Assembly: GCA_043815665.1 (NCBI GenBank)
Contig: JBDRIT010000251.1
Coordinates: 2,818-66,817, forward strand
DNA from: Pseudomonadota bacterium
Lineage (GTDB): Bacteria > Myxococcota_A > UBA9042 > CAIXZC01
Direction: 5' to 3'
Length of the DNA: 64,000 bases
Part shown: piece after piece, positions 1 to 64,000 of the stretch
Numbering within the stretch: the stretch's first letter is position 1
How the letters are laid out: the number at the start of each line of letters is the position of its first letter
Notes under the pieces: model-generated
What the model saw: the letters and a program-made list of their open reading frames with translations, nothing else
The model's database searches: none
Told to the model about the DNA's origin: nothing
Program-made: the position numbers and the translations under genes

Positions 1-1
1 C

Positions 2-3000
2 GTGGACGACGACTGCAACGGCGAGATCGACGACATCGCGCCCGAGCCCTGCGACATTGAGAACGAATGGGGCACCTGCCCGGGCGAGAGCGGCTGCGAA
101 GACGGGGAGTGGGTGTGCCTCGGCGAGGCGCCCCTCCTGGACTTTTGCAACGGCAAGGATGACGACTGCGACGGGGAGACCGACGAAGAGTCCCCGGACA
201 CGGACGGGGACGGGATCAAGGACTGCGTGGACCCGGACGATGACAACGACGGAGTCTTGGACGAACTGGACAACTGCCCCCTGCTCCCCAACCCCTTCCA
301 GGAGGACGAGAGCGACCATGACAACATCGGCGAGGTCTGCGACGCGGACGATGACAACGACACCGCGCCGGACGAAGGACCCGACGATGTAGTGGACTGT
401 GGACCGTTCGATGACACGATATATCCGGGTGCGGACGAATCATGCAACGGCATCGACGACGACTGCGACGGGGAGACCGATGAGGAATTCCCGGACACAG
501 ACGGGGACGAAATCAAGGATTGTCTGGACCCGGACGATGACGGTGACGGCGTCCTGGACCTGGACGATAACTGCCCCCTCGTCGCCAACCCGGGTCAGGA
601 GAACAACGATCTGGTCGATCAGGGCGACGCGTGCGACCCGGACGACGACAACGATCTGATCGGGGACGAGCAGGACAACTGCCCGTTCGTGGAAAACGGA
701 ACCCAGAGCGACCTGGACAGCGACGGCCTCGGGGACGCCTGCGACCCGGACCAGGACGGCGACGGTGTGGCGAACGGGTTGGACAACTGTGCCTCGCTGT
801 GGAACCCGGAGCAGCTCGACACCGATGGGGACGGGGACGGGGACGCGTGTGACACGGACCAGGACGGCGACGGGATCCAGGACGCGGTGGACAACTGCCC
901 GCTGGTTGTGAACCCGAACCAGTTGGACCTGGACGAGGACGGCCTCGGGGACAAATGCGATGACGACATGGACGGGGACGGTGTCGTGAACACAGAGGAC
1001 AACTGCCGCATGGAGCCCAACGGGGCGAACCAGCTGGCCCCGGACGGTAACCAGGCAGACTCGGACGGCGACTGCGAGGACGAGGGACCGCCTCCGTACG
1101 GAACGGATCCAACGTGCGGGAACGCGTGCGATGACGATGACGACAACGACGGGCTGCTCGACATGGTGGACAACTGCCCCTGGATCTCCAATCCGGACCA
1201 GCTCAACTCCGACACGGATGGGAACGGGGACGCGTGCGACGACGACGACGACGAGGACGGTGTTCTCGATCCGGACGACAACTGCCCCCTCGTCCCCAAC
1301 CCAACGCAGAAGGACACCAACGGGAACGGCGTAGGGGACGCGTGCGACTGGGATAACGACGGGGACGGGATCCTCGATGAGGACGACAACTGTCCCACGG
1401 TGGCCAACGGCCCGAACGAGCCCCCGCCGGAGGGGAACCAGGCCGATTTCCCGGACGGGGACGGGCTGGGCAACGCGTGCGACCTGGACGACGACGGGGA
1501 TGGTGTCAAAGACGTGTCAGACAACTGTCCGTGGACCCAGAACCCTTCTCAGGAGGACACCGACCAGGACGGGCTGGGCGACGTGTGCGACCTGGATGAC
1601 GACGACGATGAGATCCTCGACGTCGAGGACAACTGCCCCGTCACGTTCAATACGGACCAGGTGGACACCGACGGGGACGACTGGGGCGACGCGTGCGACC
1701 CGGACGACGACGACGACAACATCCCTGACACCACGGACAACTGCCCCCTCGATGTCAATCCGAACCAGGCGGACGCGCCGGACGGGGACGGCCTGGGCGA
1801 CGTGTGCGACATGGACGACGACGACGACGGCGTCCAGGACGGAGACGACAACTGCCCCAAGGTAGAGAACTTCTGGCAGGCAGACCTGGACGGCGACGGT
1901 CTGGGGGACGCGTGCGACGACGACATTGAGAATGACGGAAAGAAGAACGACTTCGACAACTGTCCCTTCGTGTACAACCCGAACCAGGACAACCTCGACG
2001 GGGATGGCCTGGGCGACGTGTGCGACCCGGACGACGACGGGGACCAGGTATCGGACGATCAGGACAACTGCCCCGTGATCCCGAATACAGACCAGGCCGA
2101 CACGGACGGGGACGGCCTGGGGAATATCTGCGATGCCGATGACGACGACGATGGGATCCCCGACGACGGGAACCAGAACGGGCTCACCACCGACGCACCC
2201 TGCGCGACAGGCCAGACCGTGGGCTGCGACGACAACTGCACCCTCACCCCGAACCCGGACCAGACCGACAGCAACGGGAACGGCAAAGGCGATGCATGCG
2301 AGTGCGACCCGGACAACGACGGCGTCGCGTCCCCGGCGGAGAACTGCGATCCGGAGACGCCTGACAACTGCCCCTTCATCTGGAACCCGGGCCAGATCGA
2401 TACCGATGGCGACGGTGCGGGCAACGCGTGCGATCCTGACGACGACGGGGACGGGGTGCTGGACGACGGCGACTGGAGCGGCGTCGCCGGAGACGCTCCC
2501 TGCGTGACCGGGGAGACCATCGGGTGCGACGACAACTGCGTCCTCGTTCCCAACCCCGACCAGACCGACCAGGACGGCGACGGCCTCGGGGACGCGTGCG
2601 ACGGAGACCTGGATGGCGACGGGATCGCCAACGCGCTGGACAACTGTCCTGCGACCCCGAACTCCGGGCAGGCGAATAACGACGGGGACGGCCTGGGCGA
2701 CGCATGCGATCCCGACGACGACGACGACGGCGTCCCGGATGCGGCAGATAACTGTCCCATTGTTCCCAACCCTGGTCAGGTGGACACCGACGGGGACGAA
2801 GAGGGCGACGCGTGCGACTCTGACTGGGACGGCGACGGCATCGCCAACGGCGTGGACAACTGCCCCCTCGCCTTCAACCCAAACCAGGGCAACCAGGACG
2901 GTGACGCGGCCGGGGACGCGTGCGATCCGGACGACGACAACGACGGCGTCCAGGACGGGGAGGACAACTGTCCCTTCCTGCCGAATCCGGCCCAAACCAA

Positions 3001-5311
3001 TGCCGACGGAGACCCCTGGGGCGACGCTTGCGACGAGGACGACGACGGCGACGGGATCCTCGACCTGGTGGACAACTGCAAGCTCATTCCGAACCCGAGC
3101 CAGTCAGACAACGATGGCGACGGTGCTGGCGACGCGTGCGATCCCGATGACGACAACGACGGCGTCCCGGACACGAACGACAACTGCCCCTTCGAGCCGA
3201 ACTCGTCCCAGGCGGACTTCGACGGAGACGGCTGGGGTAACGCCTGCGACGAGGACGACGATGGCGACGGGATCCCCGACGCCGAGGACAAGTGTCCGCT
3301 GCTCCCCTGCCAGGGGGACATCTCGGTCTGCCAGCTCGACACGGACGGCGACGGGGCCGCGAATCCCTGCGACCCGGACGACGACAACGACGGCGTTGCA
3401 GATGGGCCAGACAACTGTCCCCTGATCTGGAACCCGGAGCAGGGGGACTTCAGCGGCAACGGCGTCGGAGACGCGTGCGACTTCGACTGGGACGGCGACG
3501 GGGATCCGAACTCCACGGATTGCGGGCCCTGGGACCCGGACCGGTACACCGGTGCGGTCGAGATCTGCGACGGCAAGGACAACGACTGCAATGGGATCAT
3601 TGATGATGCGGGCAGCGGGGGCTGCACGACCTGGTACCAGGACGGTGACGGAGATGGCGTGGGCACCGCGTCTCAGAAGTGCCTCTGCACGTCCTCCTAC
3701 CCCTATCTCGCCCAGGAGACCGGGGATTGCAACGACGCGGATCCCGCCGTGGCCCCGGGAAAGACCGAGTACTGCGACGGCAAGGACAACGACTGCGACG
3801 GCCAGGTGGACGAGGACGGAGTCAACGGCTCGCCCTACTACCTGGACGCGGACGGGGACCAGTGGGGCGTAGCGGGGGACTCGGTGACCTCCTGCGAGCC
3901 CGTCGGCGCGTACACGGCCGTCCTCGTGGGAGACTGCGACGACTCGGACCTCTCGGTCTATCCCGGCGCGGTGGAGCAATGCGGCGACGGGAAGGACAAC
4001 GACTGCGACGGTGCGACCGACGAGCCGGGTGCGGCCGGCTGCGTCCCGGTCTACCAGGACTCCGATGGTGACGGCTGGGGCAACCATGCGGTGGTGAACT
4101 GCCGATGCCTGACCGGCATGGGGACCGCACCCGCAGGCTGGGCCCTGAAGCCCGGCGACTGCGCGATCGTCGATCCCGCTGTGAACCCGGACGCGGACGA
4201 GGCCTGCGACGGAAAGGACAACGACTGCGACGGAGCGATCGACGAGCCGGCCGCCGAGACGGACGTCTGTCCCGGGACCTACACGAAGTACTACCGGGAC
4301 ATGGACGGGGACGATGCCCCGGCCCAGGCCTACACCAAGTGCCTCTGCGGACCGGCAGGACAGTTCGACATCCCAGCTTCCGTCGCGGAGGTCGGAGACA
4401 TCTGGGACTGCAACGACAACAATGGCTCGATCAGCCCCTTCGCAGCCGAGAAATGCAACGGGATCGACGACGACTGCGACGACGATGTGGACGAGGCGAA
4501 GGACCCCGTGGGTGGGGGCTGCGCGAACGGCTACCTGATCCACCATGTGGACAACGATGAGGACAACTACGGCTGGGACGGCGTGCACCCGGACTATACC
4601 GCGCAGTTCGGAGTTTCCGTCAAACCCACCCTCTGCCTCTGCGGGCCAAAGGACATCGCGTACGGGATGGGCAGCGCGCATTATGAACCGACCAGCGCCC
4701 TGCCGGACTGCAACGACGAGGACGAGAACATCAACCCCGGTGCCCTGGAGGACTGCTCGACCGGGTCGATCGACGAGAACTGCAACAACATCTATAACGA
4801 GGAGAACGGGGTCGCGTGCCACTGGTACACTGTTGATGGCGACAGCGACCTGTACGGCTGGAACGGCCTCCATCCCCCGCGGGACGAGGCGCTCCTCGAG
4901 CGGTGCTTCTGTGGCCCTTCGGGGTACTACAAGACCCAGACCTCGGACATCATCCCCGGCGACGACGATTGCTATGACGAGAACGCGGATGTGTTCCCTG
5001 GAAACGTAGCGTGGTTCACAGAACCCATCTTCGGAATGGGCGGTTGGGACTACGACTGTGATGGCGGGGTCTCCTACGAGCTTCCCAGGGGGACCGGCAA
5101 CTGCGTCATATATTGTTCGGTGTGGCCATACTGCTGTCCCTGCTGCAAGTGGGAGGGTGGACCCTGGAGCGATGACTGCGGGTTCGGCAATGCGGATTGC
5201 GGCGTGTGGGGCAAATGGCCGACCGGCTGCGCATGTTGTGTGAACTCCTGCGGGCAGTCGGGGCTCTGCGCAGATATGGGTCTCGTAGACAAGCAGCAGA
5301 AGTGTCACTAG
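2..5311 (+). CDS. Giant secreted calcium-binding repeat protein, 5'-truncated by the window edge. It has ~30 thrombospondin type-3 repeats (DNCPxxxNPxQxDxDGDGxGDACD), then MopE-like motifs (DCNDxDPxxxPGAxExCDGKDNDCDG), then a Cys/Trp-rich C-terminal module.
   Basis: Single uninterrupted 1769-codon frame running off the 5' edge. Regular 36-39 aa TSP3 periodicity is visible in the translation, as are the MopE-like motifs. The C-terminal module (CCPCCKWEGGPWSDDCGFGNADCGVWGKWPTGCACC) is paralogous to the C-terminus of 5570..11095. Confidence 0.85.
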   Translation: MDDDCNGEIDDIAPEPCDIENEWGTCPGESGCEDGEWVCLGEAPLLDFCNGKDDDCDGETDEESPDTDGDGIKDCVDPDDDNDGVLDELDNCPLLPNPFQEDESDHDNIGEVCDADDDNDTAPDEGPDDVVDCGPFDDTIYPGADESCNGIDDDCDGETDEEFPDTDGDEIKDCLDPDDDGDGVLDLDDNCPLVANPGQENNDLVDQGDACDPDDDNDLIGDEQDNCPFVENGTQSDLDSDGLGDACDPDQDGDGVANGLDNCASLWNPEQLDTDGDGDGDACDTDQDGDGIQDAVDNCPLVVNPNQLDLDEDGLGDKCDDDMDGDGVVNTEDNCRMEPNGANQLAPDGNQADSDGDCEDEGPPPYGTDPTCGNACDDDDDNDGLLDMVDNCPWISNPDQLNSDTDGNGDACDDDDDEDGVLDPDDNCPLVPNPTQKDTNGNGVGDACDWDNDGDGILDEDDNCPTVANGPNEPPPEGNQADFPDGDGLGNACDLDDDGDGVKDVSDNCPWTQNPSQEDTDQDGLGDVCDLDDDDDEILDVEDNCPVTFNTDQVDTDGDDWGDACDPDDDDDNIPDTTDNCPLDVNPNQADAPDGDGLGDVCDMDDDDDGVQDGDDNCPKVENFWQADLDGDGLGDACDDDIENDGKKNDFDNCPFVYNPNQDNLDGDGLGDVCDPDDDGDQVSDDQDNCPVIPNTDQADTDGDGLGNICDADDDDDGIPDDGNQNGLTTDAPCATGQTVGCDDNCTLTPNPDQTDSNGNGKGDACECDPDNDGVASPAENCDPETPDNCPFIWNPGQIDTDGDGAGNACDPDDDGDGVLDDGDWSGVAGDAPCVTGETIGCDDNCVLVPNPDQTDQDGDGLGDACDGDLDGDGIANALDNCPATPNSGQANNDGDGLGDACDPDDDDDGVPDAADNCPIVPNPGQVDTDGDEEGDACDSDWDGDGIANGVDNCPLAFNPNQGNQDGDAAGDACDPDDDNDGVQDGEDNCPFLPNPAQTNADGDPWGDACDEDDDGDGILDLVDNCKLIPNPSQSDNDGDGAGDACDPDDDNDGVPDTNDNCPFEPNSSQADFDGDGWGNACDEDDDGDGIPDAEDKCPLLPCQGDISVCQLDTDGDGAANPCDPDDDNDGVADGPDNCPLIWNPEQGDFSGNGVGDACDFDWDGDGDPNSTDCGPWDPDRYTGAVEICDGKDNDCNGIIDDAGSGGCTTWYQDGDGDGVGTASQKCLCTSSYPYLAQETGDCNDADPAVAPGKTEYCDGKDNDCDGQVDEDGVNGSPYYLDADGDQWGVAGDSVTSCEPVGAYTAVLVGDCDDSDLSVYPGAVEQCGDGKDNDCDGATDEPGAAGCVPVYQDSDGDGWGNHAVVNCRCLTGMGTAPAGWALKPGDCAIVDPAVNPDADEACDGKDNDCDGAIDEPAAETDVCPGTYTKYYRDMDGDDAPAQAYTKCLCGPAGQFDIPASVAEVGDIWDCNDNNGSISPFAAEKCNGIDDDCDDDVDEAKDPVGGGCANGYLIHHVDNDEDNYGWDGVHPDYTAQFGVSVKPTLCLCGPKDIAYGMGSAHYEPTSALPDCNDEDENINPGALEDCSTGSIDENCNNIYNEENGVACHWYTVDGDSDLYGWNGLHPPRDEALLERCFCGPSGYYKTQTSDIIPGDDDCYDENADVFPGNVAWFTEPIFGMGGWDYDCDGGVSYELPRGTGNCVIYCSVWPYCCPCCKWEGGPWSDDCGFGNADCGVWGKWPTGCACCVNSCGQSGLCADMGLVDKQQKCH
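240..3500 (+). repeat. Intragenic array of thrombospondin type-3 calcium-binding repeats (~108-117 nt units) in the first giant gene.
   Basis: Periodic DNCPxxxNPxQxDxDGDGxGDxCD units in the translation. GAC/GGC-rich DNA periodicity. Confidence 0.8.
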
Positions 5312-5490
5312 GCCCAAAACAAGCGAAGATGCCGTAGCGAGGCGGTCGAGATGGCGATGCTGACAAGGATAGCGAACGAAGGCGATGCCGAGTATCGGCG
5401 AGTTCGAGTGAGCATGGCGAACGGTCTATCCGCTGTTCAGCACTGGCAGATCGGCTGCCACAGCAGGTAGATGCGCTTGTTTTTGGACTA
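5305..5490. other. Imperfect ~17-bp inverted repeat (ctaggcccaaaacaagcg … cgcttgtttttggactag) bracketing ~145 bp of intergenic DNA between the first two giant genes.
   Basis: Direct reading of 5305-5325 against 5470-5490. The interior carries small reiterations (gatgccg, ggcgatgc). Confidence 0.4.
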
Positions 5491-5569
5491 GGGGCGGCCG
5501 CCATCCATTGGTGGCGTGCTGCCTGAGATGAACCGAGCGTGACTGGCTGCCCGCAACTGAGGTGTCGCC

Positions 5570-8500
5570 ATGATGAGATTCGGATACCGGCAAGGAGTTG
5601 CGGCCCTGGTCCTCCTCTGCGTGTTCGCCTCGTGCAGCCCTGACAAGGCCGACCGGGACCCTGGGACGGACGCGGATCGTGGGGATCTGCCGGGAGTCTT
5701 CGAGGTGGTCATCGGTGGCGACGGCGTTCCTGATCATGGGAGTTCGGACACCGGCGTAGTTCCTGGAATGGACACGCCGGGCTGGCCGGACGTTGCACCG
5801 GACTGCCAGGCCGGGGTTGGCGGCTTCGGGTGTCCGTGTGACACGGACGACGAGTGCATCCACGGCTTCTGCTTCGAGACGCCGGAGGGTGAGGTCTGCA
5901 GCCAGACCTGTCTGACCGAGTGCCCGGACGGGTGGACCTGTGAGCTGGTTTGTGCGGGGGAGAGCTGCCAGTACGTCTGTGTGCCGCGGTTCCCCAGGCT
6001 CTGCCGGCCCTGCGCGTCCCATGAGGACTGCCAGGACGTCCTCGGAGGGGGGGACGACCTCTGTGTCTCTGCCGGATCGATGGACGCCGGCTCGTTCTGC
6101 GGTGGGGGATGCGACGGCGATGGGGGCTGCCCGGCCGGGTTCGTCTGCGTCCCGATCGGTGTGGATGCGGCGACTGGACAGTGCATCCTGGAGGCGGGGG
6201 AGTGCGGATGCACGGACTGGTACGCGGAGCAGGAGATCTGGACCCCATGCTCGAAGGAGAACGAGTGGGGAACCTGTGACGGTGTGCGGACCTGCGGCCC
6301 GGAGGGCCTGACCCCCTGTGACGCGCCCGCGCCGGTCGCGGAGGTGTGCAACCTGACGGACGACGACTGCAACGGCGCTGTGGACGACATTGCGGCGCAG
6401 ACCTGTGTGCTCGAGAACGAGTACGGCGGCACCGAGGGGCAGCTCGTCTGCATCGACGGCGAGGCGGTCTGCCTGCCGGACGAGGTCCCGGCCGCAGAGG
6501 TTTGCGACGGCCTGGACAACGACCTGGACGGAGCGACGGACGAGGGCTTCCCGGACACGGACGGCGACGAGGACGCGGACTGCGTGGACGGGGATGACGA
6601 CGACGACGGGATCACTGACGGGGAGGACGTCTGTCCCCTCCTGTCGAATCCTGACCAGGCGGACAACGACCTGGATACCTGGGGCGACGCGTGCGATCCG
6701 GACGACGACAACGACGGCATCGAAGACGGCGAGGACTGCGCACCGTTTCTCCCCTGGATCTACCCAGGCGCGATCGAGGTCTGCGACGGGTGGGACAACG
6801 ACTGCGACGACAAGATCGACGAGGGCTTCTCCGACGCGGACGACGACGGAACCCCGGACTGCCTGGAGACCGACGATGACGACGACGGGGTTCCGGACGA
6901 TGTCGATAATTGCCCGATCGTGGCCAACCCCGGCCAGGAGAACCTGGACGGGGACCAGACCGGGGACGCATGTGATCCGGACGTGGACGGAGACGGCGTG
7001 ATCAACGAAGCGGACCTGTGTCCCACGCTGCCGAATCCGGACCAGGCGGACTTCCCGGACTCCGACGGGATCGGAAACGCATGTGATGACGATGACGACG
7101 GTGATGGCGTGACGGACGACGAGGACAACTGTCCCCTGGAGAGCAACCCCGGCCAGGGGGACATGGACGGGGACGGCCTCGGGGATGCCTGCGAGGCTGA
7201 CATGGACGGGGACGGGATCGCGGACGGCGCGGACAACTGCCCGGAGGTCCCGAACCCGACCCAGGTGGACGCGGATGGGGACTGGATCGGGGACGCGTGC
7301 GACGCGGACGCGGACAACGACGGGATCCCGGACGATGGGGACAACTGTCCCCTGGTGTTCAACCCTGGCCAGCTCAACAACGACACGGACCCCTGGGGGG
7401 ATGCTTGCGACGACGACGACGACGATGACGGCTACCCGGATCCCTTCGACAACTGCCCCCTGACGGACAACCCCCTCCAGACCAATATGGACAACGACGC
7501 CTGGGGCAACGCGTGTGACGATGACGACGACAACGACGGGGTGCCGGACGGGGAAGACAACTGTCCGTGGATCCCGAACCCGAACCAGGCGGACGCGAAC
7601 AACGACGGCACCGGGGACGCCTGCTCGGGAGACATGGACGGCGACGGCGTGCCCGACGGGCAGGACAACTGCTCGGACGTCCCGAACCCTGACCAGGCCG
7701 ATGCGGACGGCGATGTCCTCGGGGATGCGTGCGACAAGGACGACGACGACGATGGCGTCCCCGACACCGAAGACAACTGTCAGCTGGTCCCGAACGGGCC
7801 CGGCATCGCCCCCCCGCAGGGGGACCAGGGCGACACGGACGGGGACGGCCAGGGGGACGCGTGCGACGCGGATGACGACAACGACGGCGTCCTGGACGAG
7901 GTGGACAATTGCCCATTCGACGCCAACCCGGACCAGACCGATCTCGACGATGACCTGCTCGGAAACGCGTGCGACAAAGACGACGACAACGACGGGCTCA
8001 AGGACGGCGTAGACAACTGCCCCTTCGTGCCGAACCCCGGCCAGGAAGACGAGGACGGGGACGGCATCGGCGACGCGTGCGACGGGGACGCGGACGGCGA
8101 CGGGGTGCCGGACGAGTCTGACAACTGCTTGTGGGTCCCGAACCCCACCCAGGACAACAACGACGGTGACGGTGCCGGGGACGCGTGCGATGACGACGAC
8201 GACAACGACGGCGTCATCGCCGACGCGGACAACTGCCCCTTCGGGCCGAATCCCGGCCAGGAGAACTCGGACACGGACGGGATCGGCGACGCGTGCGACG
8301 ACGACCTGGACAACGACGGCGTGCCGGATGCCTCCGACAACTGCCCGTGGGTCGCGAATCCGCTCCAGGCTGACACGGACGGGGACGGCCTGGGGAACAC
8401 CTGCGACGATGACGACGATGGCGACCTGATCCCGGACGTGGTGGACAACTGCGTCCTCACCTTTAACCCATACCAGGAGGACGCGGACGGGGACGGAATC

Positions 8501-11095
8501 GGCGACGCGTGCGAGTGGGACCCGGACGGGGACGGGGTCGGCGTCGGCGACAACTGCCCGCTGCACGCGAACCCATCACAGGCCGACGCAGACGAGGACG
8601 GCGCAGGGGATGCGTGCGACGGGGATGACGACAACGACGGTCTCCCCGACGATTCTGACAATTGCACCACCACACCGAACCCGGACCAGGCCGATCTGGA
8701 CGGTGACGGCCAGGGGGACGCGTGCGACGGCGACGACGACGGTGACGGCGTCCCGGATGGTTCAGACAACTGCCCGGCGGTCGCGAACAGTGTCACACCC
8801 GGCGAGGCCCAGCCCGACACGGACGGCGACGGACAAGGGAACGCGTGCGACACGGACGACGACGGGGACAGCGTCCCTGACGGTGCGGATCACTGCCCCC
8901 TCGTCCACGATCCCCTGAACATCGACACAGACGGGGACGGCCTGGGGGACGCGTGCGACGGCGACGACGACGACGACGGGCTCCAGGACGTGGCGGATAG
9001 CTGCCCCGCTGTATACAACCCGGACCAGGAGGACGCGGACGGGGACGGCATCGGCGACGCGTGCGATGGTGACGACGACGGGGACGGAGTCCCGGATGGT
9101 GCGGACAACTGCCCGTCCGCAGCGAACCTGGGCCAGTTGGACACGGACGGGGACGGTGCGGGCGACGTATGCGATTCTGACGATGACAATGACACGATCC
9201 TCGACCCCATGGACAACTGCCCCCTCGCCGCGAACCCGGACCAGATGGACGCGGACGGTGATGGGGTCGGCGATGCATGTGCCGCAGACGACGACGGCGA
9301 CGGGGTCGCTGACTCAGTGGACAACTGCCCCCTGGTTGCGAACCCGTCCCAATCGAACGTGGATGGAGACGTCGCGGGCGACGCGTGCGACGACGACGAC
9401 GACGGCGACGGCGACCCGGACGGGACCGACTGCGCACCTCTCGATTCCTCGATGCACCACGGCGCGGCAGAGGCCTGCAACGGAGAAGACGACAACTGCG
9501 ACGGCGTCACCGATCCCCAGGACGCGTCCGGCTGCGTGGACTACTACCGGGACTTCGACGACGACGGCTGGGGCGTCGTGGGGGACACCCTCTGCCTCTG
9601 CGGAGTCTTCGACCCGTACACCACGACGAAGTCCGGAGACTGCCACGACGCGAACCCGGCGGTGCACCCGGAGGCGGGAGAGAACTGCGACACGGTCTAC
9701 GACGACGACTGCGACGGCGCCACCAACGAGGACGGCGCGGCGAACTGTAACCTGTACTACCTGGATGCGGACGGGGACGGTTACGGGCACCTGACGGACA
9801 AGATGTGTCTCTGTGCGCCGAGCGGATTCTACTGCGAGCAGAACAACATGGATTGCGACGACGGAAACGGCCTGGTGCACCCGGGGGTGCCGGAGCAATG
9901 TCCGGCCTCCATCGACTATGATTGCGACGGGAACGGCAACGAGGAGAACGCGCTGGGCTGCGGCTGGTATTACTACGACGGAGACGAGGACGGCCACGGC
10001 CATCCGTCGAATCGAAAGTGCTTTTGCGCGCCGGTCCCAGCGATCAAGTACGACACGACCACCAATGACGACTGCAACGACGGAAACGGACAGATCTATC
10101 CCGGGGCGACCGAGAAATGCCCCGCCTCGGTGGACTACGACTGCGACGGGAACGGGAACGAGGAAGGCGCGACCAACTGCAGTTGGTTCTACTTCGACGG
10201 CGATGAAGACGGTCACGGGCACCCCACGAACAAGAAGTGCTTCTGCGCCGCGGTGCCGGCAATCAAGTACGACGTGACCATCAACGACGACTGCAATGAC
10301 GGGAACGGGCAGATCTATCCCGGGGCGACCGAGAAATGTCCTGCCTCCGTGGACTACGACTGCGACGGGAACGGGAACGAGGAAGGTGCGACCGGCTGCA
10401 CCTGGTTCTACTACGACGGCGACGGCGACGACTACGGTCATCCGACCAATAAAAAGTGCTACTGCGCACCCAGCGGGCTCTACAACGAGACAGACAACCT
10501 CGACTGCAACGACACCTGCTCCACCATGCACCCCGGCCTGCCCGAGACCTGCGCCACGCCGTACGACGACAACTGCGACGGCAAAACCGGCATGTTCGAG
10601 CAGGCCATCGGCTGCCAGAACTACTACCAGGACAAGGACGGGGACGGATGGGGCGGGGGTCCCCCCCGTTGCCTGTGCCCGAACTCGCCGGACACGAAGA
10701 AGGCACTGGGCGGGAAGTGGACCGTCACAAAGGGCGGGGACTGCTGCGACATATCGGGAGCGGCTCACGTCTACCCCGGGGCCGGGTTCTCCACGTCCGA
10801 CAACCCGTGTGTGCCCAATGATACCTGGGTGGAGCGTTGGGACCTGAACTGCGATGGAGTTGTCGAGAAGCAGTATTCGAGCATGTGGGGCTGTTCTCAT
10901 GAGGCAGGCTGTTGCTGCTATCTTATCAAATGTGAAGCATGGTCGGGATGGGCTGGGAGCGGAATTCCGGAATGCGGAGTCACCGATACTTGGGGCGAGT
11001 GGTATAACGGATCATGCAGTTATTGGTGGAATTTCGGGTGTATTTCCTCATGCTGGCTGGCAACCCCGACACAGAACCAACAAAGATGCCGGTGA
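5570..11095 (+). CDS. Giant lipoprotein (1841 aa). Order of parts: lipoprotein signal, conserved N-terminal Cys-rich module, ~70 TSP3 repeats, ~9 MopE-like repeats, Cys/Trp-rich C-terminal module.
   Basis: N-terminus MMRFGYRQGVAALVLLCVFASC has a hydrophobic core plus a lipobox-like Cys. The N-terminal module (FGCPCDTDDECIHGFC...PRFPRLCRPC...NEWGTCDG...DDDCNG) recurs in four genes of this window. TSP3 and MopE-like motifs are read directly from the translation. Confidence 0.85.
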   Translation: MMRFGYRQGVAALVLLCVFASCSPDKADRDPGTDADRGDLPGVFEVVIGGDGVPDHGSSDTGVVPGMDTPGWPDVAPDCQAGVGGFGCPCDTDDECIHGFCFETPEGEVCSQTCLTECPDGWTCELVCAGESCQYVCVPRFPRLCRPCASHEDCQDVLGGGDDLCVSAGSMDAGSFCGGGCDGDGGCPAGFVCVPIGVDAATGQCILEAGECGCTDWYAEQEIWTPCSKENEWGTCDGVRTCGPEGLTPCDAPAPVAEVCNLTDDDCNGAVDDIAAQTCVLENEYGGTEGQLVCIDGEAVCLPDEVPAAEVCDGLDNDLDGATDEGFPDTDGDEDADCVDGDDDDDGITDGEDVCPLLSNPDQADNDLDTWGDACDPDDDNDGIEDGEDCAPFLPWIYPGAIEVCDGWDNDCDDKIDEGFSDADDDGTPDCLETDDDDDGVPDDVDNCPIVANPGQENLDGDQTGDACDPDVDGDGVINEADLCPTLPNPDQADFPDSDGIGNACDDDDDGDGVTDDEDNCPLESNPGQGDMDGDGLGDACEADMDGDGIADGADNCPEVPNPTQVDADGDWIGDACDADADNDGIPDDGDNCPLVFNPGQLNNDTDPWGDACDDDDDDDGYPDPFDNCPLTDNPLQTNMDNDAWGNACDDDDDNDGVPDGEDNCPWIPNPNQADANNDGTGDACSGDMDGDGVPDGQDNCSDVPNPDQADADGDVLGDACDKDDDDDGVPDTEDNCQLVPNGPGIAPPQGDQGDTDGDGQGDACDADDDNDGVLDEVDNCPFDANPDQTDLDDDLLGNACDKDDDNDGLKDGVDNCPFVPNPGQEDEDGDGIGDACDGDADGDGVPDESDNCLWVPNPTQDNNDGDGAGDACDDDDDNDGVIADADNCPFGPNPGQENSDTDGIGDACDDDLDNDGVPDASDNCPWVANPLQADTDGDGLGNTCDDDDDGDLIPDVVDNCVLTFNPYQEDADGDGIGDACEWDPDGDGVGVGDNCPLHANPSQADADEDGAGDACDGDDDNDGLPDDSDNCTTTPNPDQADLDGDGQGDACDGDDDGDGVPDGSDNCPAVANSVTPGEAQPDTDGDGQGNACDTDDDGDSVPDGADHCPLVHDPLNIDTDGDGLGDACDGDDDDDGLQDVADSCPAVYNPDQEDADGDGIGDACDGDDDGDGVPDGADNCPSAANLGQLDTDGDGAGDVCDSDDDNDTILDPMDNCPLAANPDQMDADGDGVGDACAADDDGDGVADSVDNCPLVANPSQSNVDGDVAGDACDDDDDGDGDPDGTDCAPLDSSMHHGAAEACNGEDDNCDGVTDPQDASGCVDYYRDFDDDGWGVVGDTLCLCGVFDPYTTTKSGDCHDANPAVHPEAGENCDTVYDDDCDGATNEDGAANCNLYYLDADGDGYGHLTDKMCLCAPSGFYCEQNNMDCDDGNGLVHPGVPEQCPASIDYDCDGNGNEENALGCGWYYYDGDEDGHGHPSNRKCFCAPVPAIKYDTTTNDDCNDGNGQIYPGATEKCPASVDYDCDGNGNEEGATNCSWFYFDGDEDGHGHPTNKKCFCAAVPAIKYDVTINDDCNDGNGQIYPGATEKCPASVDYDCDGNGNEEGATGCTWFYYDGDGDDYGHPTNKKCYCAPSGLYNETDNLDCNDTCSTMHPGLPETCATPYDDNCDGKTGMFEQAIGCQNYYQDKDGDGWGGGPPRCLCPNSPDTKKALGGKWTVTKGGDCCDISGAAHVYPGAGFSTSDNPCVPNDTWVERWDLNCDGVVEKQYSSMWGCSHEAGCCCYLIKCEAWSGWAGSGIPECGVTDTWGEWYNGSCSYWWNFGCISSCWLATPTQNQQRCR
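6560..9410 (+). repeat. Intragenic TSP3 repeat array (~70 units) in gene 5570..11095.
   Basis: Same motif periodicity. Approximate boundaries estimated from the translation. Confidence 0.75.
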
Positions 11096-14000
11096 GTAAT
11101 ATAATACAAAAGACGCAGGGCGGCTCCGTCCAACGGTCGGTCTCCCGCGGGCTCGACCCCAAGTCGGCATCGCCCTGGCCTGGACAGCGACTCTTCGTTG
11201 CTTTGATGCTGCTGTCATGGGTTGGATGCATGAGGCCGATATCACCGGACAATGAGATCACCTCGGATTCAATTGGATTCGACACCATCCTTGAGGCTGG
11301 TATACCGGATTTCGCCATGCTTGATTGCGGGATTCCGGATGCCTATTCGGAGATGGAATTCCCAATCGATGCCCTGTCCGAGCACAACGAGGGACAGGAT
11401 TTCTTTGCAGCCGACGGTTTGCCTCTCGAGTGCCCGGGCGGCTTTCGCTGCCCCTGTGACGTCAATGATGAGTGCGACAGTGGATACTGTGTGGAAACAC
11501 CGGACGGGAAGCGCTGTACCCGGATCTGCATGGAGGGCTGTCCCCCGGCCCACCTCTGCATGACCGTGGAAGAAACCTGCCCGGACTGCGTGCAGATCTG
11601 TGTGCCCGCGTTTCCGGAGCTCTGCCGGCCCTGCTCCAATGACGCGGAGTGCGGGTCCATGATCCAGGACCTGGACAACCGGTGCCTCCCCCTCGGCGGG
11701 CCGGAACAGGGGAGCTTCTGCGGCGGGGACTGCTCCGGTGCAGCGACCTGCCCTGATGGCCACTCCTGCGTCGAGGTGGAGGCGCTGGCGGGGAACCTGG
11801 TGCAGCAATGCGTTCCTGACGATGCCACTTGCGAATGTACCGGAAAGTACATCGAGGAGGGCGCCTCGACCTCCTGCCAGCAGGTGAACGAGCACGGGGC
11901 CTGCCCGGGGCAGAGGGTGTGTGTAGCGGACGGCCTGAGCCCCTGCGACGCGCCCGCTGCCGAGGCCGAGATCTGCGACGCGTTCGACAACGACTGTTCG
12001 GGCGTCGTGGACGACGTCTCGCCGAAGGTGTGCGTCCTCGATAACGTCTACGGCGCCTGCGAAGGACACACCGAGTGCACCGGCGGTCAGGAGATCTGCG
12101 TCGGCAAGGTCCCGACCGGCGAAGCCTGCGATCTTCTGGACAACGACTGCGACGGCGAGACCGACGAGGTCTGCGCGGACCTGGACGGGGACGGCACGCC
12201 GGATCTCCTGGATCCGGATGACGACGGCGACGGGATCCCGGAGGACGGTGGCGGGAGCGGGATCGACGGTGACGCCCCCTGCGACGACGGCCAGACGGCA
12301 GGCTGCGACGACAACTGCCCCGTCACTCCGAACGACGGGCAGGTGGACACGGACGGGGACGGGTTCGGGAACGCGTGTGACGGCGACGACGACAACGACG
12401 GGGATCCGGACGAGAGCGATTGTGCCTCCTTGGTTTCGAGCATCAGCGTGAACGGCTTCGAGGTCTGTAACGGGATCGACGACGACTGTGACGGGAAGGC
12501 GGATGAGGGCTTCGTCGATACGGACGTGGACGGCGTCGCGGACTGTGTGGACGAGGATACGGACGGGGACGACGTCCTCGACGGCATGGACAACTGCGCG
12601 GCGGTGTCGAACAAGGGTCAGGAGGACTTCGACGGGGATGGGGAGGGGGACGCTTGCGACCCGGACGCGGACGGGGACTTCGTGCTTGATACCATTGACA
12701 ACTGCCTGTTCTTTCTCGCCAACGCGCAGACCGACACCGACGACGACGGCCAGGGCGATCCCTGCGATCCGGACGACGACGGGGACGATGTCATGGATGT
12801 CGAGGACAACTGTCCCCTTGAGGAGAACCCCGAACAGGCGGACGAGGACCTGGACGGGTACGGCGATGTCTGCGACTTCGATCTGGATGGCGATAACATC
12901 GTCAACGCGGCAGACAACTGTCCCGGGGATACCAATTGGGATCAGGCGGACTTCGACGAGGACGGCCTCGGGGATCCCTGCGACCCGGACGCGGACGGCG
13001 ACGGCGCGCTGGACGGAACGGACAACTGCCCGATGCTGCCGAACCCGGGCCAGGAGGACTTCGAAGGGGACGGCCTCGGTGACCCCTGCGACTCGGACGA
13101 CGACAATGACCTGATCCCGGACGTGGTGGACAACTGCGTCTACCAGATCAACCCAAAGCAGGTGGACTCGGACTTCGACAACGAGGGGGACGAGTGCGAC
13201 GCCGATGACGACAACGACGGCGTGCTTGACGGGTCGGACAACTGCCCGACGGTCCCGAACCCGGACCAGGCGAATGCGAACGGGACCGGCCCCGGGGATG
13301 CGTGCGAGGGGGACGCAGACGGGGACGGGCTCCCCTTCGAGGATGACAACTGCCCACTGGTCTTCAATCCGGGCCAGGAGGACCTGGACGGGGACTCGTC
13401 GGGAGACGCATGCGACCCGGACGATGACGGGGACGAGGTGGCGGACGTCCTCGACAACTGCCCCCATACGCCCAACGGCTATGGCTGGGGCGGGGACGGG
13501 CAGACCGACACGGACGGGGATGGGGACGGGGATGCGTGCGACGACGACGACGACGACGACGGCGTGTCCGATGAAGAGGACAACTGTCCCGCGGTCAAGA
13601 ACTCCGATCAGGAGGACAATGAAGGAGACGGCCTGGGGGACGCATGCGATCCCGACGACGACGATGACGGCGTCAAGGACAACGCGGACAATTGTCCGGT
13701 GACCGGGAACCCGAACCAGGAGGACGTCGACGGGGACGGCCTCGGAGACGCGTGTGAGGATGATCCGGATGGGGATGGCATCCCGAATGAGATGGACAAC
13801 TGTCCGGAGACCTGGAACCCGGACCAGACCAACACTGATCTCATCTGGGAGAACCAACCGGGGAGTGGTGTGGTGGCCGACGCCCTGGGGGACGCGTGCG
13901 ACCCGGACGATGACAACGACGGCTGGGGCGATTTCCAGGACAACTGCCCTGTGGTCCCGAACCCGGCTCAGCAGAACCAGGACCAGGACGGCCTGGGGGA

Positions 14001-15438
14001 CGCGTGCGACCCGGATGATGACAACGACGGGATCCCGGACGTGTCGGACGTCTGCGTATGGATCCCGGACCCGGAGCAGCAGGATCTCGACGGGGACGGT
14101 CTGGGGGATGCATGTGATCCGGACGACGACGACGACGGCTGGGGCGACCTCCAGGACAACTGCCCGTTCACGTGGAACCCGGAGCAGATTGACCTGGACG
14201 GCGATGGTACTGGCGATGCCTGCGAGTGGGATCCGGACAACGACGGTGTCGGCGGTGACGTGGACAACTGCCCCTTGACTCCGAACTCGGGGCAGAAGGA
14301 CACTGACGGCGACGGTGTTGGTGATGCCTGCCAGGAGGACGACGACGCGGACGGCCTCGCGGACGACGTTGACAACTGCCCCTTGGCCGAAAACCCGGAG
14401 CAGGACGATCTGGATGGCGACGGGCTCGGCGATCTCTGCGACATCGATCGCGACGGGGACGGCCTCTCGAATGATTTCGACAACTGTCCGGATCTCATCA
14501 ACGGGGAGCAGGCAGATACCGATAGCGACGGCTTCGGAAACATGTGTGACGCGGACGACGACGACGACGGGGTCGAGGATGCCGTGGACAATTGCCCTCT
14601 CGTGAAAAACTCCGACCAGGAGAACCTGGACGGCGATGCATTGGGGGATGCCTGCGATCCGGATGACGACGGGGACTCGATCCCGAGTTTGCTGGACAAC
14701 TGCCCCGACACCACGAACCCCGACCAGATGGACCTCGACGGCGATGGAGCAGGGGACCTCTGCGACGACGATGATGATGGAGATGGTTCAGAGGACGTAT
14801 CCGACAATTGCCCGACCACCCCGAACCCCGGGCAGGAGGACCTGGACGACGACGGGGCGGGGAACCACTGCGACGATGACGACGACGGGGACGGGGTCTC
14901 GGATCTCGTGGACAACTGTCCCTGGACGCCAGGCGCCGACCAGTCGGACCTGGACGGCGACGGGCTGGGAGATGCGTGCGACGCGGACGATGACAATGAC
15001 GGGTTCCCGGACGTTGAAGACAACTGCCCGGAGACGGCGAACTGGAGCCAGGGGGACCTGGACGGCGACGGAATGGGCGACGGATGCGATCCGGATGACG
15101 ACGGGGACGGTGACCCGGATGTGACAGACTGCATGCCGCAGGAGCCGACGGTCCATCACGACGCGGCCGAGGTGTGCAATGGGCAGGACGACGACTGCGA
15201 CCAGTTCATTGATGAGGCAGGAGCAGGCGGCTGCACGACTTGGTGGAAAGATATCGACGCGGATGGATATGGAGTTTCGGGTGACACGATGTGCCGCTGT
15301 TCCAAGTTCTTTCCCTACACAGCGACCCAAGACGGGGACTGCGACGACTTCGACCCCTGGATGCATCCGGGTGCACCTGAAGTCTGTGGCAACTTCAAAG
15401 ACGATGATTGTGACCAGTCCGCAGACGAGGGGTGTTGA
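11086..15438 (+). CDS. Giant lipoprotein paralog (~1450 aa): signal with lipobox, N-terminal Cys-rich module, TSP3 repeat array, MopE-like repeats.
   Basis: Start chosen at ATG 11086 (MPVSNIIQKTQ...RLFVALMLLSWVGC). This gives a charged n-region plus a hydrophobic core ending in Cys. It overlaps the stop of the previous gene by 10 nt, which suggests translational coupling. The long ORF technically opens at 11014. Alternative starts are GTG 11092 or ATG 11206. Same conserved N-module (GFRCPCDVNDECDSGYC...AFPELCRPC...). Confidence 0.75.
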   Translation: MPVSNIIQKTQGGSVQRSVSRGLDPKSASPWPGQRLFVALMLLSWVGCMRPISPDNEITSDSIGFDTILEAGIPDFAMLDCGIPDAYSEMEFPIDALSEHNEGQDFFAADGLPLECPGGFRCPCDVNDECDSGYCVETPDGKRCTRICMEGCPPAHLCMTVEETCPDCVQICVPAFPELCRPCSNDAECGSMIQDLDNRCLPLGGPEQGSFCGGDCSGAATCPDGHSCVEVEALAGNLVQQCVPDDATCECTGKYIEEGASTSCQQVNEHGACPGQRVCVADGLSPCDAPAAEAEICDAFDNDCSGVVDDVSPKVCVLDNVYGACEGHTECTGGQEICVGKVPTGEACDLLDNDCDGETDEVCADLDGDGTPDLLDPDDDGDGIPEDGGGSGIDGDAPCDDGQTAGCDDNCPVTPNDGQVDTDGDGFGNACDGDDDNDGDPDESDCASLVSSISVNGFEVCNGIDDDCDGKADEGFVDTDVDGVADCVDEDTDGDDVLDGMDNCAAVSNKGQEDFDGDGEGDACDPDADGDFVLDTIDNCLFFLANAQTDTDDDGQGDPCDPDDDGDDVMDVEDNCPLEENPEQADEDLDGYGDVCDFDLDGDNIVNAADNCPGDTNWDQADFDEDGLGDPCDPDADGDGALDGTDNCPMLPNPGQEDFEGDGLGDPCDSDDDNDLIPDVVDNCVYQINPKQVDSDFDNEGDECDADDDNDGVLDGSDNCPTVPNPDQANANGTGPGDACEGDADGDGLPFEDDNCPLVFNPGQEDLDGDSSGDACDPDDDGDEVADVLDNCPHTPNGYGWGGDGQTDTDGDGDGDACDDDDDDDGVSDEEDNCPAVKNSDQEDNEGDGLGDACDPDDDDDGVKDNADNCPVTGNPNQEDVDGDGLGDACEDDPDGDGIPNEMDNCPETWNPDQTNTDLIWENQPGSGVVADALGDACDPDDDNDGWGDFQDNCPVVPNPAQQNQDQDGLGDACDPDDDNDGIPDVSDVCVWIPDPEQQDLDGDGLGDACDPDDDDDGWGDLQDNCPFTWNPEQIDLDGDGTGDACEWDPDNDGVGGDVDNCPLTPNSGQKDTDGDGVGDACQEDDDADGLADDVDNCPLAENPEQDDLDGDGLGDLCDIDRDGDGLSNDFDNCPDLINGEQADTDSDGFGNMCDADDDDDGVEDAVDNCPLVKNSDQENLDGDALGDACDPDDDGDSIPSLLDNCPDTTNPDQMDLDGDGAGDLCDDDDDGDGSEDVSDNCPTTPNPGQEDLDDDGAGNHCDDDDDGDGVSDLVDNCPWTPGADQSDLDGDGLGDACDADDDNDGFPDVEDNCPETANWSQGDLDGDGMGDGCDPDDDGDGDPDVTDCMPQEPTVHHDAAEVCNGQDDDCDQFIDEAGAGGCTTWWKDIDADGYGVSGDTMCRCSKFFPYTATQDGDCDDFDPWMHPGAPEVCGNFKDDDCDQSADEGC
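12180..15110 (+). repeat. Intragenic TSP3 repeat array in gene 11086..15438.
   Basis: Same motif periodicity. Approximate boundaries. Confidence 0.75.
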
Positions 15439-15459
15439 GGGAGGTAGCCAGGTTCAGGC

Positions 15460-17850
15460 TTACGGTAGAATCCGGCCGACGATGGAGCCGCCGTCGCCGT
15501 CCTGGTTGTCGGAGCGCCAGAGGATGGCGTACTCCGCGCCGGGGAGGGGGACGATCACGGGGCTGCTCTGATCGCCGGCGAAGTAGATGTTGCCCAGGAA
15601 GTCGTGGCCGTCCGTCGTGAAGTTGGCGTTGTAGTGCTGGAACTTCACCGAGGAGGCGGCCTCGTCCTCGCCGATGGTCTTCCAGCCGGCGAGGAGGGTG
15701 TCGTCGCTGAGGTAGGCGAGGGCCGGAATGGACTGCTCGTTCGCGGTGATCACGTTGATCTTGAACTCTCCCGCCACCGGGCCGCCCAGGTTGTCGAACC
15801 GCTGCGCGTAGATCCCGTAGTTGGACCCGTCCTGGTTCAGGGAGCGCCACGCCACGACGAAGTTGCCCTGGCTGTCCGCTGTGACCGCGGGCTGGGACTG
15901 GACGTTGGCCGTGGTCGTGTTGACCTTGAAGGGCTGGCCCTGCTTGGTGCAGGTGGCGCTCAGTCGCTGCGCGTAGATGCCCCAGTTGTCCCCGTCCTCG
16001 TTCTTGGACTCCCATACCACGATGTATCGGGAGGGGCCCGCGGGCAGGGCGGCGACCGCGGGGCTCTGCTGATCACTGGCCGTCAGGGTGTTGACCACGA
16101 ACTCCGCCCCGAGGGGGTTGTCCGCGGCGCTGAAGCAGCGGGCGACCACGTCGTAGGTGGCGCCCGGGGTCTGCTCGAAGGAGGTCCAGACCAGCGCGAA
16201 CGCGCCGTCCGCGCCCTGGGTGCGGTCCACCGCGATGGACGGCTGGTACTGCTCGTAGTCGGTCACCTGGTTCGCCTGGGTCTCGTCCCCGTCGGGGGTG
16301 CCGTCCGCGGCGAAGCGGCGGAAGAAGACCCCCTCCACGTCACCGTCCTGGCCGAAGGACTCCCAGGCCACCACAAAGCCGCCGCCGCTGTCCGAGGCGA
16401 TCACGGGAGCGTTCTGCCAGCCCTCGAGGGTCTCGTTCATGGTGAACTCGCTCCCGATGGGCTCCCCGGCGGTGTCGAAGCGGCGGCCCTTGATGTCGAT
16501 GTCCGTGGCGCTGACCGCGCTCTCCCAGGTCACCACGTAGCCGTCGTCGGCCTGGTTCGTTGCCGCGGGCTCCGACTGGTCGTTCTCGGTCCCGGAGTTC
16601 TGGATGCGCTCCTCGCTGTCGGTCAGGGCCTCCCCGTTCGCGTCGTACTTGCGGGCATAGACGTGGGCGTCGCTGCCGCGCCACCCGAGGACGGCCTCCT
16701 CGCTCTCGAGGACCTTGACCTTCACGTCGGTCTGGTTTCCGCTGGTGTTGACGTTGACCAGCTTCTCGTTGCCGATGGGCACCGCGTTCTTGGTGAAGAA
16801 CTGGGCGAAGATGCCCCGTCCCGAGGGATCCGCGCCTTCCCAGGCGACCACGAAGGAGCCCGCCAGGTCATACGCGCCCACGTCGGGGAGGGTCTCATTG
16901 CCGGAGTCGGAGGTGTTCACCGCTACCTCCACCGGAGAGACGGGGTTCCCGTCCTTCTTGAAGATCCGGGCCACGATGTCCTGGTCGCCGCCCGCGCTGG
17001 TCTCCCAGGCCACCACGAACCGTCCGTTGATGTAGGTGTCCACCGTGGGCCAGGTCTGGTTGCCTGCGGCGTTGGAGATGGTGATCTGGCTGCCGTCGGG
17101 GTCTCCGGTGGGGGTGTAGAGCTGGCCGAAGAGATCCGCGCCGTTGGACCAGATGATGATGATGCTGTCGTCGTTGTGCGCAGCCACGTCGAAGCCCTGC
17201 CAGTTGGAGCCCAGGGTCCCCCAGTCCTTGATCTTCGTCCCCGCGGCGTTGTAGATGTGGCCCATGATCGCCGCGCCCACCTGCCAGAGGATGACCGTGT
17301 TCCCGCCCGGTGTGGCCGCGACCGCGACGCGGCCGAAGGGGTTGGTGTAGGTGTACTGTGCCTGGGACGAGCATTGATAGGACCAGGAGGCGCTGTCGTT
17401 GTCCTCGTAGACGGTGACCTGCTTGGTCATCGAATCCAGGGTGTTGAACCAGCGCAGGTAGATCCGCTCCTCCCGGAGCTTCGAGCCCGAGTACTTGGTG
17501 AAGCTGTGGTGGTTGGAACTCGAGTAGGGATAGCAGTTCCCGCTCTGGCAGGCGCTGCTGCTGTTGTGGCAGGTCGCGCTGGTCTGGCTGAACGCGATCT
17601 TCCGGTGGACGAAACCGGCCACGTACGCTCCGGCGGTGAGCCCGTCCGCGTCCACCTCGAGATCGTCGATCCCGCCATCGTAGGACGTGTACTCGGTCCA
17701 CTCCTTGGACCAGGTGTCGGTGTAGCTGCGGGCGTAGTACCGGTCCTGGCTGCTGTCGTTCCAGAGGAGTGCGTAGCGTCCGTCGCCGTGGTCCGCGATG
17801 GCCGGCTTGAAGTTGTCCGCGGTGGTGTGGAAGGTCGAGACCTTGAATTC
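15460..17850 (-). repeat. About 13 tandem ~55-aa repeats of unknown type forming the C-terminal 800 aa of gene 15460..21493. Consensus roughly QxxPxVAxxxxGxFVVAWxSxxQDGxxxGIFAQRFxxxGxPxGxEFxVNTxT.
   Basis: Repeated segments such as QSQPAVTADSQGNFVVAWRSLNQDGSNYGIYAQRFDNLGGPVAGEFKINVIT, QQSPAVAALPAGPSRYIVVWESKNEDGDNWGIYAQRL and GRFVVAWETSAGGDQDIVARIF are read directly from the translation. Confidence 0.7.
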
Positions 17851-20800
17851 GCCGCAGACGTTGTCCGTTCCGGTGCAGACGCCGTTCTGGCAGGTGTCGC
17901 CCATGGTGCAGGAGTCCCCGTCGTTGCAGGTCGTCCCGTTGACCTTGGGCTGGGGGATGCAGGCGTCCGCGTCGTCGTTGCAGAGGCCGTTGTTGCATGC
18001 GTCGACGACGCCGGTGCAGGGGTTCGCCCCCCCGCCGGTGCACCAGCCGCCGCCGTCGCAGGTGTCGTTCACGGAGCAGAACTGCCCGTCCTCGCAGGTG
18101 GTGCCCGCGGGCTTGAACTCGGAGTCGCAGGAGAACCCGTCGGGGTTGGACGCGCCCTCGGGGACGCAGATCCCGATGATGCACGCGGAGGAGAGCCACG
18201 AGCAGTCCGCCGGCTCCCCCGGCTCGCAGGACCCGTCGGTGCACTGGTCGCCGAAGGTGCAGCCGTTGTCGTCCGCGTTGCAGGGGGTGCCGTTGGCCAC
18301 GGGGTCCCCCTCGCACTGGTCGGTGGCCTCGTTGCAGACCCCCTCGATGCAGCCGCCGGAGACCTCCTGGCAGTCGATGGGGGCACCCCCGACGCAGGTG
18401 CCGCTGCTGTTGCAGGTGTCCCCGCCGGTGCAGAACTGGCCGTCCTGGCACGGGGTCCCCGCCTGGAGGGGCACCAGATCGCACTTGTAGGACTGGACGC
18501 CGGTGGAGGTGCAGACCGCGGAGTTGCAGTCATTGCCCTGGCCCGCGCAGTTGACCGGGATCCCGGCCACGCAGGCCCCGCCGACGCACTGATCACCTGT
18601 GGTGCAGCCGTTGTTGTCCGCGTTGCACGCGAAGCCGTTGTTCGCTGGCGTGGAGGAGCACTGGCCCGTCTGCAGGTTGCAGATGTCCTGGGTGCACTGG
18701 TTCCCGTCGTCGCAGTCCTCGTTGGAGAGGCAGCAGTTGGGGTTGCCCGAGCCCTCGCAGGTGCCGTCGACGCACGTGTCGTTCACGGTGCACTCGTTCC
18801 CGTCGTTGCAGGTGATCCCGTTGAGCGCGGTGTTGGCGCACTGGCCACCTGTGCAGGCGTCCGCGGTGCAGGGGTTGTCGTCGTCGCAGTCCGGCGCAGG
18901 GCCCGCCTGACAGGCCCCCGCGACGCAGGTGTCCCCGATGGTGCAGGGGTCGTCGTCGGTGCAGGGGCCGCCGACCGGGCTCCAGAGGCAGCCGGTGGCG
19001 GGAGCGCAGGTGTCCGAGGTGCAGGGGTTGCCATCGTTGCAGCTCTTCGGGCTTCCGGAGCAGGCCCCCGCTGTGCACGCGTCACCGTCCGTACAGGCGT
19101 TGCCGTCGTCGCAGGGGTTGGAGTTCAGCACGAACTTGCACCCGCTCAGCGGGTCGCAGGAGTCCGTGGTGCAGGGGTTGTAGTCGGTGCAGGTGAGCTG
19201 CCCCGTGCCTGCGCAGGAGCCCCCCTGACAGACGTCGCCGGTGGTGCAGGCATTGCCGTCGTTGCAGGGGGCCTGGTTGTAGGTGTACTTGCAGCCGTCA
19301 TTTTCATTGCAGAAGTCATTGGTGCAGGCGTTGAGGTCGTCGCACTCCAGGGTGCCCGTGCCCGCGCAGACACCGCTTGCGCAGTGGTCGCCGGTGGTGC
19401 AGGCGTTGCCGTCGTTGCAGGGGTTCTCGTTGTTGGTGAACTGACAGCCGACCGCGGGATCGCAGGAGTCGCTGGTGCAGGGGTTGTTGTCGTTGCAGGG
19501 CAAGGCCTGGCCGCCGACGCAGGCGCCGCCGTTGCAGGAGTCGCCGATGGTGCAGGCGTTGCCGTCGTCGCAGGGGTTGGCGTTGTAGTTGTGCTGGCAC
19601 TCGAGGGCGGGGTTGCAGACGTCGTCGGTGCAGGGGTTGCCGTCGGTGCAGTCCTTGCCCTGGCCGACGCATGCGCCGTCGACGCAGACGTCGTTCACCG
19701 TGCAGAGGTCCTCGTCGTCGCAGATCTCGCCCCCGTTCTTGGGCGCGACGCCGCAGGCTCCGGTGTCGGGGGTTGCAGGTGGCCTGCGCGCAGGTGGGGT
19801 CCGCATCCGGGGGCAGGTCGCAGTCGATGACCGACGCGGGATCCACCATGCACTTGTAGGGCAGGGAGATCTTGGAGCAGTAGAGGCTCCCGTTGCAGAC
19901 ATTGCCGTCGTCCAGGAGGAGGCAGTCCGTGTCCGCGTTGCAGTCACACGCGATGGCCTCGCCGCCGCAGACGCCGTTCCCACCGCAGATGTCGTTGATC
20001 GTGCAGGGGTTCCCGTCGTCGCAGGCCCCGGCGCCGTACGTGAAGGTGCAGCCCACCAGGGGATCACAGGAGTTGATGGTGCAGGGGTTCGCATCCTCGC
20101 AGTCGATGAACTCCCCGGTACACGCCCCGAACGCGCAGTGGTCGTTGGTCGTGCAGGGGTTGGCGTCGCTGCAGGGGGCGGCGTTGAAGACGTTCTGGCA
20201 GCCGAGGGCCGGATCGCAGACGTCATCGGTGCAGTAGTTGCCGTCGTCGCAGGAGCCCTCGTCCGTGGGGCCGTCGCAGTCGTTGTCCTTGCCGTCGCAG
20301 ATCTCCGCCGCGCCGGGGTGGATCGCTGCATCCAGGGGGGCGCAGTCCGCTGCATCGCCCACGCCGTCGTTGTCGTCATCGGGGTCGCACGCGTTGCCCT
20401 GGCCGTCCAGATCGGTGTCCAGGGTGTCCGGGTTGGCCATGAGGGGGCAGTTGTCCATGGCGTCGGGGATCCCGTCACCATCGTCGTCGTCGTCGATGCA
20501 GTCCCGCTGCCCGTCGTCGTCGGTGTCCGTGTAGCCCTCGTCGGTGAACCCGTTGCAGTTGTTGTCCTTGCCGTCGCAGATCTCGGGCTCCGGCGAGGCC
20601 CCCTGGCAGATCTCATCGCCGAGGGAGCAGGCCTTGGTGCCGGGGCAGGTCCCATACTCGCTGGTGACCAGGCACTCCGCTGCGGTGATGTCGTCGATCG
20701 CGCCGTTGCAGTCATCGTCCAGGCTGTTGCAGGTCTCTGTGGCCGGGCTCGGCGCGTCGCAGGCGGTGAGGCCCGTGGGGCCGCAGTAGCGCTCTCCGGC

Positions 20801-21493
20801 GCAGGTGCCGGCGTCGTTGGACTCCGCGCACTCCGTGGTGAGCTGCAGGAACTTGGAGAGCGCGGTGCACTGGCAGGCGCCCTCGGTCAGCCGGCACTGC
20901 TTGACGCTGGTGCCGTCCGGGGCCTCCGCGGTGACGCAGCCGTAGCCCGCGGGGCAGGTGTCGTCGCTGCAGTCGGCGCCGCAGAAGCTCCCGGCGTCTC
21001 CATAATCCAGGCAGAGGTCTACGCTCCCGCCCAGGATCGGCTGACACTCCGCGTGGTCCACGCAGGGCTGGCAGACCTTGTCGAACCGCGGCAGGCAGAG
21101 GTAGGTCACGTCCGGGGGCGTGGTGCTGACCGGCGCGCAGACGAAGTCGGCCGGGCACTCCTCCACGCAGGTCATGGTGCAGATCTTCTTCTCGCCGGTG
21201 AGGATGCAGTACCCGGAGTCACAGTCCTCCGGGTCGTCGCAGGGCCACCCGAATGCGCCGGGCTGGGGACCGCTGTCCCCGGCTCCGTCCGCGTACTGGT
21301 CCGGCTGGGCGTCGCCGGCGGGAGCGTCCGGCTCGCCGGCGTCATTGCCGATGATCGTGTCGCCGGTCGTGTCCTCCGGAGTCTCCGGGGTGTCCGTGGA
21401 GACCTTGCCCGCGCCGGTGCCGCACGCGGCCACGAGCAGGGCCGCCGCGGCCAGGGCGATGACGAGGGCGATGCGATTGAGATTCCGCAGCAT
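15460..21493 (-). CDS. Giant lipoprotein paralog (~2010 aa if read through) interrupted by a 1-nt frameshift near 19768..19772. Order of parts: lipoprotein signal, conserved N-module, a few TSP3 repeats, MopE-like motif, ~40 CxxCxxDxC-type Cys-rich repeats, then ~13 tandem ~55-aa repeats of unknown function.
   Basis: Two overlapping minus-strand ORFs (19316..21493 and 15460..20715) each contain sensible protein on one side and R/T/P-rich nonsense on the other. The sense portions join exactly at the G5 homopolymer (plus strand 19768-19772; C5 on the coding strand). Removing one base gives ...DPTCAQATCNPDTGACGVAPKNGGEICDDEDLC..., which is in register with the repeat motif. N-terminus MLRNLNRIALVIALAAAALLVAACG is a lipoprotein signal. 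Confidence 0.75.
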
Positions 21494-21530
21494 GGAGTCC
21501 TCCCGACAGGTGTCCGGTTTCTCGAGGCTG

Positions 21531-21570
21531 GTTGATTATAGAGAGATGGAACCTCTGGTTCCAGCGAAAC
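21531..21570 (-). promoter_or_regulatory. Candidate promoter/operator upstream of the frameshifted giant gene: perfect TATAAT (minus strand) and a 6-3-6 palindrome GGAACCtctGGTTCC immediately upstream.
   Basis: Minus-strand reading …cTGGAACcagagGTTCCatctctcTATAATcaacc… About 45 nt before the ATG, with GGGAGGA as SD. The -35 match is weak. Confidence 0.3.
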
Positions 21571-21616
21571 CCGGGCTCGTGCTCGGGCTCGGACATTCTG
21601 GGGTGTACCGGAGCCC

Positions 21617-23521
21617 TCAATCGAGGAGCATCTCGAGCTTCTGCAGAGTCCTGGCGAAGAGCTCGTAGGTCTCCTCCATGGTCTCCGGGTCGGTGATGTC
21701 GACGCCGGCCTCCTTGAGGAGCGTGACGGGGTAGTCCTTGCCGCCGGCTTTGAGGAACTCGATGAACCGGTCCCGGGTCTCTTCGTCGCCGGCGAGGATC
21801 TTGTTGGAGAAGGCGAAGGCAGCCATGAGGCCCGTGGCGTACTTGTAGACGTAGAAGTTGTAGTAGAAGTGCGGGATATAGGCCCACTCGTACTGGTCGT
21901 GCTCGTCGAAGGTGAAGTCGGGGCCGAAGTAGCGCTTGACCAGGTCCGCGTAGAGCTCGGAGAACCGGGTCGCGGTGAGCGCGCCGCCCTTCTCGGCCTC
22001 CGCGTGGATCAGCATCTCGTACTCGGCGAACATCACCTGGCGGATCACCGTCAGGCGGATGTTCTCGAGCTGCTTCACCAGCAGGGCCATGGTCTTCTCC
22101 TTCTCCTTGCTGCCCTTGATCAGGTGATCCATGAGCATGGCCTCCTGGAAGGTGGAGGGGATCTCCGCCAGGAGGATCGGCGCGTCGGACTTCGGGTAGG
22201 GCTGGGTCTTCTGGCTGTACCAGAAGTGCATCGCGTGGCCGAACTCGTGGGCCGTGGTGAAGACATCGTCCAGCTCGTCCATGTAGTTGAGGAACACGTA
22301 GGGGTGCAGGCCCCAGTGGCCGGTGCAGTAGGCCCCGGATTTCTTTCCCTCGTTGGGGTAGACGTCGCTCCAGCGGGCCGCGGGGTCGAGGCCCTTGGCC
22401 AGGATCCCGGCGTACTCCTCGCCCATGGGCTGCATCGCCGCGAGGCAGAGCTTCACGCCCTCGTCGTAGGCGTGGGACTCCTTCACGTCCGGGAAGAGGG
22501 GCGTGTACATGTCCGCGTAGTGGATCTCCTCGAGGCCGAGGAGCTTCTTCTTGACCTTCACGTACCGGTGGAGGGTCCGCGGCAGGTTCTTGTGGGTCAC
22601 CTCGAGGAGGGTGTCGTAGAGCTCCTTTGTCACCGCGTCGGAGTCCAGGGACGCCTCCAGCGCGGAGGCGTACCCGAGGGCCTGGGCGATGTAGACGTCG
22701 GCCTTGACCTTCGCCGCCAGGGAGGCCGCGTAGGACTTGGAGAAGGCCTCGAGGCTGCCGAAGAAGGCCTCCACTGCGGCCATCCGGACCTTGCGGTCGG
22801 TGTGGCTCCGGTACTTGGGGAAGTTCGCGAAGCCCAGCTGGACCTCCTCGCCCTTCTCGTCCTTGATCTTCGGGAAGGGCGTCTCGGCCTGGAGGCTGTT
22901 GAGGATCGTGTAGGGCGTCCCGGCCAGGGCCCGGGTCAGGGCCAGCACCGCCTCGCCGGATTTGTCCAGGACGTGGGCCTTGCGGCGGGCGAGGTCGTCG
23001 ATGTAGTGGTCGTAGTCGGCGAGGGAGGCGTCCCCCTTCAAGGCAGCGAGCGCGGCCCCGTCCAGGGACAGGAGCTCGGGCTCGAGGAAGGACAGCGCCG
23101 AGGAGACCTTGGCGCCGATGTACTCCGACTTCTCGTAGAGCTCCTGGGCTTTGGGGTCCCGGCGGTCCGTGGACCAGAGCTGGAACGCATACTGACTCAG
23201 GCGATCCGCCCGCAGGGTGAGGCTCGTCGCGAGCTCCAGGCACTCCTTGACCTTTGCGGGGCCCTCGCCGAGGGTGCCACGGCAGGCCTCCAGGCCCGGC
23301 ACGTCCTTCTCCAGAGCGGCGAACGCGGTCATCCACTCGGCGTTCCCCGCGAAGAGGGGGCTCAGGTCCCATGTGGTCATCGACGGCACCTCCGTGCGTT
23401 CCGCAGCGGCCTTGGGGGTGTAGGGCTTCGGGGCGTCGTCCTCAGTCGCCACCGCGGAGCTGGACGCGACGGTGACGGCGAGGACCGTGGCCACGAGGGC
23501 TACTCGTATGGTTCGGCTCAT
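21617..23521 (-). CDS. pepF: Oligoendopeptidase F (M3 family metallopeptidase), secreted form with a signal peptide.
   Basis: HEFGH zinc motif and overall M3B/PepF-like sequence (…TAHEFGHAMHFWYSQKTQ…). The start is set at ATG 23521 (MSRTIRVALVATVLAVTVASSSAVA, a signal peptide). The upstream extension of the 1250-codon ORF is out-of-frame nonsense across the neighbouring gene. Confidence 0.9.
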   Translation of the reverse strand: MSRTIRVALVATVLAVTVASSSAVATEDDAPKPYTPKAAAERTEVPSMTTWDLSPLFAGNAEWMTAFAALEKDVPGLEACRGTLGEGPAKVKECLELATSLTLRADRLSQYAFQLWSTDRRDPKAQELYEKSEYIGAKVSSALSFLEPELLSLDGAALAALKGDASLADYDHYIDDLARRKAHVLDKSGEAVLALTRALAGTPYTILNSLQAETPFPKIKDEKGEEVQLGFANFPKYRSHTDRKVRMAAVEAFFGSLEAFSKSYAASLAAKVKADVYIAQALGYASALEASLDSDAVTKELYDTLLEVTHKNLPRTLHRYVKVKKKLLGLEEIHYADMYTPLFPDVKESHAYDEGVKLCLAAMQPMGEEYAGILAKGLDPAARWSDVYPNEGKKSGAYCTGHWGLHPYVFLNYMDELDDVFTTAHEFGHAMHFWYSQKTQPYPKSDAPILLAEIPSTFQEAMLMDHLIKGSKEKEKTMALLVKQLENIRLTVIRQVMFAEYEMLIHAEAEKGGALTATRFSELYADLVKRYFGPDFTFDEHDQYEWAYIPHFYYNFYVYKYATGLMAAFAFSNKILAGDEETRDRFIEFLKAGGKDYPVTLLKEAGVDITDPETMEETYELFARTLQKLEMLLD

Positions 23522-23550
23522 TTCATGCCTCCATGGGGTCGAGGGGGTGT

Positions 23551-24870
23551 CTACAGGTACTGCTTGATCTCCCAGTCCGTCACGTGCTGACGGAAGGAGG
23601 CCCACTCCTCCTTCTTGATGCCGACGTACTTGGCCACCAGCTCCTGGCCGAGGACCTCGCGCAGGAAGGACGACTCCTCCACCGCCAGGATCGCGGAATC
23701 CATGTCGTCGGGGAGGCAGCGATAGCCCTTGGCCTCGCGCTCCACGGGGGTGAGGAGGTCCGTGTTCTCCTTGAACTCCGGCGGGGCGACCAGGCCCCGC
23801 TCGATGCCGTCGAGCCCCGACGCGAGCTGGAGCCCCACCAGCAGGTAGGGGTTGGCCATGGGGTCCGCCGCCCGGTACTCGAAGCGGCAGCGATGGGGCT
23901 GGTCCGGGGCGAACGCGGGGACCCGGATCAGCGCCAGGCGGTTCTGGATTCCCCAGGTCAGGAACGCGGGGGCCTCGTGGCCCGGTACGAGGCGCTTGTA
24001 GGAGTTCACGGTCTGGTTCGTGAAGAGGGTGATCTCCTGCGCGTGATCCAGGAGCCCGGCGATGTACTGCATCCCGGTCTCCGAGATGAGGTTCCGCGTG
24101 GTGCGGCCGTAGTCGTAGAACGCGTTCTCGTCGCCCCTCCACAGGATCTGGTGGACGTGGAGGCCCGAGCCGATGAGGTCGCTCATGGGCTTGGGCATGA
24201 AGGACGCGTGCATGCCGTGCTTCTGGGCGACGGTATCCACGAGGACCTTGGACAGGAGGAGGTTGTCGCATTGCCGGAGGGCGTCCTCCAGGCGGAACTC
24301 GATCTCGTGCTGGCCGGGGCCGTTCTCGTGGTGGAAGACCCGGATCCCCATGCCCACGTCCTCGAGGAGCTCCGCGGTCTCCTGGAGGGCCCGGGTGCTC
24401 GGGTCGGCCCTTGGGGCCTCGAAGTAGCCGCCTTGATCGGTGGGATTCGGGGCCGTGCGATCCTTGAAGTAGTAGTACTCCAGCTCCGTGAGGATGTCGA
24501 AGCGGGTGAAGCCCATCCCGCGGGACGTCTCGACGGTGCGGCGCAGGAAGGACCGGGAGTCCAGCGCCTGGCCGGAGCCGTCGGGCCGATGCACGTCGCA
24601 GAACAGGATCGCCGCGGCTGGGATCCCGGCGCCCCCCTGGACGATCCGGAAGCTGTCCAGGTCGGGCATCGCAGCGAGGTCGGAGCGATCCACCCGGGAC
24701 ATGCCTGCGACGGAGGAGCCGTCCAGGGGCGCGCCGTTGTCCAGGACGCGGTCCAGGCCGGACGCGGGGACGTGGGTCACCCGCGGCCGCCCGAAGAGGT
24801 CGATGAGCCAGAACTGGATTGTCCGCAGCCCGTGATCCTTGATGGCTTTGGCGATGTCCTTGCGATCCAT
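23551..24870 (-). CDS. Glutamine synthetase family protein (type I-like gamma-glutamyl:amine ligase, 439 aa).
   Basis: N-terminal GS beta-grasp region (MDRKDIAKAIKDHGLRTIQFWLIDLFGRPR) and a GS catalytic domain are recognisable by eye. The size fits GlnA / GlnT / PuuA-like enzymes; the exact substrate cannot be assigned from sequence. Confidence 0.8.
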   Translation of the reverse strand: MDRKDIAKAIKDHGLRTIQFWLIDLFGRPRVTHVPASGLDRVLDNGAPLDGSSVAGMSRVDRSDLAAMPDLDSFRIVQGGAGIPAAAILFCDVHRPDGSGQALDSRSFLRRTVETSRGMGFTRFDILTELEYYYFKDRTAPNPTDQGGYFEAPRADPSTRALQETAELLEDVGMGIRVFHHENGPGQHEIEFRLEDALRQCDNLLLSKVLVDTVAQKHGMHASFMPKPMSDLIGSGLHVHQILWRGDENAFYDYGRTTRNLISETGMQYIAGLLDHAQEITLFTNQTVNSYKRLVPGHEAPAFLTWGIQNRLALIRVPAFAPDQPHRCRFEYRAADPMANPYLLVGLQLASGLDGIERGLVAPPEFKENTDLLTPVEREAKGYRCLPDDMDSAILAVEESSFLREVLGQELVAKYVGIKKEEWASFRQHVTDWEIKQYL

Positions 24871-25061
24871 GGTGCCTCCCGCCCCGCCCCGCCCGAGCCG
24901 GGTGGTGTCGGCCAGAGTGGATCGGGGGGGGGCGTGATGTCAAGCACGCGCGGGGGCGGACCGAGCGCAAACTCAGGGTGATGACGTGGGGCGAGCGCGA
25001 TGTGCACGGATGTCTCCGGCTCTGGTACAATCCCTGGGACTTGTCCTCGCAGAGGTGCCAC

Positions 25062-28046
25062 GTGAGAGATCTTGCTATACTCCTTCTCATCCTCTCCTTC
25101 GCTGCCTGCAACGATGCCGCCACCGACGGCGGCGACGCCTCCGGCGGGCTTGACCTTCCGAACGTCGAGGACACGGGCGGGGTGGACTTCACCTTCGTCG
25201 ATCTCACCTCCGACGGCGTCACGCCGGACCTGCCCCCTCCGGACGGGACCATCGACGACATCGTGTCGGTCTGCGAGCCCGGGGAGGGCTGCTTCCTCGA
25301 CCCCTGCGTCGAGAACGGGGAGTGCCAGTCCGGGTGGTGCGTGGACCACATGGGGGACGGGGTCTGCACGACCGCGTGCGCCGAGGAATGTCCCGCCGGC
25401 TGGTCCTGTCAGCAGGTCGCCGGCACGGATCCGGACGTGGTCTTCATCTGCGTGTCCCATATCGCCAACCTCTGCCGTCCCTGCGCGGACGCGGGGGACT
25501 GTCTGGCCACTGGTGGCGTGGAGGACGTCTGCGTCGACTACGCGGCCGAGGGCAGCTTCTGCGGGGCGCCCTGCGATCCCGACGACGTCAAGTCCACCTG
25601 CCCCTGGGGCTTCTCCTGCCAGGAGGCCCTCACCGTGGACGGCATCCCCACGACCCAGTGCGTGGCGGACGCGGGGATCTGCCCCTGCACGGCCAAGGCC
25701 GTCACCCTGGCCCTGTGGACCCCCTGCGCGGTGGAGAACGAGTGGGGCCAATGCGGAGGAAAGCGGGTCTGCACCGGGGAGGGCCTCACCCCCTGCGACG
25801 CGACGGACCCCGCTGCGGAGCTCTGCAACGCCCTCGATGACGACTGCGACGGGGAGGTGGACGAACCCAACGTGATCGACGGCGGGTACCAGGACCTCTG
25901 CGACGACGGCAACGGGTGCACCGAGGATGGCTGCGACGGCGCCGCTGGATGCACCCACGCGGCCCTCACCGGGGGGGAGTGCGTGGACGGCGACGTGTGC
26001 ACCGTCGGGGATCACTGCGAGGCGGGGATCTGCCTGGGCTCGCCGGTGGCCTGCGACGACGGCAACCCCTGCACCGATGACCAGTGCGACGGGCTCGGAG
26101 GCTGTGTCTTCCTGGCCAACGACGTGGCCTGCAACGACGGCGATTCCTGTACCGTCGCCGACCAGTGCGACGAGGCGGTCTGCGCCGGCGTCCCGGTGAG
26201 CTGCGATTGCCAGGCTGATGCGGACTGCGCCGGGCTCGAGGACGGAGATCTCTGCAACGGCACCCTGGTCTGCGACACCGGGGCGCTCCCCTTCCAGTGC
26301 GAGGTGGCTCCCGACACCGTGGTGACCTGCCCCGCTCCGCCCCCGGGGCCGGGGCAGACCTGCCTGGCGGCGGCCTGCGACCCGGAGGACGGGACCTGCG
26401 GGCTGGTCCCCGCCAGCGAGGGGTTCCTCTGTGACGACGGGGATCCCTGCACCGTGGGTGAGGCTTGCGTCGAGGGGGCCTGCGCCGACGGGGTGGCGCC
26501 CAACTGCAATGACGGCAACCCCTGCACCGACGACGGGTGCGCGGCCCCCGGGGGGTGCGTCCACGTCCCCAACGACCTGCCGTGCAGTGACGGCGACGTC
26601 TGCACCCTCGATGATCACTGCTCAGATGGACTGTGCGTCGGCGGGTCCATGTTGGGTTGCGACGACGGCGATCCGTGCACCGTGGACCTCTGCGATGTCG
26701 CGGTGGGGTGCCAGCACGAGCCCTCGGATGGCGACCTGTGCAACGACGGCAACGCCTGCACAATCGGGGATCACTGCGTCGCGGGAGCCTGCGTCTTCGG
26801 CCTCGTGGCGGTGTGCGACGACGGGAACCTCTGCACCACCGACAGCTGCAGTCCCCAGACGGGGTGCGTCTACACCTTGAACACCGCTCCCTGTGACGAC
26901 GGTGACCTCTGTACCGTCGGGGATCACTGTCATCTCGGCGGATGCATCGCGAGCGGTGCGCTGAGCTGTGATGACGGCAACGTCTGCACCGACGACGCCT
27001 GCCTCGCCGCGACGGGCTGTGCCTTCTCACCCAACGCTGCGGCCTGTGACGACGGCGATCCCTGCACCCAGGGGGACCACTGCGCCGGCGGCTGGTGCCT
27101 GTCCACCACCAAGGACTGCGACGACGACAACCCCTGCACCGACGACGCCTGCGGCTCCGCCGGATGCACCAACACCCCCAACGCGGACCCCTGCCCCGGC
27201 GGCCTCTGCGCGGGGGGCGTCTGTGTCTGCCAGCCGGCCTGCGCCGGGAAGGACTGCGGGGACGACGGCTGCGGCGGGTCCTGCGGCGTCTGCACGGGGC
27301 AGGATCTCTGCCTGGCGGGCCACTGCCAGTGCCAGCCGGCCTGCGACGGCAAGAACTGCGGAGGCGACGGCTGCGGCGGGTCCTGCGGCGTCTGCACGGG
27401 TCAGGACCTCTGCGTGGTGGGTCTCTGCCAGTGCCAGCCGGATTGCCTCGGGCTCGACTGCGGGGAGGACGGCTGCGGTGGCCTCTGCGGTACCTGCCAG
27501 GGCGGCGACACGTGCGTGGCCGGAGCCTGCGTCGGGGCCATCGGGAAGCGGGTCTTCGTGACGAGCACCCTGACCTCAGCGGGCCTGGGCGGGGTCTCAG
27601 GTGCGGACTCCTATTGCCAGTCACGGGCTGGCGCCGCGGGGCTCGGCGGCTCCTGGCGGGCCTGGGTGAGCCTCTCCGGAAGCCCGGTCACGAGCCGGTT
27701 CAACCACGCGTCCGTGCCCTACAAGCTCCTGGACGGCGCAGTGATCGCGAGCAACTGGGCCGACCTCACCGACGGGACCCTCCAGCACGCCATCGACCGG
27801 GACGAGAACGGCGGCGCCGTGGGCTCGGGATACATCTGGACCGCGACCAAGCCCAACGGATCCTACAACTCCGACAGCTGGGGCGGCTGCGGTGGCACCC
27901 TGTGCGGCGGCTGGACCATCGGCGGGACCTGCAACTCCGGGAGCGGCGGCTTCGGCGGTGACTCCGGTAAGGTCGACGCCCAGTGGACCGACACGGTGTG
28001 CGGCTGCTGCAACAACCAGTGGCGTCTCTACTGCTTCGAACAATAG
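25062..28046 (+). CDS. Cys-rich lipoprotein paralog (~995 aa). Order of parts: lipoprotein signal, conserved N-module, ~25 CxxCxxDxC-type repeats, three CxPxCxGKxCGxDGCGGxCGxC modules, C-terminal endostatin-like / DUF1554-like domain.
   Basis: GTG 25062 gives VRDLAILLLILSFAAC (lipobox), preceded by AGAGG. The long ORF's ATG at 24978 would add 28 non-signal residues. The C-terminus reads KRVFVTS...GADSYCQSRAGAAGLGGSWRAWVS...PYKLLDGAVIASNWADL...YCFEQ. This matches the endostatin (collagen XVIII NC1) signature [24 protein letters not shown]...IVNLKDELLFPSWEAL. Confidence 0.8.
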   Translation: MRDLAILLLILSFAACNDAATDGGDASGGLDLPNVEDTGGVDFTFVDLTSDGVTPDLPPPDGTIDDIVSVCEPGEGCFLDPCVENGECQSGWCVDHMGDGVCTTACAEECPAGWSCQQVAGTDPDVVFICVSHIANLCRPCADAGDCLATGGVEDVCVDYAAEGSFCGAPCDPDDVKSTCPWGFSCQEALTVDGIPTTQCVADAGICPCTAKAVTLALWTPCAVENEWGQCGGKRVCTGEGLTPCDATDPAAELCNALDDDCDGEVDEPNVIDGGYQDLCDDGNGCTEDGCDGAAGCTHAALTGGECVDGDVCTVGDHCEAGICLGSPVACDDGNPCTDDQCDGLGGCVFLANDVACNDGDSCTVADQCDEAVCAGVPVSCDCQADADCAGLEDGDLCNGTLVCDTGALPFQCEVAPDTVVTCPAPPPGPGQTCLAAACDPEDGTCGLVPASEGFLCDDGDPCTVGEACVEGACADGVAPNCNDGNPCTDDGCAAPGGCVHVPNDLPCSDGDVCTLDDHCSDGLCVGGSMLGCDDGDPCTVDLCDVAVGCQHEPSDGDLCNDGNACTIGDHCVAGACVFGLVAVCDDGNLCTTDSCSPQTGCVYTLNTAPCDDGDLCTVGDHCHLGGCIASGALSCDDGNVCTDDACLAATGCAFSPNAAACDDGDPCTQGDHCAGGWCLSTTKDCDDDNPCTDDACGSAGCTNTPNADPCPGGLCAGGVCVCQPACAGKDCGDDGCGGSCGVCTGQDLCLAGHCQCQPACDGKNCGGDGCGGSCGVCTGQDLCVVGLCQCQPDCLGLDCGEDGCGGLCGTCQGGDTCVAGACVGAIGKRVFVTSTLTSAGLGGVSGADSYCQSRAGAAGLGGSWRAWVSLSGSPVTSRFNHASVPYKLLDGAVIASNWADLTDGTLQHAIDRDENGGAVGSGYIWTATKPNGSYNSDSWGGCGGTLCGGWTIGGTCNSGSGGFGGDSGKVDAQWTDTVCGCCNNQWRLYCFEQ

Positions 28047-28140
28047 GCCCCGACCCCGACCCTGACCTTGACAACGCACCCACGCTGGACAAGGATCGCC
28101 GGGAGCGTTTTTCTAACGCCTCGCCGCACGGGAGCAGGGG

Positions 28141-29520
28141 ATGCCTACGGTCCGAGAGCTCAACGGAAAACGGGTCCACTTCCTCGGCATCGGGGGCATC
28201 GGGGTCAGCGCGCTCGCGCGGCTCCTCATGGCTCGTGGGGTCGCTGTGTCCGGGTCCGACGTTCGCCCCTCGAGCATCACCGAGGCCCTGACAGAAGAAG
28301 GCGCCCGGGTCTTCATCGGCCACCGCGTGGAGAACCTCGACGGCGCGGACATGGTGGTGCACTCCACCGCGATCCCTGCGGACAACCGGGAGCTGGCCGG
28401 CGCGCGGGCCCTGGGCCTGCCGGTCCTGCACCGCAGCGAGCTCCTCGGCGCGCTGGTGGGTGCGTTCACCAGCATCGGCGTCACGGGCACCAACGGCAAG
28501 GGCACCGTCTCGTCCATGATCACCTGGATCCTGGAGACAGCGGGCTGGGAGCCCTCCTTCTATATCGGCGCGCATTGCGAGAACCTGGGCACCAACGCCC
28601 GGCACGCGGGGGACCGATGGTTCGTTGCGGAGCTGGACGAGAGCGACGGGTCCCTGGTCAACACCGCGCCCATGTACGCGGTCCTCAACAACCTGGAGAT
28701 GGACCACCTCAACTACTACCGGGACTTCGACCATGTCGTAGAGGTCCTGGGGACCTTCTTCGCACAGCTCCCCGAGGGGGCGATGGGCTTCTTCAACGCG
28801 GACTGCGAGGGCGCCCGCATGGTGGCCCGGAACGCTTCACTGCGGCGGATCCTCTTCGGCGAGGCGGCGGACGCGGACGTGCGCCTGATGGACGCGGACG
28901 TCGGCCCCGAGGGCTCCGTGTTCTCCGTCGCGCTGGCCGACGGGCCCGTGGAGCGCTTCACCCTGTCCATCCCCGGACGCTACAACGTCGAGAACGCCGT
29001 CGGTGCGGTCGCCGTGACCCAGGCCCTGGGCGTCCCCATCGAGGCGATCCGGGAGGGCCTCTCCAGCTACCGGGGCATGGCCAACCGGTACACCGTCCTC
29101 CGGGCCGGCGCGCACCAGGTGATCAAGGACTACATCTCCCACCCGACGGGGATCCGCAAGGTGCTGGACACCGCGCGGCTCTCCGCGCAGGGGCGGGTCC
29201 GGGCGGTGTTCAAGCCGTACCGGTACACGATGATCAACTACCACGCGGAGAACTACCGTGATGCGTTCACCGCCGCGGACGAGGTGATCCTCACGGAGAT
29301 GTGGGAGGCCAACGAGGAGCCGATCCCCGGTGTCTCCACCCCCTGGCTCGCAGAGGTCCTGCGCGCCGGAGGTCAGGCGGTGGAGTACGTGCCGGAGATG
29401 GAGGGCATCGTCCCCTACCTGGAGCGCAGCCTCGGCCCCGCGGAGACCGTGATCTTCTTCGGGGGCGACGACCTCTTCGCGCTCGCCGACGACTTCGCCG
29501 GGAGAATCACCGAACGATGA
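28141..29520 (+). CDS. murC: UDP-N-acetylmuramate--L-alanine ligase (Mur ligase family; an Mpl-type paralog is not excluded).
   Basis: N-terminal Rossmann motif HFLGIGGIGVSALA, P-loop GVTGTNGKGT, and overall MurC architecture (459 aa). Confidence 0.85.
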   Translation: MPTVRELNGKRVHFLGIGGIGVSALARLLMARGVAVSGSDVRPSSITEALTEEGARVFIGHRVENLDGADMVVHSTAIPADNRELAGARALGLPVLHRSELLGALVGAFTSIGVTGTNGKGTVSSMITWILETAGWEPSFYIGAHCENLGTNARHAGDRWFVAELDESDGSLVNTAPMYAVLNNLEMDHLNYYRDFDHVVEVLGTFFAQLPEGAMGFFNADCEGARMVARNASLRRILFGEAADADVRLMDADVGPEGSVFSVALADGPVERFTLSIPGRYNVENAVGAVAVTQALGVPIEAIREGLSSYRGMANRYTVLRAGAHQVIKDYISHPTGIRKVLDTARLSAQGRVRAVFKPYRYTMINYHAENYRDAFTAADEVILTEMWEANEEPIPGVSTPWLAEVLRAGGQAVEYVPEMEGIVPYLERSLGPAETVIFFGGDDLFALADDFAGRITER

Positions 29521-30866
29521 ACCGACACGAACTGAAGGGCGCCCGGATCTCGGTCCTGGGCATCGCCCGTAGCGGCCTCGCCGCGGCCAATTGGCTCGCT
29601 GCGGCGGGTGCGGATGTGCTGGCCTCGGATCTGCGCCCCTCGGAGAAGTGGCCCGAAGGCCTCGACCCCCGGGTCGCCGTGGCGGACGGCCGCAACGAGG
29701 TCCGCGAGGGGGATCTCGTCATCATCAGCCCGGGGATCCGCCCCGGGAGCCCGACCTTCGACCTGGCCCACGCCCGGGGGCGGGAGGTCTGGAGCGACAT
29801 CGAGCTCTTCGGCCGCTTCTGCCCCGCCCCGGTGGTTGTGATCACCGGCACCGACGGCAAGAGCACGACGACGGCGATGATCGAGGCGGTCTTCAGGGCC
29901 TGCGGTCGTCCCCCCGTGGTCGGCGGCAACATCGGAATCGGCGCGATGGGGATCCTGGACGCCGTCGACCCGGACGGGGTCGCGATCCTGGAGGTGAGCT
30001 GCTTCCAGCTCGTCCACACCCTGACCCTCCGTCCCCGGGTTGCGGTCCTCACCAACATCGCCGAAGACCACGTGGACTACCACGGCAGCTTCGACGCCTA
30101 CGTGGCCGCGAAGCGCAGGGTGCTCCAGTCCATGGGGGACGGCGACGCGGTGGTGCTCAACCGGGAGGATCCGATCCTGTCGACCTGGGACCTGCCTGCG
30201 GGGATCCGCCGGATGACCTTCGGCTTCGCCCGCCCCGGGACCACCCGGGACGCCGCCTGGGTCGAGGACGGGAGCATCTTCTGCGACCTCGGGGACGGCC
30301 CCGAGGCCTTGATGCGCACGAGAGACCTCCGGGTGGTGGGGGGACACAACGTCCTCAACGCGATGGCCGCGACCCTCACCGGCGCGGCCATGGGAGTCGA
30401 ACGCCGCCGGGCGACGGAGGCCCTCGCGAGCTTCCCCGGTCTCGAGCACCGCATGGAGTTCGTGGACGAGGTGAACTCCGTGCGGTGGTTCAACGACACC
30501 AAGGCCACGAACCCCCACGCGGCCGGTGCGGTCCTCGAGGCCCTGGACGGCCCCGTGGTCCTTATTGCGGGGGGCTCCGAGAAGGACAGCGACTTCGCGG
30601 AGCTCGGCCGCCTCATCGCGGCGCGTACTCGCGCGGTGGTGCTCAACGGGGAGACCCGGCACCGCATGGCCGCGGCGATCCCGCCGGGTCACCCCGTGGT
30701 GGTGGTGGGGGGGTTGGAGGAGGCGGTCCGCAGGGCCGCGGACCTCGCGGAGGCCGGAGACATGGTCGTCCTCGCCCCCGCATGCGCCAGCTTCGATCAG
30801 TTCAGCGATTTCGAGCACCGCGGGCGCGAGTTCAAGCGGATGGTCCGTGCGCTCCGGGGCGGTTGA
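29517..30866 (+). CDS. murD: UDP-N-acetylmuramoylalanine--D-glutamate ligase.
   Basis: MNRHELKGARISVLGIARSGLAAANWL... plus ITGTDGKSTTT P-loop and a MurD-like C-terminus. The start overlaps the murC stop in an ATGA arrangement. The first 72 codons of the reported ORF are upstream read-through. Confidence 0.85.
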   Translation: MNRHELKGARISVLGIARSGLAAANWLAAAGADVLASDLRPSEKWPEGLDPRVAVADGRNEVREGDLVIISPGIRPGSPTFDLAHARGREVWSDIELFGRFCPAPVVVITGTDGKSTTTAMIEAVFRACGRPPVVGGNIGIGAMGILDAVDPDGVAILEVSCFQLVHTLTLRPRVAVLTNIAEDHVDYHGSFDAYVAAKRRVLQSMGDGDAVVLNREDPILSTWDLPAGIRRMTFGFARPGTTRDAAWVEDGSIFCDLGDGPEALMRTRDLRVVGGHNVLNAMAATLTGAAMGVERRRATEALASFPGLEHRMEFVDEVNSVRWFNDTKATNPHAAGAVLEALDGPVVLIAGGSEKDSDFAELGRLIAARTRAVVLNGETRHRMAAAIPPGHPVVVVGGLEEAVRRAADLAEAGDMVVLAPACASFDQFSDFEHRGREFKRMVRALRGG

Positions 30867-30878
30867 GGAGGAATCGAG

Positions 30879-31913
30879 ATGCTCGAGCGAATCCAGGAGC
30901 TCGCGGGGCAGGCCCGTGAGGACATCGCAGCGATCGAGACCGAGGATGCCCTGAAGGAGACCCAGGTGCGGCTCCTCGGCAAGAAGGGCGAGGTCACCGC
31001 GCTCCTCAAGGGCATGGGCGCCGTCTCCGCTGAGGAGCGCCCTGTGGTCGGGGCGCGGGTGAACGAGCTGAAGCAGGAGCTCTCCGCGCTGCTGGAGGCC
31101 CGCCGGGCCGAGGTCCAGGCCCTGGCCATCCGACGGCGGATGGAGGCGACGCCCTTCGATCCGACCCTCCCGGGGATCCCGCACGGCACCGGTGCGATCC
31201 ATCCCCTGAGCTTCATCCAGGAGGAGCTCGAGGACATCTTCCTCTCCATGGGCTTCATCATCCCCGACTACCACGAGGCCGAGTCGGAGTTCTTCAACTT
31301 CGAGGCCCTGAACATCCCCGAGGACCACCCGGCCCGGGACATGCAGGACACCTTCTGGCTGGACATGCCCGGGCGGAACCTCCTGCGCACCCACACCTCC
31401 CCGGGGCAGATCCGTGCCATGCGGGAGTATGCGCCCCCCTTCAAGGCGATCTTCCCGGGCAAGGTCTATCGCTACGAGGCCGTGGACGCCAGCCACGAGC
31501 ACACCTTCCACCAGGTGGAGGGGCTCCTCATCGATCGCGACGTCTCCGTAGCGAACCTGATCCACTCCATGAAGGTCCTCCTCTCGGAGATCTTCGGGCG
31601 GGAGATGGTGATCCGGCTCCGCCCGGGCTACTTCCCCTTCGTCGAGCCCGGCTTCGAGCTGGACTTCCGGTGTACCGTCTGCGGCGGGGACGGCTGCCCG
31701 GTGTGCAAGCAGAGCGGCTGGGTGGAGCTGCTCCCCTGCGGTCTCGTGCACCCCAACGTGATCCGCTTCGGCGGCCTGGACCCCGAGGAGTGGTCCGGCT
31801 GGGCCTTCGGTCTGGGCCTCTCCCGTCTGGTGATGATGAAGTACGGCATCGACGACATCCGCCTCCTCATGGGTGGAGATGCCCGCTTCGTCGAGCAGTT
31901 CGGAAAGGTCTAG
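30879..31913 (+). CDS. pheS: Phenylalanine--tRNA ligase alpha subunit.
   Basis: Class II aaRS motifs and PheS-specific regions (…HPARDMQDTFW…, …FPFVEPGFE…GWVE…GCG…). The size of 344 aa is canonical. Confidence 0.95.
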   Translation: MLERIQELAGQAREDIAAIETEDALKETQVRLLGKKGEVTALLKGMGAVSAEERPVVGARVNELKQELSALLEARRAEVQALAIRRRMEATPFDPTLPGIPHGTGAIHPLSFIQEELEDIFLSMGFIIPDYHEAESEFFNFEALNIPEDHPARDMQDTFWLDMPGRNLLRTHTSPGQIRAMREYAPPFKAIFPGKVYRYEAVDASHEHTFHQVEGLLIDRDVSVANLIHSMKVLLSEIFGREMVIRLRPGYFPFVEPGFELDFRCTVCGGDGCPVCKQSGWVELLPCGLVHPNVIRFGGLDPEEWSGWAFGLGLSRLVMMKYGIDDIRLLMGGDARFVEQFGKV

Positions 31914-31922
31914 GGGGAGGGT

Positions 31923-34322
31923 ATGAAGATTTCCTGGCATTGGCTCGGTCGTCACGTCGATCTCTCCGGTCTGGATCCCAGGGAGCTCGCCAACCGGTTC
32001 ACCCTGTCCGTCGCGGAGCTCGAGGGCATCGAGGAGGTCGGCGCCGGCATGGAGTCGGTGATCGCCGGCAGGATCGCTGCGGTGCGGCCCCATCCCGAGG
32101 CGGACAAGCTGAGGCTGGTGGACGTGGACCTGGGTGATCGCAGCGTGACCCTCGTCTCCGGCGCACCCAACTGTGTTCCGGGCATGGTGACTGCCGTCGC
32201 GCTCCCCGGCGCCCGGCTCCCGGGCGGGGAGGTGAAGACCACGGAGATCCGGGGCGTGGAGAGCCGCGGGATGACCTGCTCCGAGGCGGATCTCGGCCTC
32301 TCCGACGACAACACGGGCATCCTGGCGCTTCCGGCGGACACCCCCCCCGGGACACCCTTGTCGGACCTGGCTCCTGTTCACGACTGGGTCATCGAGATCG
32401 ACAACAAGTCCCTCACCCACCGGCCCGACTGCTGGAGCCACCGGGGCATCGCGCGGGAGATCGCCTCCCTCACGGGGCGTCCGCTGAAGGCCCTGGAGCT
32501 CGACCTGGAGTTCACCCGTGACGAGCCCGTGCAGATCCGCGTGGAGGACCAGGACCTCTGCCCGCGGTTCACCGCGGTCTGCTACGCTGGCATCACCGTC
32601 GCGGCGAGTCCCCTCTGGCTGAAGACCCTGCTCCACCGGGTGGAGGTCCGAGGGATCAGCAACGTCGTGGACCTCACCAACTTCGTCATGCTCGACGTGG
32701 GGAACCCCGTCCACGCATACGACGCCCGGTTCATCCGGGACGGGGAGATCGTCGTGCGCCGGGGGGAGGACGGTGAGGTGCTCACCACCCTCGACGACCA
32801 GGAGCGCCGGGTCGAGTCGTCGGACGTGATCATTGCGGACGGGGCACGGGGCGTGGGTCTGGGCGGCATCATGGGCGGCCTGAACTCAGAGATCGTCGCC
32901 GATACCACCGAGGTGGTCCTCGAGTCCGCGTCCTTCCAGGCCTCCGCGATCCGGAGGACCTCGTCCCGCCTGGCCCTACGCACCGAGGCCTCAGCGCGCT
33001 TCGAGAAGGCCCTGGATCCTGCCTTCGCCGAGCACTCCTCCCGCCTCTTCGGGCGGATGCTGCTGGACCTGGATCCCGGTGCGCGGGTGACCTCTGCGTT
33101 CATCGACGTGGCTGCGCCCCTGCCGGCCCCGACGGTGATCCGGACCTCGTGCTCCTTCATCCGCCGGAAGCTCGGGGACGACGTCCCCGATGATCGGATC
33201 GTCGGGATCCTCGAGGGCCTCGAGTTCCAGGTGGCGGCCGACGGCGATGCCCTGCGGGTCACGGTGCCGACCTTCCGCGCCACCAAGGACATCGGCATCC
33301 CTGAGGATCTCGTCGAGGAGGTCGGGCGGATGGTCGGCTATGACAACATCACGCCCACGCCGCCCCTGGCTCCGGTGCAGCCTCCGCCCCGTCCCCAGAG
33401 CCGGCTGGTGGAGCGGCGCCTCCGTCACTTCATGGTGACCGGCGGCGGCGTCGAGGTGATGCAGTACTCCTTCGACTCCGCGCCCTGGGCGGAGACCATC
33501 GGGTACTCCCTCGAGGGTGCGGTCCGCCTGGCCAATCCCATCAGCGCGGACATGCCGGTGATGCGGCGGTCCCTGATCCCCAACCTCCTCTCCGCGCTGC
33601 GGAAGAACCAGACCCACCGGGACGAGGTCCTGCTCTTCGAGCTCGGACGGGTCTTCCACCACCCCGAGAGCGAGGGGGCCGTCCCGGACCAGGAGCGGCA
33701 TCTCGGCGCGGTGTTCTCGACCACCGACGCGGATCGCCCCGAACTGGCCTTCCGCCGGGTCAAGTGGGTCATGGAGCAGCTCCTGGCGATCAACGAGCGC
33801 GGGGACTACCGCCTGGAGATCGCGACGGAGAGCCCGGACGTCCCGTGGATCACCGAGGGGCGCCTCCTCGCGATCCGTGATCGGGTCGCCGGCGACGTGG
33901 TGGGTTGGATGGGGCAGGTGAACCCCGTGCTCTGCGCGAAGGCCCGGCTGCGCGGCGGCGTGGGCTTCTTCGAGATCGACCTGGAGCCCATGATCGCGAG
34001 TCCCCGCAAGGAGCTGACCTACCGCCCCCTGCCGCGGTTCCCCAGGATCACCAATGACCTGAGCTTCATCGTCGCCCAAGGCGTGAACCATCAGACCGTG
34101 GTGGACGGGATCCTGGCAGTGGGCGGCGAGTTCCTGGTGGACACGGAGCTCGTCGCTGTGTTTAGGGGCGCGCCGATCCCCGAGGGGCACAAGAGCCTCT
34201 CCTATCGCCTGACCTTCGGCTCGGATGTGCGCACCCTCCGGGACGAGGAGGTCAGGCCCGCGGTGGACGCAGTGACCGCGCGGGTCGGCCGGGACACCGG
34301 CGGCTACCTTCGCGAGGCGTGA
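31923..34322 (+). CDS. pheT: Phenylalanine--tRNA ligase beta subunit.
   Basis: 799-aa protein directly downstream of pheS. N-terminal tRNA-binding domain (MKISWHWLGRHVDLSG…), B3/B4, B5 and C-terminal FDX-ACB regions are recognisable. Confidence 0.95.
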   Translation: MKISWHWLGRHVDLSGLDPRELANRFTLSVAELEGIEEVGAGMESVIAGRIAAVRPHPEADKLRLVDVDLGDRSVTLVSGAPNCVPGMVTAVALPGARLPGGEVKTTEIRGVESRGMTCSEADLGLSDDNTGILALPADTPPGTPLSDLAPVHDWVIEIDNKSLTHRPDCWSHRGIAREIASLTGRPLKALELDLEFTRDEPVQIRVEDQDLCPRFTAVCYAGITVAASPLWLKTLLHRVEVRGISNVVDLTNFVMLDVGNPVHAYDARFIRDGEIVVRRGEDGEVLTTLDDQERRVESSDVIIADGARGVGLGGIMGGLNSEIVADTTEVVLESASFQASAIRRTSSRLALRTEASARFEKALDPAFAEHSSRLFGRMLLDLDPGARVTSAFIDVAAPLPAPTVIRTSCSFIRRKLGDDVPDDRIVGILEGLEFQVAADGDALRVTVPTFRATKDIGIPEDLVEEVGRMVGYDNITPTPPLAPVQPPPRPQSRLVERRLRHFMVTGGGVEVMQYSFDSAPWAETIGYSLEGAVRLANPISADMPVMRRSLIPNLLSALRKNQTHRDEVLLFELGRVFHHPESEGAVPDQERHLGAVFSTTDADRPELAFRRVKWVMEQLLAINERGDYRLEIATESPDVPWITEGRLLAIRDRVAGDVVGWMGQVNPVLCAKARLRGGVGFFEIDLEPMIASPRKELTYRPLPRFPRITNDLSFIVAQGVNHQTVVDGILAVGGEFLVDTELVAVFRGAPIPEGHKSLSYRLTFGSDVRTLRDEEVRPAVDAVTARVGRDTGGYLREA

Positions 34323-34331
34323 GGAGCGGAC

Positions 34332-35447
34332 ATGGCGCGTGTCCTCATGGTCTCCAAGCCCCTCCAGCCACCCTGGGACGACAGCGCGAAGAACCTCGCG
34401 AGGGACCTGGTCCGCTTCTCGGAGCGCCACGAGTACCGCGTCATGGGGCTGCGCGGCGCCGACGCGCCCAGCCCCCGGGCGGTGGTGGAGCCCGTGTACA
34501 AGGGCACTGGGACCTACACCCCGAGCCTCGGGCAGAACCTCCGGGTCCTGAGGCGCCTGTTCCGGCCCGACGATTGTGACATCTATCACTTCTTCTTCGC
34601 GCCCAACCCCGCCACCTCCCGGGCCGCCCGCCTGGTTCGAGGGCTGAAGAAGCGCAAGCGTCTGGTCCACACCATCTGCAGCGCGCCGGCGACCTACGAG
34701 GACATCCAGCGGCACATGTTCGCCCACCGCGTCGTGGCGCTGAGCGAGAACACCCGCCAGGCCCTCCTGGAGAACGGCGTGCCTGACGTGATCCGGATCC
34801 CGCCGGCCATCGACGGCTCCACGAAGGTCGGTCCCGAGGAGAAGCGCGCCGTCCGGGAGGAGCTGGGCCTGCCGCCGGACCTGCCCCTGGTGCTCTACGC
34901 CGGGGACTACCAGTTCTCCAGCGCAGCGGACACCTGCGCCCGCGCGCTCCCGGAGCTCCTCGCGGGATCCGACGCGCACTTCGTCTTCGCATGCCGGAAG
35001 AAGCAGGAGCTGTCCCGCCTCGAGGAGAAGAGGATCCAGACCTGGGTCCAGGAGCACGGCCTCGCGGATCGGGTCCACTTCTTCAACGAGCTGGAGCGGA
35101 TCCACCATCTGGTCGCTGCGGCCGCGGTGCAGGTGCTCCCGGCGGAGTCCCTGTACGCCAAGATGGACATCCCCCTGGTCCTCCTGGAGTCCCTGCGGGA
35201 GGAGGTGCCCGTGGTCATCGCGGACATCCTGCCCCTGGCGGAGCTGCTGGAGCGTCCCGTGGGCCTGGCGATCCCGCCTGAGGCACCGAGGCAGCTCGCC
35301 GAGGCCGTCCTCGAGCTGTTGGGTTCTCCGGACCGGCGCCGGGACATGGGGCGGGAGGGCCGGGCCCTGGTGCGCCGGGTCTATGACGCACCCGTGGTGG
35401 CCGCGGCCTACGAGCGGCTCTACGACGAGCTTCTGATGGAGGGTTAG
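34332..35447 (+). CDS. Glycosyltransferase family 4 (GT-B, group 1).
   Basis: C-terminal GT1/GT4 motif region (…VLLESLREEVPVVIADILPLAELL…). It lies 9 nt after pheT. The size of 371 aa fits. Confidence 0.8.
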   Translation: MARVLMVSKPLQPPWDDSAKNLARDLVRFSERHEYRVMGLRGADAPSPRAVVEPVYKGTGTYTPSLGQNLRVLRRLFRPDDCDIYHFFFAPNPATSRAARLVRGLKKRKRLVHTICSAPATYEDIQRHMFAHRVVALSENTRQALLENGVPDVIRIPPAIDGSTKVGPEEKRAVREELGLPPDLPLVLYAGDYQFSSAADTCARALPELLAGSDAHFVFACRKKQELSRLEEKRIQTWVQEHGLADRVHFFNELERIHHLVAAAAVQVLPAESLYAKMDIPLVLLESLREEVPVVIADILPLAELLERPVGLAIPPEAPRQLAEAVLELLGSPDRRRDMGREGRALVRRVYDAPVVAAAYERLYDELLMEG

Positions 35448-35449
35448 GG

Positions 35450-36166
35450 GTGGGAAGGAAGGACGCGGAGAGCTACTACGACGAGTTCGCCTCCTGGTAC
35501 GAGCGGGAGCGGGGACGCGGGTACCACGCGTTCCTGGATCGCATGGAGATCGAGACGGCGGCGCCGCACATCCGGGATCGAGAGATCCTGGAAGCGGGCT
35601 GCGGCACGGGCCTCGTCCTGGAGGGCCTGGCCCGCCTGGCGAGGCGCGCCGTCGGCGTGGACGTCTCGGGGGGGATGCTCGAGAAGGCCCGCGATCGTGG
35701 CCTCGAGGTGGTGAAAGGGTCGGTCACGGACCTGCCCTTCGAGGACGACAGCTTCGACGCCGTGGTGTCGTTCAAGGTCCTGGCCCACGTCCCGGATCTC
35801 CGCCGGGCCCTGGCGGAGTGCGCCCGGGTGACCCGCCCCGGCGGGACCCTGGTCCTCGAGTTCTACAACCGCAACTCGATCCGCTACCTCGTGAAGCAGC
35901 TCAAGCCCGCCCACAAGGTGGCGGAGTCCACCTTCGACACCCAGGTCCACACCGCATACCACAGCTGGGAGGACATCCTGAACCTCCTCCCGGCCAACGT
36001 CTCCCCCATCGGGAGGGCCGGCATCCGCGTCGTGGCCCCCACCTACCATTTCTACAGACTCCCCGGCCTCGGCCGCGTCACCGAGCGCCTCGAAGAGCTG
36101 GCCTCGGCCTCCTCCCTCCGTCGGTACGGCGGCTTCATGATCGGCATCTTCCGCGTCAACGAATAG
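35450..36166 (+). CDS. Class I SAM-dependent methyltransferase (Methyltransf_11-like).
   Basis: Motif I ILEAGCGTGLVLEGL. Motif post-I and motif II (…DAVVSF…) are present. It starts 2 nt after the glycosyltransferase stop. Confidence 0.85.
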   Translation: MGRKDAESYYDEFASWYERERGRGYHAFLDRMEIETAAPHIRDREILEAGCGTGLVLEGLARLARRAVGVDVSGGMLEKARDRGLEVVKGSVTDLPFEDDSFDAVVSFKVLAHVPDLRRALAECARVTRPGGTLVLEFYNRNSIRYLVKQLKPAHKVAESTFDTQVHTAYHSWEDILNLLPANVSPIGRAGIRVVAPTYHFYRLPGLGRVTERLEELASASSLRRYGGFMIGIFRVNE

Positions 36167-36986
36167 TCCGGGCCGCCGACTCCACCCTCAGATCCATGTG
36201 GAATCGTGCGCCGAGGTCGGGCCGGCTCTCGAAGCAGAGGTGTCCCCCGTGCTCCCTGATGATTCCCCGACTGATCGCGAGGCCCAGCCCGGTTCCCTGG
36301 TCCGCGGGTTTCGTCGTGAAGAACGGCTCGAACAGCCGATGGGAGAGCTCCCGCTGGATCCCGATCCCGTTGTCCTCCACCGTGAGGCGGATCCACGGCT
36401 CTCCTGCCCGCTTCAAGGAGCTCGCCGTGACTCGAATCACCTTCTCCGGTGAGGCGCCGGGGAACCGGGCGTTCGACGCATCCCGGGCGTTGGTCAGCAG
36501 GTTCATCAGGACCTGCTGGATCTGCAGGCTGCGGCATTGGATCTGCGGCAACTCCTCCGGGACCCGGATGATGACCTCGATCCGATCCTTCTGGAGGGTC
36601 GATCCCAGGAGCCCGAGGGTCCTGTCGACGAGGTCCTTGATGTTCACAGGGCGGGCGGTCTCGGTGCCATGACGGGAGAAGCTCAGCAGCTCTCGAATGA
36701 TGGCCGCCATGCGCTGGCTCTCGGCGGCGATGATGGCTGCGAACCCCTGCGCCTTCTCGGTGGCGTTGTCGTCGTCCATGATGAGGTGCGCGAGGCTCAT
36801 CACGATGCCGAGGGGGCTGTTGAGCTCGTGGGCCACGCCGCTGGCCAGAATGCCGATGGACTCGAGACGTTGCGCGTGGGCCTTCTGCGTCTCGATCTTG
36901 GGGGTGAGGACGCGCAGCTCCTTGCGGGCGTGCACGAGCTCACCGTCGCAGGGCGCTGCTGTCGTCGGCGTGAACGTGCTCTCCAT
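36156..36986 (-). CDS. Sensor-less histidine kinase (HisKA + HATPase_c only, 276 aa).
   Basis: H-box SGVAHELNSPL. N, G1 (DNGIGI) and G2 (GTGLGLAISR) boxes are present. Only ~35 coiled-coil residues precede the DHp domain. No TM segment and no adjacent response regulator. Confidence 0.85.
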   Translation of the reverse strand: MESTFTPTTAAPCDGELVHARKELRVLTPKIETQKAHAQRLESIGILASGVAHELNSPLGIVMSLAHLIMDDDNATEKAQGFAAIIAAESQRMAAIIRELLSFSRHGTETARPVNIKDLVDRTLGLLGSTLQKDRIEVIIRVPEELPQIQCRSLQIQQVLMNLLTNARDASNARFPGASPEKVIRVTASSLKRAGEPWIRLTVEDNGIGIQRELSHRLFEPFFTTKPADQGTGLGLAISRGIIREHGGHLCFESRPDLGARFHMDLRVESAARTIR

Positions 36987-37096
36987 GCGGTCCCTCAGCG
37001 ATGTGGTCGCACAGCGTCGTGTGCGAGCAGGCGGTTCAGATCATTGATGCAGCAGGACGCCGTTTTGGGCGCGGGGGGGCGAAGAAAGTTTGAAAA

Positions 37097-37858
37097 TCAG
37101 TCCCAGTGGACCTGGAAGCAGCCGGTCTCGTCGCTGCCTACACAGTTGGTGCCGTCCGTGTCGCAGAGGCTCACCCGCAGGATGTAGTAGTACCAGGCGT
37201 CCGTGGCGGAGCCCGGGTGGAGCAGGAGCAGATCCGGCAGGTGGCAGCCCACGGGATCCGTCATGACGCCCTCGCAGTCGGACCGGCCGTCCCCGATGGC
37301 CTCCTGCCAGGATCGACGGTTCACCTCGGTGGTGCAGGTGGCCGTCGTGTCGCCGCCCTTGTAGGTGCGGCTGCCCGTGCAGCTCGCCCCCGAGTCCTGG
37401 TAGATCCAGATCTGGAACTTGGCCTGACCGCCGTCGGAGGTCGAGCTGTCGAAGACCGTCGCGCCGGGCCAGAAGAGCACGAGATCGTCGTCGCCGGCGA
37501 TTGCCCCCGCGTACGCGCCCCAGCCGCAGTAGCCCGAGTCGAAGTTCGCGTCCAGCGACCTGGTGCGGCTCTCGCCGTAGGTGCCGGTGCCCACCCCCAG
37601 GGGCAGGCGGTACGCGTCCGCGCAGGAATCATAGGACGCCCAGCACGCATGATCCCGACACATCTCCACCGTGTCGCCCACGCCCAGGAGCAGCAGCTCG
37701 CCCCCCAGGGGCACCTCGGCGCCTGCCTCGTAGACGTCGGTCACGATGCAGTCCTCGGAATCACATTCGCCCTTCGGCGCGGCCGCGGCGGCCGCGCTCC
37801 CGGCAAAGATCAGGAAAACCCCGGACACTCTTGCGACCCATTCCCTACTGAAAGTCAT
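37097..37858 (-). CDS. Secreted hypothetical protein (signal peptide; 12 Cys), last gene of the ECF-sigma operon.
   Basis: MTFSREWVARVSGVFLIFAGSAAAAAAP is a signal peptide. Long ORF in the typical high-GC codon pattern. No recognisable domain. Confidence 0.6.
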   Translation of the reverse strand: MTFSREWVARVSGVFLIFAGSAAAAAAPKGECDSEDCIVTDVYEAGAEVPLGGELLLLGVGDTVEMCRDHACWASYDSCADAYRLPLGVGTGTYGESRTRSLDANFDSGYCGWGAYAGAIAGDDDLVLFWPGATVFDSSTSDGGQAKFQIWIYQDSGASCTGSRTYKGGDTTATCTTEVNRRSWQEAIGDGRSDCEGVMTDPVGCHLPDLLLLHPGSATDAWYYYILRVSLCDTDGTNCVGSDETGCFQVHWD

Positions 37859-37876
37859 CTCTCTCCTCCTTGCGGT

Positions 37877-39322
37877 TTACTGCGGGCAAATGGTCCCGCA
37901 GAGTTGGCACTCCATGACGCAGAGATCGTCCCACCGCTCCAGGCAGCAGTGGGGGTCGGTGGCGCAGACGCATTCCTGGCACGGGCAGTTCCAGCAGTTC
38001 GGGGTGCCGGTCACTTGGCAGCCGTCGCAGGGGGTCACGGCGGGGTGGCAGGTCATCAGTTCATCGCATGTGTCGGAAACGGCGTCGCAGAGGAACACGC
38101 AGAACGGCGACCAGGCCTCCAGGCAGCACGCGGGCTCCGCCGCGCAGACCGCCTCCTCGCACGCACAGCCAGCGCAGCCCGGGGCCTCCCAGCTCACCGC
38201 GCAGGGGTCCGTGGTGGACGGGGCGCAGGTCCCCTCGGGGGTGCAGGCCTCCCCTGCGGGGCAGGTCCCGCAGGTCCCGCCGCAGCCGTCGGGTCCGCAG
38301 GTGGTGACCTGCTCCGGGCCCGGCGAGGCGGTGCAGGCCGGGAAGCAGATCTCCTGGGGCCTGCAGAGGCCCCGCCAGGGATCGGGCAGGAGCGCGCCGT
38401 CGCAGGTCCAGCCCTCGGGGCAGTGGCCCGCGTTGGTGCAGGTGAGGGTGCAGATTCCCCCGTCGTCCTGGGGCAGGCAAACGCCCCCCAGGCAGTCCCC
38501 GTCAGCGCCGCAGGGGAGCCCCGCGTCCGCTGCGCCGGGCAGGCAGGTGGCCCCCGCGTGGCAGCGCTCCCCGGGTCCGCAGGCGCCGCAGGGGCGGTCG
38601 TACTGGTCGGGGCCGCACTCGGGGCGAACACCGTAGGATTGCTCCCCGGCGCCGTAGCTGTTCCCATGGCAGGAAGAATCGGGCTCACAGCCGCTGGCGC
38701 AGTCCGTCGAAAGGATGACACAATTTAAACTCCAGCTCTCCTGGCAACAGGCGGGCCAGAGGGCACAGACACAGGCCTCCACCCCCTCCGGACAACCGGG
38801 GCAGCCCGGCGCGCCGACGGGCGACGGCATGCAGAAGTGGCCCTCCGGGTACCGGCAGAGCCCGTCGGGGGTGCAGGCCGCGTCGGTGGGGCAGGCCCCG
38901 CAGGTGCCGCCGCAGCCGTCGTCGCCGCACATGCGCGTCTTGCAGGCGGGCACGCAGACCGTGACGCAGGCGCCGTCCTCACAGGCCTCCCCCGCGCCGC
39001 AGACGCCGCAGAGGGCCCCGCAGCCGCTCTCGCCGCACTCCCGCTCGCCGCAGAGGGCCTCCTGATCGCAGGCCTCGCACTGCCCTGCGTCGTCGTCGCA
39101 GAGGCTGTAGGCCCCGCAGCTCCCGCAGGAGAGCCCGCACTCCGGGTCCGGGCCGCACTCCCTCCCGGCGCAGTCGGGGACGCAGCCCGGTGCTCCGACG
39201 CAGAGGGCCTGGGGTTGGAAGTCGCACCGGCTGAGGGGGACCTCGGTGCAGGCCGCGATCAGCCCGAAGAGCGCGACGAGGGTCGTCGCAAGGAGCCCGG
39301 ACATCCTTCGGTGAACTCTCAT
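37877..39322 (-). CDS. Cys-rich lipoprotein (481 aa, ~17% Cys) made of CxxCGxDGCGGxCGxC-type modules.
   Basis: MRVHRRMSGLLATTLVALFGLIAAC is a lipoprotein signal. Repeated motifs ECGESGCGALCGVCG and CGDDGCGGTCGACP. The start overlaps the stop of the upstream gene (39324) by a few nt. Confidence 0.75.
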   Translation of the reverse strand: MRVHRRMSGLLATTLVALFGLIAACTEVPLSRCDFQPQALCVGAPGCVPDCAGRECGPDPECGLSCGSCGAYSLCDDDAGQCEACDQEALCGERECGESGCGALCGVCGAGEACEDGACVTVCVPACKTRMCGDDGCGGTCGACPTDAACTPDGLCRYPEGHFCMPSPVGAPGCPGCPEGVEACVCALWPACCQESWSLNCVILSTDCASGCEPDSSCHGNSYGAGEQSYGVRPECGPDQYDRPCGACGPGERCHAGATCLPGAADAGLPCGADGDCLGGVCLPQDDGGICTLTCTNAGHCPEGWTCDGALLPDPWRGLCRPQEICFPACTASPGPEQVTTCGPDGCGGTCGTCPAGEACTPEGTCAPSTTDPCAVSWEAPGCAGCACEEAVCAAEPACCLEAWSPFCVFLCDAVSDTCDELMTCHPAVTPCDGCQVTGTPNCWNCPCQECVCATDPHCCLERWDDLCVMECQLCGTICPQ

Positions 39323-39323
39323 C

Positions 39324-41057
39324 TCAGAACCTCCATAGGATCGCAGCGTCCCCGAAGCCGCCGGCCTCGACGTCTTCGCTCCCGTCCAGGGTGATCACCT
39401 GCGCCGATGCGCCGCCGGAGAACTCCAGGGAGAGGCCCCCCCAGGGCAGGAGCACCGACAGGCCGGCGCGCAGGGCGCCCCGCCAGGAGAGAGGATCTCC
39501 CTTCACGGACGCCCCGGCCTGCCGGACGAGCCACTGGTGGCCCAGCTCCAGCTCGGCGAAGGGTTCCAGGTAGCGGCCGAAGCCCCTCGGCCACCGCACA
39601 CCGGCGAGCGCACCGACGAAGTAGCCGTCCAGGTGGAACCGCTCCAGGTCCACGCGGTGGGAGGAGCGGGAGTAGGCGAAGGAGAGCCCCATCCAGGCCC
39701 AGCGTCCCAGGGTTCGGGCCAGGCCGAGGCGCGCCCCGTGGGACACCCCGTCGAGGCCCAGTGGCACCGAGCCGACGCGGTACCCTGCGGCCAGGCTCCA
39801 GTTCCGGACCGTCGCGGACCGGGCGAGGACCGCCGCTGCGGGGCGCTGCCGCCCCTCCAGGTAGCCGAGCTGGTAGCCCTGACTCATGGGCACGAGGAAG
39901 AGGCCCCGCCGGAGCTGTTCTCCCTCTGCGGAGCGCTCCGCGATCCGGTTGTCGACGAACTCGAGGGTGGAGACCCGGGCGGTCTCTCCGGAAGGCACCA
40001 GCGCGTCGGCGCCCTGCCGGACCACGTGGTAGCTCCGGCCGCCGGGCAGGCGCAGGCGAACGGGCGCATCGGAGGCCGGGTGAGCGTCCGCGACGCGCAC
40101 TGCGCGGTCGTCCTTGATCCAAATCCGCCCCGGGACGTCGACCTCGAGCCAGGTCGCGTCGCTCCCGACCGAGAGATCCAGGAGGACCCGCTCGTCGTCC
40201 CCGGAGGGTCCCTCGATGAAGTGGTCCGGTCGGGAGTGCGGAGACTCGACGCCGCTCACCGCGGCGGACACGAACGCGACCACCTCTCCGTAGGTGATGC
40301 GCGCGTCCCGGTCCAGATCCGCGCCCCCAGCGAGGGCGCTGCGCACCAGGTAGGAGAAGACGCCGCTGCCCAGGAGGCTGAACTCGAAGGCGCGCACCCC
40401 CTCCGAGGAGGCCAGCAGGAAGCCCGTGTTCGGGAAGCGTCGCGCCGCCCCCTCCTGCTGCAGGGCCTCGGCGAGGGCCTCGGTCACCGGCACCGGGACG
40501 GTGTCGGGACGCCACTTCCCCTCACCTCGGGGGCGGACCAGGTCCCAGGCGTTGCAGGTGTCCACGATCAGGTGGACCGTCACGCCCTGGAGGCGCTCCA
40601 GCATCTTCAGGAGGTCGTCCCGTGTCAGGCGCCCGTCGGGGAGGACGAAGTAGCCGTCCCCCATTGCGTCCACCCCGCCGTGGCCGACGAGGATCAGGAA
40701 CATCTCCTGCGGCGCGTCGGAGCCCTGGATCTCCTCGACCATCTCGTTGAAGCCGCGGAGGATGTCGCTGCGCTGGGGGGCGAGGACCTGCTTCGCCAGC
40801 CCGGGCCAGGTTTCACGGGTCTCGTTGTCGAGGATCGCATGGACATGGGTCCGGGTCGCACGGAACCCGAGGAGCTCCATGTAAGCGAGCGCGTCGTCGT
40901 CCGTGTAGCGCAGGGTGGGGAACTCCTCGTCGCCGACGCCGGGGGAGGAGATGATGAAGAGGTTCACCTCTGACGGCCCCGGCCGGGCGTCTGACGCGGT
41001 CGCCGGAGCGGCGACCACGATGATGACCATCGTGATGGCCAGGGTCATCCATCTCAT
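39324..41057 (-). CDS. Secreted caspase-like (clan CD cysteine peptidase) domain protein with a C-terminal putative outer-membrane beta-barrel.
   Basis: Signal peptide MRWMTLAITMVIIVVAAPATASD. His-Gly and Cys motifs of clan CD (FLILVGHGG … HLIVDTCNAW). The C-terminal ~250 aa have alternating hydrophobic pattern, G/R/Y-rich loops and a terminal ...ILWRF aromatic residue typical of beta-barrel OMPs. Confidence 0.65.
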   Translation of the reverse strand: MRWMTLAITMVIIVVAAPATASDARPGPSEVNLFIISSPGVGDEEFPTLRYTDDDALAYMELLGFRATRTHVHAILDNETRETWPGLAKQVLAPQRSDILRGFNEMVEEIQGSDAPQEMFLILVGHGGVDAMGDGYFVLPDGRLTRDDLLKMLERLQGVTVHLIVDTCNAWDLVRPRGEGKWRPDTVPVPVTEALAEALQQEGAARRFPNTGFLLASSEGVRAFEFSLLGSGVFSYLVRSALAGGADLDRDARITYGEVVAFVSAAVSGVESPHSRPDHFIEGPSGDDERVLLDLSVGSDATWLEVDVPGRIWIKDDRAVRVADAHPASDAPVRLRLPGGRSYHVVRQGADALVPSGETARVSTLEFVDNRIAERSAEGEQLRRGLFLVPMSQGYQLGYLEGRQRPAAAVLARSATVRNWSLAAGYRVGSVPLGLDGVSHGARLGLARTLGRWAWMGLSFAYSRSSHRVDLERFHLDGYFVGALAGVRWPRGFGRYLEPFAELELGHQWLVRQAGASVKGDPLSWRGALRAGLSVLLPWGGLSLEFSGGASAQVITLDGSEDVEAGGFGDAAILWRF

Positions 41058-41920
41058 GGCACGACCTCCCGAACGACGAGGATCCAGGACCCGGACTCGC
41101 AGTCTCGTCGCGTGTCCAGGAGGTCGTCGATGCCCTCCTGTCCACCCGCGGCTGCGTCAGCCCAGTCCGTCCAGGGGATCGGATCGTCGCAGGCGGCCCA
41201 CACCACCTGGTAGGGGCCGGTTGGGTAGTTTATGGAGAGATCCAGGGTCGGCCAGGCCTCCGTCGGGCGGTCAGCAGGCGCGACCCAGCCGGGATCCACG
41301 TGGACCGGGTTGGGCACGATCCAGACGGGCTCGTCCCCGCCGTAGGGCAACGCCACGGCGTGGAGCCAGGCGCCGACGTCCGTGCGCAGCACGTAGGTGA
41401 GGAGCAGGTACTGGTCTGCACCGCAGACGGCGAGACCTTGCGACGCGATCGCCCCCTCGACGACGTGGCTCTCGGAATCCATGCAGTAGGGGCGCAGGTA
41501 GGCTGCGCCGTCCCCGCGGGCGGTCCAGATCCCGGGCTGCTCCACGCCGGGGCGATCCGGCTCCATGCCGGTGGGCAGGAGCACGGCCAGGAGCACCGCC
41601 GCTGCCGCCAGGGCCCAGCGGGCTGCGCGCCGGGCGAACCGTGCGGGCGGATCCCCGGCTCCTGCGAGCGCGGGAGAATAGAAGCGAGTCAGGGATTCGA
41701 AGCTGGAGGCGATCCGAGCCTCCATGGGGCCCAGCACGGCGAACGCATCGGCTCTCTGCGCCAGGGCGAGATCCACCCCGGCGAGGCGATCGTAGCGTCG
41801 GCGTGCCGTCTCGTCCCGCCGCAGGGCAGCGCCGAGGCCCTCCAGGTCCTGGGGAGCCAGGGACAGGAAGGCCGCCTCGAGGCGCTGTTCACAGGTCCCT
41901 TGCTGTTCCATCCGGGGCAC
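41054..41920 (-). CDS. Anti-sigma-factor-like membrane protein: cytoplasmic N-domain, one TM helix, periplasmic C-domain.
   Basis: It sits immediately downstream of the ECF sigma gene with a 3-nt gap. Single hydrophobic helix WALAAAAVLLAVLLP in the middle. The start overlaps the downstream gene by 4 nt. Confidence 0.6.
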   Translation of the reverse strand: MPRMEQQGTCEQRLEAAFLSLAPQDLEGLGAALRRDETARRRYDRLAGVDLALAQRADAFAVLGPMEARIASSFESLTRFYSPALAGAGDPPARFARRAARWALAAAAVLLAVLLPTGMEPDRPGVEQPGIWTARGDGAAYLRPYCMDSESHVVEGAIASQGLAVCGADQYLLLTYVLRTDVGAWLHAVALPYGGDEPVWIVPNPVHVDPGWVAPADRPTEAWPTLDLSINYPTGPYQVVWAACDDPIPWTDWADAAAGGQEGIDDLLDTRRDCESGSWILVVREVVP

Positions 41921-41923
41921 CTC

Positions 41924-42475
41924 TCAATCCTCCACGTCGGTCCCGCCCTCTCGCCGGGTCAGCTGCGCGAGGCGAGACCTCGCTCGTTGCACTGCGCGCT
42001 TGACCCAGTTCCGGTCCACGCCCAGGTGCCGCGCGGTGCTCTCCTGGGTTCGGCGATCGAGCAGGGTCATCAGCACCGCGCTGCGTTCCCGTTCACTCAA
42101 CGATTCGAGCACCTTCTCCACGAGCTCCGCCGCCTCCAGCTGCATCTCCGGCCCCTGCGTGGCGGCCTCCGGTGCGTCGCCGGAGTGCATTCGCGCCGTC
42201 TGCCGCAGGCTCGTCCGGGTCACGTTCCTCGCGATCGCCACGAGATACGTGAAGTACTTGACGGACCCGCTGTAGGCGTCGCGCTGCCGTGGGCTGAACG
42301 CCAGGCAGAACGTCTCCGAGAGCACGTCCATCAGATCAAATCGGCTCAACCGATACCGTGCGACCAGGAACCGCACCAGGTCGTCACGGTAGGTCGAGAA
42401 GACGAGCTCGAGCACCTCCTTGTCCCCTGATCTGAATCGAGACAGCAGATCAGGTCGTTCCCGGAACAGGGACAT
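41924..42475 (-). CDS. ECF-type RNA polymerase sigma-70 family factor.
   Basis: Region 2 (…VLSETFCLAFSPRQRD…YLVAIARNVTRT) and region 4 HTH (…ERERSAVLMTLLDRRTQESTARHLGVDRNWVKRAVQRARSRL). 183 aa. Confidence 0.9.
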   Translation of the reverse strand: MSLFRERPDLLSRFRSGDKEVLELVFSTYRDDLVRFLVARYRLSRFDLMDVLSETFCLAFSPRQRDAYSGSVKYFTYLVAIARNVTRTSLRQTARMHSGDAPEAATQGPEMQLEAAELVEKVLESLSERERSAVLMTLLDRRTQESTARHLGVDRNWVKRAVQRARSRLAQLTRREGGTDVED

Positions 42476-42704
42476 GCTCGCCTTCCATCCTCATGTTGTT
42501 GATGCACGGGGCGACGGTTTTGGTCACGGGATCTGCAGATCCCTTGTTTTTTTTTGATGGTACGGCGGGGCAGGGGACCCCACAAAAATCGAAGATCATT
42601 CCAATCACTTGCGATCAGGCAGGGATCTTGTTCCATCGCCATGGATCTCTGCTACCCTCTCGTGACAGGGCGTGAGGGGACTCGCCATCAGCCGGGGGCG
42701 CAAC

Positions 42705-43043
42705 ATGAAGACCTGTCCGTACTGCGCAGAGGAGATCCAGGACGGCGCCATCAAGTGCCGATACTGCGGGGAGTTCCTCGACGGATCCCGCAGACCGCAG
42801 GGCCCGCAGGGGAAGTGGTATTTCTCCAACACGGTGGTGGTCCTCGCCCTCCTGAGCGTCGGGCCCTTCGCGCTCCCCCTGATCTGGCTGAATCCCCGTT
42901 ACGGCATGGCGGGTCGGATCGTGGTGACCATCGCCGTCCTGGTGCTCTCCTACTTTGTCTGGATGTTCTTCCAGGATCTTCTGGCGGACCTTGGGGAAAT
43001 TGGGGACCAGGTGGAGCTGCTGCAGGAGCTGGGCGGGGGATGA
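42705..43043 (+). CDS. Small zinc-ribbon membrane protein (CPYC…CRYC ribbon followed by two TM helices).
   Basis: [27 protein letters not shown], then hydrophobic stretches [19 protein letters not shown] and [21 protein letters not shown] at 42705 is preceded by a G-rich SD-like stretch. Divergent from the ECF sigma gene. Confidence 0.55.
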
Positions 43044-43061
43044 GGCGTCCGGGCGCCCCCG

Positions 43062-43736
43062 TCAGGGATTCGTCGCGACCCAGATCGTGTGGCGGCGTCC
43101 CTTGGACTTTCCGGAGTCGCGGAGGCGGACCTCCCGGGCCTTGAAGCCGGCCTTCCAGAGACGATCGGTGAAGCCGCGGAGGGGGGCGACGGACCAGATG
43201 GTCAGCACCCCGCCGGGACGCAGGGCCTTGCGGGTCACGGCGAGGCCTTCGGGATCGTAGAGCCAGCGGTTCCCCGGGAGGATGATGCCGTCCGGGCCGT
43301 TGTCCACGTCGTTCATGATCGCGTCGTACCTGTTTGGCGAGGTCCGGAGGACGGCGGCGATGTCCTCCACACGGACCGTCGTTCGCGGGTCGTCCAGCGG
43401 GCGCCCGGCCAGATGTGCGAGGGGGCCGCGGTTCCATTCGACGACGCCGGGGACCAGCTCGACGATCTCCACCCGCGCATCGGGCCCCAGCCGGGCCAGG
43501 GTCGCCCCCAGGGTGAACCCCATGCCCAGGCCGCCCACCAGCACCACGGGACGGGGCCGGCGGGCGATGGGGTCGCAGGCGAGCTCGGCCAGAGACTCCT
43601 CGGAGCCATGGACCCGGCTGGTCATGAGCTCCAGGCCGTCCACCCGGATCGAGAAGTCCTCTCCGCGACGGTGCAGCTGCAGCTCGGTCTTGCTGCCGGG
43701 AACCGCAGCTCGGCCCAGGCTCTCCCAAGGGATCAT
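43062..43736 (-). CDS. Spermidine/spermine synthase family (PABS-like) class I methyltransferase-fold protein.
   Basis: MIPWESLG…ELQLHRRGEDFSIRVDGLELMTS…VLVGGLGMGFTL…IVELVPGVVEW… follows the polyamine aminopropyltransferase pattern. The start at ATG 43736 has a GGAGG SD 4 nt upstream. The longer ORF to 43874 adds Pro/Gly-rich junk. Confidence 0.7.
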   Translation of the reverse strand: MIPWESLGRAAVPGSKTELQLHRRGEDFSIRVDGLELMTSRVHGSEESLAELACDPIARRPRPVVLVGGLGMGFTLGATLARLGPDARVEIVELVPGVVEWNRGPLAHLAGRPLDDPRTTVRVEDIAAVLRTSPNRYDAIMNDVDNGPDGIILPGNRWLYDPEGLAVTRKALRPGGVLTIWSVAPLRGFTDRLWKAGFKAREVRLRDSGKSKGRRHTIWVATNP

Positions 43737-43870
43737 TCGTCCTCCATGCGTCCGAGAGGTCGCAGACGGGACCGATACCACGCCCCCGGCGTTCCCGTCC
43801 AGCCAAGAGTTCCGGCTTGCGCAGCGTGGAGCATGTGGGCCTGGAGGGCCTCCCGCAGGGGAGGGAGAGA

Positions 43871-44515
43871 TCATTGTTCGAGGATGGACAGGAGGGCCTG
43901 GATGTCCGTGGGCTCCTTGGCGTCGTAGAGGAGGAGCGCCTGGAGGGTCCCGTCAGGCGCGATGACGACATCGCCGCGGTGAAGATAGTGGCCGCCGTCG
44001 TCCTCGAGGCCGAACATCTCTCCGACCAGGCCGCCCTCATCGCTGAGGAGGAGGAGGCTCAGGAGGCCGAGGTCATCGGCCCAGTGAGCCAGCACGAGGG
44101 GGTCCTCCATGGAGACACCGAAGGGGAACGCGCCGAGGGCGCGGATCTCGCCGTAGCGTGCCTCGAGCTTCTCGACCTGCTGTTGGCTCAGTCCCTGGGC
44201 TGCGGTGGGGAAGAAGCTCAGGACCATGGTCTTCCCGATGGAATCGGACAGCGAGATCTCGGCGCCGCTGTGGGCCGGGAGGCTGAAGTCGGGGACCGTG
44301 TCCCCGGGCACGAGGGGGTAGGTGACGGTTGTGTCCTCCCCGGGGATCAGGGGGGTGTCCTCGCCGGGGGCGGCATCGGCGGGCGGCTCTGCGGAGTCCA
44401 AGGTCCCCCACCCCCAATCCGGGATCACGCCCGAGACATCGGCGTTGCCCCCTTCCTTTCCCCCTGCACAGGCGGCGAACAGCACCAGCAAGAGCCCAGA
44501 GACGGTGACGCGCAT
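43871..44515 (-). CDS. Thioredoxin-fold (AhpC/TSA-like redoxin) lipoprotein that lacks any Cys in the mature domain.
   Basis: MRVTVSGLLLVLFAACAGG is a lipoprotein signal. DFSLPAHSGAEISLSDSIGKTMVLSFFP resembles the peroxiredoxin N-terminal strand, but the FTxVCP cysteine is replaced (SFFPTAAQG). The start at 44515 is supported by the signal peptide. Confidence 0.65.
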   Translation of the reverse strand: MRVTVSGLLLVLFAACAGGKEGGNADVSGVIPDWGWGTLDSAEPPADAAPGEDTPLIPGEDTTVTYPLVPGDTVPDFSLPAHSGAEISLSDSIGKTMVLSFFPTAAQGLSQQQVEKLEARYGEIRALGAFPFGVSMEDPLVLAHWADDLGLLSLLLLSDEGGLVGEMFGLEDDGGHYLHRGDVVIAPDGTLQALLLYDAKEPTDIQALLSILEQ

Positions 44516-44639
44516 CCGATCCTCCCCGACCAGCGACTCCAGGCTGATCCTATGTGATGGGTCGCGGCATTTCAATGTCTGTTGAATCCTTGCACCATCA
44601 TCGGTCGGCTGTGTATAGTGGCGCACGAGGCAAAGGACG

Positions 44640-46037
44640 ATGATGGATACAACAGTCGTCAAGGTGGGCCGCCCGGTGGCCAAAGGCTCCGGGCGGGATC
44701 TGAACTTCGTCTGCGTGTTCAGCGGGTTGAACGTCGTGGACGCCCGGCCCGTCCTGGTCCGGGACGAGATCACGATGGGTCGGACGATCCTCCCGAACCT
44801 CGGCCTCACCACGCCGGATTCCACCATGAGTCGCCATCACTTCAGACTCCAGCGCAGCGGCGCCGGGGTCGTCATCGAAGATCTCGGGTCGAGCAACGGG
44901 ACCTTCGTGAACCGGCAGGAGATTCACGGCACGTCAAATCTCCACCCCGGGGACGTGATCCGCGCGGGGGAGACCTTGTTCCTCCTCCTGGAGACCCCCC
45001 CGTCTCCTCCTGAAACCCCCCGGGACGACGATTTCGTCACGTGCAACGCCGGCCTGCAGCGCATCCTCGGACAGATCGCACGCGTCGCCGGGTCGGACAT
45101 CAGCGTTCTCCTCCTGGGAGAGACCGGCACGGGGAAGGATGTCCTGGCGCAGCACCTGCATCGCCTGAGCGCGCGGAATGGGCGCTTCGTCCCGGTGAAC
45201 TGTTCGGCGATCCCAGCCACCCTCCTGGAGGCCTCCCTGTTCGGCCATGAGCGAGGGGCCTTCACTGGCGCGGATCGGGCGTCCATCGGGATGTTCCGGA
45301 CCGCCGATCGGGGGACCCTGTTCCTGGACGAGATCGGAGAGATGGAGCCCGGACTTCAGGCCAAGCTCCTCCGAAGCCTCGAGACGCGATCGGTCATCCC
45401 GGTCGGTGCGGCGCGGGAGATCCGGGTCAACGTGCGGATCGTCGCCGCAACGAGCCGGAGTCGTCTGGAGCTGGAGTCCGGTCGCATCCGGGAGGACCTG
45501 CTGGGGCGCCTGGAAGACCTGGTGGTCCAGCTGTCCCCCCTCCGAGAGCGCCGGGAGGACATTCTCTTCTTCGCCGCCAGGGAGATGGGGATCGAGCCGG
45601 GCCAGGCCTTCGGGACCGCGGACGTGGCGGAGGCCCTGCTGCTCTACCCGTGGCCACGGAACGTACGGGAGCTGGTCCGCTCCGTACGCGCCGCGCTCCT
45701 CTTGCACGACGGGTCACCGCCGTTGCGCTGGGAAGACCTGAAGGAGGGGATCCGTCATTTCGGCGGGCTGGCGACGCCGATGCCCGGGGGACGCGCCGGC
45801 GAGTTGCATGCTCCGGTTGACTCGAAGCACCCCTTTGCAACTCCTTTTCGCCGCGATGGAATGGACGAGCTGCGAACAACCACGAAACCCACGGCGCAGC
45901 AGCCGGCCCCATCCCGAGAGACCCTCGAGGCCTTGATTGCCAAATGTGGTGGCAACGTCTCGGCCCTGGCCCGTCAGCTGGGCAAGGATCGGAAGCAGAT
46001 CTACCGCTGGCTCGAGCGCTACGGCCTGAAGGCCTGA
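44640..46037 (+). CDS. Sigma-54-dependent transcriptional activator with N-terminal FHA domain (FHA - AAA+ sigma-54 interaction domain - Fis-type HTH).
   Basis: FHA signature ([10 protein letters not shown]…SRHHFRL…[12 protein letters not shown]). Walker [15 protein letters not shown] motif, ESELFGHE-like [13 protein letters not shown], and a C-terminal HTH (…[23 protein letters not shown]). Confidence 0.9.
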
Positions 46038-46397
46038 TCAACCCTGCAAGAGCGTGGTTTTTACCTTCCAGAGGACCGGCATCAACTTGGCGAGGACCCA
46101 GCCGAGGGCGCGCAGGGCCGGTCCGTCCAGGGGCAGGGAGCGCCCACGGCGGATCGCGTGCACCGCGACGCCGCGCACATCGGAGACCGGGACGGGCGGA
46201 TCTTCCGACGTGCAGCCGTCACCCCGGGTCGTCACGAACCCCTCGCTGACCCGGAGCACGCGGTGCAGGGCGACGTCATCTCCCCGGGGGACCAGGACGA
46301 TCTCGCCGACCCGCGGCAGGCGCCGGGGCAGGGGACGGATCATCACCGGGGTGCCGTCCGGGAGGAAGGGGCGCATGCTCCCACCGCGAGCGATCAT
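46038..46397 (-). CDS. Sec11/SipW-type (S26B, Ser-His) signal-peptidase-like protein, 119 aa. Last gene of the peptide-modification cassette.
   Basis: Box B GGSMRPFLPDG contains the catalytic Ser. Box D GEIVLV…DDVALHRVLRV has His where bacterial type-I signal peptidases have Lys, the same pattern as Sec11 (…PIVHRVLR). ATG 46397 follows immediately after the radical SAM stop. The first 86 codons of the 205-codon ORF are read-through. Confidence 0.65.
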   Translation of the reverse strand: MIARGGSMRPFLPDGTPVMIRPLPRRLPRVGEIVLVPRGDDVALHRVLRVSEGFVTTRGDGCTSEDPPVPVSDVRGVAVHAIRRGRSLPLDGPALRALGWVLAKLMPVLWKVKTTLLQG

Positions 46398-47422
46398 CGG
46401 TCGCCTTCCCCGGAGTCGGGGTCCAGGCGTCGCCAGAGGGCCGTGCGCTGGCAGATTGATGGCGCCGGCCTGGCGGGATCTCCGGTCTCCCGCAGGGACC
46501 GGGCCGGGCACGCGTAGCACCAGGGCCGGTCCGCGCACTCCATGCAGCCCGTGGACGTGCCCCAGGTGAGACTCCGGAGGGGTCGGAGCGACGGAGGGTC
46601 CCGCCACAGGTCGGCGAGGCGCTCGTCCCGCACGTTTCCGAGGGTCTCGGGCCACTCGAGGCAGGGGCGTACGTTGCCGTCGGGGCCGACGTAGAGGGAG
46701 AGCCGCCCGGCGAGGCAGACGGGCTCGTCGGCCCGCACCTCCCTGCGGGGTGGGCGGTCACCGAAGGCAGTCTCCCATTGCTCCTGCCTGGAGGACTCGC
46801 CGACCCAGAGCCCATCGAGGGGGTAGCCCTCGAAGCAGCCGATGTCCTTGAGTTCGTTGATCGCTACGGTGCGGATCCCCTGGGCGAGGAGCCCGCTGCG
46901 GACCGTCGAGAAGTCCTCCTCGAAACCCTGGAGCAGGGTCACCACGGCCTCCACCCGGACCCCCAGCGCCTGCAGACGCAGGATCGTGGCGAGGCTGCGG
47001 TCGAAGGAGCCGGGGAGGCGGGTCACCTCATCGTGGACCAACCGACGGTGGCTGTAGAGGCTCACATGGACCGTGCGCACCCCGAGCTTCGCCAGGGTGT
47101 CGCAGTCCTCGGGCCGGCACAGGGTCCCCGAGGTCTTCACCAGCACCATGAATCCCCGACGCCGGGCCTCCCCGACGATGTCGAGGAAGTCCGGACGGGT
47201 GAAGACCTCCCCGCCGCTGAACAGGAGACTCATCACCCCCATGTCGGCGAGCTGTTCGAGGACATCGACGAGGTCGGCGAGGGACAGCTCCTTGGGCGCG
47301 TCGCCGCCGAGGTAGCAGTGTCGGCACCGCAGGGGGCAGCGCCAGGTCGGGTCGATGTGTGCATGGAACAGACGCCCGTGACGAAGATATCGCTGGTAGA
47401 GCCAGGCTACGTGGTCGGACAC
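46394..47422 (-). CDS. Radical SAM / SPASM-domain peptide-modifying maturase.
   Basis: CxxxCxxC cluster WRCPLRCRHCY near the N-terminus. C-terminal auxiliary-cluster Cys pattern (…VCLAGR…GNVRPCLEW…GCMECADRPWCYACPA). 342 aa. Confidence 0.9.
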   Translation of the reverse strand: MSDHVAWLYQRYLRHGRLFHAHIDPTWRCPLRCRHCYLGGDAPKELSLADLVDVLEQLADMGVMSLLFSGGEVFTRPDFLDIVGEARRRGFMVLVKTSGTLCRPEDCDTLAKLGVRTVHVSLYSHRRLVHDEVTRLPGSFDRSLATILRLQALGVRVEAVVTLLQGFEEDFSTVRSGLLAQGIRTVAINELKDIGCFEGYPLDGLWVGESSRQEQWETAFGDRPPRREVRADEPVCLAGRLSLYVGPDGNVRPCLEWPETLGNVRDERLADLWRDPPSLRPLRSLTWGTSTGCMECADRPWCYACPARSLRETGDPARPAPSICQRTALWRRLDPDSGEGDR

Positions 47423-48222
47423 GTCAACCTCCGGAAGAGCGCCCGATCCAGATCCTTGAGGGAGACGTCCATCATCCGACAGGGGACCTCGGCGACGATC
47501 TTTATGAGGCGGTCCATCAGCAGGGCAGAGAGGGTGGGGGAGCCGGGGAAGAGGACGGCGTTGCGGATCGCCAGGCGGAGGGCTTCGGCGACGGGCAGGG
47601 CGGGTCCCAGGGTGGTCCTCCCGCCTCGACGGAGGAACAGGAGGCCACCCAGGGGGAGGGTCCCCGTCCCCGTAGCGTTGACCCCCCCGGCGCGCCAGAG
47701 GCCGTCGTCACCGGGCACCAGCGTGGTGAGGTCGTCCGTGATCTTCCTGTCGGGGTCGAGCCGGTTGACGACGGTGCTCTTTCCTGTCGCGTGGGGCGCA
47801 GGGAAGGTCCAGGCGCGGCCGCTCTGCGCCGATGTGGACGCGTGGAGGACCACGCCGAGACCCTCCTCCAGCAGGGCGGCGACCCCGGTCGCAGCCAGGG
47901 TCAGGGTCAGCTGGTCCATCATCTCGCCCGGCCGCAGCGAGGGATCCAGTGTCAGTCCACATCCTCCGGAGTCGATGTACGCGACGGCACCTCGCGCCTG
48001 GAACGACAATCGCCCCCGCTCCTCTACGAATCTCGGTTCGCTCGACGCGGGCTCCGAGGGACCGATCACCACGTCGAGGATGCGATGGACGCGGCGCGGC
48101 CACGGGTCGTATCGAAGCGTCTTGGGAGGCGCCGCCGCCCGGACGAGCTTGTCCAGCCGGATGGGATCCAATGCGGGATCGAAGTGGGCTTCGAAGCTGA
48201 CCGGGCCGAAGGCGAGGTTCAT
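47407..48222 (-). CDS. HPr kinase C-terminal-domain-related P-loop protein (HprK-related kinase of RiPP-type cassettes).
   Basis: GVVLHASTSAQSGRAWTFPAPHATGKSTVVNRL matches the HprK C-domain core (…LHAS…G…GxSGxGKST). The start is set at ATG 48222 (MNLAFGPVSFEAHF…). The upstream 53 codons of the long ORF overlap the precursor ORF in another frame. Confidence 0.65.
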   Translation of the reverse strand: MNLAFGPVSFEAHFDPALDPIRLDKLVRAAAPPKTLRYDPWPRRVHRILDVVIGPSEPASSEPRFVEERGRLSFQARGAVAYIDSGGCGLTLDPSLRPGEMMDQLTLTLAATGVAALLEEGLGVVLHASTSAQSGRAWTFPAPHATGKSTVVNRLDPDRKITDDLTTLVPGDDGLWRAGGVNATGTGTLPLGGLLFLRRGGRTTLGPALPVAEALRLAIRNAVLFPGSPTLSALLMDRLIKIVAEVPCRMMDVSLKDLDRALFRRLTCPTT

Positions 48223-48265
48223 CTGCGGAGGTGGCGGTTTGGGGCTGGCGGGATGGGTCCCCGGA

Positions 48266-48415
48266 TCAGCCAGTGGGGGTCTGCCAGCCGCAGCCCCCGC
48301 CGCTGAGCGCCTGGAACAAGCATCCCGACTGGAGGACGTTCTTCTCGAAGCCCTCGCGGACCTCGACCACCGGCTGCACATAGGCCTTCTTCATCTGCTT
48401 GGCGTCATTCATCAT
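48266..48415 (-). CDS. Putative RiPP precursor peptide (49 aa): MMNDAKQMKKAYVQPVVEVREGFEKNVLQSGCLFQALSGGGCGWQTPTG.
   Basis: A perfect AGGAGG lies 8 nt upstream of ATGATG (minus strand). The peptide has a charged leader-like N-half and a Gly/Cys/Ser/Thr-containing C-half. It sits directly upstream of the kinase-like, rSAM/SPASM and peptidase genes on the same strand, with a 43-nt spacer to the next gene. Confidence 0.55.
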   Translation of the reverse strand: MMNDAKQMKKAYVQPVVEVREGFEKNVLQSGCLFQALSGGGCGWQTPTG

Positions 48416-48471
48416 GGAGTGACCTCCTACGTGGGGACAGTGTATCGAACCATCCCCGGGTGTCAATCGAC

Positions 48472-51400
48472 TCAGCGGACCAGCACCAGGTAACCTGCCC
48501 CGTTGGTCCCGACCATCATGTCCGGGTGTCCGTCGCCGGTGAAGTCACTGAGCGGGGCGATACGGAGGCCGCCGAAGTCCAGGTTGCCGGGCTCGAAGGG
48601 ATCCTCGATGGTCAGATCCAGCTCCTGGAAGCTGCCCATACCGTGGATCCCCGGGAGGTTGTGCCGGACATAGACGGAGCCGAAGAAGGAGAACCCGTTG
48701 AAGTCGCCGTACACCAGGTCTCCCGAGCACTCGGGCTGGATCGGTGAGTCGTCGAAGTTTCCGAGGAGCCCGATGGACTGGAAGTTGCCCTGGATGATGG
48801 TCCCCGCAGAGCCGACCCAGGCGCTCCCCGCAGCCGTGACCGCGCCGATCGTCAAGGTGGTCCCGATGGCTCCGCCGATCGCGTCCCCGCGGAAGAGATA
48901 GATCGACAGGCCGTTGGAGAGGGCCGCCTGCAAGTGGGCGCCGATCACCTCGGGGATCCCGTCACAGTCCAGGTCCTCGCCGAGGATCTGTCCGAAGAAC
49001 CAGTCCGCCGCCGCCAGGCTGCCCTGGGGGCGCAGCCGCACCGCTGCGGCGTCCTCGCTCCCGCTCCCGTCCAGGGTCGACGAGAGAGAGATCGCAGCGG
49101 TGCTGACCATCGCCCGTCCCCGGACGACGAAGGCTGCGGATGGCCCCGTGTACTGGCTGATGACGATGTCGTCGTACTGGGTCCCCTCGCCGTCCCCGTC
49201 CGGGAGGACGTTGCCGACCCCGCTGGCGCTGATGCCGAACCAGTCGTTGGCGGTGCCGCCGACCTGGCTGATCTTGAGGATCAGGGAGGCCGCCTGGTCC
49301 CCGGCGTCCTCGAGGTCGATCTCCAGGGGCGCGACGCCCCAGTTGGCGTTGCCGGGCACGACGTAGACCGTGTTCTTCTGGGGCGCGGCGACGACGATGT
49401 CGTCGATGGGGATCTGACCGTTCAGATCGCCATTGAAGTTGCCGGCGCCGGCGATGGGGACGAAGTTGACCCAGAGGAGCCCGGTCGTCCCGAAGACCAG
49501 GGAGACCTCCGGCGAGGTGCTGAGCACCCCGGAGGCCTTTCCGAGGTAGATGCGCACCCGCGTCCTGTCGGTGCCGTCGGCGTCCTTGTAGGAGACCACG
49601 GCGACGTCGTCGTAGCCGTCGCCGTTCACGTCCCCCACACCCGCCAGATCCAGGCCGACCTGGCTCTGGACGCCGTCGAAGAGACATTGCGTGAGCGCAT
49701 CCTGCGAGAGATCGATGGACGCGGGCGGATCCTCCCGCCCCTGCATGAGGCAGAAGCCGTTCTCGCCGTAAGCGCCGAGGAGCAGGTCTTCGAGGTCGTC
49801 GCCGTTGATGTCACCGGCGCGCACCGGGGTTGCGTCCATGTTGCCGTCGGTGTAGGAGCCGCGGAGCACCTCGGTGTATTGGAGGCGCACGGCGTTGGTG
49901 GATTTGGAGTTCGCCGTGCTGAACGGGGAGACGTTGCCCACATCGTCGTAGGCCAGCACTCCGAAGTAGAACATCGACGAGGGATCGACGCCCGTGACGA
50001 ATCGGCACGGGTCCGCTGGCGCACGGTTGTCGGGACCGGCGACGACAAAGGCTTCGAGCGCCCCGGGGGTCGCCGGCGCCGGTGGCTCAGCGTTCTGGGT
50101 CAGACCCGAGAGGTCGCAGGCCTGGTCGAAGTTCACGGGGGTGATGGGCGCGGTGGAGAAACGGACCTCGTAGGAGGCCGCAGCACCTCCGGCGTTGCCG
50201 TCGTCGCCGACGGCTGACCACTTGAGGGTCACCGCGGGTCGCCGCGGGTTGACGTCCGCCGCGGGGTTGATGGTCTGGAGGACCACGCCGGCTGGCGGGG
50301 TCACGTCCACGTTGAGGGTCAGGGTCGTCGCTCCGTTGTTCCCGGCCGCATCGGTGGCGGTCGCGGTGAGGGTCCGCTGAGCGGCCTCCCCCAGGGTGAC
50401 GTCGGAGGGCCAGGAGTAGGCGAAGGGCGCTCCGGTCATGGACGTCTCGCCGAGGGTTGTCGGCGGGCCACCCGTGTCGGTGGTCAGAGTCACCTCGCCG
50501 CCAGTGAGGTTGTCGCCGGTGACGTTCACCGCGACGGTGAGCTGGCAGCCACCCGCACCGGGGTTCTTGTCGTTGGCCTGGTTGAGGATGCTCGTGGAGG
50601 GCGTCGGTGCAGTGAAGGCAACCACGGGGAGCGTGAGGTCCACGCTGTAGGACCAGTCACCCGTGGTGTCCCCGGTCTCTGCACCGCCGACGAGGAGTCG
50701 GGCCTCGAAGGCGACGCTGTCCCCGTCATCCAGGGTCAGCGGGAACGCCACGGAGCTGCCTGCGGTGACTGCGAGGGTGGCCTCCACCTGACCGTCCTTG
50801 TACAGCCGCACCTGATCCACCGCACCACAGCCCGTGGTGAAGGTCGCCGTGAGGTCGGTCGCGATGGTCGCACAGCTCTGGCCGGGCGGGTCGCAGTCGG
50901 CCGTGTTGTACCAGCCGGAGGCGGGCGCGTCGATGAAGCTCACCTGGCACGCGGTGAAGGTGAGGGTCAGGTTCGCCGAGAGGACGGAGGTGTTTCCGAC
51001 CCCGTCGACGATCACGACCTGCACCTGTCTGTACTCGATCTCCGCGTCGACCGTCCCGACGGTGATGAGCTCGCTGACGGTGACGAGGGACTCGTCGGGC
51101 AGGGTCCCCGTCTTGGCGGGGACGCCACCGGCGCACCCGGTGAAGGATGCGTCCGGGCATTTGGCCAGCTTGATCGTCCAGCCCGCTGCGCCGGACGCCT
51201 CGAACTCCGTCAGGAACTGGAAGCCCGGGATCGTCAGCGACGCGTCGTCGCCATCGGTGAAGCCGACCGCTGGTGCAGGCTGGTTGAGGGTCGCCGATGG
51301 CGGGCTGCGGTCCACGAAGATGTACTCGGGTGACGTGACGGCAAGCGCCTCGTTGTTCGCGTCGTCCCGGACCCAGCCGCGGAGCTGGTAGGCCCCGTCC

Positions 51401-54400
51401 TGGGCGAGGATGCCGCTGAAGGTGACCTGCCCCTGTGCGTTCGGTGCCCCGGAAGAGAGCTCGACCCAGGTGCCCCCCACGTTCCGCTCCAGGTGGACGT
51501 CGTTCCCGTCCGTGCCGCTGGCCACGAGGTGTGTGTCCGGCGAGGAGCCCTGGATCAGGGGCGAGCTGGCCGGCGCTGTGAACGAGAGCACCGGCACCGC
51601 CGTGTCGACGAAGACCTCGATCCCGTATGGCGTGCTCACGTTGCCGACCTGGTCGATGGCCAGGATCTGGAGGGTGTTCAGCCCTTCGAAGAGTGCCAGC
51701 GCCAGATCCACCTGGGAGCCGGCCATGCTCACCTCCTCGATGAGGATCCCGTTGTCCCAGACCTTCATGGTGCCGGTCTCTGCGCTGGTGAGGGTGACCT
51801 CTGCGATGTACGTCGACGGCGCGGCGTCGACCTCCGCCTGGTTGAGGGTCCCGAGGGGCGGCAGGGTGTCGGATGGGAAGGCCACACCCGAGATCACCGG
51901 GGCGACGATGTCCAGCCAGTAGTGGCGGTCCTGCTTCGTGTAGTTCGGCGTGTTGGTGGAGAGGACCCAGGTCCCCGTGTTGGAGAGGGCCTCGGCGATC
52001 ATTCGATGGTACCCGGACGGGAGCGCCGCGACTTCGGCCGCCGTGAGCTGCACGAACACGCTGCCGCCGCCGTGGTTCACGGACTTGACCACCCGGAACT
52101 TCACCGGGCCGTCAGTGGTCTCACAGAGAGCTGCACCCTGGGCGGCGAGGGTCGGGTGCGCGGAGCAGATCCGCAGGGGCGCCGTCTCCGACGAGAAGAG
52201 TTCCGCCGGCTGGGACTTGGCGTCGACTTTATGGGCGCCGTTCTTCCAGGGGAACATGCACTTCTTCGACCCGTCGACCGGCTTGCAGATGCCCGTGGCG
52301 GAGCAGTCGCCGTTGTCCACGCAGAGATCGAAGGAGACGTAGTCGGAGCCCTCGAGCCTCACCTGAGTGGTCGTGAGGAAGAACTGGACTGCGAAGATCA
52401 AGCTGTCCGTGTTGCCCGCAGCGTCGGAGACCGACACCACGATCTGGTGCACACCCTCCCCGAAAGTCATCTGCGGGAACACGACCTCTCCGGTCTGCCC
52501 GTCGGGGATCCCCTCGCCAAGGATCACCGAGGTCGCCTCGGGAGCGCCGATCTCCGGCGTGATCAGCAGGTCCACAGACTGGCCCGCCTCGAGGCCCTGA
52601 ACCCCCACGATGAGGGTGTACTGGTAGCCCTCGGCAGCGGGGTCCTCATCGAGGCTGGCCGGCATCAACTCAAAGTCCGGCTGCATGAATCCGGTGATCA
52701 CCGGTGCCGTGCGGTCGACGATGACGGTCACGGCGGTCGAGTCTGCAGACTGTCCGGCGAGGTCCTCCACCGAAGCGCCGAGGGTGCACGTGGCGCCGTC
52801 CGCGAGCGCTACGCCTGGCCAGGACACCGCATCTCCAGCGACGGCTCCGGGGATCGTCGTCGGGGCGCCACAGTCCACCGTCAGCGACGCCGCGCTGCCG
52901 TTCTCTGCGTTGGTGGTCACCGCGGTGACCACCAGGCTGCAACCGGGGAGGCCGGCCGCACAGAGGTTCGAGGCCAGGTTGAGGATCGCACCATCCTCGG
53001 GCGCGGTCAGGGCGATGGTCGGGGTGCCGTCCTTGAGGAGCACCGAGCGGGTGCCGGAGTACCCGACCTCCGCGTGGGAGGGATGGATCGCAGAAGCCTG
53101 GATCTTCACGGGGACGCCAGGGGTGAGGCCGTCGAGGGAGAACTGGTAGAGGCCGCCCGGGCCCGCCGTCTGATTCCCGAACTCCGCACCGTCCACGAAG
53201 AGGGTGACCGTCGCGTCCTCGAGGGGGATCGCACCGTCGGAGGAGGTCACGGACAGGGTGACCGGGACCGGCTGGCTCGAGACCACGATGTTCTTGGTGG
53301 GGCTGGTGAAGACGACCTTGGGTGCGTCCACGGCGAAGGAGAAGGTTGTCTGGGCCGGCACCGTGACGTGCCCCGCGGCGTCCGTCACCGTGAGGTCGAT
53401 CGTGTTGGTGCCGGGGGTGATGGTGAGGCCGTCGAAGTTCACTTCACCCGTGTCGGCGTCCGGGAAGAGACAGAGCGCCGCCTCGCCGTTGAAGGAGAGG
53501 CAGACCTCAACGAGATCCGGGTGGGCCTCGCCGGTGACCATGGCGTTGACGGCCACCTGGTTGCCGAGCTGATCCGCGTCGGTGTCCGGACAACTCGTCG
53601 GATCACAGATCGCGCCGTCCTGGGGCGTCAGGACGAAGATCTGTGGCCACAAGGCGTCGAGCTCCAGGGACACCTCGGTGAGGCTGCCCGGGTTCGCCGA
53701 GGCGGCGTTGCCGAAGCCGTCCATCGCGGCCGCAGTGAGGGTGTAGATCCCTTCGTCGAGCAGGGAGAGGTCCTCCATGACGCTGAACCCGAGCAGGGTC
53801 GCCTGGACCTCCGTGGTCCACGCCTCGGCGCCGCCCTGGGTGAGGGACAGGGTCACGATCTGGCCTTTCAGGAAGAGAGTCGCCCCCACGACCGAGAAGG
53901 CCTCCGCCGGGACGATCTCGCCGTCTTCTGGGTTGGTGAGGATCAGGAGGGGCGCGGGGAGGCCCACCGTGAGGGAGATCTCGGGAGACACCACCGGCGG
54001 GGCGTTGTTGTCCCTGGCGCGGCAGATGACCTGGCTCCCCACCAGCGCGGTGTTGATCTGGACATCCATGGTGTACTGCCCGTCCGGGGCCGCCGCGGAC
54101 ACGGTGAACATCCCCCCGTCGCGCCAGAGGGACCCGGACTGGTTCTTCCGGTACTGGACCTGGAGGACCGTCCCTGCGTCGGCGAGGGGCGCGTACACCA
54201 GGAAGGAGGTGTCCATGACGGACAGGGTCCCCGGCACGGTGTCAGCCGCCGCCAGGAGGGTGGCGCCGGACAGGGGTGAGAGGATCATCACGTTGGCCGG
54301 GGCCAGGAGCGAAACGACGTTGACGGACGCGGTCGCCAGGGCTCCGCAGCACGCGTCGGATGCGGCGACGGCGATCTCGTGCAGACCATCCGAGGCCAGG

Positions 54401-55548
54401 GTGATGGTGTCGACGGTGAAGACGCCGCCAGGCGCGGAGGTCACTGCGACCTCCACCCCGTCGATGGTGACCGTGATCTCGTCATCCGGGCCGAGGCCGG
54501 TGGCCAGGCCGTCAAGGACGAGCTGGATGCCGTTCTCCGGAACACCGTCCAGATCGTCGCCCAGGTTGACCGTGGTCGGGGACGGGGACGTGATCTCCAG
54601 GGTCGGGGGCACCGTGTCCAGGGTGTAGTCGAGCGCCGTGGACTCCGTCCGGGACTCGTCGGCGCTGTCGGCGACGTAGGCCGTGACGTTGGTCGCCTGG
54701 CAGTCGAGGTCGTCCACGCTGGCGGCGACGGTGATCTGGAGCTCCGCTTCACCGCCGACCAGGTTCACCTGCTCCGAGGCGCCCGTGTCCGTCTCCAGCC
54801 ATGCCGTGTCGCAGTCGGTTCCGCCGTTGGTGACCGTGAAGGTCGCCTGGAACCCGTCCATGTCCGGATCCCCGTCGACTGACAGACAGCTCTGGTTGCT
54901 CGGGGCCAGGGTTACGCCGCAGCTCCCCGTGTCCACGCAGACGGTCTTCGTGACGGTGATCAGATCCTCGGCAGAGATCACCATCTCGTGGCAATCGGGG
55001 TCCGTCGCGTTGGTGAGATGGACCATCGAGAAGCTGAAGATGTCGCCGGGGAGGTCCTGGGTGGCCACGGTGTTGCCGTCGATGTCCAGGGAGATCGTCG
55101 TCCCTGCCGGGACGTTCAGGGTCGTCACCTGGATGTCGACTTCGAGGGCCGGGGTCAGCGGGTAGAGGTCGTCCGAGGTTTCTTCGTTCTTGACGAGGTC
55201 CACCTGGTCGACGTCGGTCCCGACGCAGCCCGCGACGGGGGTCATGAGGCAGAAGGACAGCTCCGCCGGTGGGGGAGGCGGGACGTCCACGTCTGGCTCC
55301 ACCTCGTCGGGGACATCGGGGACGTCGGGGACGTCAGGGACGTCGGGGACATCGGAGACGTCCGGGACGTCCCCGGTGAACTCGTCCAGGACGTCCGTGA
55401 GGTCGAAGTCCACGACATCAGCGTCCCCCTCGAGATCAACCGAACTGTCCGGGACGTCCGTGATCGGGAGGGGCGGTGAGCTGTCCGGGCAGCCGATGAC
55501 GAGGGTCAGCATCATCGCCAGAACCGCTGCGATCGTGACTCGATTCAT
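48472..55548 (-). CDS. Giant surface lipoprotein (2358 aa). Order of parts: lipoprotein signal, (DVP)n acidic linker, many Ig-like/beta-sandwich segments, C-terminal FG-GAP/VCBS-type beta-propeller repeats.
   Basis: MNRVTIAAVLAMMLTLVIGC is a lipoprotein signal with GGAGG 8 nt upstream. FG-GAP-like motifs GDINGDDLEDLLLGAY, GDVNGDGYDDVAVVSY and FTGDGHPDMMVG lie near the C-terminus. Continuous 7-kb ORF. Confidence 0.8.
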   Translation of the reverse strand: MNRVTIAAVLAMMLTLVIGCPDSSPPLPITDVPDSSVDLEGDADVVDFDLTDVLDEFTGDVPDVSDVPDVPDVPDVPDVPDEVEPDVDVPPPPPAELSFCLMTPVAGCVGTDVDQVDLVKNEETSDDLYPLTPALEVDIQVTTLNVPAGTTISLDIDGNTVATQDLPGDIFSFSMVHLTNATDPDCHEMVISAEDLITVTKTVCVDTGSCGVTLAPSNQSCLSVDGDPDMDGFQATFTVTNGGTDCDTAWLETDTGASEQVNLVGGEAELQITVAASVDDLDCQATNVTAYVADSADESRTESTALDYTLDTVPPTLEITSPSPTTVNLGDDLDGVPENGIQLVLDGLATGLGPDDEITVTIDGVEVAVTSAPGGVFTVDTITLASDGLHEIAVAASDACCGALATASVNVVSLLAPANVMILSPLSGATLLAAADTVPGTLSVMDTSFLVYAPLADAGTVLQVQYRKNQSGSLWRDGGMFTVSAAAPDGQYTMDVQINTALVGSQVICRARDNNAPPVVSPEISLTVGLPAPLLILTNPEDGEIVPAEAFSVVGATLFLKGQIVTLSLTQGGAEAWTTEVQATLLGFSVMEDLSLLDEGIYTLTAAAMDGFGNAASANPGSLTEVSLELDALWPQIFVLTPQDGAICDPTSCPDTDADQLGNQVAVNAMVTGEAHPDLVEVCLSFNGEAALCLFPDADTGEVNFDGLTITPGTNTIDLTVTDAAGHVTVPAQTTFSFAVDAPKVVFTSPTKNIVVSSQPVPVTLSVTSSDGAIPLEDATVTLFVDGAEFGNQTAGPGGLYQFSLDGLTPGVPVKIQASAIHPSHAEVGYSGTRSVLLKDGTPTIALTAPEDGAILNLASNLCAAGLPGCSLVVTAVTTNAENGSAASLTVDCGAPTTIPGAVAGDAVSWPGVALADGATCTLGASVEDLAGQSADSTAVTVIVDRTAPVITGFMQPDFELMPASLDEDPAAEGYQYTLIVGVQGLEAGQSVDLLITPEIGAPEATSVILGEGIPDGQTGEVVFPQMTFGEGVHQIVVSVSDAAGNTDSLIFAVQFFLTTTQVRLEGSDYVSFDLCVDNGDCSATGICKPVDGSKKCMFPWKNGAHKVDAKSQPAELFSSETAPLRICSAHPTLAAQGAALCETTDGPVKFRVVKSVNHGGGSVFVQLTAAEVAALPSGYHRMIAEALSNTGTWVLSTNTPNYTKQDRHYWLDIVAPVISGVAFPSDTLPPLGTLNQAEVDAAPSTYIAEVTLTSAETGTMKVWDNGILIEEVSMAGSQVDLALALFEGLNTLQILAIDQVGNVSTPYGIEVFVDTAVPVLSFTAPASSPLIQGSSPDTHLVASGTDGNDVHLERNVGGTWVELSSGAPNAQGQVTFSGILAQDGAYQLRGWVRDDANNEALAVTSPEYIFVDRSPPSATLNQPAPAVGFTDGDDASLTIPGFQFLTEFEASGAAGWTIKLAKCPDASFTGCAGGVPAKTGTLPDESLVTVSELITVGTVDAEIEYRQVQVVIVDGVGNTSVLSANLTLTFTACQVSFIDAPASGWYNTADCDPPGQSCATIATDLTATFTTGCGAVDQVRLYKDGQVEATLAVTAGSSVAFPLTLDDGDSVAFEARLLVGGAETGDTTGDWSYSVDLTLPVVAFTAPTPSTSILNQANDKNPGAGGCQLTVAVNVTGDNLTGGEVTLTTDTGGPPTTLGETSMTGAPFAYSWPSDVTLGEAAQRTLTATATDAAGNNGATTLTLNVDVTPPAGVVLQTINPAADVNPRRPAVTLKWSAVGDDGNAGGAAASYEVRFSTAPITPVNFDQACDLSGLTQNAEPPAPATPGALEAFVVAGPDNRAPADPCRFVTGVDPSSMFYFGVLAYDDVGNVSPFSTANSKSTNAVRLQYTEVLRGSYTDGNMDATPVRAGDINGDDLEDLLLGAYGENGFCLMQGREDPPASIDLSQDALTQCLFDGVQSQVGLDLAGVGDVNGDGYDDVAVVSYKDADGTDRTRVRIYLGKASGVLSTSPEVSLVFGTTGLLWVNFVPIAGAGNFNGDLNGQIPIDDIVVAAPQKNTVYVVPGNANWGVAPLEIDLEDAGDQAASLILKISQVGGTANDWFGISASGVGNVLPDGDGEGTQYDDIVISQYTGPSAAFVVRGRAMVSTAAISLSSTLDGSGSEDAAAVRLRPQGSLAAADWFFGQILGEDLDCDGIPEVIGAHLQAALSNGLSIYLFRGDAIGGAIGTTLTIGAVTAAGSAWVGSAGTIIQGNFQSIGLLGNFDDSPIQPECSGDLVYGDFNGFSFFGSVYVRHNLPGIHGMGSFQELDLTIEDPFEPGNLDFGGLRIAPLSDFTGDGHPDMMVGTNGAGYLVLVR
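55300..55380 (-). repeat. Short tandem 9-bp repeat (GGACGTCGG / GGACATCGG on the plus strand) encoding a (DVP)n / DVSDVPDVPDVPDVPDVPDE acidic linker.
   Basis: Direct reading: gacatcggg gacgtcggg gacgtcagg gacgtcggg gacatcgga gacgtccgg gacgtcc. Confidence 0.8.
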
Positions 55549-55647
55549 GGTGGTACCTCCGAATGGGCGGGCTTTCCCGGGTGGTAGAGACCTCGACCGC
55601 CTTTGCGCCCTGTCAGGTCGGGTTGTCTGCATCACAAGTCTAAGCGT

Positions 55648-55926
55648 TCATTTGACATTCGCCAAGAGGACTCCGCGCGCAGTCAGAGTTCCCAGGAAAT
55701 GATCGACATCCGAAGCGGCGCGTTCATGGGACACCTCGTAGCCCTCGTCGAGCCTGACCACGAGGTCGCGCGCCGTCTCGGCGCCGGCCTCCACGGCCTC
55801 CCAGAGAAAGACCGCCGTCTCGTTCCCAAGGACGATGAGGTCCCCCTCGGGCGCCAGGATGAAGATCTCTTCACCGACGCGTCGGACGCCGACGTTTTCG
55901 GCCTTATGGAATGTGGTCAATGGCAT
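55648..55926 (-). CDS. PqqD-family protein (RiPP recognition element / peptide chaperone), 92 aa.
   Basis: …VGEEIFILAPEGDLIVLGNETAVFLWEAVEAGAETARDLVVRLDEGYEVSHERAASDVDHFLGTLTARGVLL… matches the PqqD pattern (x-then-LN-ETAxxIWxLxDGxxTxxEIxxxLxEEYxV…DVxxFLxxLxxxGLL). Confidence 0.7.
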   Translation of the reverse strand: MPLTTFHKAENVGVRRVGEEIFILAPEGDLIVLGNETAVFLWEAVEAGAETARDLVVRLDEGYEVSHERAASDVDHFLGTLTARGVLLANVK

Positions 55927-55950
55927 CCGGCTCCTCCTGCTCCCCGGGCG

Positions 55951-58900
55951 TCAGTCGAGGTTCACGGACAGATCGTACAGGGTACCGACGGAGCTGTTGT
56001 AGCCCGTCACCCGGATCAGGTAGGTGGACAGGGTGGTCGACGAGTAGCTGAACTCCTCGTCGTCGGAGCTCGACGACGAGCTTGCCACGTAGCCGACGCA
56101 GTTGCCCTGCTTGTAGAGGTAGATGTCCAGGTCCCCGTCCGCGTGGGCGAACTCGATCTTCGTCGTGAGCGTCTGGCCGGCACCGAGCAGCACCGCGTAC
56201 CAGTCCTCGTCACCCCCGAGGCAGATCGCCAGGTCTTTCTTGACGCCCGTGCCGATGGAGACTGCGGTGGTGCAGGTGTTGTTGGGCTCCATCCCTTCGT
56301 CGGTCTTGCAACCGCACTGGAAGTCGGTGCAGTCCTCGTAGACCGCACAGCTCCCGCAGAGCCCGACGCAGCCGTCGGCGCCGCAGACCTTTCCCTCGCA
56401 GGCGGGCTGACAGACGCACAGCCCCTGGACGCAGAGGTCCTGCAGGCCGGCGCATACGCCACAGTCGGCGCCGCAGCCGTCGTCGCCACAGACCTTTCCC
56501 TCGCAGGCGGGCTGGCACACACACAGCCCGTCGACGCAGAGGTCCTGTGGGCCGCCGCATTGTCCGCAGACTCCGTCGCAGCCGTCGGCGCCGCACTCCA
56601 GCCCGTCACAGGCCGGCTGGCAGATGCACTGGCCCTCCACGCAGGCGTCCTGGGGTCCGGTGCATTCTCCGCAGGACCCGCCGCAGCCGTCACCGCCGCA
56701 GGAGATCCCCTCGCAGGCGGGCTGACAGAGACAGGCACCGTCCACGCAGAGATCCTGTGGCCCGAAGCACTCACCGCAGGTGCCGCCGCACCCGTCGTCG
56801 CCGCACTCCGTGCCGGCGCAGGTGCCGATACAGACGCACTGGTCGTCGATGCAGAGGTCCTGGGGGTTCTCACAGTTGCCGCAGGAGAGTCCGCAGCCGT
56901 CGTCACCGCAGGCCTTTTCCTCGCACTGGGGCAGGCAGCAATCCAGGGTCAGGAAGTAGGATCCGAAGTCCTCCTCGGTGAGGCCCTCCACCACCACGTA
57001 GTAGGGTATGCCGGGCAGGGCCTTGAAGGTCACGGCGACGGGCCCGCCAGGGACGCCGGAGTCCCCGAAGCCCACGCACGCCCACTCCGACGCGCAGAAC
57101 TCCTCGAGGGCCGCGAGGCCGCCGTGGAAGACGTGCCCGGAGAGGATCGCCGTGACCACGGTCACCTGGGTCACGGAGACGGCGTACTTGTCGTCCGGAC
57201 CTTCCCACGGCGTCCCGGTGCACCGGTCGTAGCTCTCGAGGGTGCTGGGCTTGTCCGTGGAGTTGCCGCTGATCCCGTCGTAGCACCCCAGCTCCCAGAG
57301 GGTCTCACAGGGGGGCGGGACCTGGACGCACTGGTAGAAGCCGCAGATCTGTCCCGGCGCGCAGTCGCTGTCGTCCACGCAGTCGGGCTCCACAATGAGG
57401 ACCTGGAGGGAGTAGGCGCTCTCTCCACCGGCCTGGGTGGACACCCGGAGCCGATACACGCCTGGGGAGAGGGCCGTCCACGAGAGCGCCATCGTCCCCT
57501 CGCTGCCCACGGCCGAGACGAGGGGATCCCCGCATGAAGGGGGGACCAGGACAAGGGCGAGGCCGGTCTCATCGTCGGCCTGGGTGAGGGTGACCGAGAC
57601 GAGCTGGCCCTCGGTCAACGCGATGGAATACCAGTCCTCGTCCGTGTCGGGGCAGAGCAGGAGTCCCGCATGGTTCCCGAGGCCGATCGGGGAGGCGTCG
57701 AGGCAGGTCTCGTTTGGCTCCCCGCCGGGGTCCTCGGCGCACACCTCGCAGAGCCCCTCGGTGCAGAGCTCGCCGTCGGCGCACGTCCCGCAGATTCCAC
57801 CACAGCCATCATCTCCGCAGGCGGGCCCCTCGGCGCATTGGAGGACGCAGCACCCGATCTCGAGGCTGAACTGGCCGGCCCCGTCCACGGCGGCGCCGTC
57901 CACGACGATGTGGTAGTCGGTGCCCGCGGTCGCGTCGAAGGTCAGCACCTCGTCCACCTCGATGGCCGGTTGATCGACCAGCCCGGCGCAGGCCTGCTCC
58001 GGGGAGCACCAGGTGTCCAGGACCGCGAGCGCTGCGTCGTAGGTCTGGTCGCCCAGGGTCAGGGTGACCCGGGTATCCTTGGGGAGGGTCAGCTTGTAGG
58101 TCTTCTCGGGGCCCTCGTAGAGCACGTCCGTGCAGCTGTCGTAGGCCGTCCAGGCCGTGGACGTGCCCAGGGTACTCCCCATGAGCTGCACCCCGCAGCC
58201 GATGGATGCGGCGAGGGGGCAGGCCGGCTTGAGCACACACTCGCTCTCCTGGCACCAGTAGCCCCCGGCGCAGCCGCCGTGATCCTGGCAGGAGACCGCG
58301 CAGATCCCTCCGGCCTCCTCGCAGCCGTAGGGGTGGCAGGCGAGGAAGGCCCCCGCATCGCAGACGCCGATCCCGTCGCAGACCGCCGCCTCGGTGGCGA
58401 TGCCGTTCTCACAGGTCGGCACGCCGCAGATGACCTCAGCGCCCCACCACGCGCAGGCACCGACCCCGTCACAGACCCCGGTGAGGCCGCAGGTCTCGGG
58501 GGCCTCCTCCTCGCAGTCGTCCTGCGGATCGAGGCCGGCCGCGATGGGACGGCAGCCGCCGGCACCGTCGCAGGTCTGGCACCCGCCGCAATCGCTCTCC
58601 GGGTCGACTCCGTCCACCTGGGGGATGCATCCTCCGTCGCCGTCACAGGTTTCGCAGACGCCGCACCAGGCCTGGGGATCCTCCCCCGCCGGGAGCGGCG
58701 CGCAGGCGCCCTCACCGTTGCAGAGTGAGCAGACGCCGCAGTCTCCGGCGGAGTCCGTCCCCTCGGCCACGGACGTGCACGTTCCGACGAACTCCACGAG
58801 GACACAGGACTCGCAGACGCCGTCACAGGCCGTATCGCAGCAGACGCCGTCCACGCAGAGGCCCGAGAGGCACTGGCCGCTGTCTCCGCAGATCTGGCCA

Positions 58901-60303
58901 TCCTCCAGGCACGCATCGAGGCAGGGCGCGCCGCAGCCGTCGTCCTCCTGGCAGGCCTTGCCGTCGCAGTCCGGCGGGCAGACGCCGTCGTCGCACAGGC
59001 CCAACCAGCTGGACAGGCCGAAGGTCTTCGAGCACTGGCTCCATTCGTACTTGCAGAACCCGTCGACGGTGGTGAAGCAGGGGGCGCCGTTGTCTGGATC
59101 GACGCAGAAGCCCGCCGACCAGCCCCCGTCAGGCGCAGGCTGACCCTCGGGGGTCACCTGCAGGGTCCGGCAGACGGTCCCCGAGTCGCACTCCTCGTCG
59201 GTGGAGCAGGGGGTCGAGCAATAGGGGTTGACCTTGTCCGGCCACTGATGGAAGAGGCAGAGGGGGCCGAAGCAATCCGAGGCGTCGTCGCAGTCCTCGC
59301 CCACGCCGCCGCCGAAGGGGTTGTCGGAGTCGAGGCAGGCCCGCGCCGGGGCGTCGGTCCCGGGGGGGAAGAGATAGCCGCAGTACTCCTTGCCCACGAC
59401 ACAGTCCAGGTCGGTCAGGCAGGCGTCGCCGGAGCCCGCCGTTGGCACGCAGAGCCCCGCGTAGCCGCCGATCTGGCCCGGCAGGACGGGGTCCGGGATC
59501 CCCCAGAGGGTGCAGACCGTGTTGCCGGGGCACTGGTCCCCTGACTCGCACCAGGCGCTGCACATGCCCGGTCCCGTGGGGCCGGCCCCGGCGAGGGGGA
59601 GACAGAACAGAGAGGCGCACTGGTGGCCGGAGTTGATCCCCTGGCAGGATTTTCCGGCGATCTTGCGGTCCAGGATCGGGAGACACAGGCCGGTGGTGTC
59701 GCCCCCCTCAGCGAAGGCTCCCGCGCACACCGTCGCCTGGAGGCCCTGGGCAGTGCAGTCCGCGTCGAGGGAGCACTTCACCGCCGCACCGGCCACGGCC
59801 CCGGGGACGCAGACGTCCAGGTCCAGGGGGCACGCGAAGACCTGCCCCCAGGCGGAGGCAGCGGAAGGGTTGGCGCATGCGCCGGCGATCTCCTGGTCCC
59901 CGGTCCGGCAGAGGACCGTACAGAAGCCGAGGAGGCAGCCCGCGTTGGTGTCACAGTCCGCGTCGGTGGTGCAGGGCTTCCCGACGTCCGTCTCCGGGAG
60001 CTCCACCGCGTCTGGCGGGAGGTCCGGCTGGACGTCGGCGAGATCCGAAGGCAGCTCGAGTTGGACATCCGCGATGTCCGGGGGCAGGTCCGGGGCGACA
60101 TCGGGCGGGACCGTGTCTCCCGCGTCCATGGTGTCCGGCGGGCCATCGACGTCGACGCCATCGGGCGCGCCGCCGTCACCGATCGTGTCTGCGTCCCCCG
60201 GGAGGCCCGTGTCCGCTCCACCGCCATCGCCGCCCGTACAGCCGCCGAGGAGGGCGATGAGCCCGCCCAGAACCAGGAGCCGGACCAACAAACCTTGCCG
60301 CAT
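55951..60303 (-). CDS. Giant Cys-rich lipoprotein (1450 aa) with two pre-peptidase C-terminal (PPC)-like domains and six tandem CxPxCxGKxCGxDGCGGxCGxC modules.
   Basis: MRQGLLVRLLVLGGLIALLGGC is a lipoprotein signal, followed by a proline/acidic linker. PPC-like motifs (…DEDWYSIALTEGQLVSVTL… and …DEDWYAVLLGAGQTLTTKIEFAHADGDLDIYLY…). About 9% Cys. Confidence 0.8.
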   Translation of the reverse strand: MRQGLLVRLLVLGGLIALLGGCTGGDGGGADTGLPGDADTIGDGGAPDGVDVDGPPDTMDAGDTVPPDVAPDLPPDIADVQLELPSDLADVQPDLPPDAVELPETDVGKPCTTDADCDTNAGCLLGFCTVLCRTGDQEIAGACANPSAASAWGQVFACPLDLDVCVPGAVAGAAVKCSLDADCTAQGLQATVCAGAFAEGGDTTGLCLPILDRKIAGKSCQGINSGHQCASLFCLPLAGAGPTGPGMCSAWCESGDQCPGNTVCTLWGIPDPVLPGQIGGYAGLCVPTAGSGDACLTDLDCVVGKEYCGYLFPPGTDAPARACLDSDNPFGGGVGEDCDDASDCFGPLCLFHQWPDKVNPYCSTPCSTDEECDSGTVCRTLQVTPEGQPAPDGGWSAGFCVDPDNGAPCFTTVDGFCKYEWSQCSKTFGLSSWLGLCDDGVCPPDCDGKACQEDDGCGAPCLDACLEDGQICGDSGQCLSGLCVDGVCCDTACDGVCESCVLVEFVGTCTSVAEGTDSAGDCGVCSLCNGEGACAPLPAGEDPQAWCGVCETCDGDGGCIPQVDGVDPESDCGGCQTCDGAGGCRPIAAGLDPQDDCEEEAPETCGLTGVCDGVGACAWWGAEVICGVPTCENGIATEAAVCDGIGVCDAGAFLACHPYGCEEAGGICAVSCQDHGGCAGGYWCQESECVLKPACPLAASIGCGVQLMGSTLGTSTAWTAYDSCTDVLYEGPEKTYKLTLPKDTRVTLTLGDQTYDAALAVLDTWCSPEQACAGLVDQPAIEVDEVLTFDATAGTDYHIVVDGAAVDGAGQFSLEIGCCVLQCAEGPACGDDGCGGICGTCADGELCTEGLCEVCAEDPGGEPNETCLDASPIGLGNHAGLLLCPDTDEDWYSIALTEGQLVSVTLTQADDETGLALVLVPPSCGDPLVSAVGSEGTMALSWTALSPGVYRLRVSTQAGGESAYSLQVLIVEPDCVDDSDCAPGQICGFYQCVQVPPPCETLWELGCYDGISGNSTDKPSTLESYDRCTGTPWEGPDDKYAVSVTQVTVVTAILSGHVFHGGLAALEEFCASEWACVGFGDSGVPGGPVAVTFKALPGIPYYVVVEGLTEEDFGSYFLTLDCCLPQCEEKACGDDGCGLSCGNCENPQDLCIDDQCVCIGTCAGTECGDDGCGGTCGECFGPQDLCVDGACLCQPACEGISCGGDGCGGSCGECTGPQDACVEGQCICQPACDGLECGADGCDGVCGQCGGPQDLCVDGLCVCQPACEGKVCGDDGCGADCGVCAGLQDLCVQGLCVCQPACEGKVCGADGCVGLCGSCAVYEDCTDFQCGCKTDEGMEPNNTCTTAVSIGTGVKKDLAICLGGDEDWYAVLLGAGQTLTTKIEFAHADGDLDIYLYKQGNCVGYVASSSSSSDDEEFSYSSTTLSTYLIRVTGYNSSVGTLYDLSVNLD

Positions 60304-60419
60304 TCTTCCTCCTCGACGGGTCGAACCGTTCAGGACACGATTGGTTCAGAGATGAACCGAGCTCCAGGCATTATATCGCGCGCGTGGAGTGAATCAATTC
60401 CCGAGGGGATTCGGGGGCC

Positions 60420-61274
60420 CTAGAAGACGACCGAGGCGTATCCGACGAAGTCCTGGGGCTCTCCCTCGGGTATGACGTCCCAGCTGGTCGTGTGGGAGAG
60501 GAGCTCGCCATACTCGGACCCGTTCAGCCGGGCGGCGGTCACCGCGGCGGCAGCGGAGCCGGGGCAGCAGGCGCTCTGACTCGACAGCCCCTCGTCGATG
60601 CAGCCGAGGGGGTTGAGCTCAAGGAGGTTGCCGATGAACCGGCTGTCGTTCTCGTCCTTCGCCCAGCGGAGCGCCGCATGGCCCGTGCCGTTCATGACCT
60701 TTCCGTACCGTGGGCCGTAGTGCGTGAGGTCCGTGGAGCCGACGAAGATCGCGTTCCGCTCGCGGTAGCGCAGGATCTCGGCGAGCTGATCCACCACGTC
60801 CAGGATCACGTCCCGTGGCGGCATGAGCAGGACCACGAGCCTCGCATCCGGCATGAGCTGCTGGATGATCGGGAGGTGGACCTCGATGGTGTTGTCCGGG
60901 GTCCAGAGGATCTCGCTCAGCTCCTTGAAGCGGAAGGCCGAGGCGAGGCTGCGGACGATCTCCTGGTCCAGCTCCAGGATCCCGAGGGGGGTCTCGAAGC
61001 CCTCCCCGATCAGGATCATGGGCCGCTGGTGTGACTGGAGGTGGCCGCCGAAGAGGATCACCGTGTCGGGCTGACTCGATGCGAGGGTTCTCCAGACCTC
61101 ATAGGCGACCGCGCCGCTGTAGATCCAACCGGCGTGGGGAACCACACCCGCAGTGGGTCGCTTCCGCAACTTCTGCGTCGCGGTGGCGTGCACCTCGAAC
61201 TCTGCGAGCTGCGCTTCGATCTTCGATTTGGTTCCAGGGTACCAGGTGCCTGCGAAGGGGGAGTTCCGGAGCAT
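60420..61274 (-). CDS. MEMO1-family protein (AmmeMemoRadiSam system protein B).
   Basis: N-terminal FAGTWYPG signature. His-rich metal-site motifs (…VVPHAGWIYSG…, …LTHYG…). 284 aa. Confidence 0.85.
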   Translation of the reverse strand: MLRNSPFAGTWYPGTKSKIEAQLAEFEVHATATQKLRKRPTAGVVPHAGWIYSGAVAYEVWRTLASSQPDTVILFGGHLQSHQRPMILIGEGFETPLGILELDQEIVRSLASAFRFKELSEILWTPDNTIEVHLPIIQQLMPDARLVVLLMPPRDVILDVVDQLAEILRYRERNAIFVGSTDLTHYGPRYGKVMNGTGHAALRWAKDENDSRFIGNLLELNPLGCIDEGLSSQSACCPGSAAAAVTAARLNGSEYGELLSHTTSWDVIPEGEPQDFVGYASVVF

Positions 61275-61341
61275 CGATTCCTCCCGGCGGGGCCAGTCCG
61301 CCTGCTCTGCGGCAGGAAGTATATTCGCAAGGTGTGAAAAA

Positions 61342-63351
61342 TCAATCGGAAAGTGACTTCAACAAGCTCCCCAGTGCGTCCACAAACTCCTCCTCGCCGA
61401 GCTTCTCCTGGGCCTTGCTGGTGGATCGCTCCAGGAGGCCCGGGGGCAGCTCCTCGAGGAAGCGTGACGGGATGCAGTGGATCGTATCCCGCAGGCGCTT
61501 TCGTGTCCCGTAGTGGCTCAGGGCGAGGTGGCTCCTGGCCCGCGTGATCCCGACGTAGAGGAGCCGTCGCTCCTCCTCCAGGTCGACGTCCCGGTCCATG
61601 GAGCGGGCATGGGGGAGGAGGCCCTCCACGAGGCCGGCGATGTAGACGTGGGGGAACTCCAGGCCCTTGGCTGAATGGAGGGTGATGAGACTGGCGAGGC
61701 CGCCGAGATCCTTGCCGTCCCCCCCCTTCTCCTTCTCCCGGGCCTCCAGCGCGACGATCTCGAGGAAGCCTCCGAGGCTCGTCACCTTGCCCTGCTCCAC
61801 CGCCCGCTGCAGCATGCGCAGGAGGCTCTCCACCGCCTGCCATCCGGCGGGCTTCTCCCGGGAGAGGTGGTCCCGGTAGCCGCTCTCCGCAAGGAGAATC
61901 GAGGCATGGGCATGGAGGGTCTCGGGGTTTGCATCCGCCAGGCCTTCCACGGCGGCACCGACCACGCGACGGAACCGGCTGAGCTCCCGGGCGCTCCGGG
62001 CCGGCACCCCTTCCGGCGTCTCGAGGAGGGCTTCCAGGGCCTCCCAGAGGGAGCCCTCCTTCACGGCCTTCAGCTCCGTGAGGCGCTCCAGGGTGCGGGT
62101 CCCCACCCCCCGGGCCGGGGTGTTGACGATCCGAAGGAACGAGGTGTCGTCGAAGGGGTTTACCGCGAGCTTCCAGTAGGCCAGCGCGTCGCGCACTTCC
62201 CGACGACGGAAGAAATCGAAGGACCCGACGACCCGATAGGGGATGTCATAGAGGGTGAAGTACTCCTCGAAGAGCCGCGCCTGGCCCCGGGTGCGGTACA
62301 GCACCGCGATGTCCTTGGGGGCGGCGCCCTCCCCGATGCGTCGGAGAACATCTCCCGCGATGTGCTCGGCCTCCTTCTCCTGGCTGGGGACGTGGACCAG
62401 GTCGACTTTGAGGCGGCCGACGCGATCCGTCCACAGCTCCTTGTCGTGTCGCTTGAGGTTGTGCCGGATCAGGCCGTTTGCGAGATCCAGGATCTCCCGG
62501 GTGGAGCGGTAGTTCCGGGTGAGCTTGATCACCGTGGTGCCCGGGAAGCGGTCCCCGAACTCCAGGATGTTCTCCACCCGGGCACCGCGCCAGCGGTAGA
62601 TCGACTGGTCGTCGTCCCCCACGACGCAGAGGTTGCCCCAGCGCGACGCCAGCTGGGCGAGGAGGTCGACCTGGAGCACGTTGGTGTCCTGGTATTCGTC
62701 CACCATGATGTACCGGAACCGCTCCGCCCAGCGTGACCGGACCTCTGGGACCTCTTTGAGCAGCCGCAGGGGGAGGAGGAGCAGATCGTCGAAGTCCCAG
62801 GAGCGCTGCATCTTGAGCCGCGCCTGGTAGTCCCGGAACACCCGCAGCAGGAGCTTCCCCCGGACCGGGCCTGCGTCCCGGGCGACCTCCATGCTCGGGC
62901 GGCCGCCGCCCTTGACGTCCTGGAGGAACGCATGGAACGCATCCCGCAGGTCCGCCTCGACGTGGCCCGTGTGCTCCTGCATGACCTGCCGGATCACCTG
63001 GGCACGATCCTCTTCGTCCAGGATCGTGGATCGCGGGGAGAACCCGAGCGCGTTCGCGTCCCGGCGCAGGAGCCCGAGGCCGAAGGAGTGGAACGTGGAG
63101 ATCCACAGCTCGTCCATCCCGGCGCCGCCGAGGAGGCGCTTGACCCGCTCCCTCATCTCCGCCGCCGCCTTGTTCGTGAAGGTCACGGCGAGGATCTCGC
63201 CGGGCAGGGCTCCCTGCTCCAGGAGGTGCGCGATCCGGTGCGTGATGACCCGGGTCTTGCCGCTCCCCGCTCCAGCGAGCACGAGCACCGGGCCGCGGGT
63301 GGTGGTCACCGCGTGGCGCTGTTCGTCGTTGAGGTCGGTGAGCGGCTTCAT
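61342..63351 (-). CDS. ATP-dependent DNA helicase, UvrD/PcrA/Rep family.
   Basis: Motif I LVLAGAGSGKTRV, motif Ia, motif II (…MVDEYQDTN…), and motifs III-VI (…VGDDDQSIYRWRGA…, …NYRST…, …TLHSAKGLEF…VGITRAR). 669 aa. Confidence 0.9.
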   Translation of the reverse strand: MKPLTDLNDEQRHAVTTTRGPVLVLAGAGSGKTRVITHRIAHLLEQGALPGEILAVTFTNKAAAEMRERVKRLLGGAGMDELWISTFHSFGLGLLRRDANALGFSPRSTILDEEDRAQVIRQVMQEHTGHVEADLRDAFHAFLQDVKGGGRPSMEVARDAGPVRGKLLLRVFRDYQARLKMQRSWDFDDLLLLPLRLLKEVPEVRSRWAERFRYIMVDEYQDTNVLQVDLLAQLASRWGNLCVVGDDDQSIYRWRGARVENILEFGDRFPGTTVIKLTRNYRSTREILDLANGLIRHNLKRHDKELWTDRVGRLKVDLVHVPSQEKEAEHIAGDVLRRIGEGAAPKDIAVLYRTRGQARLFEEYFTLYDIPYRVVGSFDFFRRREVRDALAYWKLAVNPFDDTSFLRIVNTPARGVGTRTLERLTELKAVKEGSLWEALEALLETPEGVPARSARELSRFRRVVGAAVEGLADANPETLHAHASILLAESGYRDHLSREKPAGWQAVESLLRMLQRAVEQGKVTSLGGFLEIVALEAREKEKGGDGKDLGGLASLITLHSAKGLEFPHVYIAGLVEGLLPHARSMDRDVDLEEERRLLYVGITRARSHLALSHYGTRKRLRDTIHCIPSRFLEELPPGLLERSTSKAQEKLGEEEFVDALGSLLKSLSD

Positions 63352-63375
63352 TGGATCGAGGGCCGTGTCGCGGGA

Positions 63376-64000
63376 TCAGTGGGGGCAGGACGCGGGGCCG
63401 CCGAAGTCGTACGGGAACTGCCGCTCCTCGACGACGATCCCCTCGACCTCCGACTGCTGGCCCCAGCCACGACAGAACCATCCGTCCAGGAAGTCCACGA
63501 GATCGACCCCGACTTCGCCGCGGTCGGTGAACTGGTCCGAGGGCAGGTAGTTGAAGATCGCGTCGAAGACCGCAAGGCGGTTCGAGACCACCTCGGCGTC
63601 CTCGCCGGCGGGGTCCAGGAGGTCCCACAGGGTCGCAGAGACCAGCCAGTCCGAGACCTTCCCGCCCATGTTGCCGTTGCCCGTGCCGTAGGCGAAGGGG
63701 GAGCCCAGGGCCTCGAGGCCCGACACGCTGTACACGCCGAAGGGCAGGCTGTTGACGAACCACTGCGTGCCCAGCACCGCGGAGGCGTAGAAGGTGGAGA
63801 CGCCCTCGGTCCACGCGAGGTTCGGATCCGTCCGGGCGCCGAAGGCCTTCTCGCCGGTGCCGTCGTCGTTGCTCACGCGGTTCAGGACGAGCTTGAAGAA
63901 CTCCTTCAGGATCACCATGTCGTCGTACTCGTCCCGATCGGTGTCCTTCCCCTGGATGTTGAGCCCGCCCAGCTCCTGGCAGATCCCGCCGTTGTAGAGG
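63376..64000 (-). CDS. Hypothetical protein, C-terminal part only (the gene continues beyond the window edge).
   Basis: The minus-strand frame stays open from 64000 down to the stop at 63376. The annotated ATG 63918 is internal. No recognisable domain. Confidence 0.5.
   Translation of the reverse strand, partial: LYNGGICQELGGLNIQGKDTDRDEYDDMVILKEFFKLVLNRVSNDDGTGEKAFGARTDPNLAWTEGVSTFYASAVLGTQWFVNSLPFGVYSVSGLEALGSPFAYGTGNGNMGGKVSDWLVSATLWDLLDPAGEDAEVVSNRLAVFDAIFNYLPSDQFTDRGEVGVDLVDFLDGWFCRGWGQQSEVEGIVVEERQFPYDFGGPASCPH

What the first reader, a model, noticed from the sequence alone, without database searches (positions are those of the whole stretch)
46038..48415. Compact RiPP-like cassette: precursor ORF, HprK-related kinase, radical SAM/SPASM, Sec11-type peptidase, with a PqqD-like gene upstream
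Four co-directional, tightly packed minus-strand genes. (1) A 49-aa ORF with a perfect AGGAGG SD, a charged leader-like half and a Cys/Gly/Ser/Thr-rich C-half. (2) A P-loop protein related to the HPr kinase C-terminal domain, overlapping the next gene by 16 nt. (3) A radical SAM enzyme with a C-terminal SPASM-type Cys cluster, the hallmark of peptide maturases. (4) A Ser-His signal-peptidase-like protein whose start abuts the rSAM stop. A PqqD-family (RRE) protein is encoded 7 kb upstream on the same strand (55648..55926). I recall TIGRFAMs describing HprK-related kinases that co-occur with PqqD-like and rSAM/SPASM proteins (an HPr-rel-A-type system). I cannot recall a described product or a precursor family that matches this peptide. 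The combination of a kinase-like protein with an rSAM/SPASM enzyme and an ER-type signal peptidase is not a pattern I can assign to a characterised RiPP class. It may therefore be an undescribed modification system. One speculative route: Ser/Thr phosphorylation and elimination, then a radical-mediated crosslink to Cys, then proteolytic leader removal.
Basis: partly seen in the sequence, partly recalled or inferred. Interest (0 to 1): 0.88.

Follow-up and report, generated by a model that had tools for sequence, protein, structure and literature searches.

The report
Kinase–radical-SAM peptide cassette beside giant lipoprotein
A conserved gene set appears to make a small modified two-cysteine peptide; it uses the toolkit of the recently described linear polyphosphorylated peptides plus a radical SAM enzyme, and it is always next to a giant cell-surface protein gene.

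Summary
All four minus-strand genes and the upstream PqqD gene are real.

- **Conservation.** The order PqqD, ~2350-aa FG-GAP/Ig lipoprotein, 49-aa ORF, kinase-like gene, rSAM/SPASM, small peptidase recurs in nine distinct close loci. It also recurs in three distant lineages (rSAM 33-42% identical).
- **Precursor.** The 49-aa ORF has its own conserved sigma-70-type promoter. It carries a lasso/LPP-type leader (KKxYxxPxV…FEK) and a core with two invariant Cys (C-x8-12-C).
- **Peptidase.** It is a minimal Sec11/SipW-type Ser-His-Asp enzyme.
- **Closest known system.** The kinase, discrete RRE, SpI-type leader peptidase and YxxP leader match the core of the linear polyphosphorylated peptide (LPP) family (Popov et al., Nat Commun 2026).
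- **Differences from LPP.** The locus lacks the LPP NTP-transferase and exporter. It adds an rSAM/SPASM enzyme and a two-Cys core. It comes from a high-GC, Myxococcota-like MAG.
- **Family membership.** No component reaches any NCBIfam cut-off (SCM, HPr-rel-A, GeoRSP, PqqE, sactisynthases).

Verdict: a new variant of a known kind. The chemistry (phosphorylation plus Cys thioether crosslinks) and any role with the giant lipoprotein are inferred, not shown.

The parts
55648..55926 (-). PqqD-family RiPP recognition element (92 aa), the discrete RRE of the system
   Evidence: PF05402 E 7.6e-12; weak NCBIfam hits to lasso PqqD, PQQ PqqD and ScmD, all below cut-off. It is the only PqqD in the window. 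It holds the same position upstream of the giant gene in the close clade and in distant L038. In L019 and L029 it is adjacent to the kinase-like gene.
48472..55548 (-). Giant lipoprotein (2358 aa from ATG 55548; GGAGG SD; lipobox LVIGC) with Ig-like Big_13 domains and C-terminal FG-GAP repeats; a conserved partner gene of unknown role
   Evidence: Pfam Big_13 2.5e-14, FG-GAP 5e-8, FG-GAP_3 8e-8. Start and SD read from sequence. Full-length orthologs sit immediately upstream of the small ORF in L001 (69% identical), L039 (39%) and L038 (31%), all with lipoprotein-type N-termini (contexts).
48439..48466 (-). Sigma-70-type promoter TTGACA-N16-TACACT in the 56-nt gap between the giant gene and the precursor gene
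   Evidence: It is the only promoter-like site in 45900..48600, against 0.1 expected. Both hexamers are conserved in 9 distinct loci while the spacer sequence varies.
48266..48415 (-). Precursor peptide gene (49 aa): MMNDAKQMKKAYVQPVVEVREGFEKNVLQSGCLFQALSGGGCGWQTPTG, with AGGAGG SD at 48423..48428
   Evidence: Conserved in every syntenic locus and in distant ones. Shared plan: (K/R)(K/R)xYxxPx(V/I/L/M), then a hydrophobic-E-(K/R) motif, then a small residue and C-x8-12-C-x3-7. pN/pS 0.18-0.85. Annotated at NCBI only as a hypothetical protein, MFH1533243.1. No Pfam or NCBIfam match.
47407..48222 (-). HprK/PEPCK-fold P-loop protein (271 aa), ScmC-like; the putative peptide kinase
46394..47422 (-). 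Radical SAM/SPASM enzyme (342 aa) with no N-terminal RRE domain
   Evidence: PF04055 and PF13186. CX3CX2C at residues 29-36. Invariant SPASM Cys 236, 254, 293, 296, 302, 305. Best solved relatives are SkfB (1e-13) and PqqE (3e-11). The best NCBIfam score is 110 bits against cut-offs of 265-850, so it belongs to no named family.
46038..46397 (-). Minimal S24/S26-fold, archaeal/Sec11/SipW-type peptidase (119 aa); the putative leader peptidase
   Evidence: TIGR02228 archaeal signal peptidase I: E 3.3e-4 here, 2.2e-5 in L012 and 4.4e-12 (46.1 bits, cut-off 51.85) in the L019 homolog, which also hits SipW. Peptidase_S24 hit for the L019 homolog. Ser7 is kept in 10 of 11 sequences (Cys in the L019 homolog); M8, P10, H45-R46 and G59 are invariant and D60 nearly invariant. 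ATGA overlap with the rSAM stop.

Best explanation
The locus encodes a RiPP pathway that shares its recruitment and processing logic with the linear polyphosphorylated peptides (LPPs) and adds a radical SAM step.

Proposed sequence of events:
1. The 49-aa precursor is transcribed from its own sigma-70-type promoter. It is probably also read through from the giant gene.
2. The discrete PqqD-type RRE binds the leader's YxxPxV motif. It presents the peptide to enzymes that have no RRE of their own.
3. The HprK/PEPCK-fold kinase phosphorylates a Ser/Thr of the core. The best guess is the invariant Ser30 in NVLQSGC.
4. The rSAM/SPASM enzyme modifies the core at or through its two invariant cysteines. 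Sacti/ranthi-type thioether crosslinks are the most likely outcome.
5. The Sec11/SipW-type Ser-His-Asp peptidase removes the leader. By analogy with the LPP F-E-T cleavage site, the cut would fall after the conserved G-F-E-K motif.

The product probably acts at the cell envelope together with, or in the same process as, the giant FG-GAP/Ig lipoprotein whose gene is embedded in the locus.

Shown here: gene content, conservation, folds, motifs and the promoter. Inferred by analogy: RRE binding, phosphorylation and the cleavage site. Inferred from composition only: the thioether chemistry and the link to the lipoprotein.
For: - **Synteny.** The six-gene order is kept in nine distinct close loci. 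It is also kept in lineages with rSAM identity of 33-42%, kinase-like 23-30%, peptidase 30-38% and giant protein 31-39%.
- **Precursor.** Leader motif and Cys pair are conserved across all of these loci, and in giant-less cassettes L019, L024, L025 and L037.
- **Promoter.** Conserved in nine loci.
- **Kinase-like protein.** Fold and catalytic motif are supported. A kinase-PqqD fusion exists, P0048.
- **rSAM.** It lacks an RRE and has a complete SPASM. Its nearest solved relative is a sactisynthase.
- **Peptidase.** Ser-His-Asp type.
- **LPP precedent.** In LPPs, an SpI-like peptidase cleaves after FET only when the RRE is present, the YxxP motif is essential, and the HprK-like kinase polyphosphorylates core Ser3 (PMC13381572). 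HprK homologs also phosphorylate lasso precursors (PMC8498205).
- **Envelope context.** LPP clusters lie in capsule loci. L019 lies between Wza-like and Wzc-like genes. Here the neighbour is a giant lipoprotein.
Against: - No biochemical data exist for any member.
- No Ser/Thr position is conserved across the wider family. L037 has none between the putative cleavage site and the first Cys.
- The spacing from YxxP to FEK is 2 residues shorter than in the LPP consensus, so the cleavage site is uncertain.
- No acceptor residue for a thioether is conserved. The two Cys could instead form a disulfide or bind a metal.
- No exporter, NTP transferase or immunity gene was found in the locus, or among the window ORFs that were scanned.
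- One distant locus (L039) has no PqqD gene upstream of the giant gene.
- The window protein itself scores only 16 bits against ScmC and 13 bits against HprK_rel_A.
Confidence: 0.62

Rival explanations
1. A secreted antimicrobial sactipeptide or ranthipeptide (bacteriocin). In this reading the kinase is a tailoring enzyme, and the adjacency to the giant gene reflects only inheritance of a neighbourhood.
For: rSAM/SPASM with a Cys-containing core and a hypervariable stretch between the Cys. SkfB is the best solved relative. NCBIfam hits include StsB, AlbA and PapB.
Against: No exporter, immunity gene or bacteriocin-type protease was found in any of the loci. The giant gene stays adjacent at 31-39% protein identity. 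All sactisynthase and ranthisynthase models score far below their cut-offs.
Confidence: 0.15
2. The peptide is the precursor of, or itself becomes, a crosslinked cofactor or small subunit of a partner protein. This would resemble PQQ, mycofactocin or the QHNDH gamma subunit, with the giant FG-GAP lipoprotein as the partner.
For: PqqD plus rSAM/SPASM plus a dedicated peptidase is the grammar of PQQ and mycofactocin pathways. PqqE and MftC are among the hits. The PqqD and precursor genes bracket the giant gene in deeply diverged lineages. No exporter or immunity gene is present. The QHNDH precedent is from my own knowledge and was not checked here.
Against: Only the two Cys are invariant in the core, whereas cofactor precursors keep their reactive residues fixed. 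Giant-less cassettes exist (L019). The lipoprotein is exported, and nothing in the locus would carry the peptide across the membrane. PqqE scores 85 bits against 381 and MftC 71 against 265.
Confidence: 0.13
3. The enzymes modify the giant lipoprotein or another protein, and the small ORF is a regulatory or accessory peptide rather than the substrate.
For: The enzymes and the giant gene are tightly linked. rSAM/SPASM enzymes such as anSME do modify proteins (general knowledge).
Against: The small ORF carries the RRE-binding YxxP motif and is conserved with the enzymes even where no giant gene is present. The enzymes appear cytoplasmic, because no signal peptides are visible in the sequences, while the lipoprotein is exported. 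The rSAM is not close to anSME.
Confidence: 0.05
4. The small ORF is a chance ORF and the neighbouring genes are unrelated.
For: None beyond the short length of the ORF and the lack of any database family.
Against: The frame, length, SD, promoter and motifs are conserved in all loci, and pN/pS is below 1. The genes overlap (16 nt and ATGA).
Confidence: 0.02

Closest known systems
Linear polyphosphorylated peptide (LPP) gene clusters of Bacillota (Popov et al., Nat Commun 2026, PMC13381572)
   Same: Both have a discrete PqqD-type RRE, an HprK-like kinase, and an archaeal/SipW-type signal-peptidase-I-like leader peptidase with a Ser-His-Asp triad. Both leaders carry YxxPxV followed by a hydrophobic-Glu-X motif just before the cleavage site (FET in LPP, FEK here). 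Both are embedded among cell-envelope genes.
   Different: The window locus has no NTP transferase (LppN) and no MsbA-like exporter (LppD). It has an extra rSAM/SPASM enzyme. Its core is short (about 18-24 aa) with two invariant Cys, not a 45-aa linear core. The spacing from YxxP to FEK is 2 residues shorter. The host is a 68% GC Myxococcota-like MAG, whereas LPPs were reported as restricted to Bacillota. The RRE gene is separated from the rest of the cassette by a 7-kb lipoprotein gene.
SynChlorMet (SCM) cassette, NCBIfam TIGR04248-TIGR04251 (ScmC, ScmD, ScmE, ScmF); catalogued but uncharacterised
   Same: Both combine a ScmC-type HprK-like protein, a PqqD homolog and rSAM/SPASM enzymes. ScmC is the best NCBIfam hit and the Pfam label for the kinase-like protein.
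   Different: All scores are far below cut-off: ScmC 16 against 125, ScmD 19 against 100, ScmE 84 against 400. There is one rSAM, not two. A leader peptidase and an identifiable precursor are present. My memory of the TIGRFAM text is that no precursor was identified for SCM; I did not check this here.
Phosphorylated lasso peptides (paeninodin type)
   Same: Both have a YxxP/WxxP leader bound by a discrete PqqD-type RRE, and an HprK homolog that phosphorylates the precursor before leader removal. Lasso-type clusters were recovered with the same kinase profile (L020: Asn synthase, HprK-like and ABC).
   Different: The locus has no lasso cyclase and no B2 transglutaminase-type protease. The core has no Asp/Glu at positions 7-9 for a macrolactam. 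The rSAM and the SpI-type peptidase are extra.
Sactipeptide and ranthipeptide maturation (SkfB, AlbA, StsB, PapB, CteB)
   Same: The rSAM has a full SPASM domain and the substrate core contains Cys. SkfB is the best solved relative.
   Different: The rSAM belongs to no known maturase family (all below cut-off) and has no fused RRE. The partners (kinase and SpI-type peptidase) are not known for these classes.
HPr-rel-A system (TIGR04352, TIGR04353, TIGR04355)
   Same: Both pair an HprK-related P-loop protein with a PqqD-family protein. Relatives of the window protein hit HprK_rel_A and HprK_rel_B weakly.
   Different: The window protein scores 12.9 bits against a cut-off of 200. The window PqqD does not hit TIGR04353 at E <= 0.01.

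Membership tests
LPP (linear polyphosphorylated peptide) clusters | SpI (archaeal/SipW-type) leader peptidase with a Ser-His-Asp triad | tested here: met
   TIGR02228 hits (3.3e-4 here; 4.4e-12 in the L019 homolog, which also hits SipW). Ser7 kept in 10 of 11 sequences, H45-R46 and G59 invariant, D60 nearly invariant. LppS triad S29/H68/D93.
LPP (linear polyphosphorylated peptide) clusters | Discrete RRE (PqqD-like) encoded in the cluster | tested here: met
   PF05402 E 7.6e-12. It lies 7 kb away, but that position is conserved.
LPP (linear polyphosphorylated peptide) clusters | HprK-like kinase | tested here: met
LPP (linear polyphosphorylated peptide) clusters | NTP transferase (LppN) in the core set | tested here: not met
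   No such gene lies within 10 kb in any syntenic locus, nor among the window ORFs that were scanned.
LPP (linear polyphosphorylated peptide) clusters | MsbA-like ABC exporter (LppD) in the core set | tested here: not met
   Same contexts and scans as for LppN; no ABC transporter was found.
LPP (linear polyphosphorylated peptide) clusters | Leader consensus YxxPxVLxHQxIxFET followed by xxS | tested here: inconclusive
   YVQPVV and GFEK are present, and a Ser follows 5 residues after FEK. The spacing is 2 residues shorter, and L, HQ and I are not matched.
LPP (linear polyphosphorylated peptide) clusters | Polyphosphorylated Ser on an otherwise linear core | not testable with these tools
   This needs mass spectrometry. 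The added rSAM/SPASM enzyme argues that the product is not simply linear.
SynChlorMet cassette | ScmC, ScmD, ScmE and ScmF each above the NCBIfam cut-off, with two rSAM/SPASM genes | tested here: not met
   16 against 125, 18.7 against 100, 84 against 400 and 61 against 400 bits. The window holds a single rSAM gene.
HPr-rel-A system | HprK_rel_A (TIGR04352) and PqqD_rel_X (TIGR04353) above cut-off | tested here: not met
   12.9 against 200 bits. The window PqqD has no TIGR04353 hit at E <= 0.01.
GeoRSP system | GeoRSP rSAM (TIGR04303) and PqqD (TIGR04302) above cut-off | tested here: not met
   108.7 against 400 bits. The window PqqD has no TIGR04302 hit.
Sactipeptide/ranthipeptide | rSAM with a SPASM domain holding auxiliary Fe-S clusters, and Cys donors in the core | tested here: met
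   CX3CX2C plus invariant SPASM Cys. Two invariant Cys in the core.
Sactipeptide/ranthipeptide | S-to-C(alpha/beta/gamma) thioether in the product; maturase belongs to a known family | not testable with these tools
   The chemistry needs MS/NMR. The tested part failed: AlbA 57 against 850 and StsB 81 against 625 bits, so it is not a member of a named maturase family.
Lasso peptide | Asn-synthetase-like cyclase, B2 protease, and an Asp/Glu acceptor at core position 7-9 | tested here: not met
   No such genes are in the locus. The window core has no Asp/Glu. Only the YxxP leader and the RRE are shared.
PQQ / mycofactocin / heme d1 (NirJ) / anSME-type rSAM | rSAM above the family cut-off | tested here: not met
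   PqqE 85 against 381, MftC 71 against 265, NirJ2 110 against 500 bits. anSME is not among the best 25 families shown.

The most novel reading that the evidence does not exclude
The matured peptide is phosphorylated and Cys-crosslinked, and it is a dedicated ligand or small subunit of the giant FG-GAP/Ig lipoprotein. The RiPP cassette and the 2350-aa surface protein would then form one functional unit. The nearest analogy is the rSAM-crosslinked gamma subunit of quinohemoprotein amine dehydrogenase, which sits inside a beta-propeller complex.
Probability: 0.15. Interest if true: 0.8.

Novelty: new variant of a known kind. Interest (0 to 1): 0.6.

Why it matters
- **A possible new RiPP subclass.** The locus would combine the LPP/lasso-type kinase chemistry with rSAM/SPASM chemistry on one short peptide. 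That combination appears in none of the papers I could search.
- **A wider host range.** RRE-dependent SpI-type leader peptidases were first reported in 2026 and described as restricted to Bacillota. This locus would extend them to Gram-negative, Myxococcota-like bacteria.
- **A candidate precursor family.** ScmC-type cassettes have been catalogued for years without a known substrate. This locus supplies a candidate.
- **A functional clue.** The gene for a giant surface lipoprotein lies between the RRE and precursor genes in deeply diverged lineages. Relatives sit inside polysaccharide-export loci. Both point to a cell-envelope role rather than a classic bacteriocin role. The function of LPPs and phosphorylated lasso peptides is still unknown, so this is a testable lead.

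Tried and rejected
- **First AF2 model.** The model of the kinase-like protein from 11 close homologs was poor (pLDDT 61.5), and its Foldseek search gave nothing usable. A 61-sequence alignment fixed this.
- **Profile of close homologs against PDB sequences.** No hits.
- **Peptidase alone against PDB sequences.** Only noise.
- I do not use that result as evidence.
- **Sigma-54 promoter search.** I searched for the consensus because a sigma-54 activator lies next door. There were no matches with up to 1 mismatch.
- **Terminator scan around the cassette.** None found.
- **Literature searches that found nothing relevant.**
  - SynChlorMet
  - ScmC
  - HPr kinase + SPASM + precursor peptide
  - FG-GAP + radical SAM + PqqD
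  - HprK + PqqD + radical SAM
- **Regex search for LPP-like precursors** in the rSAM-less relatives (L026, L027, L030 and others). Nothing convincing.
- **Lipoprotein-signal reading of the precursor.** I considered and rejected it. A small residue precedes the first Cys, but the leader is charged and has no hydrophobic stretch.
- **Lasso-peptide reading.** I considered and rejected it. There is no cyclase, and the core has no acidic acceptor.
- **GTDB genome scan.** It found only one related genome, an uncultured Myxococcales MAG, so host taxonomy remains thin.


Full report
**1. What is in the sequence**

The window is about 68% GC. On the minus strand, the ORF list and the sequence show the following genes.
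- A 49-aa ORF at 48266..48415, with AGGAGG 7 nt upstream of the ATG.
- After a 43-nt gap, a 271-aa ORF. Its most likely start is ATG 48222 and it ends at 47407.
- A 342-aa ORF at 46394..47422. Its GTG start overlaps the previous stop region by 16 nt.
- A 119-aa ORF at 46038..46397. Its ATG overlaps the previous TGA (ATGA).

Upstream of the 49-aa ORF, after a 56-nt gap, lies a 2358-aa gene at 48472..55548. I place its start at ATG 55548, which has a GGAGG SD, and the product has the lipobox LVIGC. Upstream of that gene is the 92-aa PqqD gene at 55648..55926. The window holds one copy of each component.

**2. Family assignments**

*PqqD.* PF05402, E 7.6e-12.

*rSAM enzyme.*
- PF04055 and PF13186.
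- CX3CX2C sits at residues 29-36, which leaves no room for a fused RRE.
- The SPASM cysteines are conserved: Cx12Gx4C, then Cx2Cx5Cx2C.
- Its best solved relatives are the sactisynthase SkfB (1e-13) and PqqE (3e-11).
- Its best NCBIfam scores are about 110 bits, against cut-offs of 265-850. It is therefore a peptide-type rSAM/SPASM enzyme that belongs to no named family.

*271-aa protein.*
- In the local Pfam copy it has no hit. In NCBIfam it has only weak hits to ScmC (16 bits) and HprK_rel_A (13 bits).
- Its homologs carry the precomputed label PF27840 ScmC.
- An exhaustive profile search found 958 representatives at E <= 1e-3, but only 4 at E <= 1e-30.
- Of 61 relatives scanned, 48 match ScmC, 41 match HprK_rel_A, 32 match HprK_rel_B and 5 match PEPCK.
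- H127, G147-K148-(S)-T150 and D163(D164) are invariant across all lineages.
- The family profile aligns this HASA…GxSGxGK(S/T)TL…DD block with the nucleotide site of ATP-PEPCK 1j3b (E 2e-7).
- An AF2 model built on 61 sequences has pLDDT 91.8.
- It is a divergent PEPCK/HprK-fold P-loop phosphotransferase with its catalytic motif intact.

*119-aa protein.*
- It hits archaeal-type signal peptidase I weakly (TIGR02228, E 3.3e-4). The homolog in L019 reaches 46.1 bits (cut-off 51.85) and also hits SipW and Peptidase_S24.
- Across 11 diverse homologs, M8, P10, H45-R46 and G59 are invariant and D60 is nearly so. The nucleophile Ser7 is kept in 10 of 11, with Cys in L019.
- This is the Sec11/SipW Ser-His-Asp pattern, not the Ser-Lys pattern of bacterial signal peptidase.

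**3. Comparative evidence**

*Rarity.* The kinase-like protein has only 13 homologs in the word-indexed search of 5.8 billion sequences. It has one hit among the GTDB species genomes, an uncultured Myxococcales MAG.

*Close clade.* Every locus with enough flank shows the same order: PqqD, a ~2345-aa FG-GAP/Big_13 protein, a 48-50-aa ORF, the ScmC-like gene, rSAM/SPASM, and the small peptidase. A convergent sigma-54 activator with an FHA domain follows.

*Distant lineages.*
- Relatives at only 33-42% rSAM identity have the same arrangement: L015/L039, L016/L038 and L017.
- Their giant proteins are full-length orthologs at 39% and 31% identity.
- In L038 the PqqD gene again sits upstream of the giant gene. 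In L039 it does not.

*Giant-less cassettes.* A metagenome scan, scored with HMMs I built from these proteins, found cassettes without a giant gene.
- L019 has the order ScmC-like, PqqD, 43-aa ORF, rSAM/SPASM, peptidase. It is inserted between a Poly_export/SLBB (Wza-like) gene and a Wzz/GNVR/AAA_31 (Wzc-like) gene.
- L025 and L037 have a small ORF between the rSAM and ScmC-like genes. L037 also has a PqqD gene just upstream of the rSAM gene.
- L024 has a small ORF just before the ScmC-like gene.
- P0048 is a ScmC-PqqD fusion.

PqqD, the kinase-like protein, the rSAM enzyme, the peptidase and the small ORF therefore form one functional module. In one branch, that module is locked to a giant lipoprotein gene.

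**4. The precursor**

Close-clade sequences share KKxYxxPx(V/I/L)EVxEGFE(K/R)NVLxSGC, then 9-10 variable residues, then CGWxTPSG. The exception is L005/L006, whose C-terminal tail after the second Cys is CPVVGEN. Distant and giant-less members keep only the following plan:
- (K/R)(K/R)xYxxPx(V/L/M);
- about 6-8 residues later, a hydrophobic-E-(K/R/A) motif;
- a small residue, then the first Cys;
- C-x8-12-C;
- a 3-7-residue tail.

pN/pS among the nine close sequences is 0.18-0.85.

In the gap upstream lies the only sigma-70-like site between 45900 and 48600: TTGACA-N16-TACACT at 48466..48439, against 0.1 expected. Its hexamers are conserved in nine loci while the spacer varies. NCBI annotates the ORF as a hypothetical protein. 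No Pfam or NCBIfam family matches it.

**5. Comparison with what is known**

The decisive paper is Popov et al., Nat Commun 2026 (PMC13381572).
- It defines linear polyphosphorylated peptides (LPPs) of Bacillota.
- The core genes are an archaeal-type SpI/SipW-like peptidase (LppS, triad S29/H68/D93), a discrete RRE (LppB), an HprK-like kinase (LppK), an NTP transferase (LppN) and an MsbA-like exporter (LppD).
- The precursor leader consensus is YxxPxVLxHQxIxFET, followed by xxS.
- LppK puts several phosphates on core Ser3.
- LppS cleaves after T-1 only in the presence of the RRE. F-3, E-2 and T-1 matter for cleavage.
- The clusters lie in capsule loci, and their biological role is unknown.
- The authors state that SpI-like peptidases had not been described in RiPP pathways before, and that LPPs are restricted to Bacillota.

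The window cassette shares four of the LPP core elements (precursor type, kinase, RRE, SpI-type peptidase) and the F-E-X motif. It lacks LppN and LppD in the locus and among the window ORFs scanned. It adds an rSAM/SPASM enzyme and a two-Cys core.

It also resembles the uncharacterised SynChlorMet cassette (ScmC, ScmD and two rSAM/SPASM enzymes), but it fails every cut-off. It is not a lasso system: it has no cyclase, no B2 protease and no acidic acceptor. Lasso-type clusters were nevertheless recovered with the same kinase profile (L020). HprK homologs do phosphorylate lasso precursors (PMC8498205).

**6. Most likely mechanism**

1. The RRE binds the YxxPxV leader and presents it to the enzymes. 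This follows from the motif, from the absence of an RRE on the rSAM enzyme, and from the LPP and lasso precedent.
2. The kinase phosphorylates a core Ser/Thr. Ser30 is invariant in the close clade and lies 5 residues after FEK. No position is universal across the wider family, so this step is moderately likely and the site is uncertain.
3. The rSAM/SPASM enzyme acts on or through the two invariant Cys. Thioether crosslinks are the best guess, given SkfB-like relatives and a complete SPASM domain. Nothing here excludes other chemistry.
4. The SpI-type peptidase removes the leader. The cut would fall after FEK by analogy with FET. An alternative site is directly before Cys32, where the -1 residue is small in 7 of 8 lineages.

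Export and final destination are unexplained.

I rate the overall reading (an LPP-related RiPP pathway with an rSAM step acting on this peptide) at about 0.6. Phosphorylation I rate at about 0.5. Thioether formation I rate at about 0.4. A functional link to the lipoprotein, beyond co-regulation, I rate at about 0.3-0.4.

**7. Rivals**

- A plain bacteriocin is weakened by the absence of exporter and immunity genes and by the deep conservation of the giant-gene adjacency.
- A cofactor or subunit role for the giant protein is attractive, but giant-less cassettes and the variable core count against it as a general explanation.
- The giant protein as the substrate is unlikely, given the leader motif on the peptide.
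- A chance ORF is excluded.

**8. Novelty and score**

The kind of system is known: an RRE-dependent RiPP with an HprK-like kinase and an SpI-type leader peptidase. I found the following in none of the papers or curated family libraries I could search:
- the rSAM/SPASM addition;
- the two-Cys precursor family;
- the occurrence outside Bacillota;
- the conserved insertion of a giant FG-GAP lipoprotein gene between the RRE and the precursor.

I class it as a new variant of a known kind, with interest 0.6.

Noticed in passing
window 44640..46037 (+): A sigma-54 activator with an N-terminal FHA domain lies convergent to the cassette. Its stop abuts the peptidase stop with no gap. This arrangement is conserved in the close clade but not in distant lineages. 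No sigma-54 promoter consensus occurs anywhere in the window.
   Followed up: partly
window 55951..60303 (-): A 1450-aa Cys-rich protein with C-terminal PPC domains ends 24 nt upstream of PqqD. It is present in several close loci (L003, L008, L010, L013). In L001 a Memo gene takes its place, and in L038 a TsaD gene. It is probably not part of the system.
   Followed up: partly
window 2..28046: A run of giant secreted repeat proteins. Three tandem genes are rich in thrombospondin type-3 repeats, and two of them also have MopE metal-binding motifs (2..5311, 5570..11095, 11014..15438). Two are Dicty_CTDC Cys-repeat proteins (15460..20715 on the minus strand, 24978..28046). A 1250-aa M3 peptidase lies at 21617..25369.
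   Followed up: no
L026 and L027 (e.g. L027 6527..11114): Contigs of 60% GC carry NTP_transf_5, an SpI-like peptidase, an HprK-like protein, PqqD and an ABC exporter in a row. That is the full LPP core set, apparently outside Bacillota, whereas the LPP paper reports the family as restricted to Bacillota. I could not find a precursor.
   Followed up: partly
L019 11990..12409: The peptidase homolog of this giant-less cassette has Cys in place of the nucleophile Ser (SGCMKP against GGSMRP). This may be a Cys-His variant of the SpI-type leader peptidase.
   Followed up: no
L039 (= L015 extended) 1..1730: This distant locus has the giant gene, small ORF, ScmC-like gene, rSAM and peptidase, but no PqqD gene upstream. 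A divergent Omp85/POTRA gene sits there instead. My PqqD HMM finds no PqqD anywhere in the 18.8 kb. Its rSAM is 80 aa longer, with an insertion just after the CX3CX2C motif.
   Followed up: partly
L005/L006 small ORF (L005 5524..5670): One close-clade lineage has a precursor with a different C-terminus (…CVLQGPSAGTCPVVGEN). It lacks the otherwise conserved CGWxTPSG tail, so the tail is not essential to the system.
   Followed up: no
L030/L031/L034-L036 (e.g. L030 5034..11175): These loci have ScmC-like, PqqD and SpI-like peptidase genes with no rSAM. A 1388-aa protein with no Pfam match precedes them. This may be another case of a large protein gene beside such a cassette.
   Followed up: no

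What the first reader, a model, noticed from the sequence alone, without database searches (positions are those of the whole stretch)
46038..46397. Eukaryote/archaea-type (Ser-His) signal-peptidase-like protein at the end of the cassette
The 119-aa protein keeps S26 box B (GGSMRPFLPDG) and box D (GEIVLV…ALHRVLRV). The general base position carries His, as in Sec11/SPC18 and Bacillus SipW, rather than the Lys of bacterial LepB-type enzymes. It also lacks the N-terminal TM anchor. A soluble, minimal ER-type signal peptidase translationally coupled to an rSAM maturase looks like a dedicated leader peptidase, not a general secretion enzyme.
Basis: partly seen in the sequence, partly recalled or inferred. 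Interest (0 to 1): 0.6.

Follow-up and report, generated by a model that had tools for sequence, protein, structure and literature searches.

The report
Signal-peptidase-like leader peptidase of a peptide cassette
This small gene encodes an anchor-less, Ser-His-Asp relative of the eukaryotic/archaeal signal peptidase that most likely trims the leader off a 49-residue modified peptide made by its own operon, an enzyme role first demonstrated in May 2026 (LppS) and seen here in a new, radical-SAM-linked form.

Summary
Window 46038-46397 (-) encodes a conserved 119-aa protein whose ATG overlaps the stop codon of a radical SAM/SPASM gene (ATGA).

Profile alignment puts Ser7, His45 and Asp66 on the catalytic Ser56/His96/Asp122 of human SEC11A. 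They also fall on Ser29/His68/Asp93 of LppS, which were shown by mutation to be essential. Ser, His and both Asp are invariant or nearly so in 266 relatives. The protein has only 6 residues before the Ser and no transmembrane segment.

The interpretation as a dedicated leader peptidase is supported, by homology and context only. LppS (Popov et al., Nat Commun, May 2026) is a SipW-like peptidase that removes the leader of a ribosomal peptide in Bacillota. Its precursors share the window peptide's KKxYxxP...FE[T/K] leader.

The cassette here differs from LppS systems:
- It comes from an uncultured Myxococcales-like lineage.
- It reads PqqD, 2358-aa lipoprotein, precursor, ScmC/HprK-like P-loop protein, rSAM/SPASM, peptidase.
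- The peptidase lacks the N-terminal helix by which LppS docks on its recognition protein.
- No NTP-transferase or exporter is present.

A related five-gene cassette recurs in three of four sampled distant relatives.

Verdict: a real gene and a new variant of a recently described kind. Cleavage was not tested.

The parts
46038..46397 (-). SpI-like (Sec11/SipW/LppS-type) peptidase gene, 119 aa. Catalytic codons: Ser7 46377-46379, His45 46263-46265, Asp60 46218-46220, Asp66 46200-46202. C-terminal amphipathic helix at residues ~93-118.
   Evidence: sequence; conservation; alignment to SEC11A and LppS catalytic residues; AF2 pLDDT 81, S24/S26 fold; no TM; start codon
46394..47422 (-). Radical SAM/SPASM maturase, 342 aa. 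The CxxxCxxC motif begins near residue 29, so there is no N-terminal recognition domain. Its stop codon overlaps the peptidase start (ATGA).
   Evidence: PF04055 80.7 bits, PF13186 36 bits; below cut-off of every named rSAM family; 35% identical to the rSAM of the L014 cassette
47407..48222 (-). ScmC-like / HprK-like P-loop protein, 271 aa (Walker-A-like APHATGKST). Overlaps the rSAM start by 16 nt.
   Evidence: TIGR04249 16 bits, HprK_rel_A 12.5 bits, both far below cut-off; orthologues carry PF27840 ScmC, weak; orthologues 271 aa; invariant H127, G147, K148, T150, D164; 27-28% identical to L014/L015 ScmC
48266..48415 (-). Precursor peptide, 49 aa: MMNDAKQMKKAYVQPVVEVREGFEK|NVLQSGCLFQALSGGGCGWQTPTG. 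The leader carries a KKxYxxP recognition motif and FEK. The core has two conserved Cys and a conserved CGWxTP[ST]G end. The cleavage site marked | is predicted by homology only.
   Evidence: 49-aa gene called in every orthologous locus; alignment with orthologues, with L014/L015/L018 precursors and with LPP precursors; LPP motif YxxPxVLxHQxIxFETxxS, cleavage after FET
48439..48466 (-). Sigma-70-type promoter-like site (TTGACA-16-TACACT), followed by an AGGAGG ribosome-binding site in front of the precursor gene.
   Evidence: the only site in 3.1 kb; 0.2 expected; TTGAC..-spacer-TACACT and the AGGAGG kept in L001, L004, L006, L007, L010
48472..55548 (-). Giant predicted lipoprotein, 2358 aa from MNRVTIAAVLAMMLTLVIGC, with faint Ig-like/FG-GAP hits. 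It lies between the PqqD gene and the precursor gene. Whether it belongs functionally to the system is unknown.
   Evidence: ORF; orthologues of 2343-2345 aa in the same position; 71% identical to the L017 orthologue
55648..55926 (-). PqqD-family peptide-recognition protein (RRE), 92 aa.
   Evidence: RRE HMM, E 5e-11, the only hit in the window; PF05402 45.8 bits, cut-off 23.4; orthologue in the same position in L017, 64% identical
44640..46037 (+). Convergent FHA + sigma-54 activator gene that abuts the peptidase stop codon. A conserved neighbour with no demonstrated link to the cassette.
   Evidence: PF00158 186.7 bits, PF00498 55 bits; conserved position; no sigma-54 promoter consensus in the window

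Best explanation
The gene encodes a cytoplasm-facing, anchor-less member of the Sec11/SipW branch of the signal-peptidase fold. It most likely uses a Ser7-His45-Asp66 triad to remove the ~25-residue leader from the 49-aa precursor encoded three genes upstream.

Proposed order of events:
1. The precursor is transcribed from its own sigma-70-type promoter.
2. Its KKxYxxP leader is bound by the PqqD-family recognition protein.
3. The core, with two conserved Cys, is modified by the rSAM/SPASM enzyme and possibly by the ScmC/HprK-like P-loop protein.
4. The peptidase then cuts, most likely after Phe-Glu-Lys25. This corresponds to the Phe-Glu-Thr site cut by LppS. The alternative is after Ser30.

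Shown here: homology, fold, invariance and alignment of the catalytic residues, gene order and its conservation, and homology of the precursor leader with LPP precursors.

Inferred: catalytic activity, the substrate, the site, the order of steps, and the chemistry of the rSAM and P-loop enzymes.
For: Catalytic residues and fold:
- Ser7, His45 and Asp66 align with SEC11A Ser56/His96/Asp122.
- They also align with LppS Ser29/His68/Asp93. The S29A, H68A and D93A mutants of LppS lose leader cleavage (PMC13381572).
- These residues are invariant or nearly so in 266 relatives.
- The AF2 model (pLDDT 81) has the LexA/signal-peptidase fold.

Placement in the family:
- The clade profile scores the recognition-protein-associated peptidases of Popov et al. 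highest: SSN cluster 3 at 54-59 bits and LppS-type cluster 1 at 24-36 bits.
- It scores SEC11A at 19.5 bits, true SipW at 7-10 bits and LexA at 5.7 bits.

Genomic context:
- The order precursor, ScmC-like, rSAM/SPASM, peptidase, with overlapping or closely spaced genes, is conserved in all orthologous loci long enough to show it.
- A PqqD gene is conserved upstream.
- Distant relatives (32-36% identical) sit in the cassette precursor, peptidase, ScmC, PqqD, rSAM/SPASM in 3 of 4 sampled contexts.
- All four enzyme/recognition components are homologous to the window's.

Precursor:
- Precursors of the window clade, of these cassettes and of LPP systems share KKxYxxP...FE[T/K].
Against: - No experiment bears on this protein.
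- It fails the curated cut-offs of Pfam S24/S26 and TIGR02228.
- By structure alone the nearest solved chains are LexA C-domains, not SEC11, and only at E ~5e-3.
- It lacks the N-terminal helix through which LppS contacts its recognition protein, and mutations in that helix reduce cleavage. Substrate presentation must therefore differ or be absent.
- The homology-predicted P1 residue is Lys, whereas S26 enzymes normally take small residues at P1 (established knowledge of the family; LppS has Thr).
- The PqqD gene is separated from the rest of the cassette by a 7-kb gene.
- One of four sampled relatives (L016) has no cassette nearby.
Confidence: 0.75

Rival explanations
1. It is a dedicated secretory signal peptidase in the manner of B. 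subtilis SipW (tapA-sipW-tasA). On this view it removes the signal peptide of the large secreted proteins encoded next to it, not the leader of the small peptide.
For: - It has the same Ser-His branch of the fold as SipW.
- A giant secreted protein lies within the cassette here.
- Homologous 594-829-aa secreted proteins lie next to the distant cassettes.
Against: - No TM anchor is present, so the active site cannot be held on the outer face of the membrane. True SipW sequences have hydrophobic segments at both ends and score only 7-10 bits.
- The giant protein has a lipoprotein-type signal (LVIGC), which by established knowledge is cut by signal peptidase II.
- The family travels with PqqD and rSAM genes and a conserved small precursor.
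Confidence: 0.05
2. It is a LexA/UmuD/CI-type S24 self-cleaving domain that has lost its DNA-binding part, and acts in regulation or as a degenerate remnant.
For: - Pfam's only hit is Peptidase_S24.
- The closest solved folds by Foldseek are LexA C-terminal domains.
- Its size is similar to a LexA C-domain.
Against: - The general-base position is an invariant His, not Lys.
- The Sec11-type box E (GD.....D) is invariant.
- Sequence profiles prefer SEC11 (E 1.5e-6) to LexA (E 0.96), and LexA scores 5.7 bits.
- No upstream Ala-Gly/Cys-Gly self-cleavage segment exists, because only 6 residues precede the Ser.
Confidence: 0.03
3. It is an active peptidase of the cassette, but its job is not leader removal at the FEK site. 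It might trim the C-terminus, cut a second site, degrade unmodified precursor (proofreading), or act as an immunity or turnover enzyme. Alternatively it mainly serves as a scaffold for the rSAM enzyme.
For: - The N-terminal docking helix used by LppS is missing.
- The predicted P1 residue is Lys.
- Translational coupling with the rSAM gene suggests a stoichiometric partnership.
Against: - The full catalytic triad is invariant, which argues against a pure scaffold.
- Its closest characterised homologue removes the leader.
- The leader/core boundary motif FE[T/K] is conserved between the systems.
Confidence: 0.12

Closest known systems
LppS, the SpI-like (SipW-homologous, archaeal-type) leader peptidase of linear polyphosphorylated peptide (LPP) clusters of Bacillota (Popov et al., Nat Commun 2026, PMC13381572)
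   Same: - The same branch of the fold, with no TM anchor.
- Ser/His/Asp aligned to the mutationally proven S29/H68/D93.
- The alignment extends through the post-catalytic hairpin into the C-terminal helix (hhalign 98.6%, 113 columns).
- Both are encoded with a discrete PqqD-type recognition protein, an HprK-like P-loop protein and a precursor carrying YxxP...FE[T/K].
   Different: - Only 27% identical.
- Lacks the ~25-residue N-terminal helix that binds the recognition protein/leader sheet in LppS.
- The cassette has an rSAM/SPASM enzyme, which that paper never mentions.
- No NTP-transferase or MsbA-type exporter is present.
- The P-loop protein is of the ScmC type.
- Predicted P1 is Lys instead of Thr.
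- The host is a Myxococcales-like uncultured lineage, not Bacillota.
- The spacing between YxxP and FE[T/K] is two residues shorter.
Unstudied non-Bacillota peptidases of SSN cluster 3 in the same paper's dataset (Acidobacteriota, Chloroflexota, candidate phyla), and the cassettes found here in L014, L015 and L018/L019
   Same: - These are the closest sequence relatives outside the clade (54-59 bits; 32-36% identity).
- The same set of partners occurs: precursor, ScmC, PqqD, rSAM/SPASM.
   Different: - Those proteins keep the N-terminal helix (median 33 residues before the Ser).
- Their gene order is precursor, peptidase, ScmC, PqqD, rSAM.
- In the window clade the peptidase is last, and PqqD is displaced upstream of a 7-kb gene.
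SEC11A/SEC11C (eukaryotic signal peptidase complex), archaeal Sec11 and B. subtilis SipW (MEROPS S26B; NCBIfam TIGR02228)
   Same: - The Ser-His-Asp catalytic arrangement.
- Boxes B (SM.P), C (G[DE]I), D (HR) and E (GD.....D).
- TIGR02228 is the best NCBIfam hit for this protein and all tested relatives, some above cut-off.
   Different: - No TM anchor and no complex subunits.
- About 60 residues shorter.
- The substrate is inferred to be a cytoplasmic peptide leader rather than a Sec signal peptide.
- The score is far below the family cut-off (20.6 against 51.85).
SynChlorMet (SCM) cassette of NCBIfam (ScmC TIGR04249, ScmD TIGR04248, ScmE/ScmF TIGR04250/04251)
   Same: It is a neighbourhood of a ScmC-like protein, a PqqD-family protein and an rSAM/SPASM enzyme.
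   Different: - All components score far below the SCM cut-offs: ScmC 16-52 bits against 125, ScmD 38.9 against 100, ScmE 84-106 against 400.
- There is one rSAM gene, not two.
- From my memory of the family descriptions, no peptidase is part of the SCM definition, and no NCBIfam model for one matched.
SodX, the nickel superoxide dismutase maturation protease (TIGR02754)
   Same: - A minimal, anchor-less member of the same fold, dedicated to one cytoplasmic substrate's N-terminal extension (established knowledge).
- A weak secondary hit (15.6 bits).
   Different: - Far below cut-off (63.25).
- A different context.
- I did not test SodX's catalytic residues here.

Membership tests
S26B signal peptidase I (Sec11 / SipW / archaeal type) | LexA/signal-peptidase beta fold | tested here: met
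   AF2 model with pLDDT 81. Foldseek against the PDB returns LexA C-domains, SipA and SpsB at probability 1.00 and E ~5e-3.
S26B signal peptidase I (Sec11 / SipW / archaeal type) | Ser nucleophile in box B (SM.P) and His, not Lys, as general base in box D (HR) | tested here: met
   Ser7 and His45 align with SEC11A Ser56 and His96. Ser is present in 258/258 and His in 266/266 relatives.
S26B signal peptidase I (Sec11 / SipW / archaeal type) | Box E acidic residues (GDNN..DD in SEC11A; Asp122 is the third triad member) | tested here: met
   Asp60 and Asp66 align with Asp116 and Asp122. They are conserved in 266/266 and 265/266 relatives.
S26B signal peptidase I (Sec11 / SipW / archaeal type) | N-terminal TM anchor that places the active site on the trans side of the membrane | tested here: not met
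   Only 6 residues precede the Ser. The maximum 19-residue hydropathy is 1.2, and it lies at the C-terminus.
S26B signal peptidase I (Sec11 / SipW / archaeal type) | Passes the curated family thresholds (TIGR02228; Pfam S24/S26) | tested here: not met
   TIGR02228 gives 20.6 bits against a cut-off of 51.85. PF00717 gives 17.3 bits against 23.3. There is no PF10502 hit.
LppS-type SpI-like leader peptidases of ribosomal peptide clusters | Homology to LppS, with the triad aligned to S29/H68/D93 | tested here: met
   hhalign probability 98.6%, E 7.6e-16, 113 columns. BLASTP gives 27% identity and E 5e-6.
LppS-type SpI-like leader peptidases of ribosomal peptide clusters | N-terminal alpha-1 helix that contacts the recognition protein and leader | tested here: not met
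   The window clade starts 6 residues before the Ser. Relatives have a median of 33 residues and LppS has 28. The upstream frame has stop codons in L010.
LppS-type SpI-like leader peptidases of ribosomal peptide clusters | Encoded with a discrete PqqD-type recognition protein | tested here: met
   PqqD lies at 55648-55926 (PF05402 45.8 bits) and is conserved in L017. It is separated from the peptidase by about 9 kb.
LppS-type SpI-like leader peptidases of ribosomal peptide clusters | HprK-like kinase in the cluster | tested here: inconclusive
   The ScmC-like protein keeps a GKST P-loop. It matches HprK-related models only weakly: 12.5 bits here and 28-30 bits for the L014 homologue. The structure model was too poor to judge.
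LppS-type SpI-like leader peptidases of ribosomal peptide clusters | Precursor with YxxP...FET leader, cut after FET | tested here: inconclusive
   The leader has KKAYVQP...GFEK, with Lys for Thr and spacing two residues shorter. The L014/L015/L018 precursors have VFET. Cleavage itself is not testable here.
LppS-type SpI-like leader peptidases of ribosomal peptide clusters | NTP-transferase (LppN) and MsbA-like exporter (LppD) in the core cluster | tested here: not met
   None was seen between 44.6 and 60.3 kb of the window or in the orthologous loci.
LppS-type SpI-like leader peptidases of ribosomal peptide clusters | Leader-cleaving activity dependent on Ser/His/Asp | not testable with these tools
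   This needs expression and mass spectrometry.
S24 LexA/UmuD/CI self-cleaving peptidases | Ser-Lys dyad | tested here: not met
   An invariant His occupies the Lys column.
S24 LexA/UmuD/CI self-cleaving peptidases | Self-cleavage site in a segment N-terminal to the catalytic domain | tested here: not met
   No such segment exists, since only 6 residues precede the Ser.
SynChlorMet (SCM) cassette | ScmC, ScmD, ScmE and ScmF above the NCBIfam cut-offs | tested here: not met
   ScmC scores 16 bits against 125, ScmE 84.2 against 400 and ScmF 60.6 against 400. The related cassettes are also below cut-off.

The most novel reading that the evidence does not exclude
The cassette, with its relatives in Acidobacteriota-like and other genomes, may define a separate and uncharacterised class of ribosomal peptides. 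An LPP-like leader would be kept, but the two-Cys core would be cross-linked by an rSAM/SPASM enzyme and perhaps phosphorylated by a ScmC-type P-loop protein. The leader would be removed by a signal-peptidase-fold enzyme. In this clade that enzyme has lost its recognition-protein docking helix and would cut after a Lys, a P1 residue not known for this fold. The product may be functionally tied to the large secreted proteins that accompany the cassette in every lineage sampled.
Probability: 0.3. Interest if true: 0.6.

Novelty: new variant of a known kind. Interest (0 to 1): 0.45.

Why it matters
Until May 2026 no signal-peptidase-fold enzyme was known in ribosomal-peptide maturation. A 2023 review of leader proteases does not mention the fold at all.

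The one characterised case, LppS, is confined to Bacillota and to phosphorylated linear peptides. This locus and its relatives suggest that the same enzyme type serves rSAM/SPASM-based pathways in other phyla. The family is large: 4,704 representative clusters at E<=1e-10. It is poorly captured by curated models and is sometimes annotated without its catalytic Ser.

The helix-less form offers a natural test of how such peptidases find their substrate without the docking element used by LppS. Practically, the peptidase profile could serve as a genome-mining handle for this cassette type.

Tried and rejected
1. Co-loss hypothesis. I supposed that the clade had lost both the recognition protein and the peptidase's docking helix. 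This was rejected: an RRE HMM found a PqqD gene at 55648-55926, and it is conserved in L017. The helix loss stands; the RRE loss does not.

2. Structure of the ScmC-like protein. The AF2 model had pLDDT 56, with the P-loop half below 50. The Foldseek hits were meaningless. A profile search of PDB sequences gave only P-loop noise.

4. Search for related loci in species genomes. A3 found only the same clade (an uncultured Myxococcales MAG) and one weak hit, L013, which did not reach E 1e-3 with the family HMM.

5. Sigma-54 promoter consensus. None occurs in the window, so no link to the adjacent sigma-54 activator could be made.

6. Literature searches for SynChlorMet, for HPr kinase+PqqD+SPASM, and for S26+radical SAM+RiPP found nothing relevant.

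7. A longer ORF (46038-46655, 205 aa) was rejected as the gene. Its extra part overlaps the rSAM gene in another frame, is not conserved, and is interrupted in L010.
Full report
THE OBJECT

On the minus strand, 46038-46397 encodes a 119-aa protein. Its ATG overlaps the stop codon of the preceding radical SAM/SPASM gene (ATGA at 46394-46397). Gene callers place the same 4-nt overlap in orthologous loci L001, L004, L006, L007 and L010.

A longer in-frame ORF exists (205 aa). Its extra part overlaps the rSAM gene in another frame, is not conserved, and carries stop codons in L010. NCBI's own annotation of this very protein (P0001, 112 aa, 'S24/S26 family peptidase') starts at Met8 and so drops the Ser. 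The N-terminus MIARG[GAD]SM is invariant in twelve orthologues, so the 119-aa reading is preferred.

IS IT REAL AND WHAT FAMILY

Fifteen close orthologues share 62-86% identity. All come from marine-type metagenomes, and one comes from a MAG titled uncultured Myxococcales.

The curated models barely see the protein. Pfam Peptidase_S24 gives 17.3 bits (cut-off 23.3) and TIGR02228 'signal peptidase I, archaeal type' gives 20.6 bits (cut-off 51.85).

A profile of the family is much more informative:
- Against all PDB sequences the best hits are human SEC11C and SEC11A (E 1.5e-6 and 2e-6). They are followed by bacterial SpsB (5.6e-3) and, far behind, LexA (0.96).
- In that alignment, GSM-Ser7 falls on Ser56, HRV-His45 on His96, Asp60 on Asp116 and Asp66 on Asp122. 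These are the SEC11A catalytic triad plus the second box E aspartate.
- An exhaustive search of 1.84 billion representatives gave 28,075 hits at E<=1e-3 and 4,704 at E<=1e-10, but only 2 at E<=1e-30. The window protein therefore belongs to a narrow clade inside a very large family.
- In 266 relatives aligned to the family HMM, Ser is present in 258/258 that reach the column, His in 266/266, Arg46 in 266/266, Asp60 in 266/266 and Asp66 in 265/266.

The AF2 model (pLDDT 81) is a small beta-barrel followed by a long C-terminal helix. Foldseek matches it to LexA C-domains, SipA and SpsB, that is, the LexA/signal-peptidase fold.

NO ANCHOR

Six residues precede the nucleophile. The most hydrophobic 19-residue window (mean 1.2) is in the C-terminal helix, ALRALGWVLAKLMPVLWKV, which is amphipathic. 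Relatives carry a median of 33 residues before the Ser. These residues form a polar or amphipathic helix plus strand rather than a TM segment. True SipW sequences have hydrophobic segments at both ends.

THE KEY PRECEDENT

A literature search found Popov et al., Nat Commun, May 2026 (PMC13381572). The authors describe 'linear polyphosphorylated peptide' clusters of Bacillota. The core genes are:
- a discrete recognition protein (LppB, PqqD-like);
- an HprK-like kinase (LppK);
- an NTP-transferase;
- an MsbA-like exporter.

Their findings on LppS are:
- Deleting lppS leaves the precursor uncut.
- S29A, H68A and D93A abolish cleavage.
- The leader motif is YxxPxVLxHQxIxFETxxS, with the cut after Phe-Glu-Thr.

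They state that such peptidases had not been described before in these pathways. A 2023 review of leader proteases indeed never mentions signal peptidase, S26 or S24.

COMPARISON WITH LppS

I took the LppS sequence from their Supplementary Data 1.
- The family profile aligns to LppS with hhalign probability 98.6% (E 7.6e-16) over 113 columns, through the catalytic core, the R.GR hairpin and into the C-terminal helix.
- The window protein alone gives 27% identity and E 5e-6.
- Ser7, His45 and Asp66 fall on S29, H68 and D93.

A profile of the window clade ranks the groups of their dataset as follows:

| Group | Score (bits) |
|---|---|
| Unstudied non-Bacillota SSN cluster 3 | 54-59 |
| Chondromyces singleton cluster | 50 |
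| LppS-type cluster 1 | 24-36 |
| SEC11A | 19.5 |
| SipW | 7-10 |
| LexA | 5.7 |

The SEC11A one agrees with the PDB alignment.

THE CASSETTE

On the minus strand, upstream to downstream:
- PqqD-family recognition protein, 55648-55926. PF05402 gives 45.8 bits, and it was the only hit of an RRE HMM in the window.
- A 2358-aa predicted lipoprotein, 48472-55548, with signal ...LVIGC and faint Ig-like/FG-GAP hits.
- A sigma-70-type promoter-like site (TTGACA-16-TACACT) and AGGAGG. Both are conserved in orthologues.
- The 49-aa precursor, 48266-48415.
- A 271-aa ScmC/HprK-like P-loop protein, 47407-48222.
- The rSAM/SPASM enzyme, 46394-47422.
- The peptidase.

The same six genes in the same order occur in L017. 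The last four or five genes occur in every orthologous locus long enough to show them. A convergent FHA/sigma-54 activator abuts the peptidase gene. I found no sigma-54 promoter.

THE WIDER CASSETTE

Of four distant relatives whose contigs I could read, three sit in the cassette precursor (56-58 aa), peptidase (154-158 aa), ScmC (270-291 aa), PqqD, rSAM/SPASM (363-372 aa). These are L014, L015 and L018/L019. In L015 the PqqD gene was mis-called on the other strand. The fourth relative, L016, has no such neighbours.

The window's components are homologous to those of L014/L015:
- peptidase, 32-36% identical;
- rSAM, 32-35% over full length;
- ScmC, 27-28% over the P-loop half.

The PqqD link is detectable only through profiles or through the L017 orthologue (19.5% identity to L014's PqqD, E 4e-4).

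All components score far below the cut-offs of the curated SynChlorMet cassette families. This is therefore a relative of that cassette, not a member.

THE PRECURSOR

- Window clade: KKAYxxPxxEVxEGFEK-NVL[QA]SGC-(9)-CGWxTP[ST]G.
- Distant cassettes: KKPYQKPEFR[FY]E[KR]VFET-[RM]AL[TAS]CGK-(7)-C....
- LPP examples from the paper: KKAYIAPTVLKHQQIVFET-KPSKPHPC..C and others.

The KKxYxxP recognition motif and the FE[T/K] boundary are shared, and many cores have two Cys.

By homology I predict cleavage after Lys25 (FEK|NVL), which would give a 24-residue core. This is an inference. A Lys at P1 is unusual for this fold. An alternative site after Ser30 (VLQS|GC) fits the classical small-residue rule.

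MECHANISM PROPOSED

See Best explanation. The homology, the residues and the context are shown. The activity, substrate, site, order of steps and the chemistry of the rSAM and P-loop enzymes are inferred.

WHAT IS NEW RELATIVE TO LppS

1. The cassette is built around an rSAM/SPASM enzyme and a ScmC-type protein, without NTP-transferase or exporter.
2. It occurs outside Bacillota.
3. The peptidase lacks the docking helix, although a PqqD gene is kept. I first thought PqqD had been lost too, and disproved that.
4. A giant secreted-protein gene is inserted between the PqqD and precursor genes. Homologous 594-829-aa secreted proteins lie beside all three distant cassettes.
5. The predicted P1 residue is Lys.

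VERDICT

The enzyme type is no longer unknown, so I rate this a new variant of a known kind, of moderate interest.

Noticed in passing
window 55648-55926 (-); L017 559-837: A PqqD-family recognition protein gene belongs to the system but lies about 7 kb from the precursor gene, separated from it by the giant lipoprotein gene. In the distant cassettes PqqD sits between ScmC and the rSAM gene.
   Followed up: yes
window 48472-55548 (-); L014 5298-7787; L015 10959-12794; L018 12862-14646: Large secreted proteins accompany the cassette in every lineage sampled. Here it is a 2358-aa lipoprotein lying inside the cassette. In the three distant cassettes it is a set of mutually homologous 594-829-aa proteins (31-37% identical) with no Pfam domain, which end in C[A]VKLTQ[SA][GN]L[QN]. 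The window's giant protein shows no BLASTP similarity to them. Any functional link to the peptide is unknown.
   Followed up: partly
window 46377-46397 (-); protein P0001: The public NCBI annotation of this gene starts at Met8 (112 aa) and therefore omits the catalytic Ser7. Several other family members in the databases also start at that Met. For P0014 the cause is the end of the contig, and for others it is probably the start-codon choice.
   Followed up: yes
proteins P0021, P0034, P0038, P0026, P0027: Family members occur as fusions. Some have the peptidase (sometimes in tandem) followed by a GNAT acetyltransferase. Others have an NTP_transf_5 nucleotidyltransferase followed by the peptidase. 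The nucleotidyltransferase is the domain type of LppN in LPP clusters.
   Followed up: partly
L014 184-687, 2566-3732: L014 carries a second peptidase of the same family (HMM E 3e-37), followed by a 49-aa ORF. It lies about 7 kb upstream of the cassette, near an IS element, an NTP_transf_5 gene and a Wzy_C gene.
   Followed up: no
window 55951-60303 (-) and 37877-39322 (-): There are two very Cys-rich predicted secreted proteins (1450 aa and 481 aa) with repeated C..C..DDGCGG.CG.C motifs. The larger one has two PPC (pre-peptidase C-terminal) domains. It lies directly upstream of the PqqD gene, here and in L017.
   Followed up: no
window 44640-46037 (+): An FHA + sigma-54 activator gene converges on the peptidase gene with no gap, and overlaps it by 11 nt in orthologues. 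No TGGCAC-N5-TTGC promoter occurs anywhere in the 64-kb window. The precursor instead has a conserved sigma-70-type promoter-like site.
   Followed up: partly
L015 9004-9618 (+) vs 9280-9552 (-): In L015 the stored gene call puts a 90-aa ORF on the minus strand where the plus strand encodes a clear PqqD homologue (RRE HMM E 9e-35).
   Followed up: yes

What the first reader, a model, noticed from the sequence alone, without database searches (positions are those of the whole stretch)
47407..48222. HPr-kinase-related P-loop protein with no HPr/PTS context
The LHAS…GxxGxGKST core of the HprK C-terminal domain is present (GVVLHASTSAQSGRAWTFPAPHATGKSTVVNRL). The N-terminal HprK domain is absent, and no ptsH/crh is nearby. 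This is the pattern of the HprK-related kinase families reported in peptide-modification neighbourhoods. Substrate unknown.
Basis: partly seen in the sequence, partly recalled or inferred. Interest (0 to 1): 0.6.

Follow-up and report, generated by a model that had tools for sequence, protein, structure and literature searches.

The report
Peptide-kinase-like enzyme in a peptide-modification operon
This gene encodes a small ATP-binding enzyme distantly related to the bacterial HPr kinase. It sits in a conserved operon that looks built to modify a 49-residue peptide chemically, so it is most likely a peptide kinase of an uncharacterised family and not a sugar-regulation kinase.

Summary
Window 47407..48222 (-) is a real 271-aa gene containing ...LHASTSAQSGRAWTFPAPHATGKST...DD.

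- **Family.** The protein reaches no curated family cutoff (ScmC 16 bits against 125; HprK_rel_A 12.5 against 200; no Pfam hit). A profile of its 958-member wider family links it to the HprK catalytic core (hhalign 96.6%), to ATP-PEPCK (E 4.7e-7) and to BsfK, a proven peptide kinase (60.9 bits).
- **Fold.** A confident AF2 model (pLDDT 94.7) returns only PEPCK structures in its top 50 matches.
- **Catalytic residues.** H127, K148, S149, D163 and D164, the residues essential in lasso-peptide kinases, are invariant in the subfamily.
- **Operon.** The gene lies in a conserved minus-strand operon: PqqD chaperone, 2,359-aa surface lipoprotein, 49-aa two-cysteine peptide with a YxxPxV leader, this gene, radical SAM/SPASM enzyme, small Sec11-like peptidase. 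A convergent FHA/sigma-54 regulator follows. No HPr, PTS or lasso genes are present.

Best explanation (about 0.55): an ATP-dependent, PqqD-assisted kinase of the precursor peptide, probably acting on invariant Ser30, alongside radical-SAM cross-linking. No biochemistry exists for this family.

It is a new variant of a known but uncharacterised kind, of moderate interest.

The parts
47407..48222 (-). ScmC-like, HprK/PEPCK-superfamily P-loop protein (271 aa), putative peptide kinase. H127, A142-T150 (APHATGKST) and D163-D164 are the catalytic motif.
   Evidence: ORF and codon-position GC. Homologues and invariant residues. Weak ScmC and HprK_rel_A hits. hhalign to the HprK core 96.6%. PEPCK by profile and by fold. 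AF2 pLDDT 94.7. BsfK scores 60.9 bits against the family profile.
48266..48415 (-). Precursor-peptide gene (49 aa): MMNDAKQMKKAYVQPVVEVREGFEKNVLQSGCLFQALSGGGCGWQTPTG. It has a YxxPxV leader motif, invariant Ser30 and Cys32, and a second Cys 9-10 residues later.
   Evidence: AGGAGG 7 nt before the ATG. GC3 of 0.90. Called as a 48-50 aa gene in the same position in L001-L005. Alignments of 5 and 10 orthologues. Also present in L010 and L011.
48439..48466 (-). Sigma-70-like promoter (TTGACA, 16 nt, TACACT) directly upstream of the peptide gene.
   Evidence: Consensus scan, 10 of 12 positions. Both hexamers, except the last base of the -35 hexamer (G in L009), and the RBS core AGGA are invariant in 7 loci while the spacer varies. 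Function not tested.
46394..47422 (-). Radical SAM/SPASM enzyme (342 aa) with no N-terminal RRE domain. Its start overlaps the kinase-like gene by 16 nt.
   Evidence: PF04055 at 1.8e-22 and PF13186 at 8.8e-09. Best NCBIfam matches are NirJ2, GeoRSP, PqqE and ScmE, all far below cutoff. An overlapping radical SAM gene follows the ScmC-like gene in every locus where the downstream gene can be read.
46038..46397 (-). Small Sec11/archaeal-type (S26B-like) serine peptidase, 119 aa. It has Ser7 (GGSMRP), His45 (LHRV) and Asp60 (RGD). ATGA overlap with the radical SAM stop. Candidate leader peptidase.
   Evidence: Start mapping. Peptidase_S24 at E 0.004. sigpep_I_arch at E 4.8e-4. SEC11A/C are the best PDB matches at E about 0.016, with the Ser/His/Asp motifs aligned. 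Conserved in L001, L003, L004 and in the distant locus L008. All scores are below curated cutoffs.
55648..55926 (-). PqqD-family peptide chaperone (RRE), 92 aa.
   Evidence: PF05402 at 7.6e-12. Weak lasso_PqqD and ScmD hits. 33% identical to the lasso RRE BsfB1, E 3e-9. Same position in L001, L003 and L007.
48472..55548 (-). Giant surface lipoprotein (2,359 aa from Met; lipobox LVIGC) with Ig-like (Big_13, Big_3_3) domains and C-terminal FG-GAP repeats. It lies between PqqD and the peptide gene. Its role in the system is unknown.
   Evidence: Pfam. Start and lipobox. Conserved position in all subfamily loci. Full-length homologue (30% identity over 2,442 aa) in L006, where the ScmC-like protein is only 25% identical.
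44640..46037 (+). FHA-domain sigma-54-dependent transcriptional activator, convergent with the cassette. Possible regulator.
   Evidence: PF00498, PF00158 and an HTH domain. Same position and orientation in L001, L003 and L004. No sigma-54 promoter consensus above chance in the window.

Best explanation
The gene encodes a cytosolic, two-domain P-loop phosphotransferase of the HprK/PEPCK superfamily. It is a divergent ScmC-like protein that works as a tailoring enzyme of a ribosomal-peptide (RiPP-like) pathway.

Proposed sequence of events:
1. The 49-aa precursor is transcribed from its own conserved promoter.
2. Its YxxPxV leader is bound by the separately encoded PqqD chaperone.
3. The ScmC-like enzyme uses ATP/Mg2+ to phosphorylate a hydroxyl of the precursor. 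The catalytic residues would be Lys148, Ser149 and Thr150 of the P-loop, His127, Asp163 and Asp164. The best acceptor candidate is invariant Ser30, two residues before invariant Cys32.
4. The translationally coupled radical SAM/SPASM enzyme cross-links the two conserved cysteines or their neighbours.
5. The small Sec11-like peptidase removes the leader.

Shown here: superfamily membership, conservation of the catalytic residues, the fold, and the conserved operon and peptide.

Inferred: kinase activity, the peptide as substrate, Ser30 as acceptor, the order of steps, and the chemistry of the radical SAM step.
For: **Superfamily and fold**
- hhalign of the family profile against the HprK catalytic core: 96.6%, E 5.5e-10.
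- ATP-PEPCK 1j3b at E 4.7e-7 over hHASa...G.SGtGKtT...DD.
- Foldseek: the top 50 hits are all PEPCK, at probability 0.99-1.00, on a model with pLDDT 94.7.

**Catalytic residues**
- H127, G147, K148, S/T149 and T150 are conserved in 60/60 family members, D163 in 54/60, and D/E164 in 60/60. All are invariant in the subfamily.
- The same His-Lys-Asp-Asp set is essential by mutagenesis in the lasso kinases (PMC9266682).
- In BsfK the essential set is H148, G163, K169, S170, D186 and D187 (PMC10368454).

**Link to a proven peptide kinase**
- BsfK phosphorylates Ser3 of its precursor's core, and the PqqD-like BsfB1 accelerates the reaction.
- BsfK scores 60.9 bits against the family profile.
- BsfB1 is 33% identical to the window's PqqD.

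**Leader register**
- Y12xxP15xV17 lies 17 residues before Q29, the same spacing as Y(-17)xxP(-14)xL(-12) in BsfA.
- This register puts invariant Val27 at -2, like the Ile/Val(-2) of phosphorylated lasso precursors. It puts invariant Ser30 at core position 2, against pSer3 in BsfA.

**Operon**
- The order peptide, ScmC-like, radical SAM/SPASM is conserved, with overlapping stop and start codons, in every locus examined where the flanking sequence is available, down to 25% identity.
- The kinase plus NTP_transf_5 pairing in distant loci mirrors the K+N pairs of phospho-glycosylated lasso peptides (PMC8498205).
Against: - No member of the ScmC-like family has been studied experimentally. I found no paper on it in the held library.
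- The subfamily's P-loop has Ala where BsfK has Gly163, a position reported as important there. The PROSITE P-loop pattern [AG]x4GK[ST] does allow Ala.
- The Ser at -2 from Cys32 becomes Thr in L006 and Ala in L007, so the acceptor is not fixed across the wider family.
- Known lasso kinases mostly target a C-terminal Ser, which these peptides lack.
- The protein itself, as opposed to its family profile, shows only marginal similarity to any named model.
- PqqD is 7 kb upstream, separated from the peptide gene by the giant gene.
Confidence: 0.55

Rival explanations
1. The protein binds or hydrolyses ATP but is not a peptide kinase. It would be a structural or chaperone-like subunit of the radical SAM maturase complex, for example gating or delivering the substrate.
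For: - Stop/start overlap with the radical SAM gene is conserved even in distant relatives, which suggests a stoichiometric complex.
- No hydroxyl residue is conserved across all ScmC-associated peptides.
- The subfamily's P-loop departs from the family consensus: A142, H144 and A145.
Against: - The full catalytic set for phosphoryl transfer is under strict conservation: His, Lys, Ser/Thr and the acidic pair.
- The nearest experimentally studied relatives are true kinases.
Confidence: 0.17
2. It is a kinase, but its substrate is not the small peptide. Candidates are the giant lipoprotein precursor, a protein read by the FHA domain of the adjacent sigma-54 activator, or a small molecule.
For: - An FHA (phospho-Thr-binding) regulator is conserved next to the cassette in all subfamily loci.
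- The giant protein co-inherits with the ScmC-like gene.
- PEPCK, the best structural match, acts on a small molecule.
Against: - The FHA regulator is absent from the distant locus L006, which keeps the giant protein, peptide, ScmC-like gene and radical SAM gene.
- L007 and L008 have non-homologous giant proteins.
- The giant protein carries no peptide-like motif.
- At 271 aa the protein lacks most of PEPCK's roughly 540-aa substrate-binding apparatus.
- The peptide gene is immediately upstream in every subfamily locus and in L006 and L007.
Confidence: 0.15
3. It is a genuine HPr kinase/phosphorylase involved in carbon catabolite regulation, truncated at the N-terminus.
For: The H...GK[ST]...DD core aligns with HprK/P.
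Against: - No PF07475 or PF02603 hit, even at E 0.1, and no TIGR00679 hit.
- No EIRGLGI capping motif and no HPr His15 motif in the window.
- No HprK/P among the top 60 PDB profile hits or the top 50 fold hits.
- The operon context is a peptide-modification cassette.
Confidence: 0.02
4. The ORF is not a functional gene: a chance ORF in GC-rich DNA, or a pseudogene.
For: GC-rich DNA yields many long spurious ORFs. Several overlap this one.
Against: - Coding-type codon-position GC.
- Full-length conservation at 52-72% identity, with 80 invariant columns.
- Conserved synteny.
- A confident fold prediction.
Confidence: 0.01

Closest known systems
ScmC, SynChlorMet cassette protein (NCBIfam TIGR04249; Pfam PF27840); function uncharacterised
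   Same: - It is the best-scoring named model for this protein and for 44 of 60 family members.
- Homologues carry a precomputed PF27840 hit.
- The cassette logic is the same: ScmC next to a PqqD homologue (ScmD) and a PqqE-like radical SAM/SPASM enzyme (ScmE/F). That description of the Scm cassette is taken from the model names and from my recollection of the TIGRFAM text.
   Different: - It scores 16 bits against a 125-bit cutoff, so it is not a member by the curated test.
- It has one radical SAM/SPASM gene, not the ScmE+ScmF pair.
- It adds a Sec11-like peptidase, a giant lipoprotein, an identified two-Cys precursor and an FHA/sigma-54 regulator.
Lasso-peptide tailoring kinases: BsfK (Bradymonas), PadeK, ThcoK, SyanK, PsmK
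   Same: - They are HPr-kinase homologues that phosphorylate a RiPP precursor before leader removal, using the same essential residues: His, GK[ST] and Asp-Asp (PMC9266682; PMC10368454).
- BsfK matches this family's profile at 60.9 bits.
- Both systems have a PqqD-type RRE partner (33% identity) and a YxxPx(L/V) leader with Ile/Val at -2.
   Different: - BsfK passes Pfam Hpr_kinase_C (37.5 bits against a 33.3-bit cutoff). This protein gives no hit.
- The window has no lasso cyclase, B2 protease or ABC exporter.
- The partner enzyme is a radical SAM/SPASM protein.
- The peptides have no C-terminal Ser.
HprK-related kinases A and B (TIGR04352, TIGR04355)
   Same: - They belong to the same superfamily: 35 and 28 of 60 family members hit them.
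- They are likewise found with PqqD-family chaperones. TIGR04353 is named 'HPr-rel-A system PqqD family peptide chaperone'.
   Different: This protein scores 12.5 bits against a 200-bit cutoff for A and gives no hit to B.
HPr kinase/phosphorylase HprK/P (PF07475 + PF02603; PDB 1ko7, 1jb1/1kkl, 1knx)
   Same: Homologous catalytic core: His, P-loop and Asp-Asp.
   Different: - It has no HprK N-terminal domain, no capping motif and no HPr partner, and it sits in a different operon.
- HprK/P is not among the best sequence-profile or fold matches.
ATP-dependent PEP carboxykinase (PF01293; PDB 1j3b, 1aq2)
   Same: - It is the best solved-structure match, both by profile (E 4.7e-7) and by fold (E about 1e-5, TM 0.37-0.52 normalised to the query).
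- It shares the hHAS...GK(T/S)T...DD motif.
   Different: - PEPCK is about twice as long and has dedicated oxaloacetate/PEP-binding elements.
- Sequence identity is 10-14%.
- The context here is not metabolic.

Membership tests
HPr kinase/phosphorylase (HprK/P) | Hpr_kinase_C domain (PF07475) or TIGR00679 at or above the curated cutoff | tested here: not met
   No Pfam hit at E<=0.1. TIGR00679 is not among the NCBIfam hits. The control BsfK does hit both.
HPr kinase/phosphorylase (HprK/P) | N-terminal HprK domain (PF02603) | tested here: not met
   No hit. Residues 1-120 form a different beta-rich domain.
HPr kinase/phosphorylase (HprK/P) | Catalytic His, P-loop Lys-Ser and Asp-Asp | tested here: met
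   H127, K148, S149, D163 and D164 are invariant and align to the HprK core.
HPr kinase/phosphorylase (HprK/P) | Capping/signature motif E-I-R-G-L-G-I | tested here: not met
   A regex over all six frames of the window found nothing.
HPr kinase/phosphorylase (HprK/P) | HPr/Crh substrate gene or PTS context | tested here: not met
   No HPr His15 motif in the window. No PTS domains in the Pfam scans. The rest of the genome is not available.
ScmC (TIGR04249 / PF27840) | Score at or above the curated cutoff (125 bits) | tested here: not met
   16 bits, E 0.0056. PF27840 is apparently not in the local Pfam copy: the query and all 60 aligned members returned no such hit. It is on record only as a precomputed annotation on homologues, marked weak for the close ones.
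ScmC (TIGR04249 / PF27840) | Cassette with a PqqD homologue and PqqE-like radical SAM/SPASM enzymes | tested here: inconclusive
   PqqD and one radical SAM/SPASM gene are present. The ScmE+ScmF pair is not: only one radical SAM gene is present. ScmE scores 84 bits against 400, ScmD 18.7 against 100.
HprK-related kinase A / B (TIGR04352 / TIGR04355) | Score at or above the curated cutoff (200 bits) | tested here: not met
   A: 12.5 bits. B: no hit.
RiPP precursor kinases of the HPr-kinase type (lasso K proteins) | Conserved His / GK[ST] / Asp-Asp residues shown essential by mutagenesis | tested here: met
   Searches compared with PMC10368454 and PMC9266682. Caveat: Ala142 sits at the position of BsfK Gly163.
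RiPP precursor kinases of the HPr-kinase type (lasso K proteins) | Co-encoded precursor with an RRE-binding leader, plus a PqqD-type RRE | tested here: met
   YxxPxV leader. PqqD by PF05402, 33% identical to BsfB1.
RiPP precursor kinases of the HPr-kinase type (lasso K proteins) | Lasso machinery (Asn-synthetase-like cyclase C, transglutaminase-like protease B2) in the cluster | tested here: not met
   None found in the Pfam scans of the window's ORFs.
RiPP precursor kinases of the HPr-kinase type (lasso K proteins) | ATP-dependent phosphorylation of the precursor | not testable with these tools
   Needs expression and mass spectrometry.
PEP-carboxykinase-like fold superfamily | Fold and profile similarity to PEPCK or HprK nucleotide-binding domains | tested here: met
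   Foldseek probability 0.99-1.00, with the top 50 hits all PEPCK. hmmsearch E 4.7e-7. hhalign to HprK 96.6%.

The most novel reading that the evidence does not exclude
The cassette would define an undescribed RiPP class. Its parts are PqqD, a giant Ig/FG-GAP lipoprotein, a two-Cys peptide, an ScmC-like kinase, a radical SAM/SPASM enzyme and a Sec11-like peptidase.

In this reading the peptide is both phosphorylated and radical-SAM cross-linked. The product is not a free antibiotic. It would be a dedicated partner (ligand, cofactor or covalent adduct) of the co-inherited giant surface protein.

The phospho-mark might also be read by the FHA domain of the adjacent sigma-54 activator as a feedback signal.
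Probability: 0.15. Interest if true: 0.75.

Novelty: new variant of a known kind. Interest (0 to 1): 0.5.

Why it matters
HPr-kinase-type enzymes are proven RiPP tailoring kinases only in lasso-peptide pathways. The much larger ScmC/HprK-related group (958 representative clusters at E<=1e-3) has database names but no biochemistry.

This locus offers a compact, conserved and testable example. The putative substrate peptide, its chaperone, the partner radical SAM enzyme and a candidate leader peptidase are all identified.

Showing phosphorylation here would:
- assign a function to the ScmC-type families;
- document a kinase plus radical SAM combination that I did not find described among RiPPs in the held library;
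- open the question of why such cassettes travel with giant surface proteins.

If instead the protein turns out to be a non-catalytic partner, that would be a new accessory role for this fold.

Tried and rejected
**Attempts that gave nothing usable**
- The first AF2 run, on the 11-sequence subfamily alignment, gave pLDDT of about 30 for the P-loop half. I discarded it and replaced it with the 60-sequence run.
- The subfamily profile alone finds nothing in the PDB and only a weak match to the HprK core (15.6%). The link needs the wider family profile.
- The search for related loci with the wide alignment failed because no stretch was conserved enough. With the subfamily alignment it found only 1 genome locus and 2 metagenome loci.
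- A sigma-54 promoter search (TGGCAC-N5-TTGC, up to 2 mismatches) gave 43 hits against 48 expected, so no signal.
- Literature searches for ScmC, SynChlorMet, the TIGR/PF accessions, and HPr kinase combined with radical SAM returned nothing relevant beyond the lasso-peptide work. The primary paeninodin paper is not held.

**Ideas considered and rejected**
- Start codon at 48381. It has the wrong codon-position GC, overlaps the peptide gene, and homologues start at 48222.
- A lanthipeptide-like route of phosphorylation then elimination. No lyase or cyclase is present, so I did not adopt it.
- The giant protein as a second, peptide-like substrate. It contains no YxxPx(V/I/L), GFEK or S-x-C...C motif.
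Full report
**1. Observation.** The ORF at 47407..48222 on the minus strand encodes 271 aa.

It is a real gene:
- GC by codon position is 0.69/0.53/0.85, like the adjacent radical SAM gene. The alternative upstream extension to 48381 has a non-coding pattern and would overlap the peptide gene.
- Twelve homologues at 52-87% identity exist, and the full-length ones share the start M-x-L-A/E/S-F-G-P and 80 invariant columns.
- With a diverse alignment, AlphaFold2 gives pLDDT 94.7 and pTM 0.91.

The P-loop is APHATGKST, that is [AG]x4GK[ST]. The wider family has GPSGAGKST.

**2. Family assignment.**

The protein itself is very divergent:
- no local Pfam hit at E<=0.1;
- only ScmC TIGR04249 at 16 bits (cutoff 125) and HprK_rel_A at 12.5 bits (cutoff 200);
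- its subfamily profile finds nothing in the PDB.

An exhaustive profile search found 958 representative clusters at E<=1e-3 but only 4 at E<=1e-30. The protein therefore belongs to a small subfamily of a large, diffuse family.

A 60-sequence alignment of that family (A3) gave these results:
- 44, 35 and 28 members hit ScmC, HprK_rel_A and HprK_rel_B.
- The profile matches ATP-PEPCK 1j3b at E 4.7e-7 over hHASa...G.SGtGKtT...DD.
- hhalign against an HprK/P catalytic-core alignment gives 96.6% probability, E 5.5e-10, over 107 columns. That alignment was built from the PDB pieces shown.

Foldseek of the model against the PDB returns only PEPCK structures in the top 50, with E from 1e-5 to 5e-4 and query-normalised TM of 0.36-0.52. 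PEPCK and the HprK C-terminal domain are known to share one fold superfamily (established knowledge).

The protein is therefore a two-domain 'mini-PEPCK/HprK-like' phosphotransferase. It is not a member of HprK/P proper.

**3. Context.** On the minus strand the order of genes is:

| Position | Gene |
|---|---|
| 61342..63375 | UvrD |
| 60420..61358 | Memo |
| 55951..60303 | 1,450-aa Cys-rich PPC protein |
| 55648..55926 | PqqD |
| 48472..55548 | giant Ig-like/FG-GAP lipoprotein |
| 48266..48415 | 49-aa peptide gene, with a strong RBS |
| 47407..48222 | the ScmC-like gene |
| 46394..47422 | radical SAM/SPASM gene, 16-nt overlap with the ScmC-like gene |
| 46038..46397 | 119-aa Sec11-like peptidase, ATGA overlap with the radical SAM gene |

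A convergent FHA/sigma-54 activator lies at 44640..46037.

The core order is identical in every related locus recovered: L001-L005, and L009-L012 where the flanking sequence is present.

In the distant locus L006, where the ScmC-like protein is only 25% identical, the same four elements recur: a homologous giant protein (30% identity over 2,442 aa), a peptide, the ScmC-like gene and an overlapping radical SAM/SPASM gene. There they are followed by an NTP_transf_5 gene.

L007 and L008 show the same theme with non-homologous giant proteins. L008 also has a similar small peptidase and an NTP_transf_5 gene.

No HPr, PTS, lasso cyclase, B2 protease or ABC exporter is present in the window.

**4. 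The peptide.** Ten orthologues share K-K-x-Y-x-x-P-x-[VIL]-E-[VI]-x-x-G-F-E-[KR]-x-V-L-x-S-x-C-(9-10 residues)-C, followed by a variable tail.

A TTGACA, 16/17-nt spacer, TACACT element and an AGGA-core ribosome-binding site (AGGAGG in 6 of the 7) are conserved upstream in 7 loci, apart from one base of the -35 hexamer in L009, although the spacer varies. This argues for a separately and strongly expressed small gene.

YxxPx(L/V) is the RRE-binding motif of lasso leaders (PMC10368454).

**5. Mechanism.** The closest experimentally characterised enzymes are the lasso tailoring kinases.

[quoted passage not shown] They need a His-Lys-Asp-Asp set (PMC9266682; PMC8498205).

BsfK from Bradymonas behaves as follows:
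- It phosphorylates Ser3 of the core.
- It is strongly accelerated by the PqqD-like BsfB1.
- It needs H148, G163, K169, S170, D186 and D187.
- It acts on precursors whose leader has Ile/Val at -2 (and the abstract).

I translated BsfK from the paper's sequence:
- It scores 60.9 bits against the A3 profile.
- It also passes Pfam Hpr_kinase_C and weakly hits HprK_rel_A, HprK_rel_B and ScmC. It therefore bridges HprK and the ScmC-type families.
- BsfB1 is 33% identical to the window's PqqD.

In the window protein H127, K148, S149, D163 and D164 are invariant. The His-to-Lys spacing of 21 residues is identical to BsfK.

Using the lasso register, with Tyr at -17, the junction falls at L28|Q29. That puts invariant Val27 at -2 and invariant Ser30 at core position 2.

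I therefore propose RRE-assisted, ATP-dependent phosphorylation of the precursor, probably at Ser30. It would be coupled to radical SAM/SPASM cross-linking involving Cys32 and Cys42, and to leader removal by the Sec11-like peptidase. The peptidase has Ser7, His45 and Asp60, and its best PDB matches are SEC11A/C at E of about 0.016.

Everything beyond homology, residue conservation and synteny is inference.

**6. Rivals.**
- A non-catalytic or ATPase partner of the radical SAM enzyme: about 0.17.
- A kinase with another substrate, such as the giant lipoprotein, the FHA pathway or a small molecule: about 0.15.
- A true HprK/P: about 0.02.
- A spurious ORF: about 0.01.

The main weaknesses of the preferred model are:
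- no biochemistry exists for any ScmC-type protein;
- Ala142 sits at the position of BsfK Gly163;
- the Ser is replaced by Thr in L006 and Ala in L007;
- PqqD lies 7 kb from the peptide gene.

**7. Known versus new.** The general idea is already catalogued: HprK-related P-loop proteins sit next to PqqD and radical SAM genes in peptide-modification cassettes (TIGR04249, TIGR04352 and TIGR04355, and Pfam PF27840).

New here:
- a distinct, rare subfamily that fails all curated cutoffs, with 13 clusters among 5.8 billion proteins and one GTDB species, an uncultured Myxococcales MAG;
- an identified precursor family with its own promoter;
- a single radical SAM enzyme plus a Sec11-like peptidase;
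- the persistent coupling to a giant surface lipoprotein.

I rate it a new variant of a known kind, with interest 0.5.

**8. Limits.**
- There is no multimer modelling.
- The context statistics rest on about a dozen loci.
- The HPr absence test covers only this 64-kb window.

Noticed in passing
window 48472..55548 (-); L006 210..7652; L007 1..6456; L008 2384..7348: A giant secreted or lipoprotein gene lies just upstream of the peptide gene. Here it encodes 2,359 aa with lipobox LVIGC, Ig-like domains and a C-terminal FG-GAP region. It is found in every subfamily locus. It is a full-length homologue in L006, although the ScmC-like protein there is only 25% identical. L007 and L008 carry non-homologous giant proteins in the same neighbourhood. 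The reason for this coupling is unexplained.
   Followed up: partly
window 48439..48466 (-) and the equivalent positions in L001, L003, L004, L005, L009, L012: A TTGACA, 16/17-nt spacer, TACACT element and an AGGA-core RBS (AGGAGG in 6 of the 7) are conserved before the peptide gene in 7 loci (one base of the -35 hexamer differs in L009), while the spacer sequence varies. This looks like a conserved internal promoter inside the operon.
   Followed up: partly
L006 9881..10954 (-); L008 1..1183: NTP_transf_5 (PF14907) genes accompany ScmC-like and PqqD genes in distant loci. This mirrors the kinase plus nucleotidyltransferase (K+N) pair that phospho-glycosylates the lasso peptide pseudomycoidin. 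No such gene is in the window.
   Followed up: no
window 44640..46037 (+): An FHA-domain sigma-54 activator is convergent with the cassette in all subfamily loci. FHA domains read phospho-threonine, so a link to the kinase-like gene is conceivable. No sigma-54 promoter consensus above chance was found in the window.
   Followed up: partly
window 60420..61358 (-) and 61342..63375 (-); L001 1578..2432: A Memo-like gene and UvrD lie upstream of the cassette. In L001 the Memo stop overlaps the PqqD start. In the window and L003 a Cys-rich PPC-domain protein of about 1,450 aa (55951..60303) is inserted between them, and in the window it has its own sigma-70-like promoter at 60397..60370.
   Followed up: no
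window 2..21535: This stretch holds a run of very large repeat proteins. Three have 21-23 thrombospondin type-3 repeats plus MopE-like metal-binding motifs (1,769, 1,844 and 1,476 aa). Minus-strand ORFs there carry Dicty_CTDC repeats, and another Dicty_CTDC repeat protein lies just beyond at 24843..28046 (+). The ORFs at 15460..20886 and 19316..21535 overlap and their true boundaries were not resolved.
   Followed up: no
window 39324..42475 (-): An ECF-type sigma factor (41924..42475) is followed by two conserved proteins of 288 and 577 aa with no Pfam hit. The same trio follows the cassette in L003. The 577-aa protein has VGHGG...DTCNAW motifs reminiscent of a caspase-like His/Cys dyad. That is my reading of the sequence only and was not tested.
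   Followed up: no
L008 1532..1957: A 141-aa peptidase with GVSMWP...LHRV...RGDNC, the same Sec11-like type as window 46038..46397, sits next to PqqD in a distant ScmC-like locus. The small peptidase therefore looks like a recurrent cassette component.
   Followed up: partly
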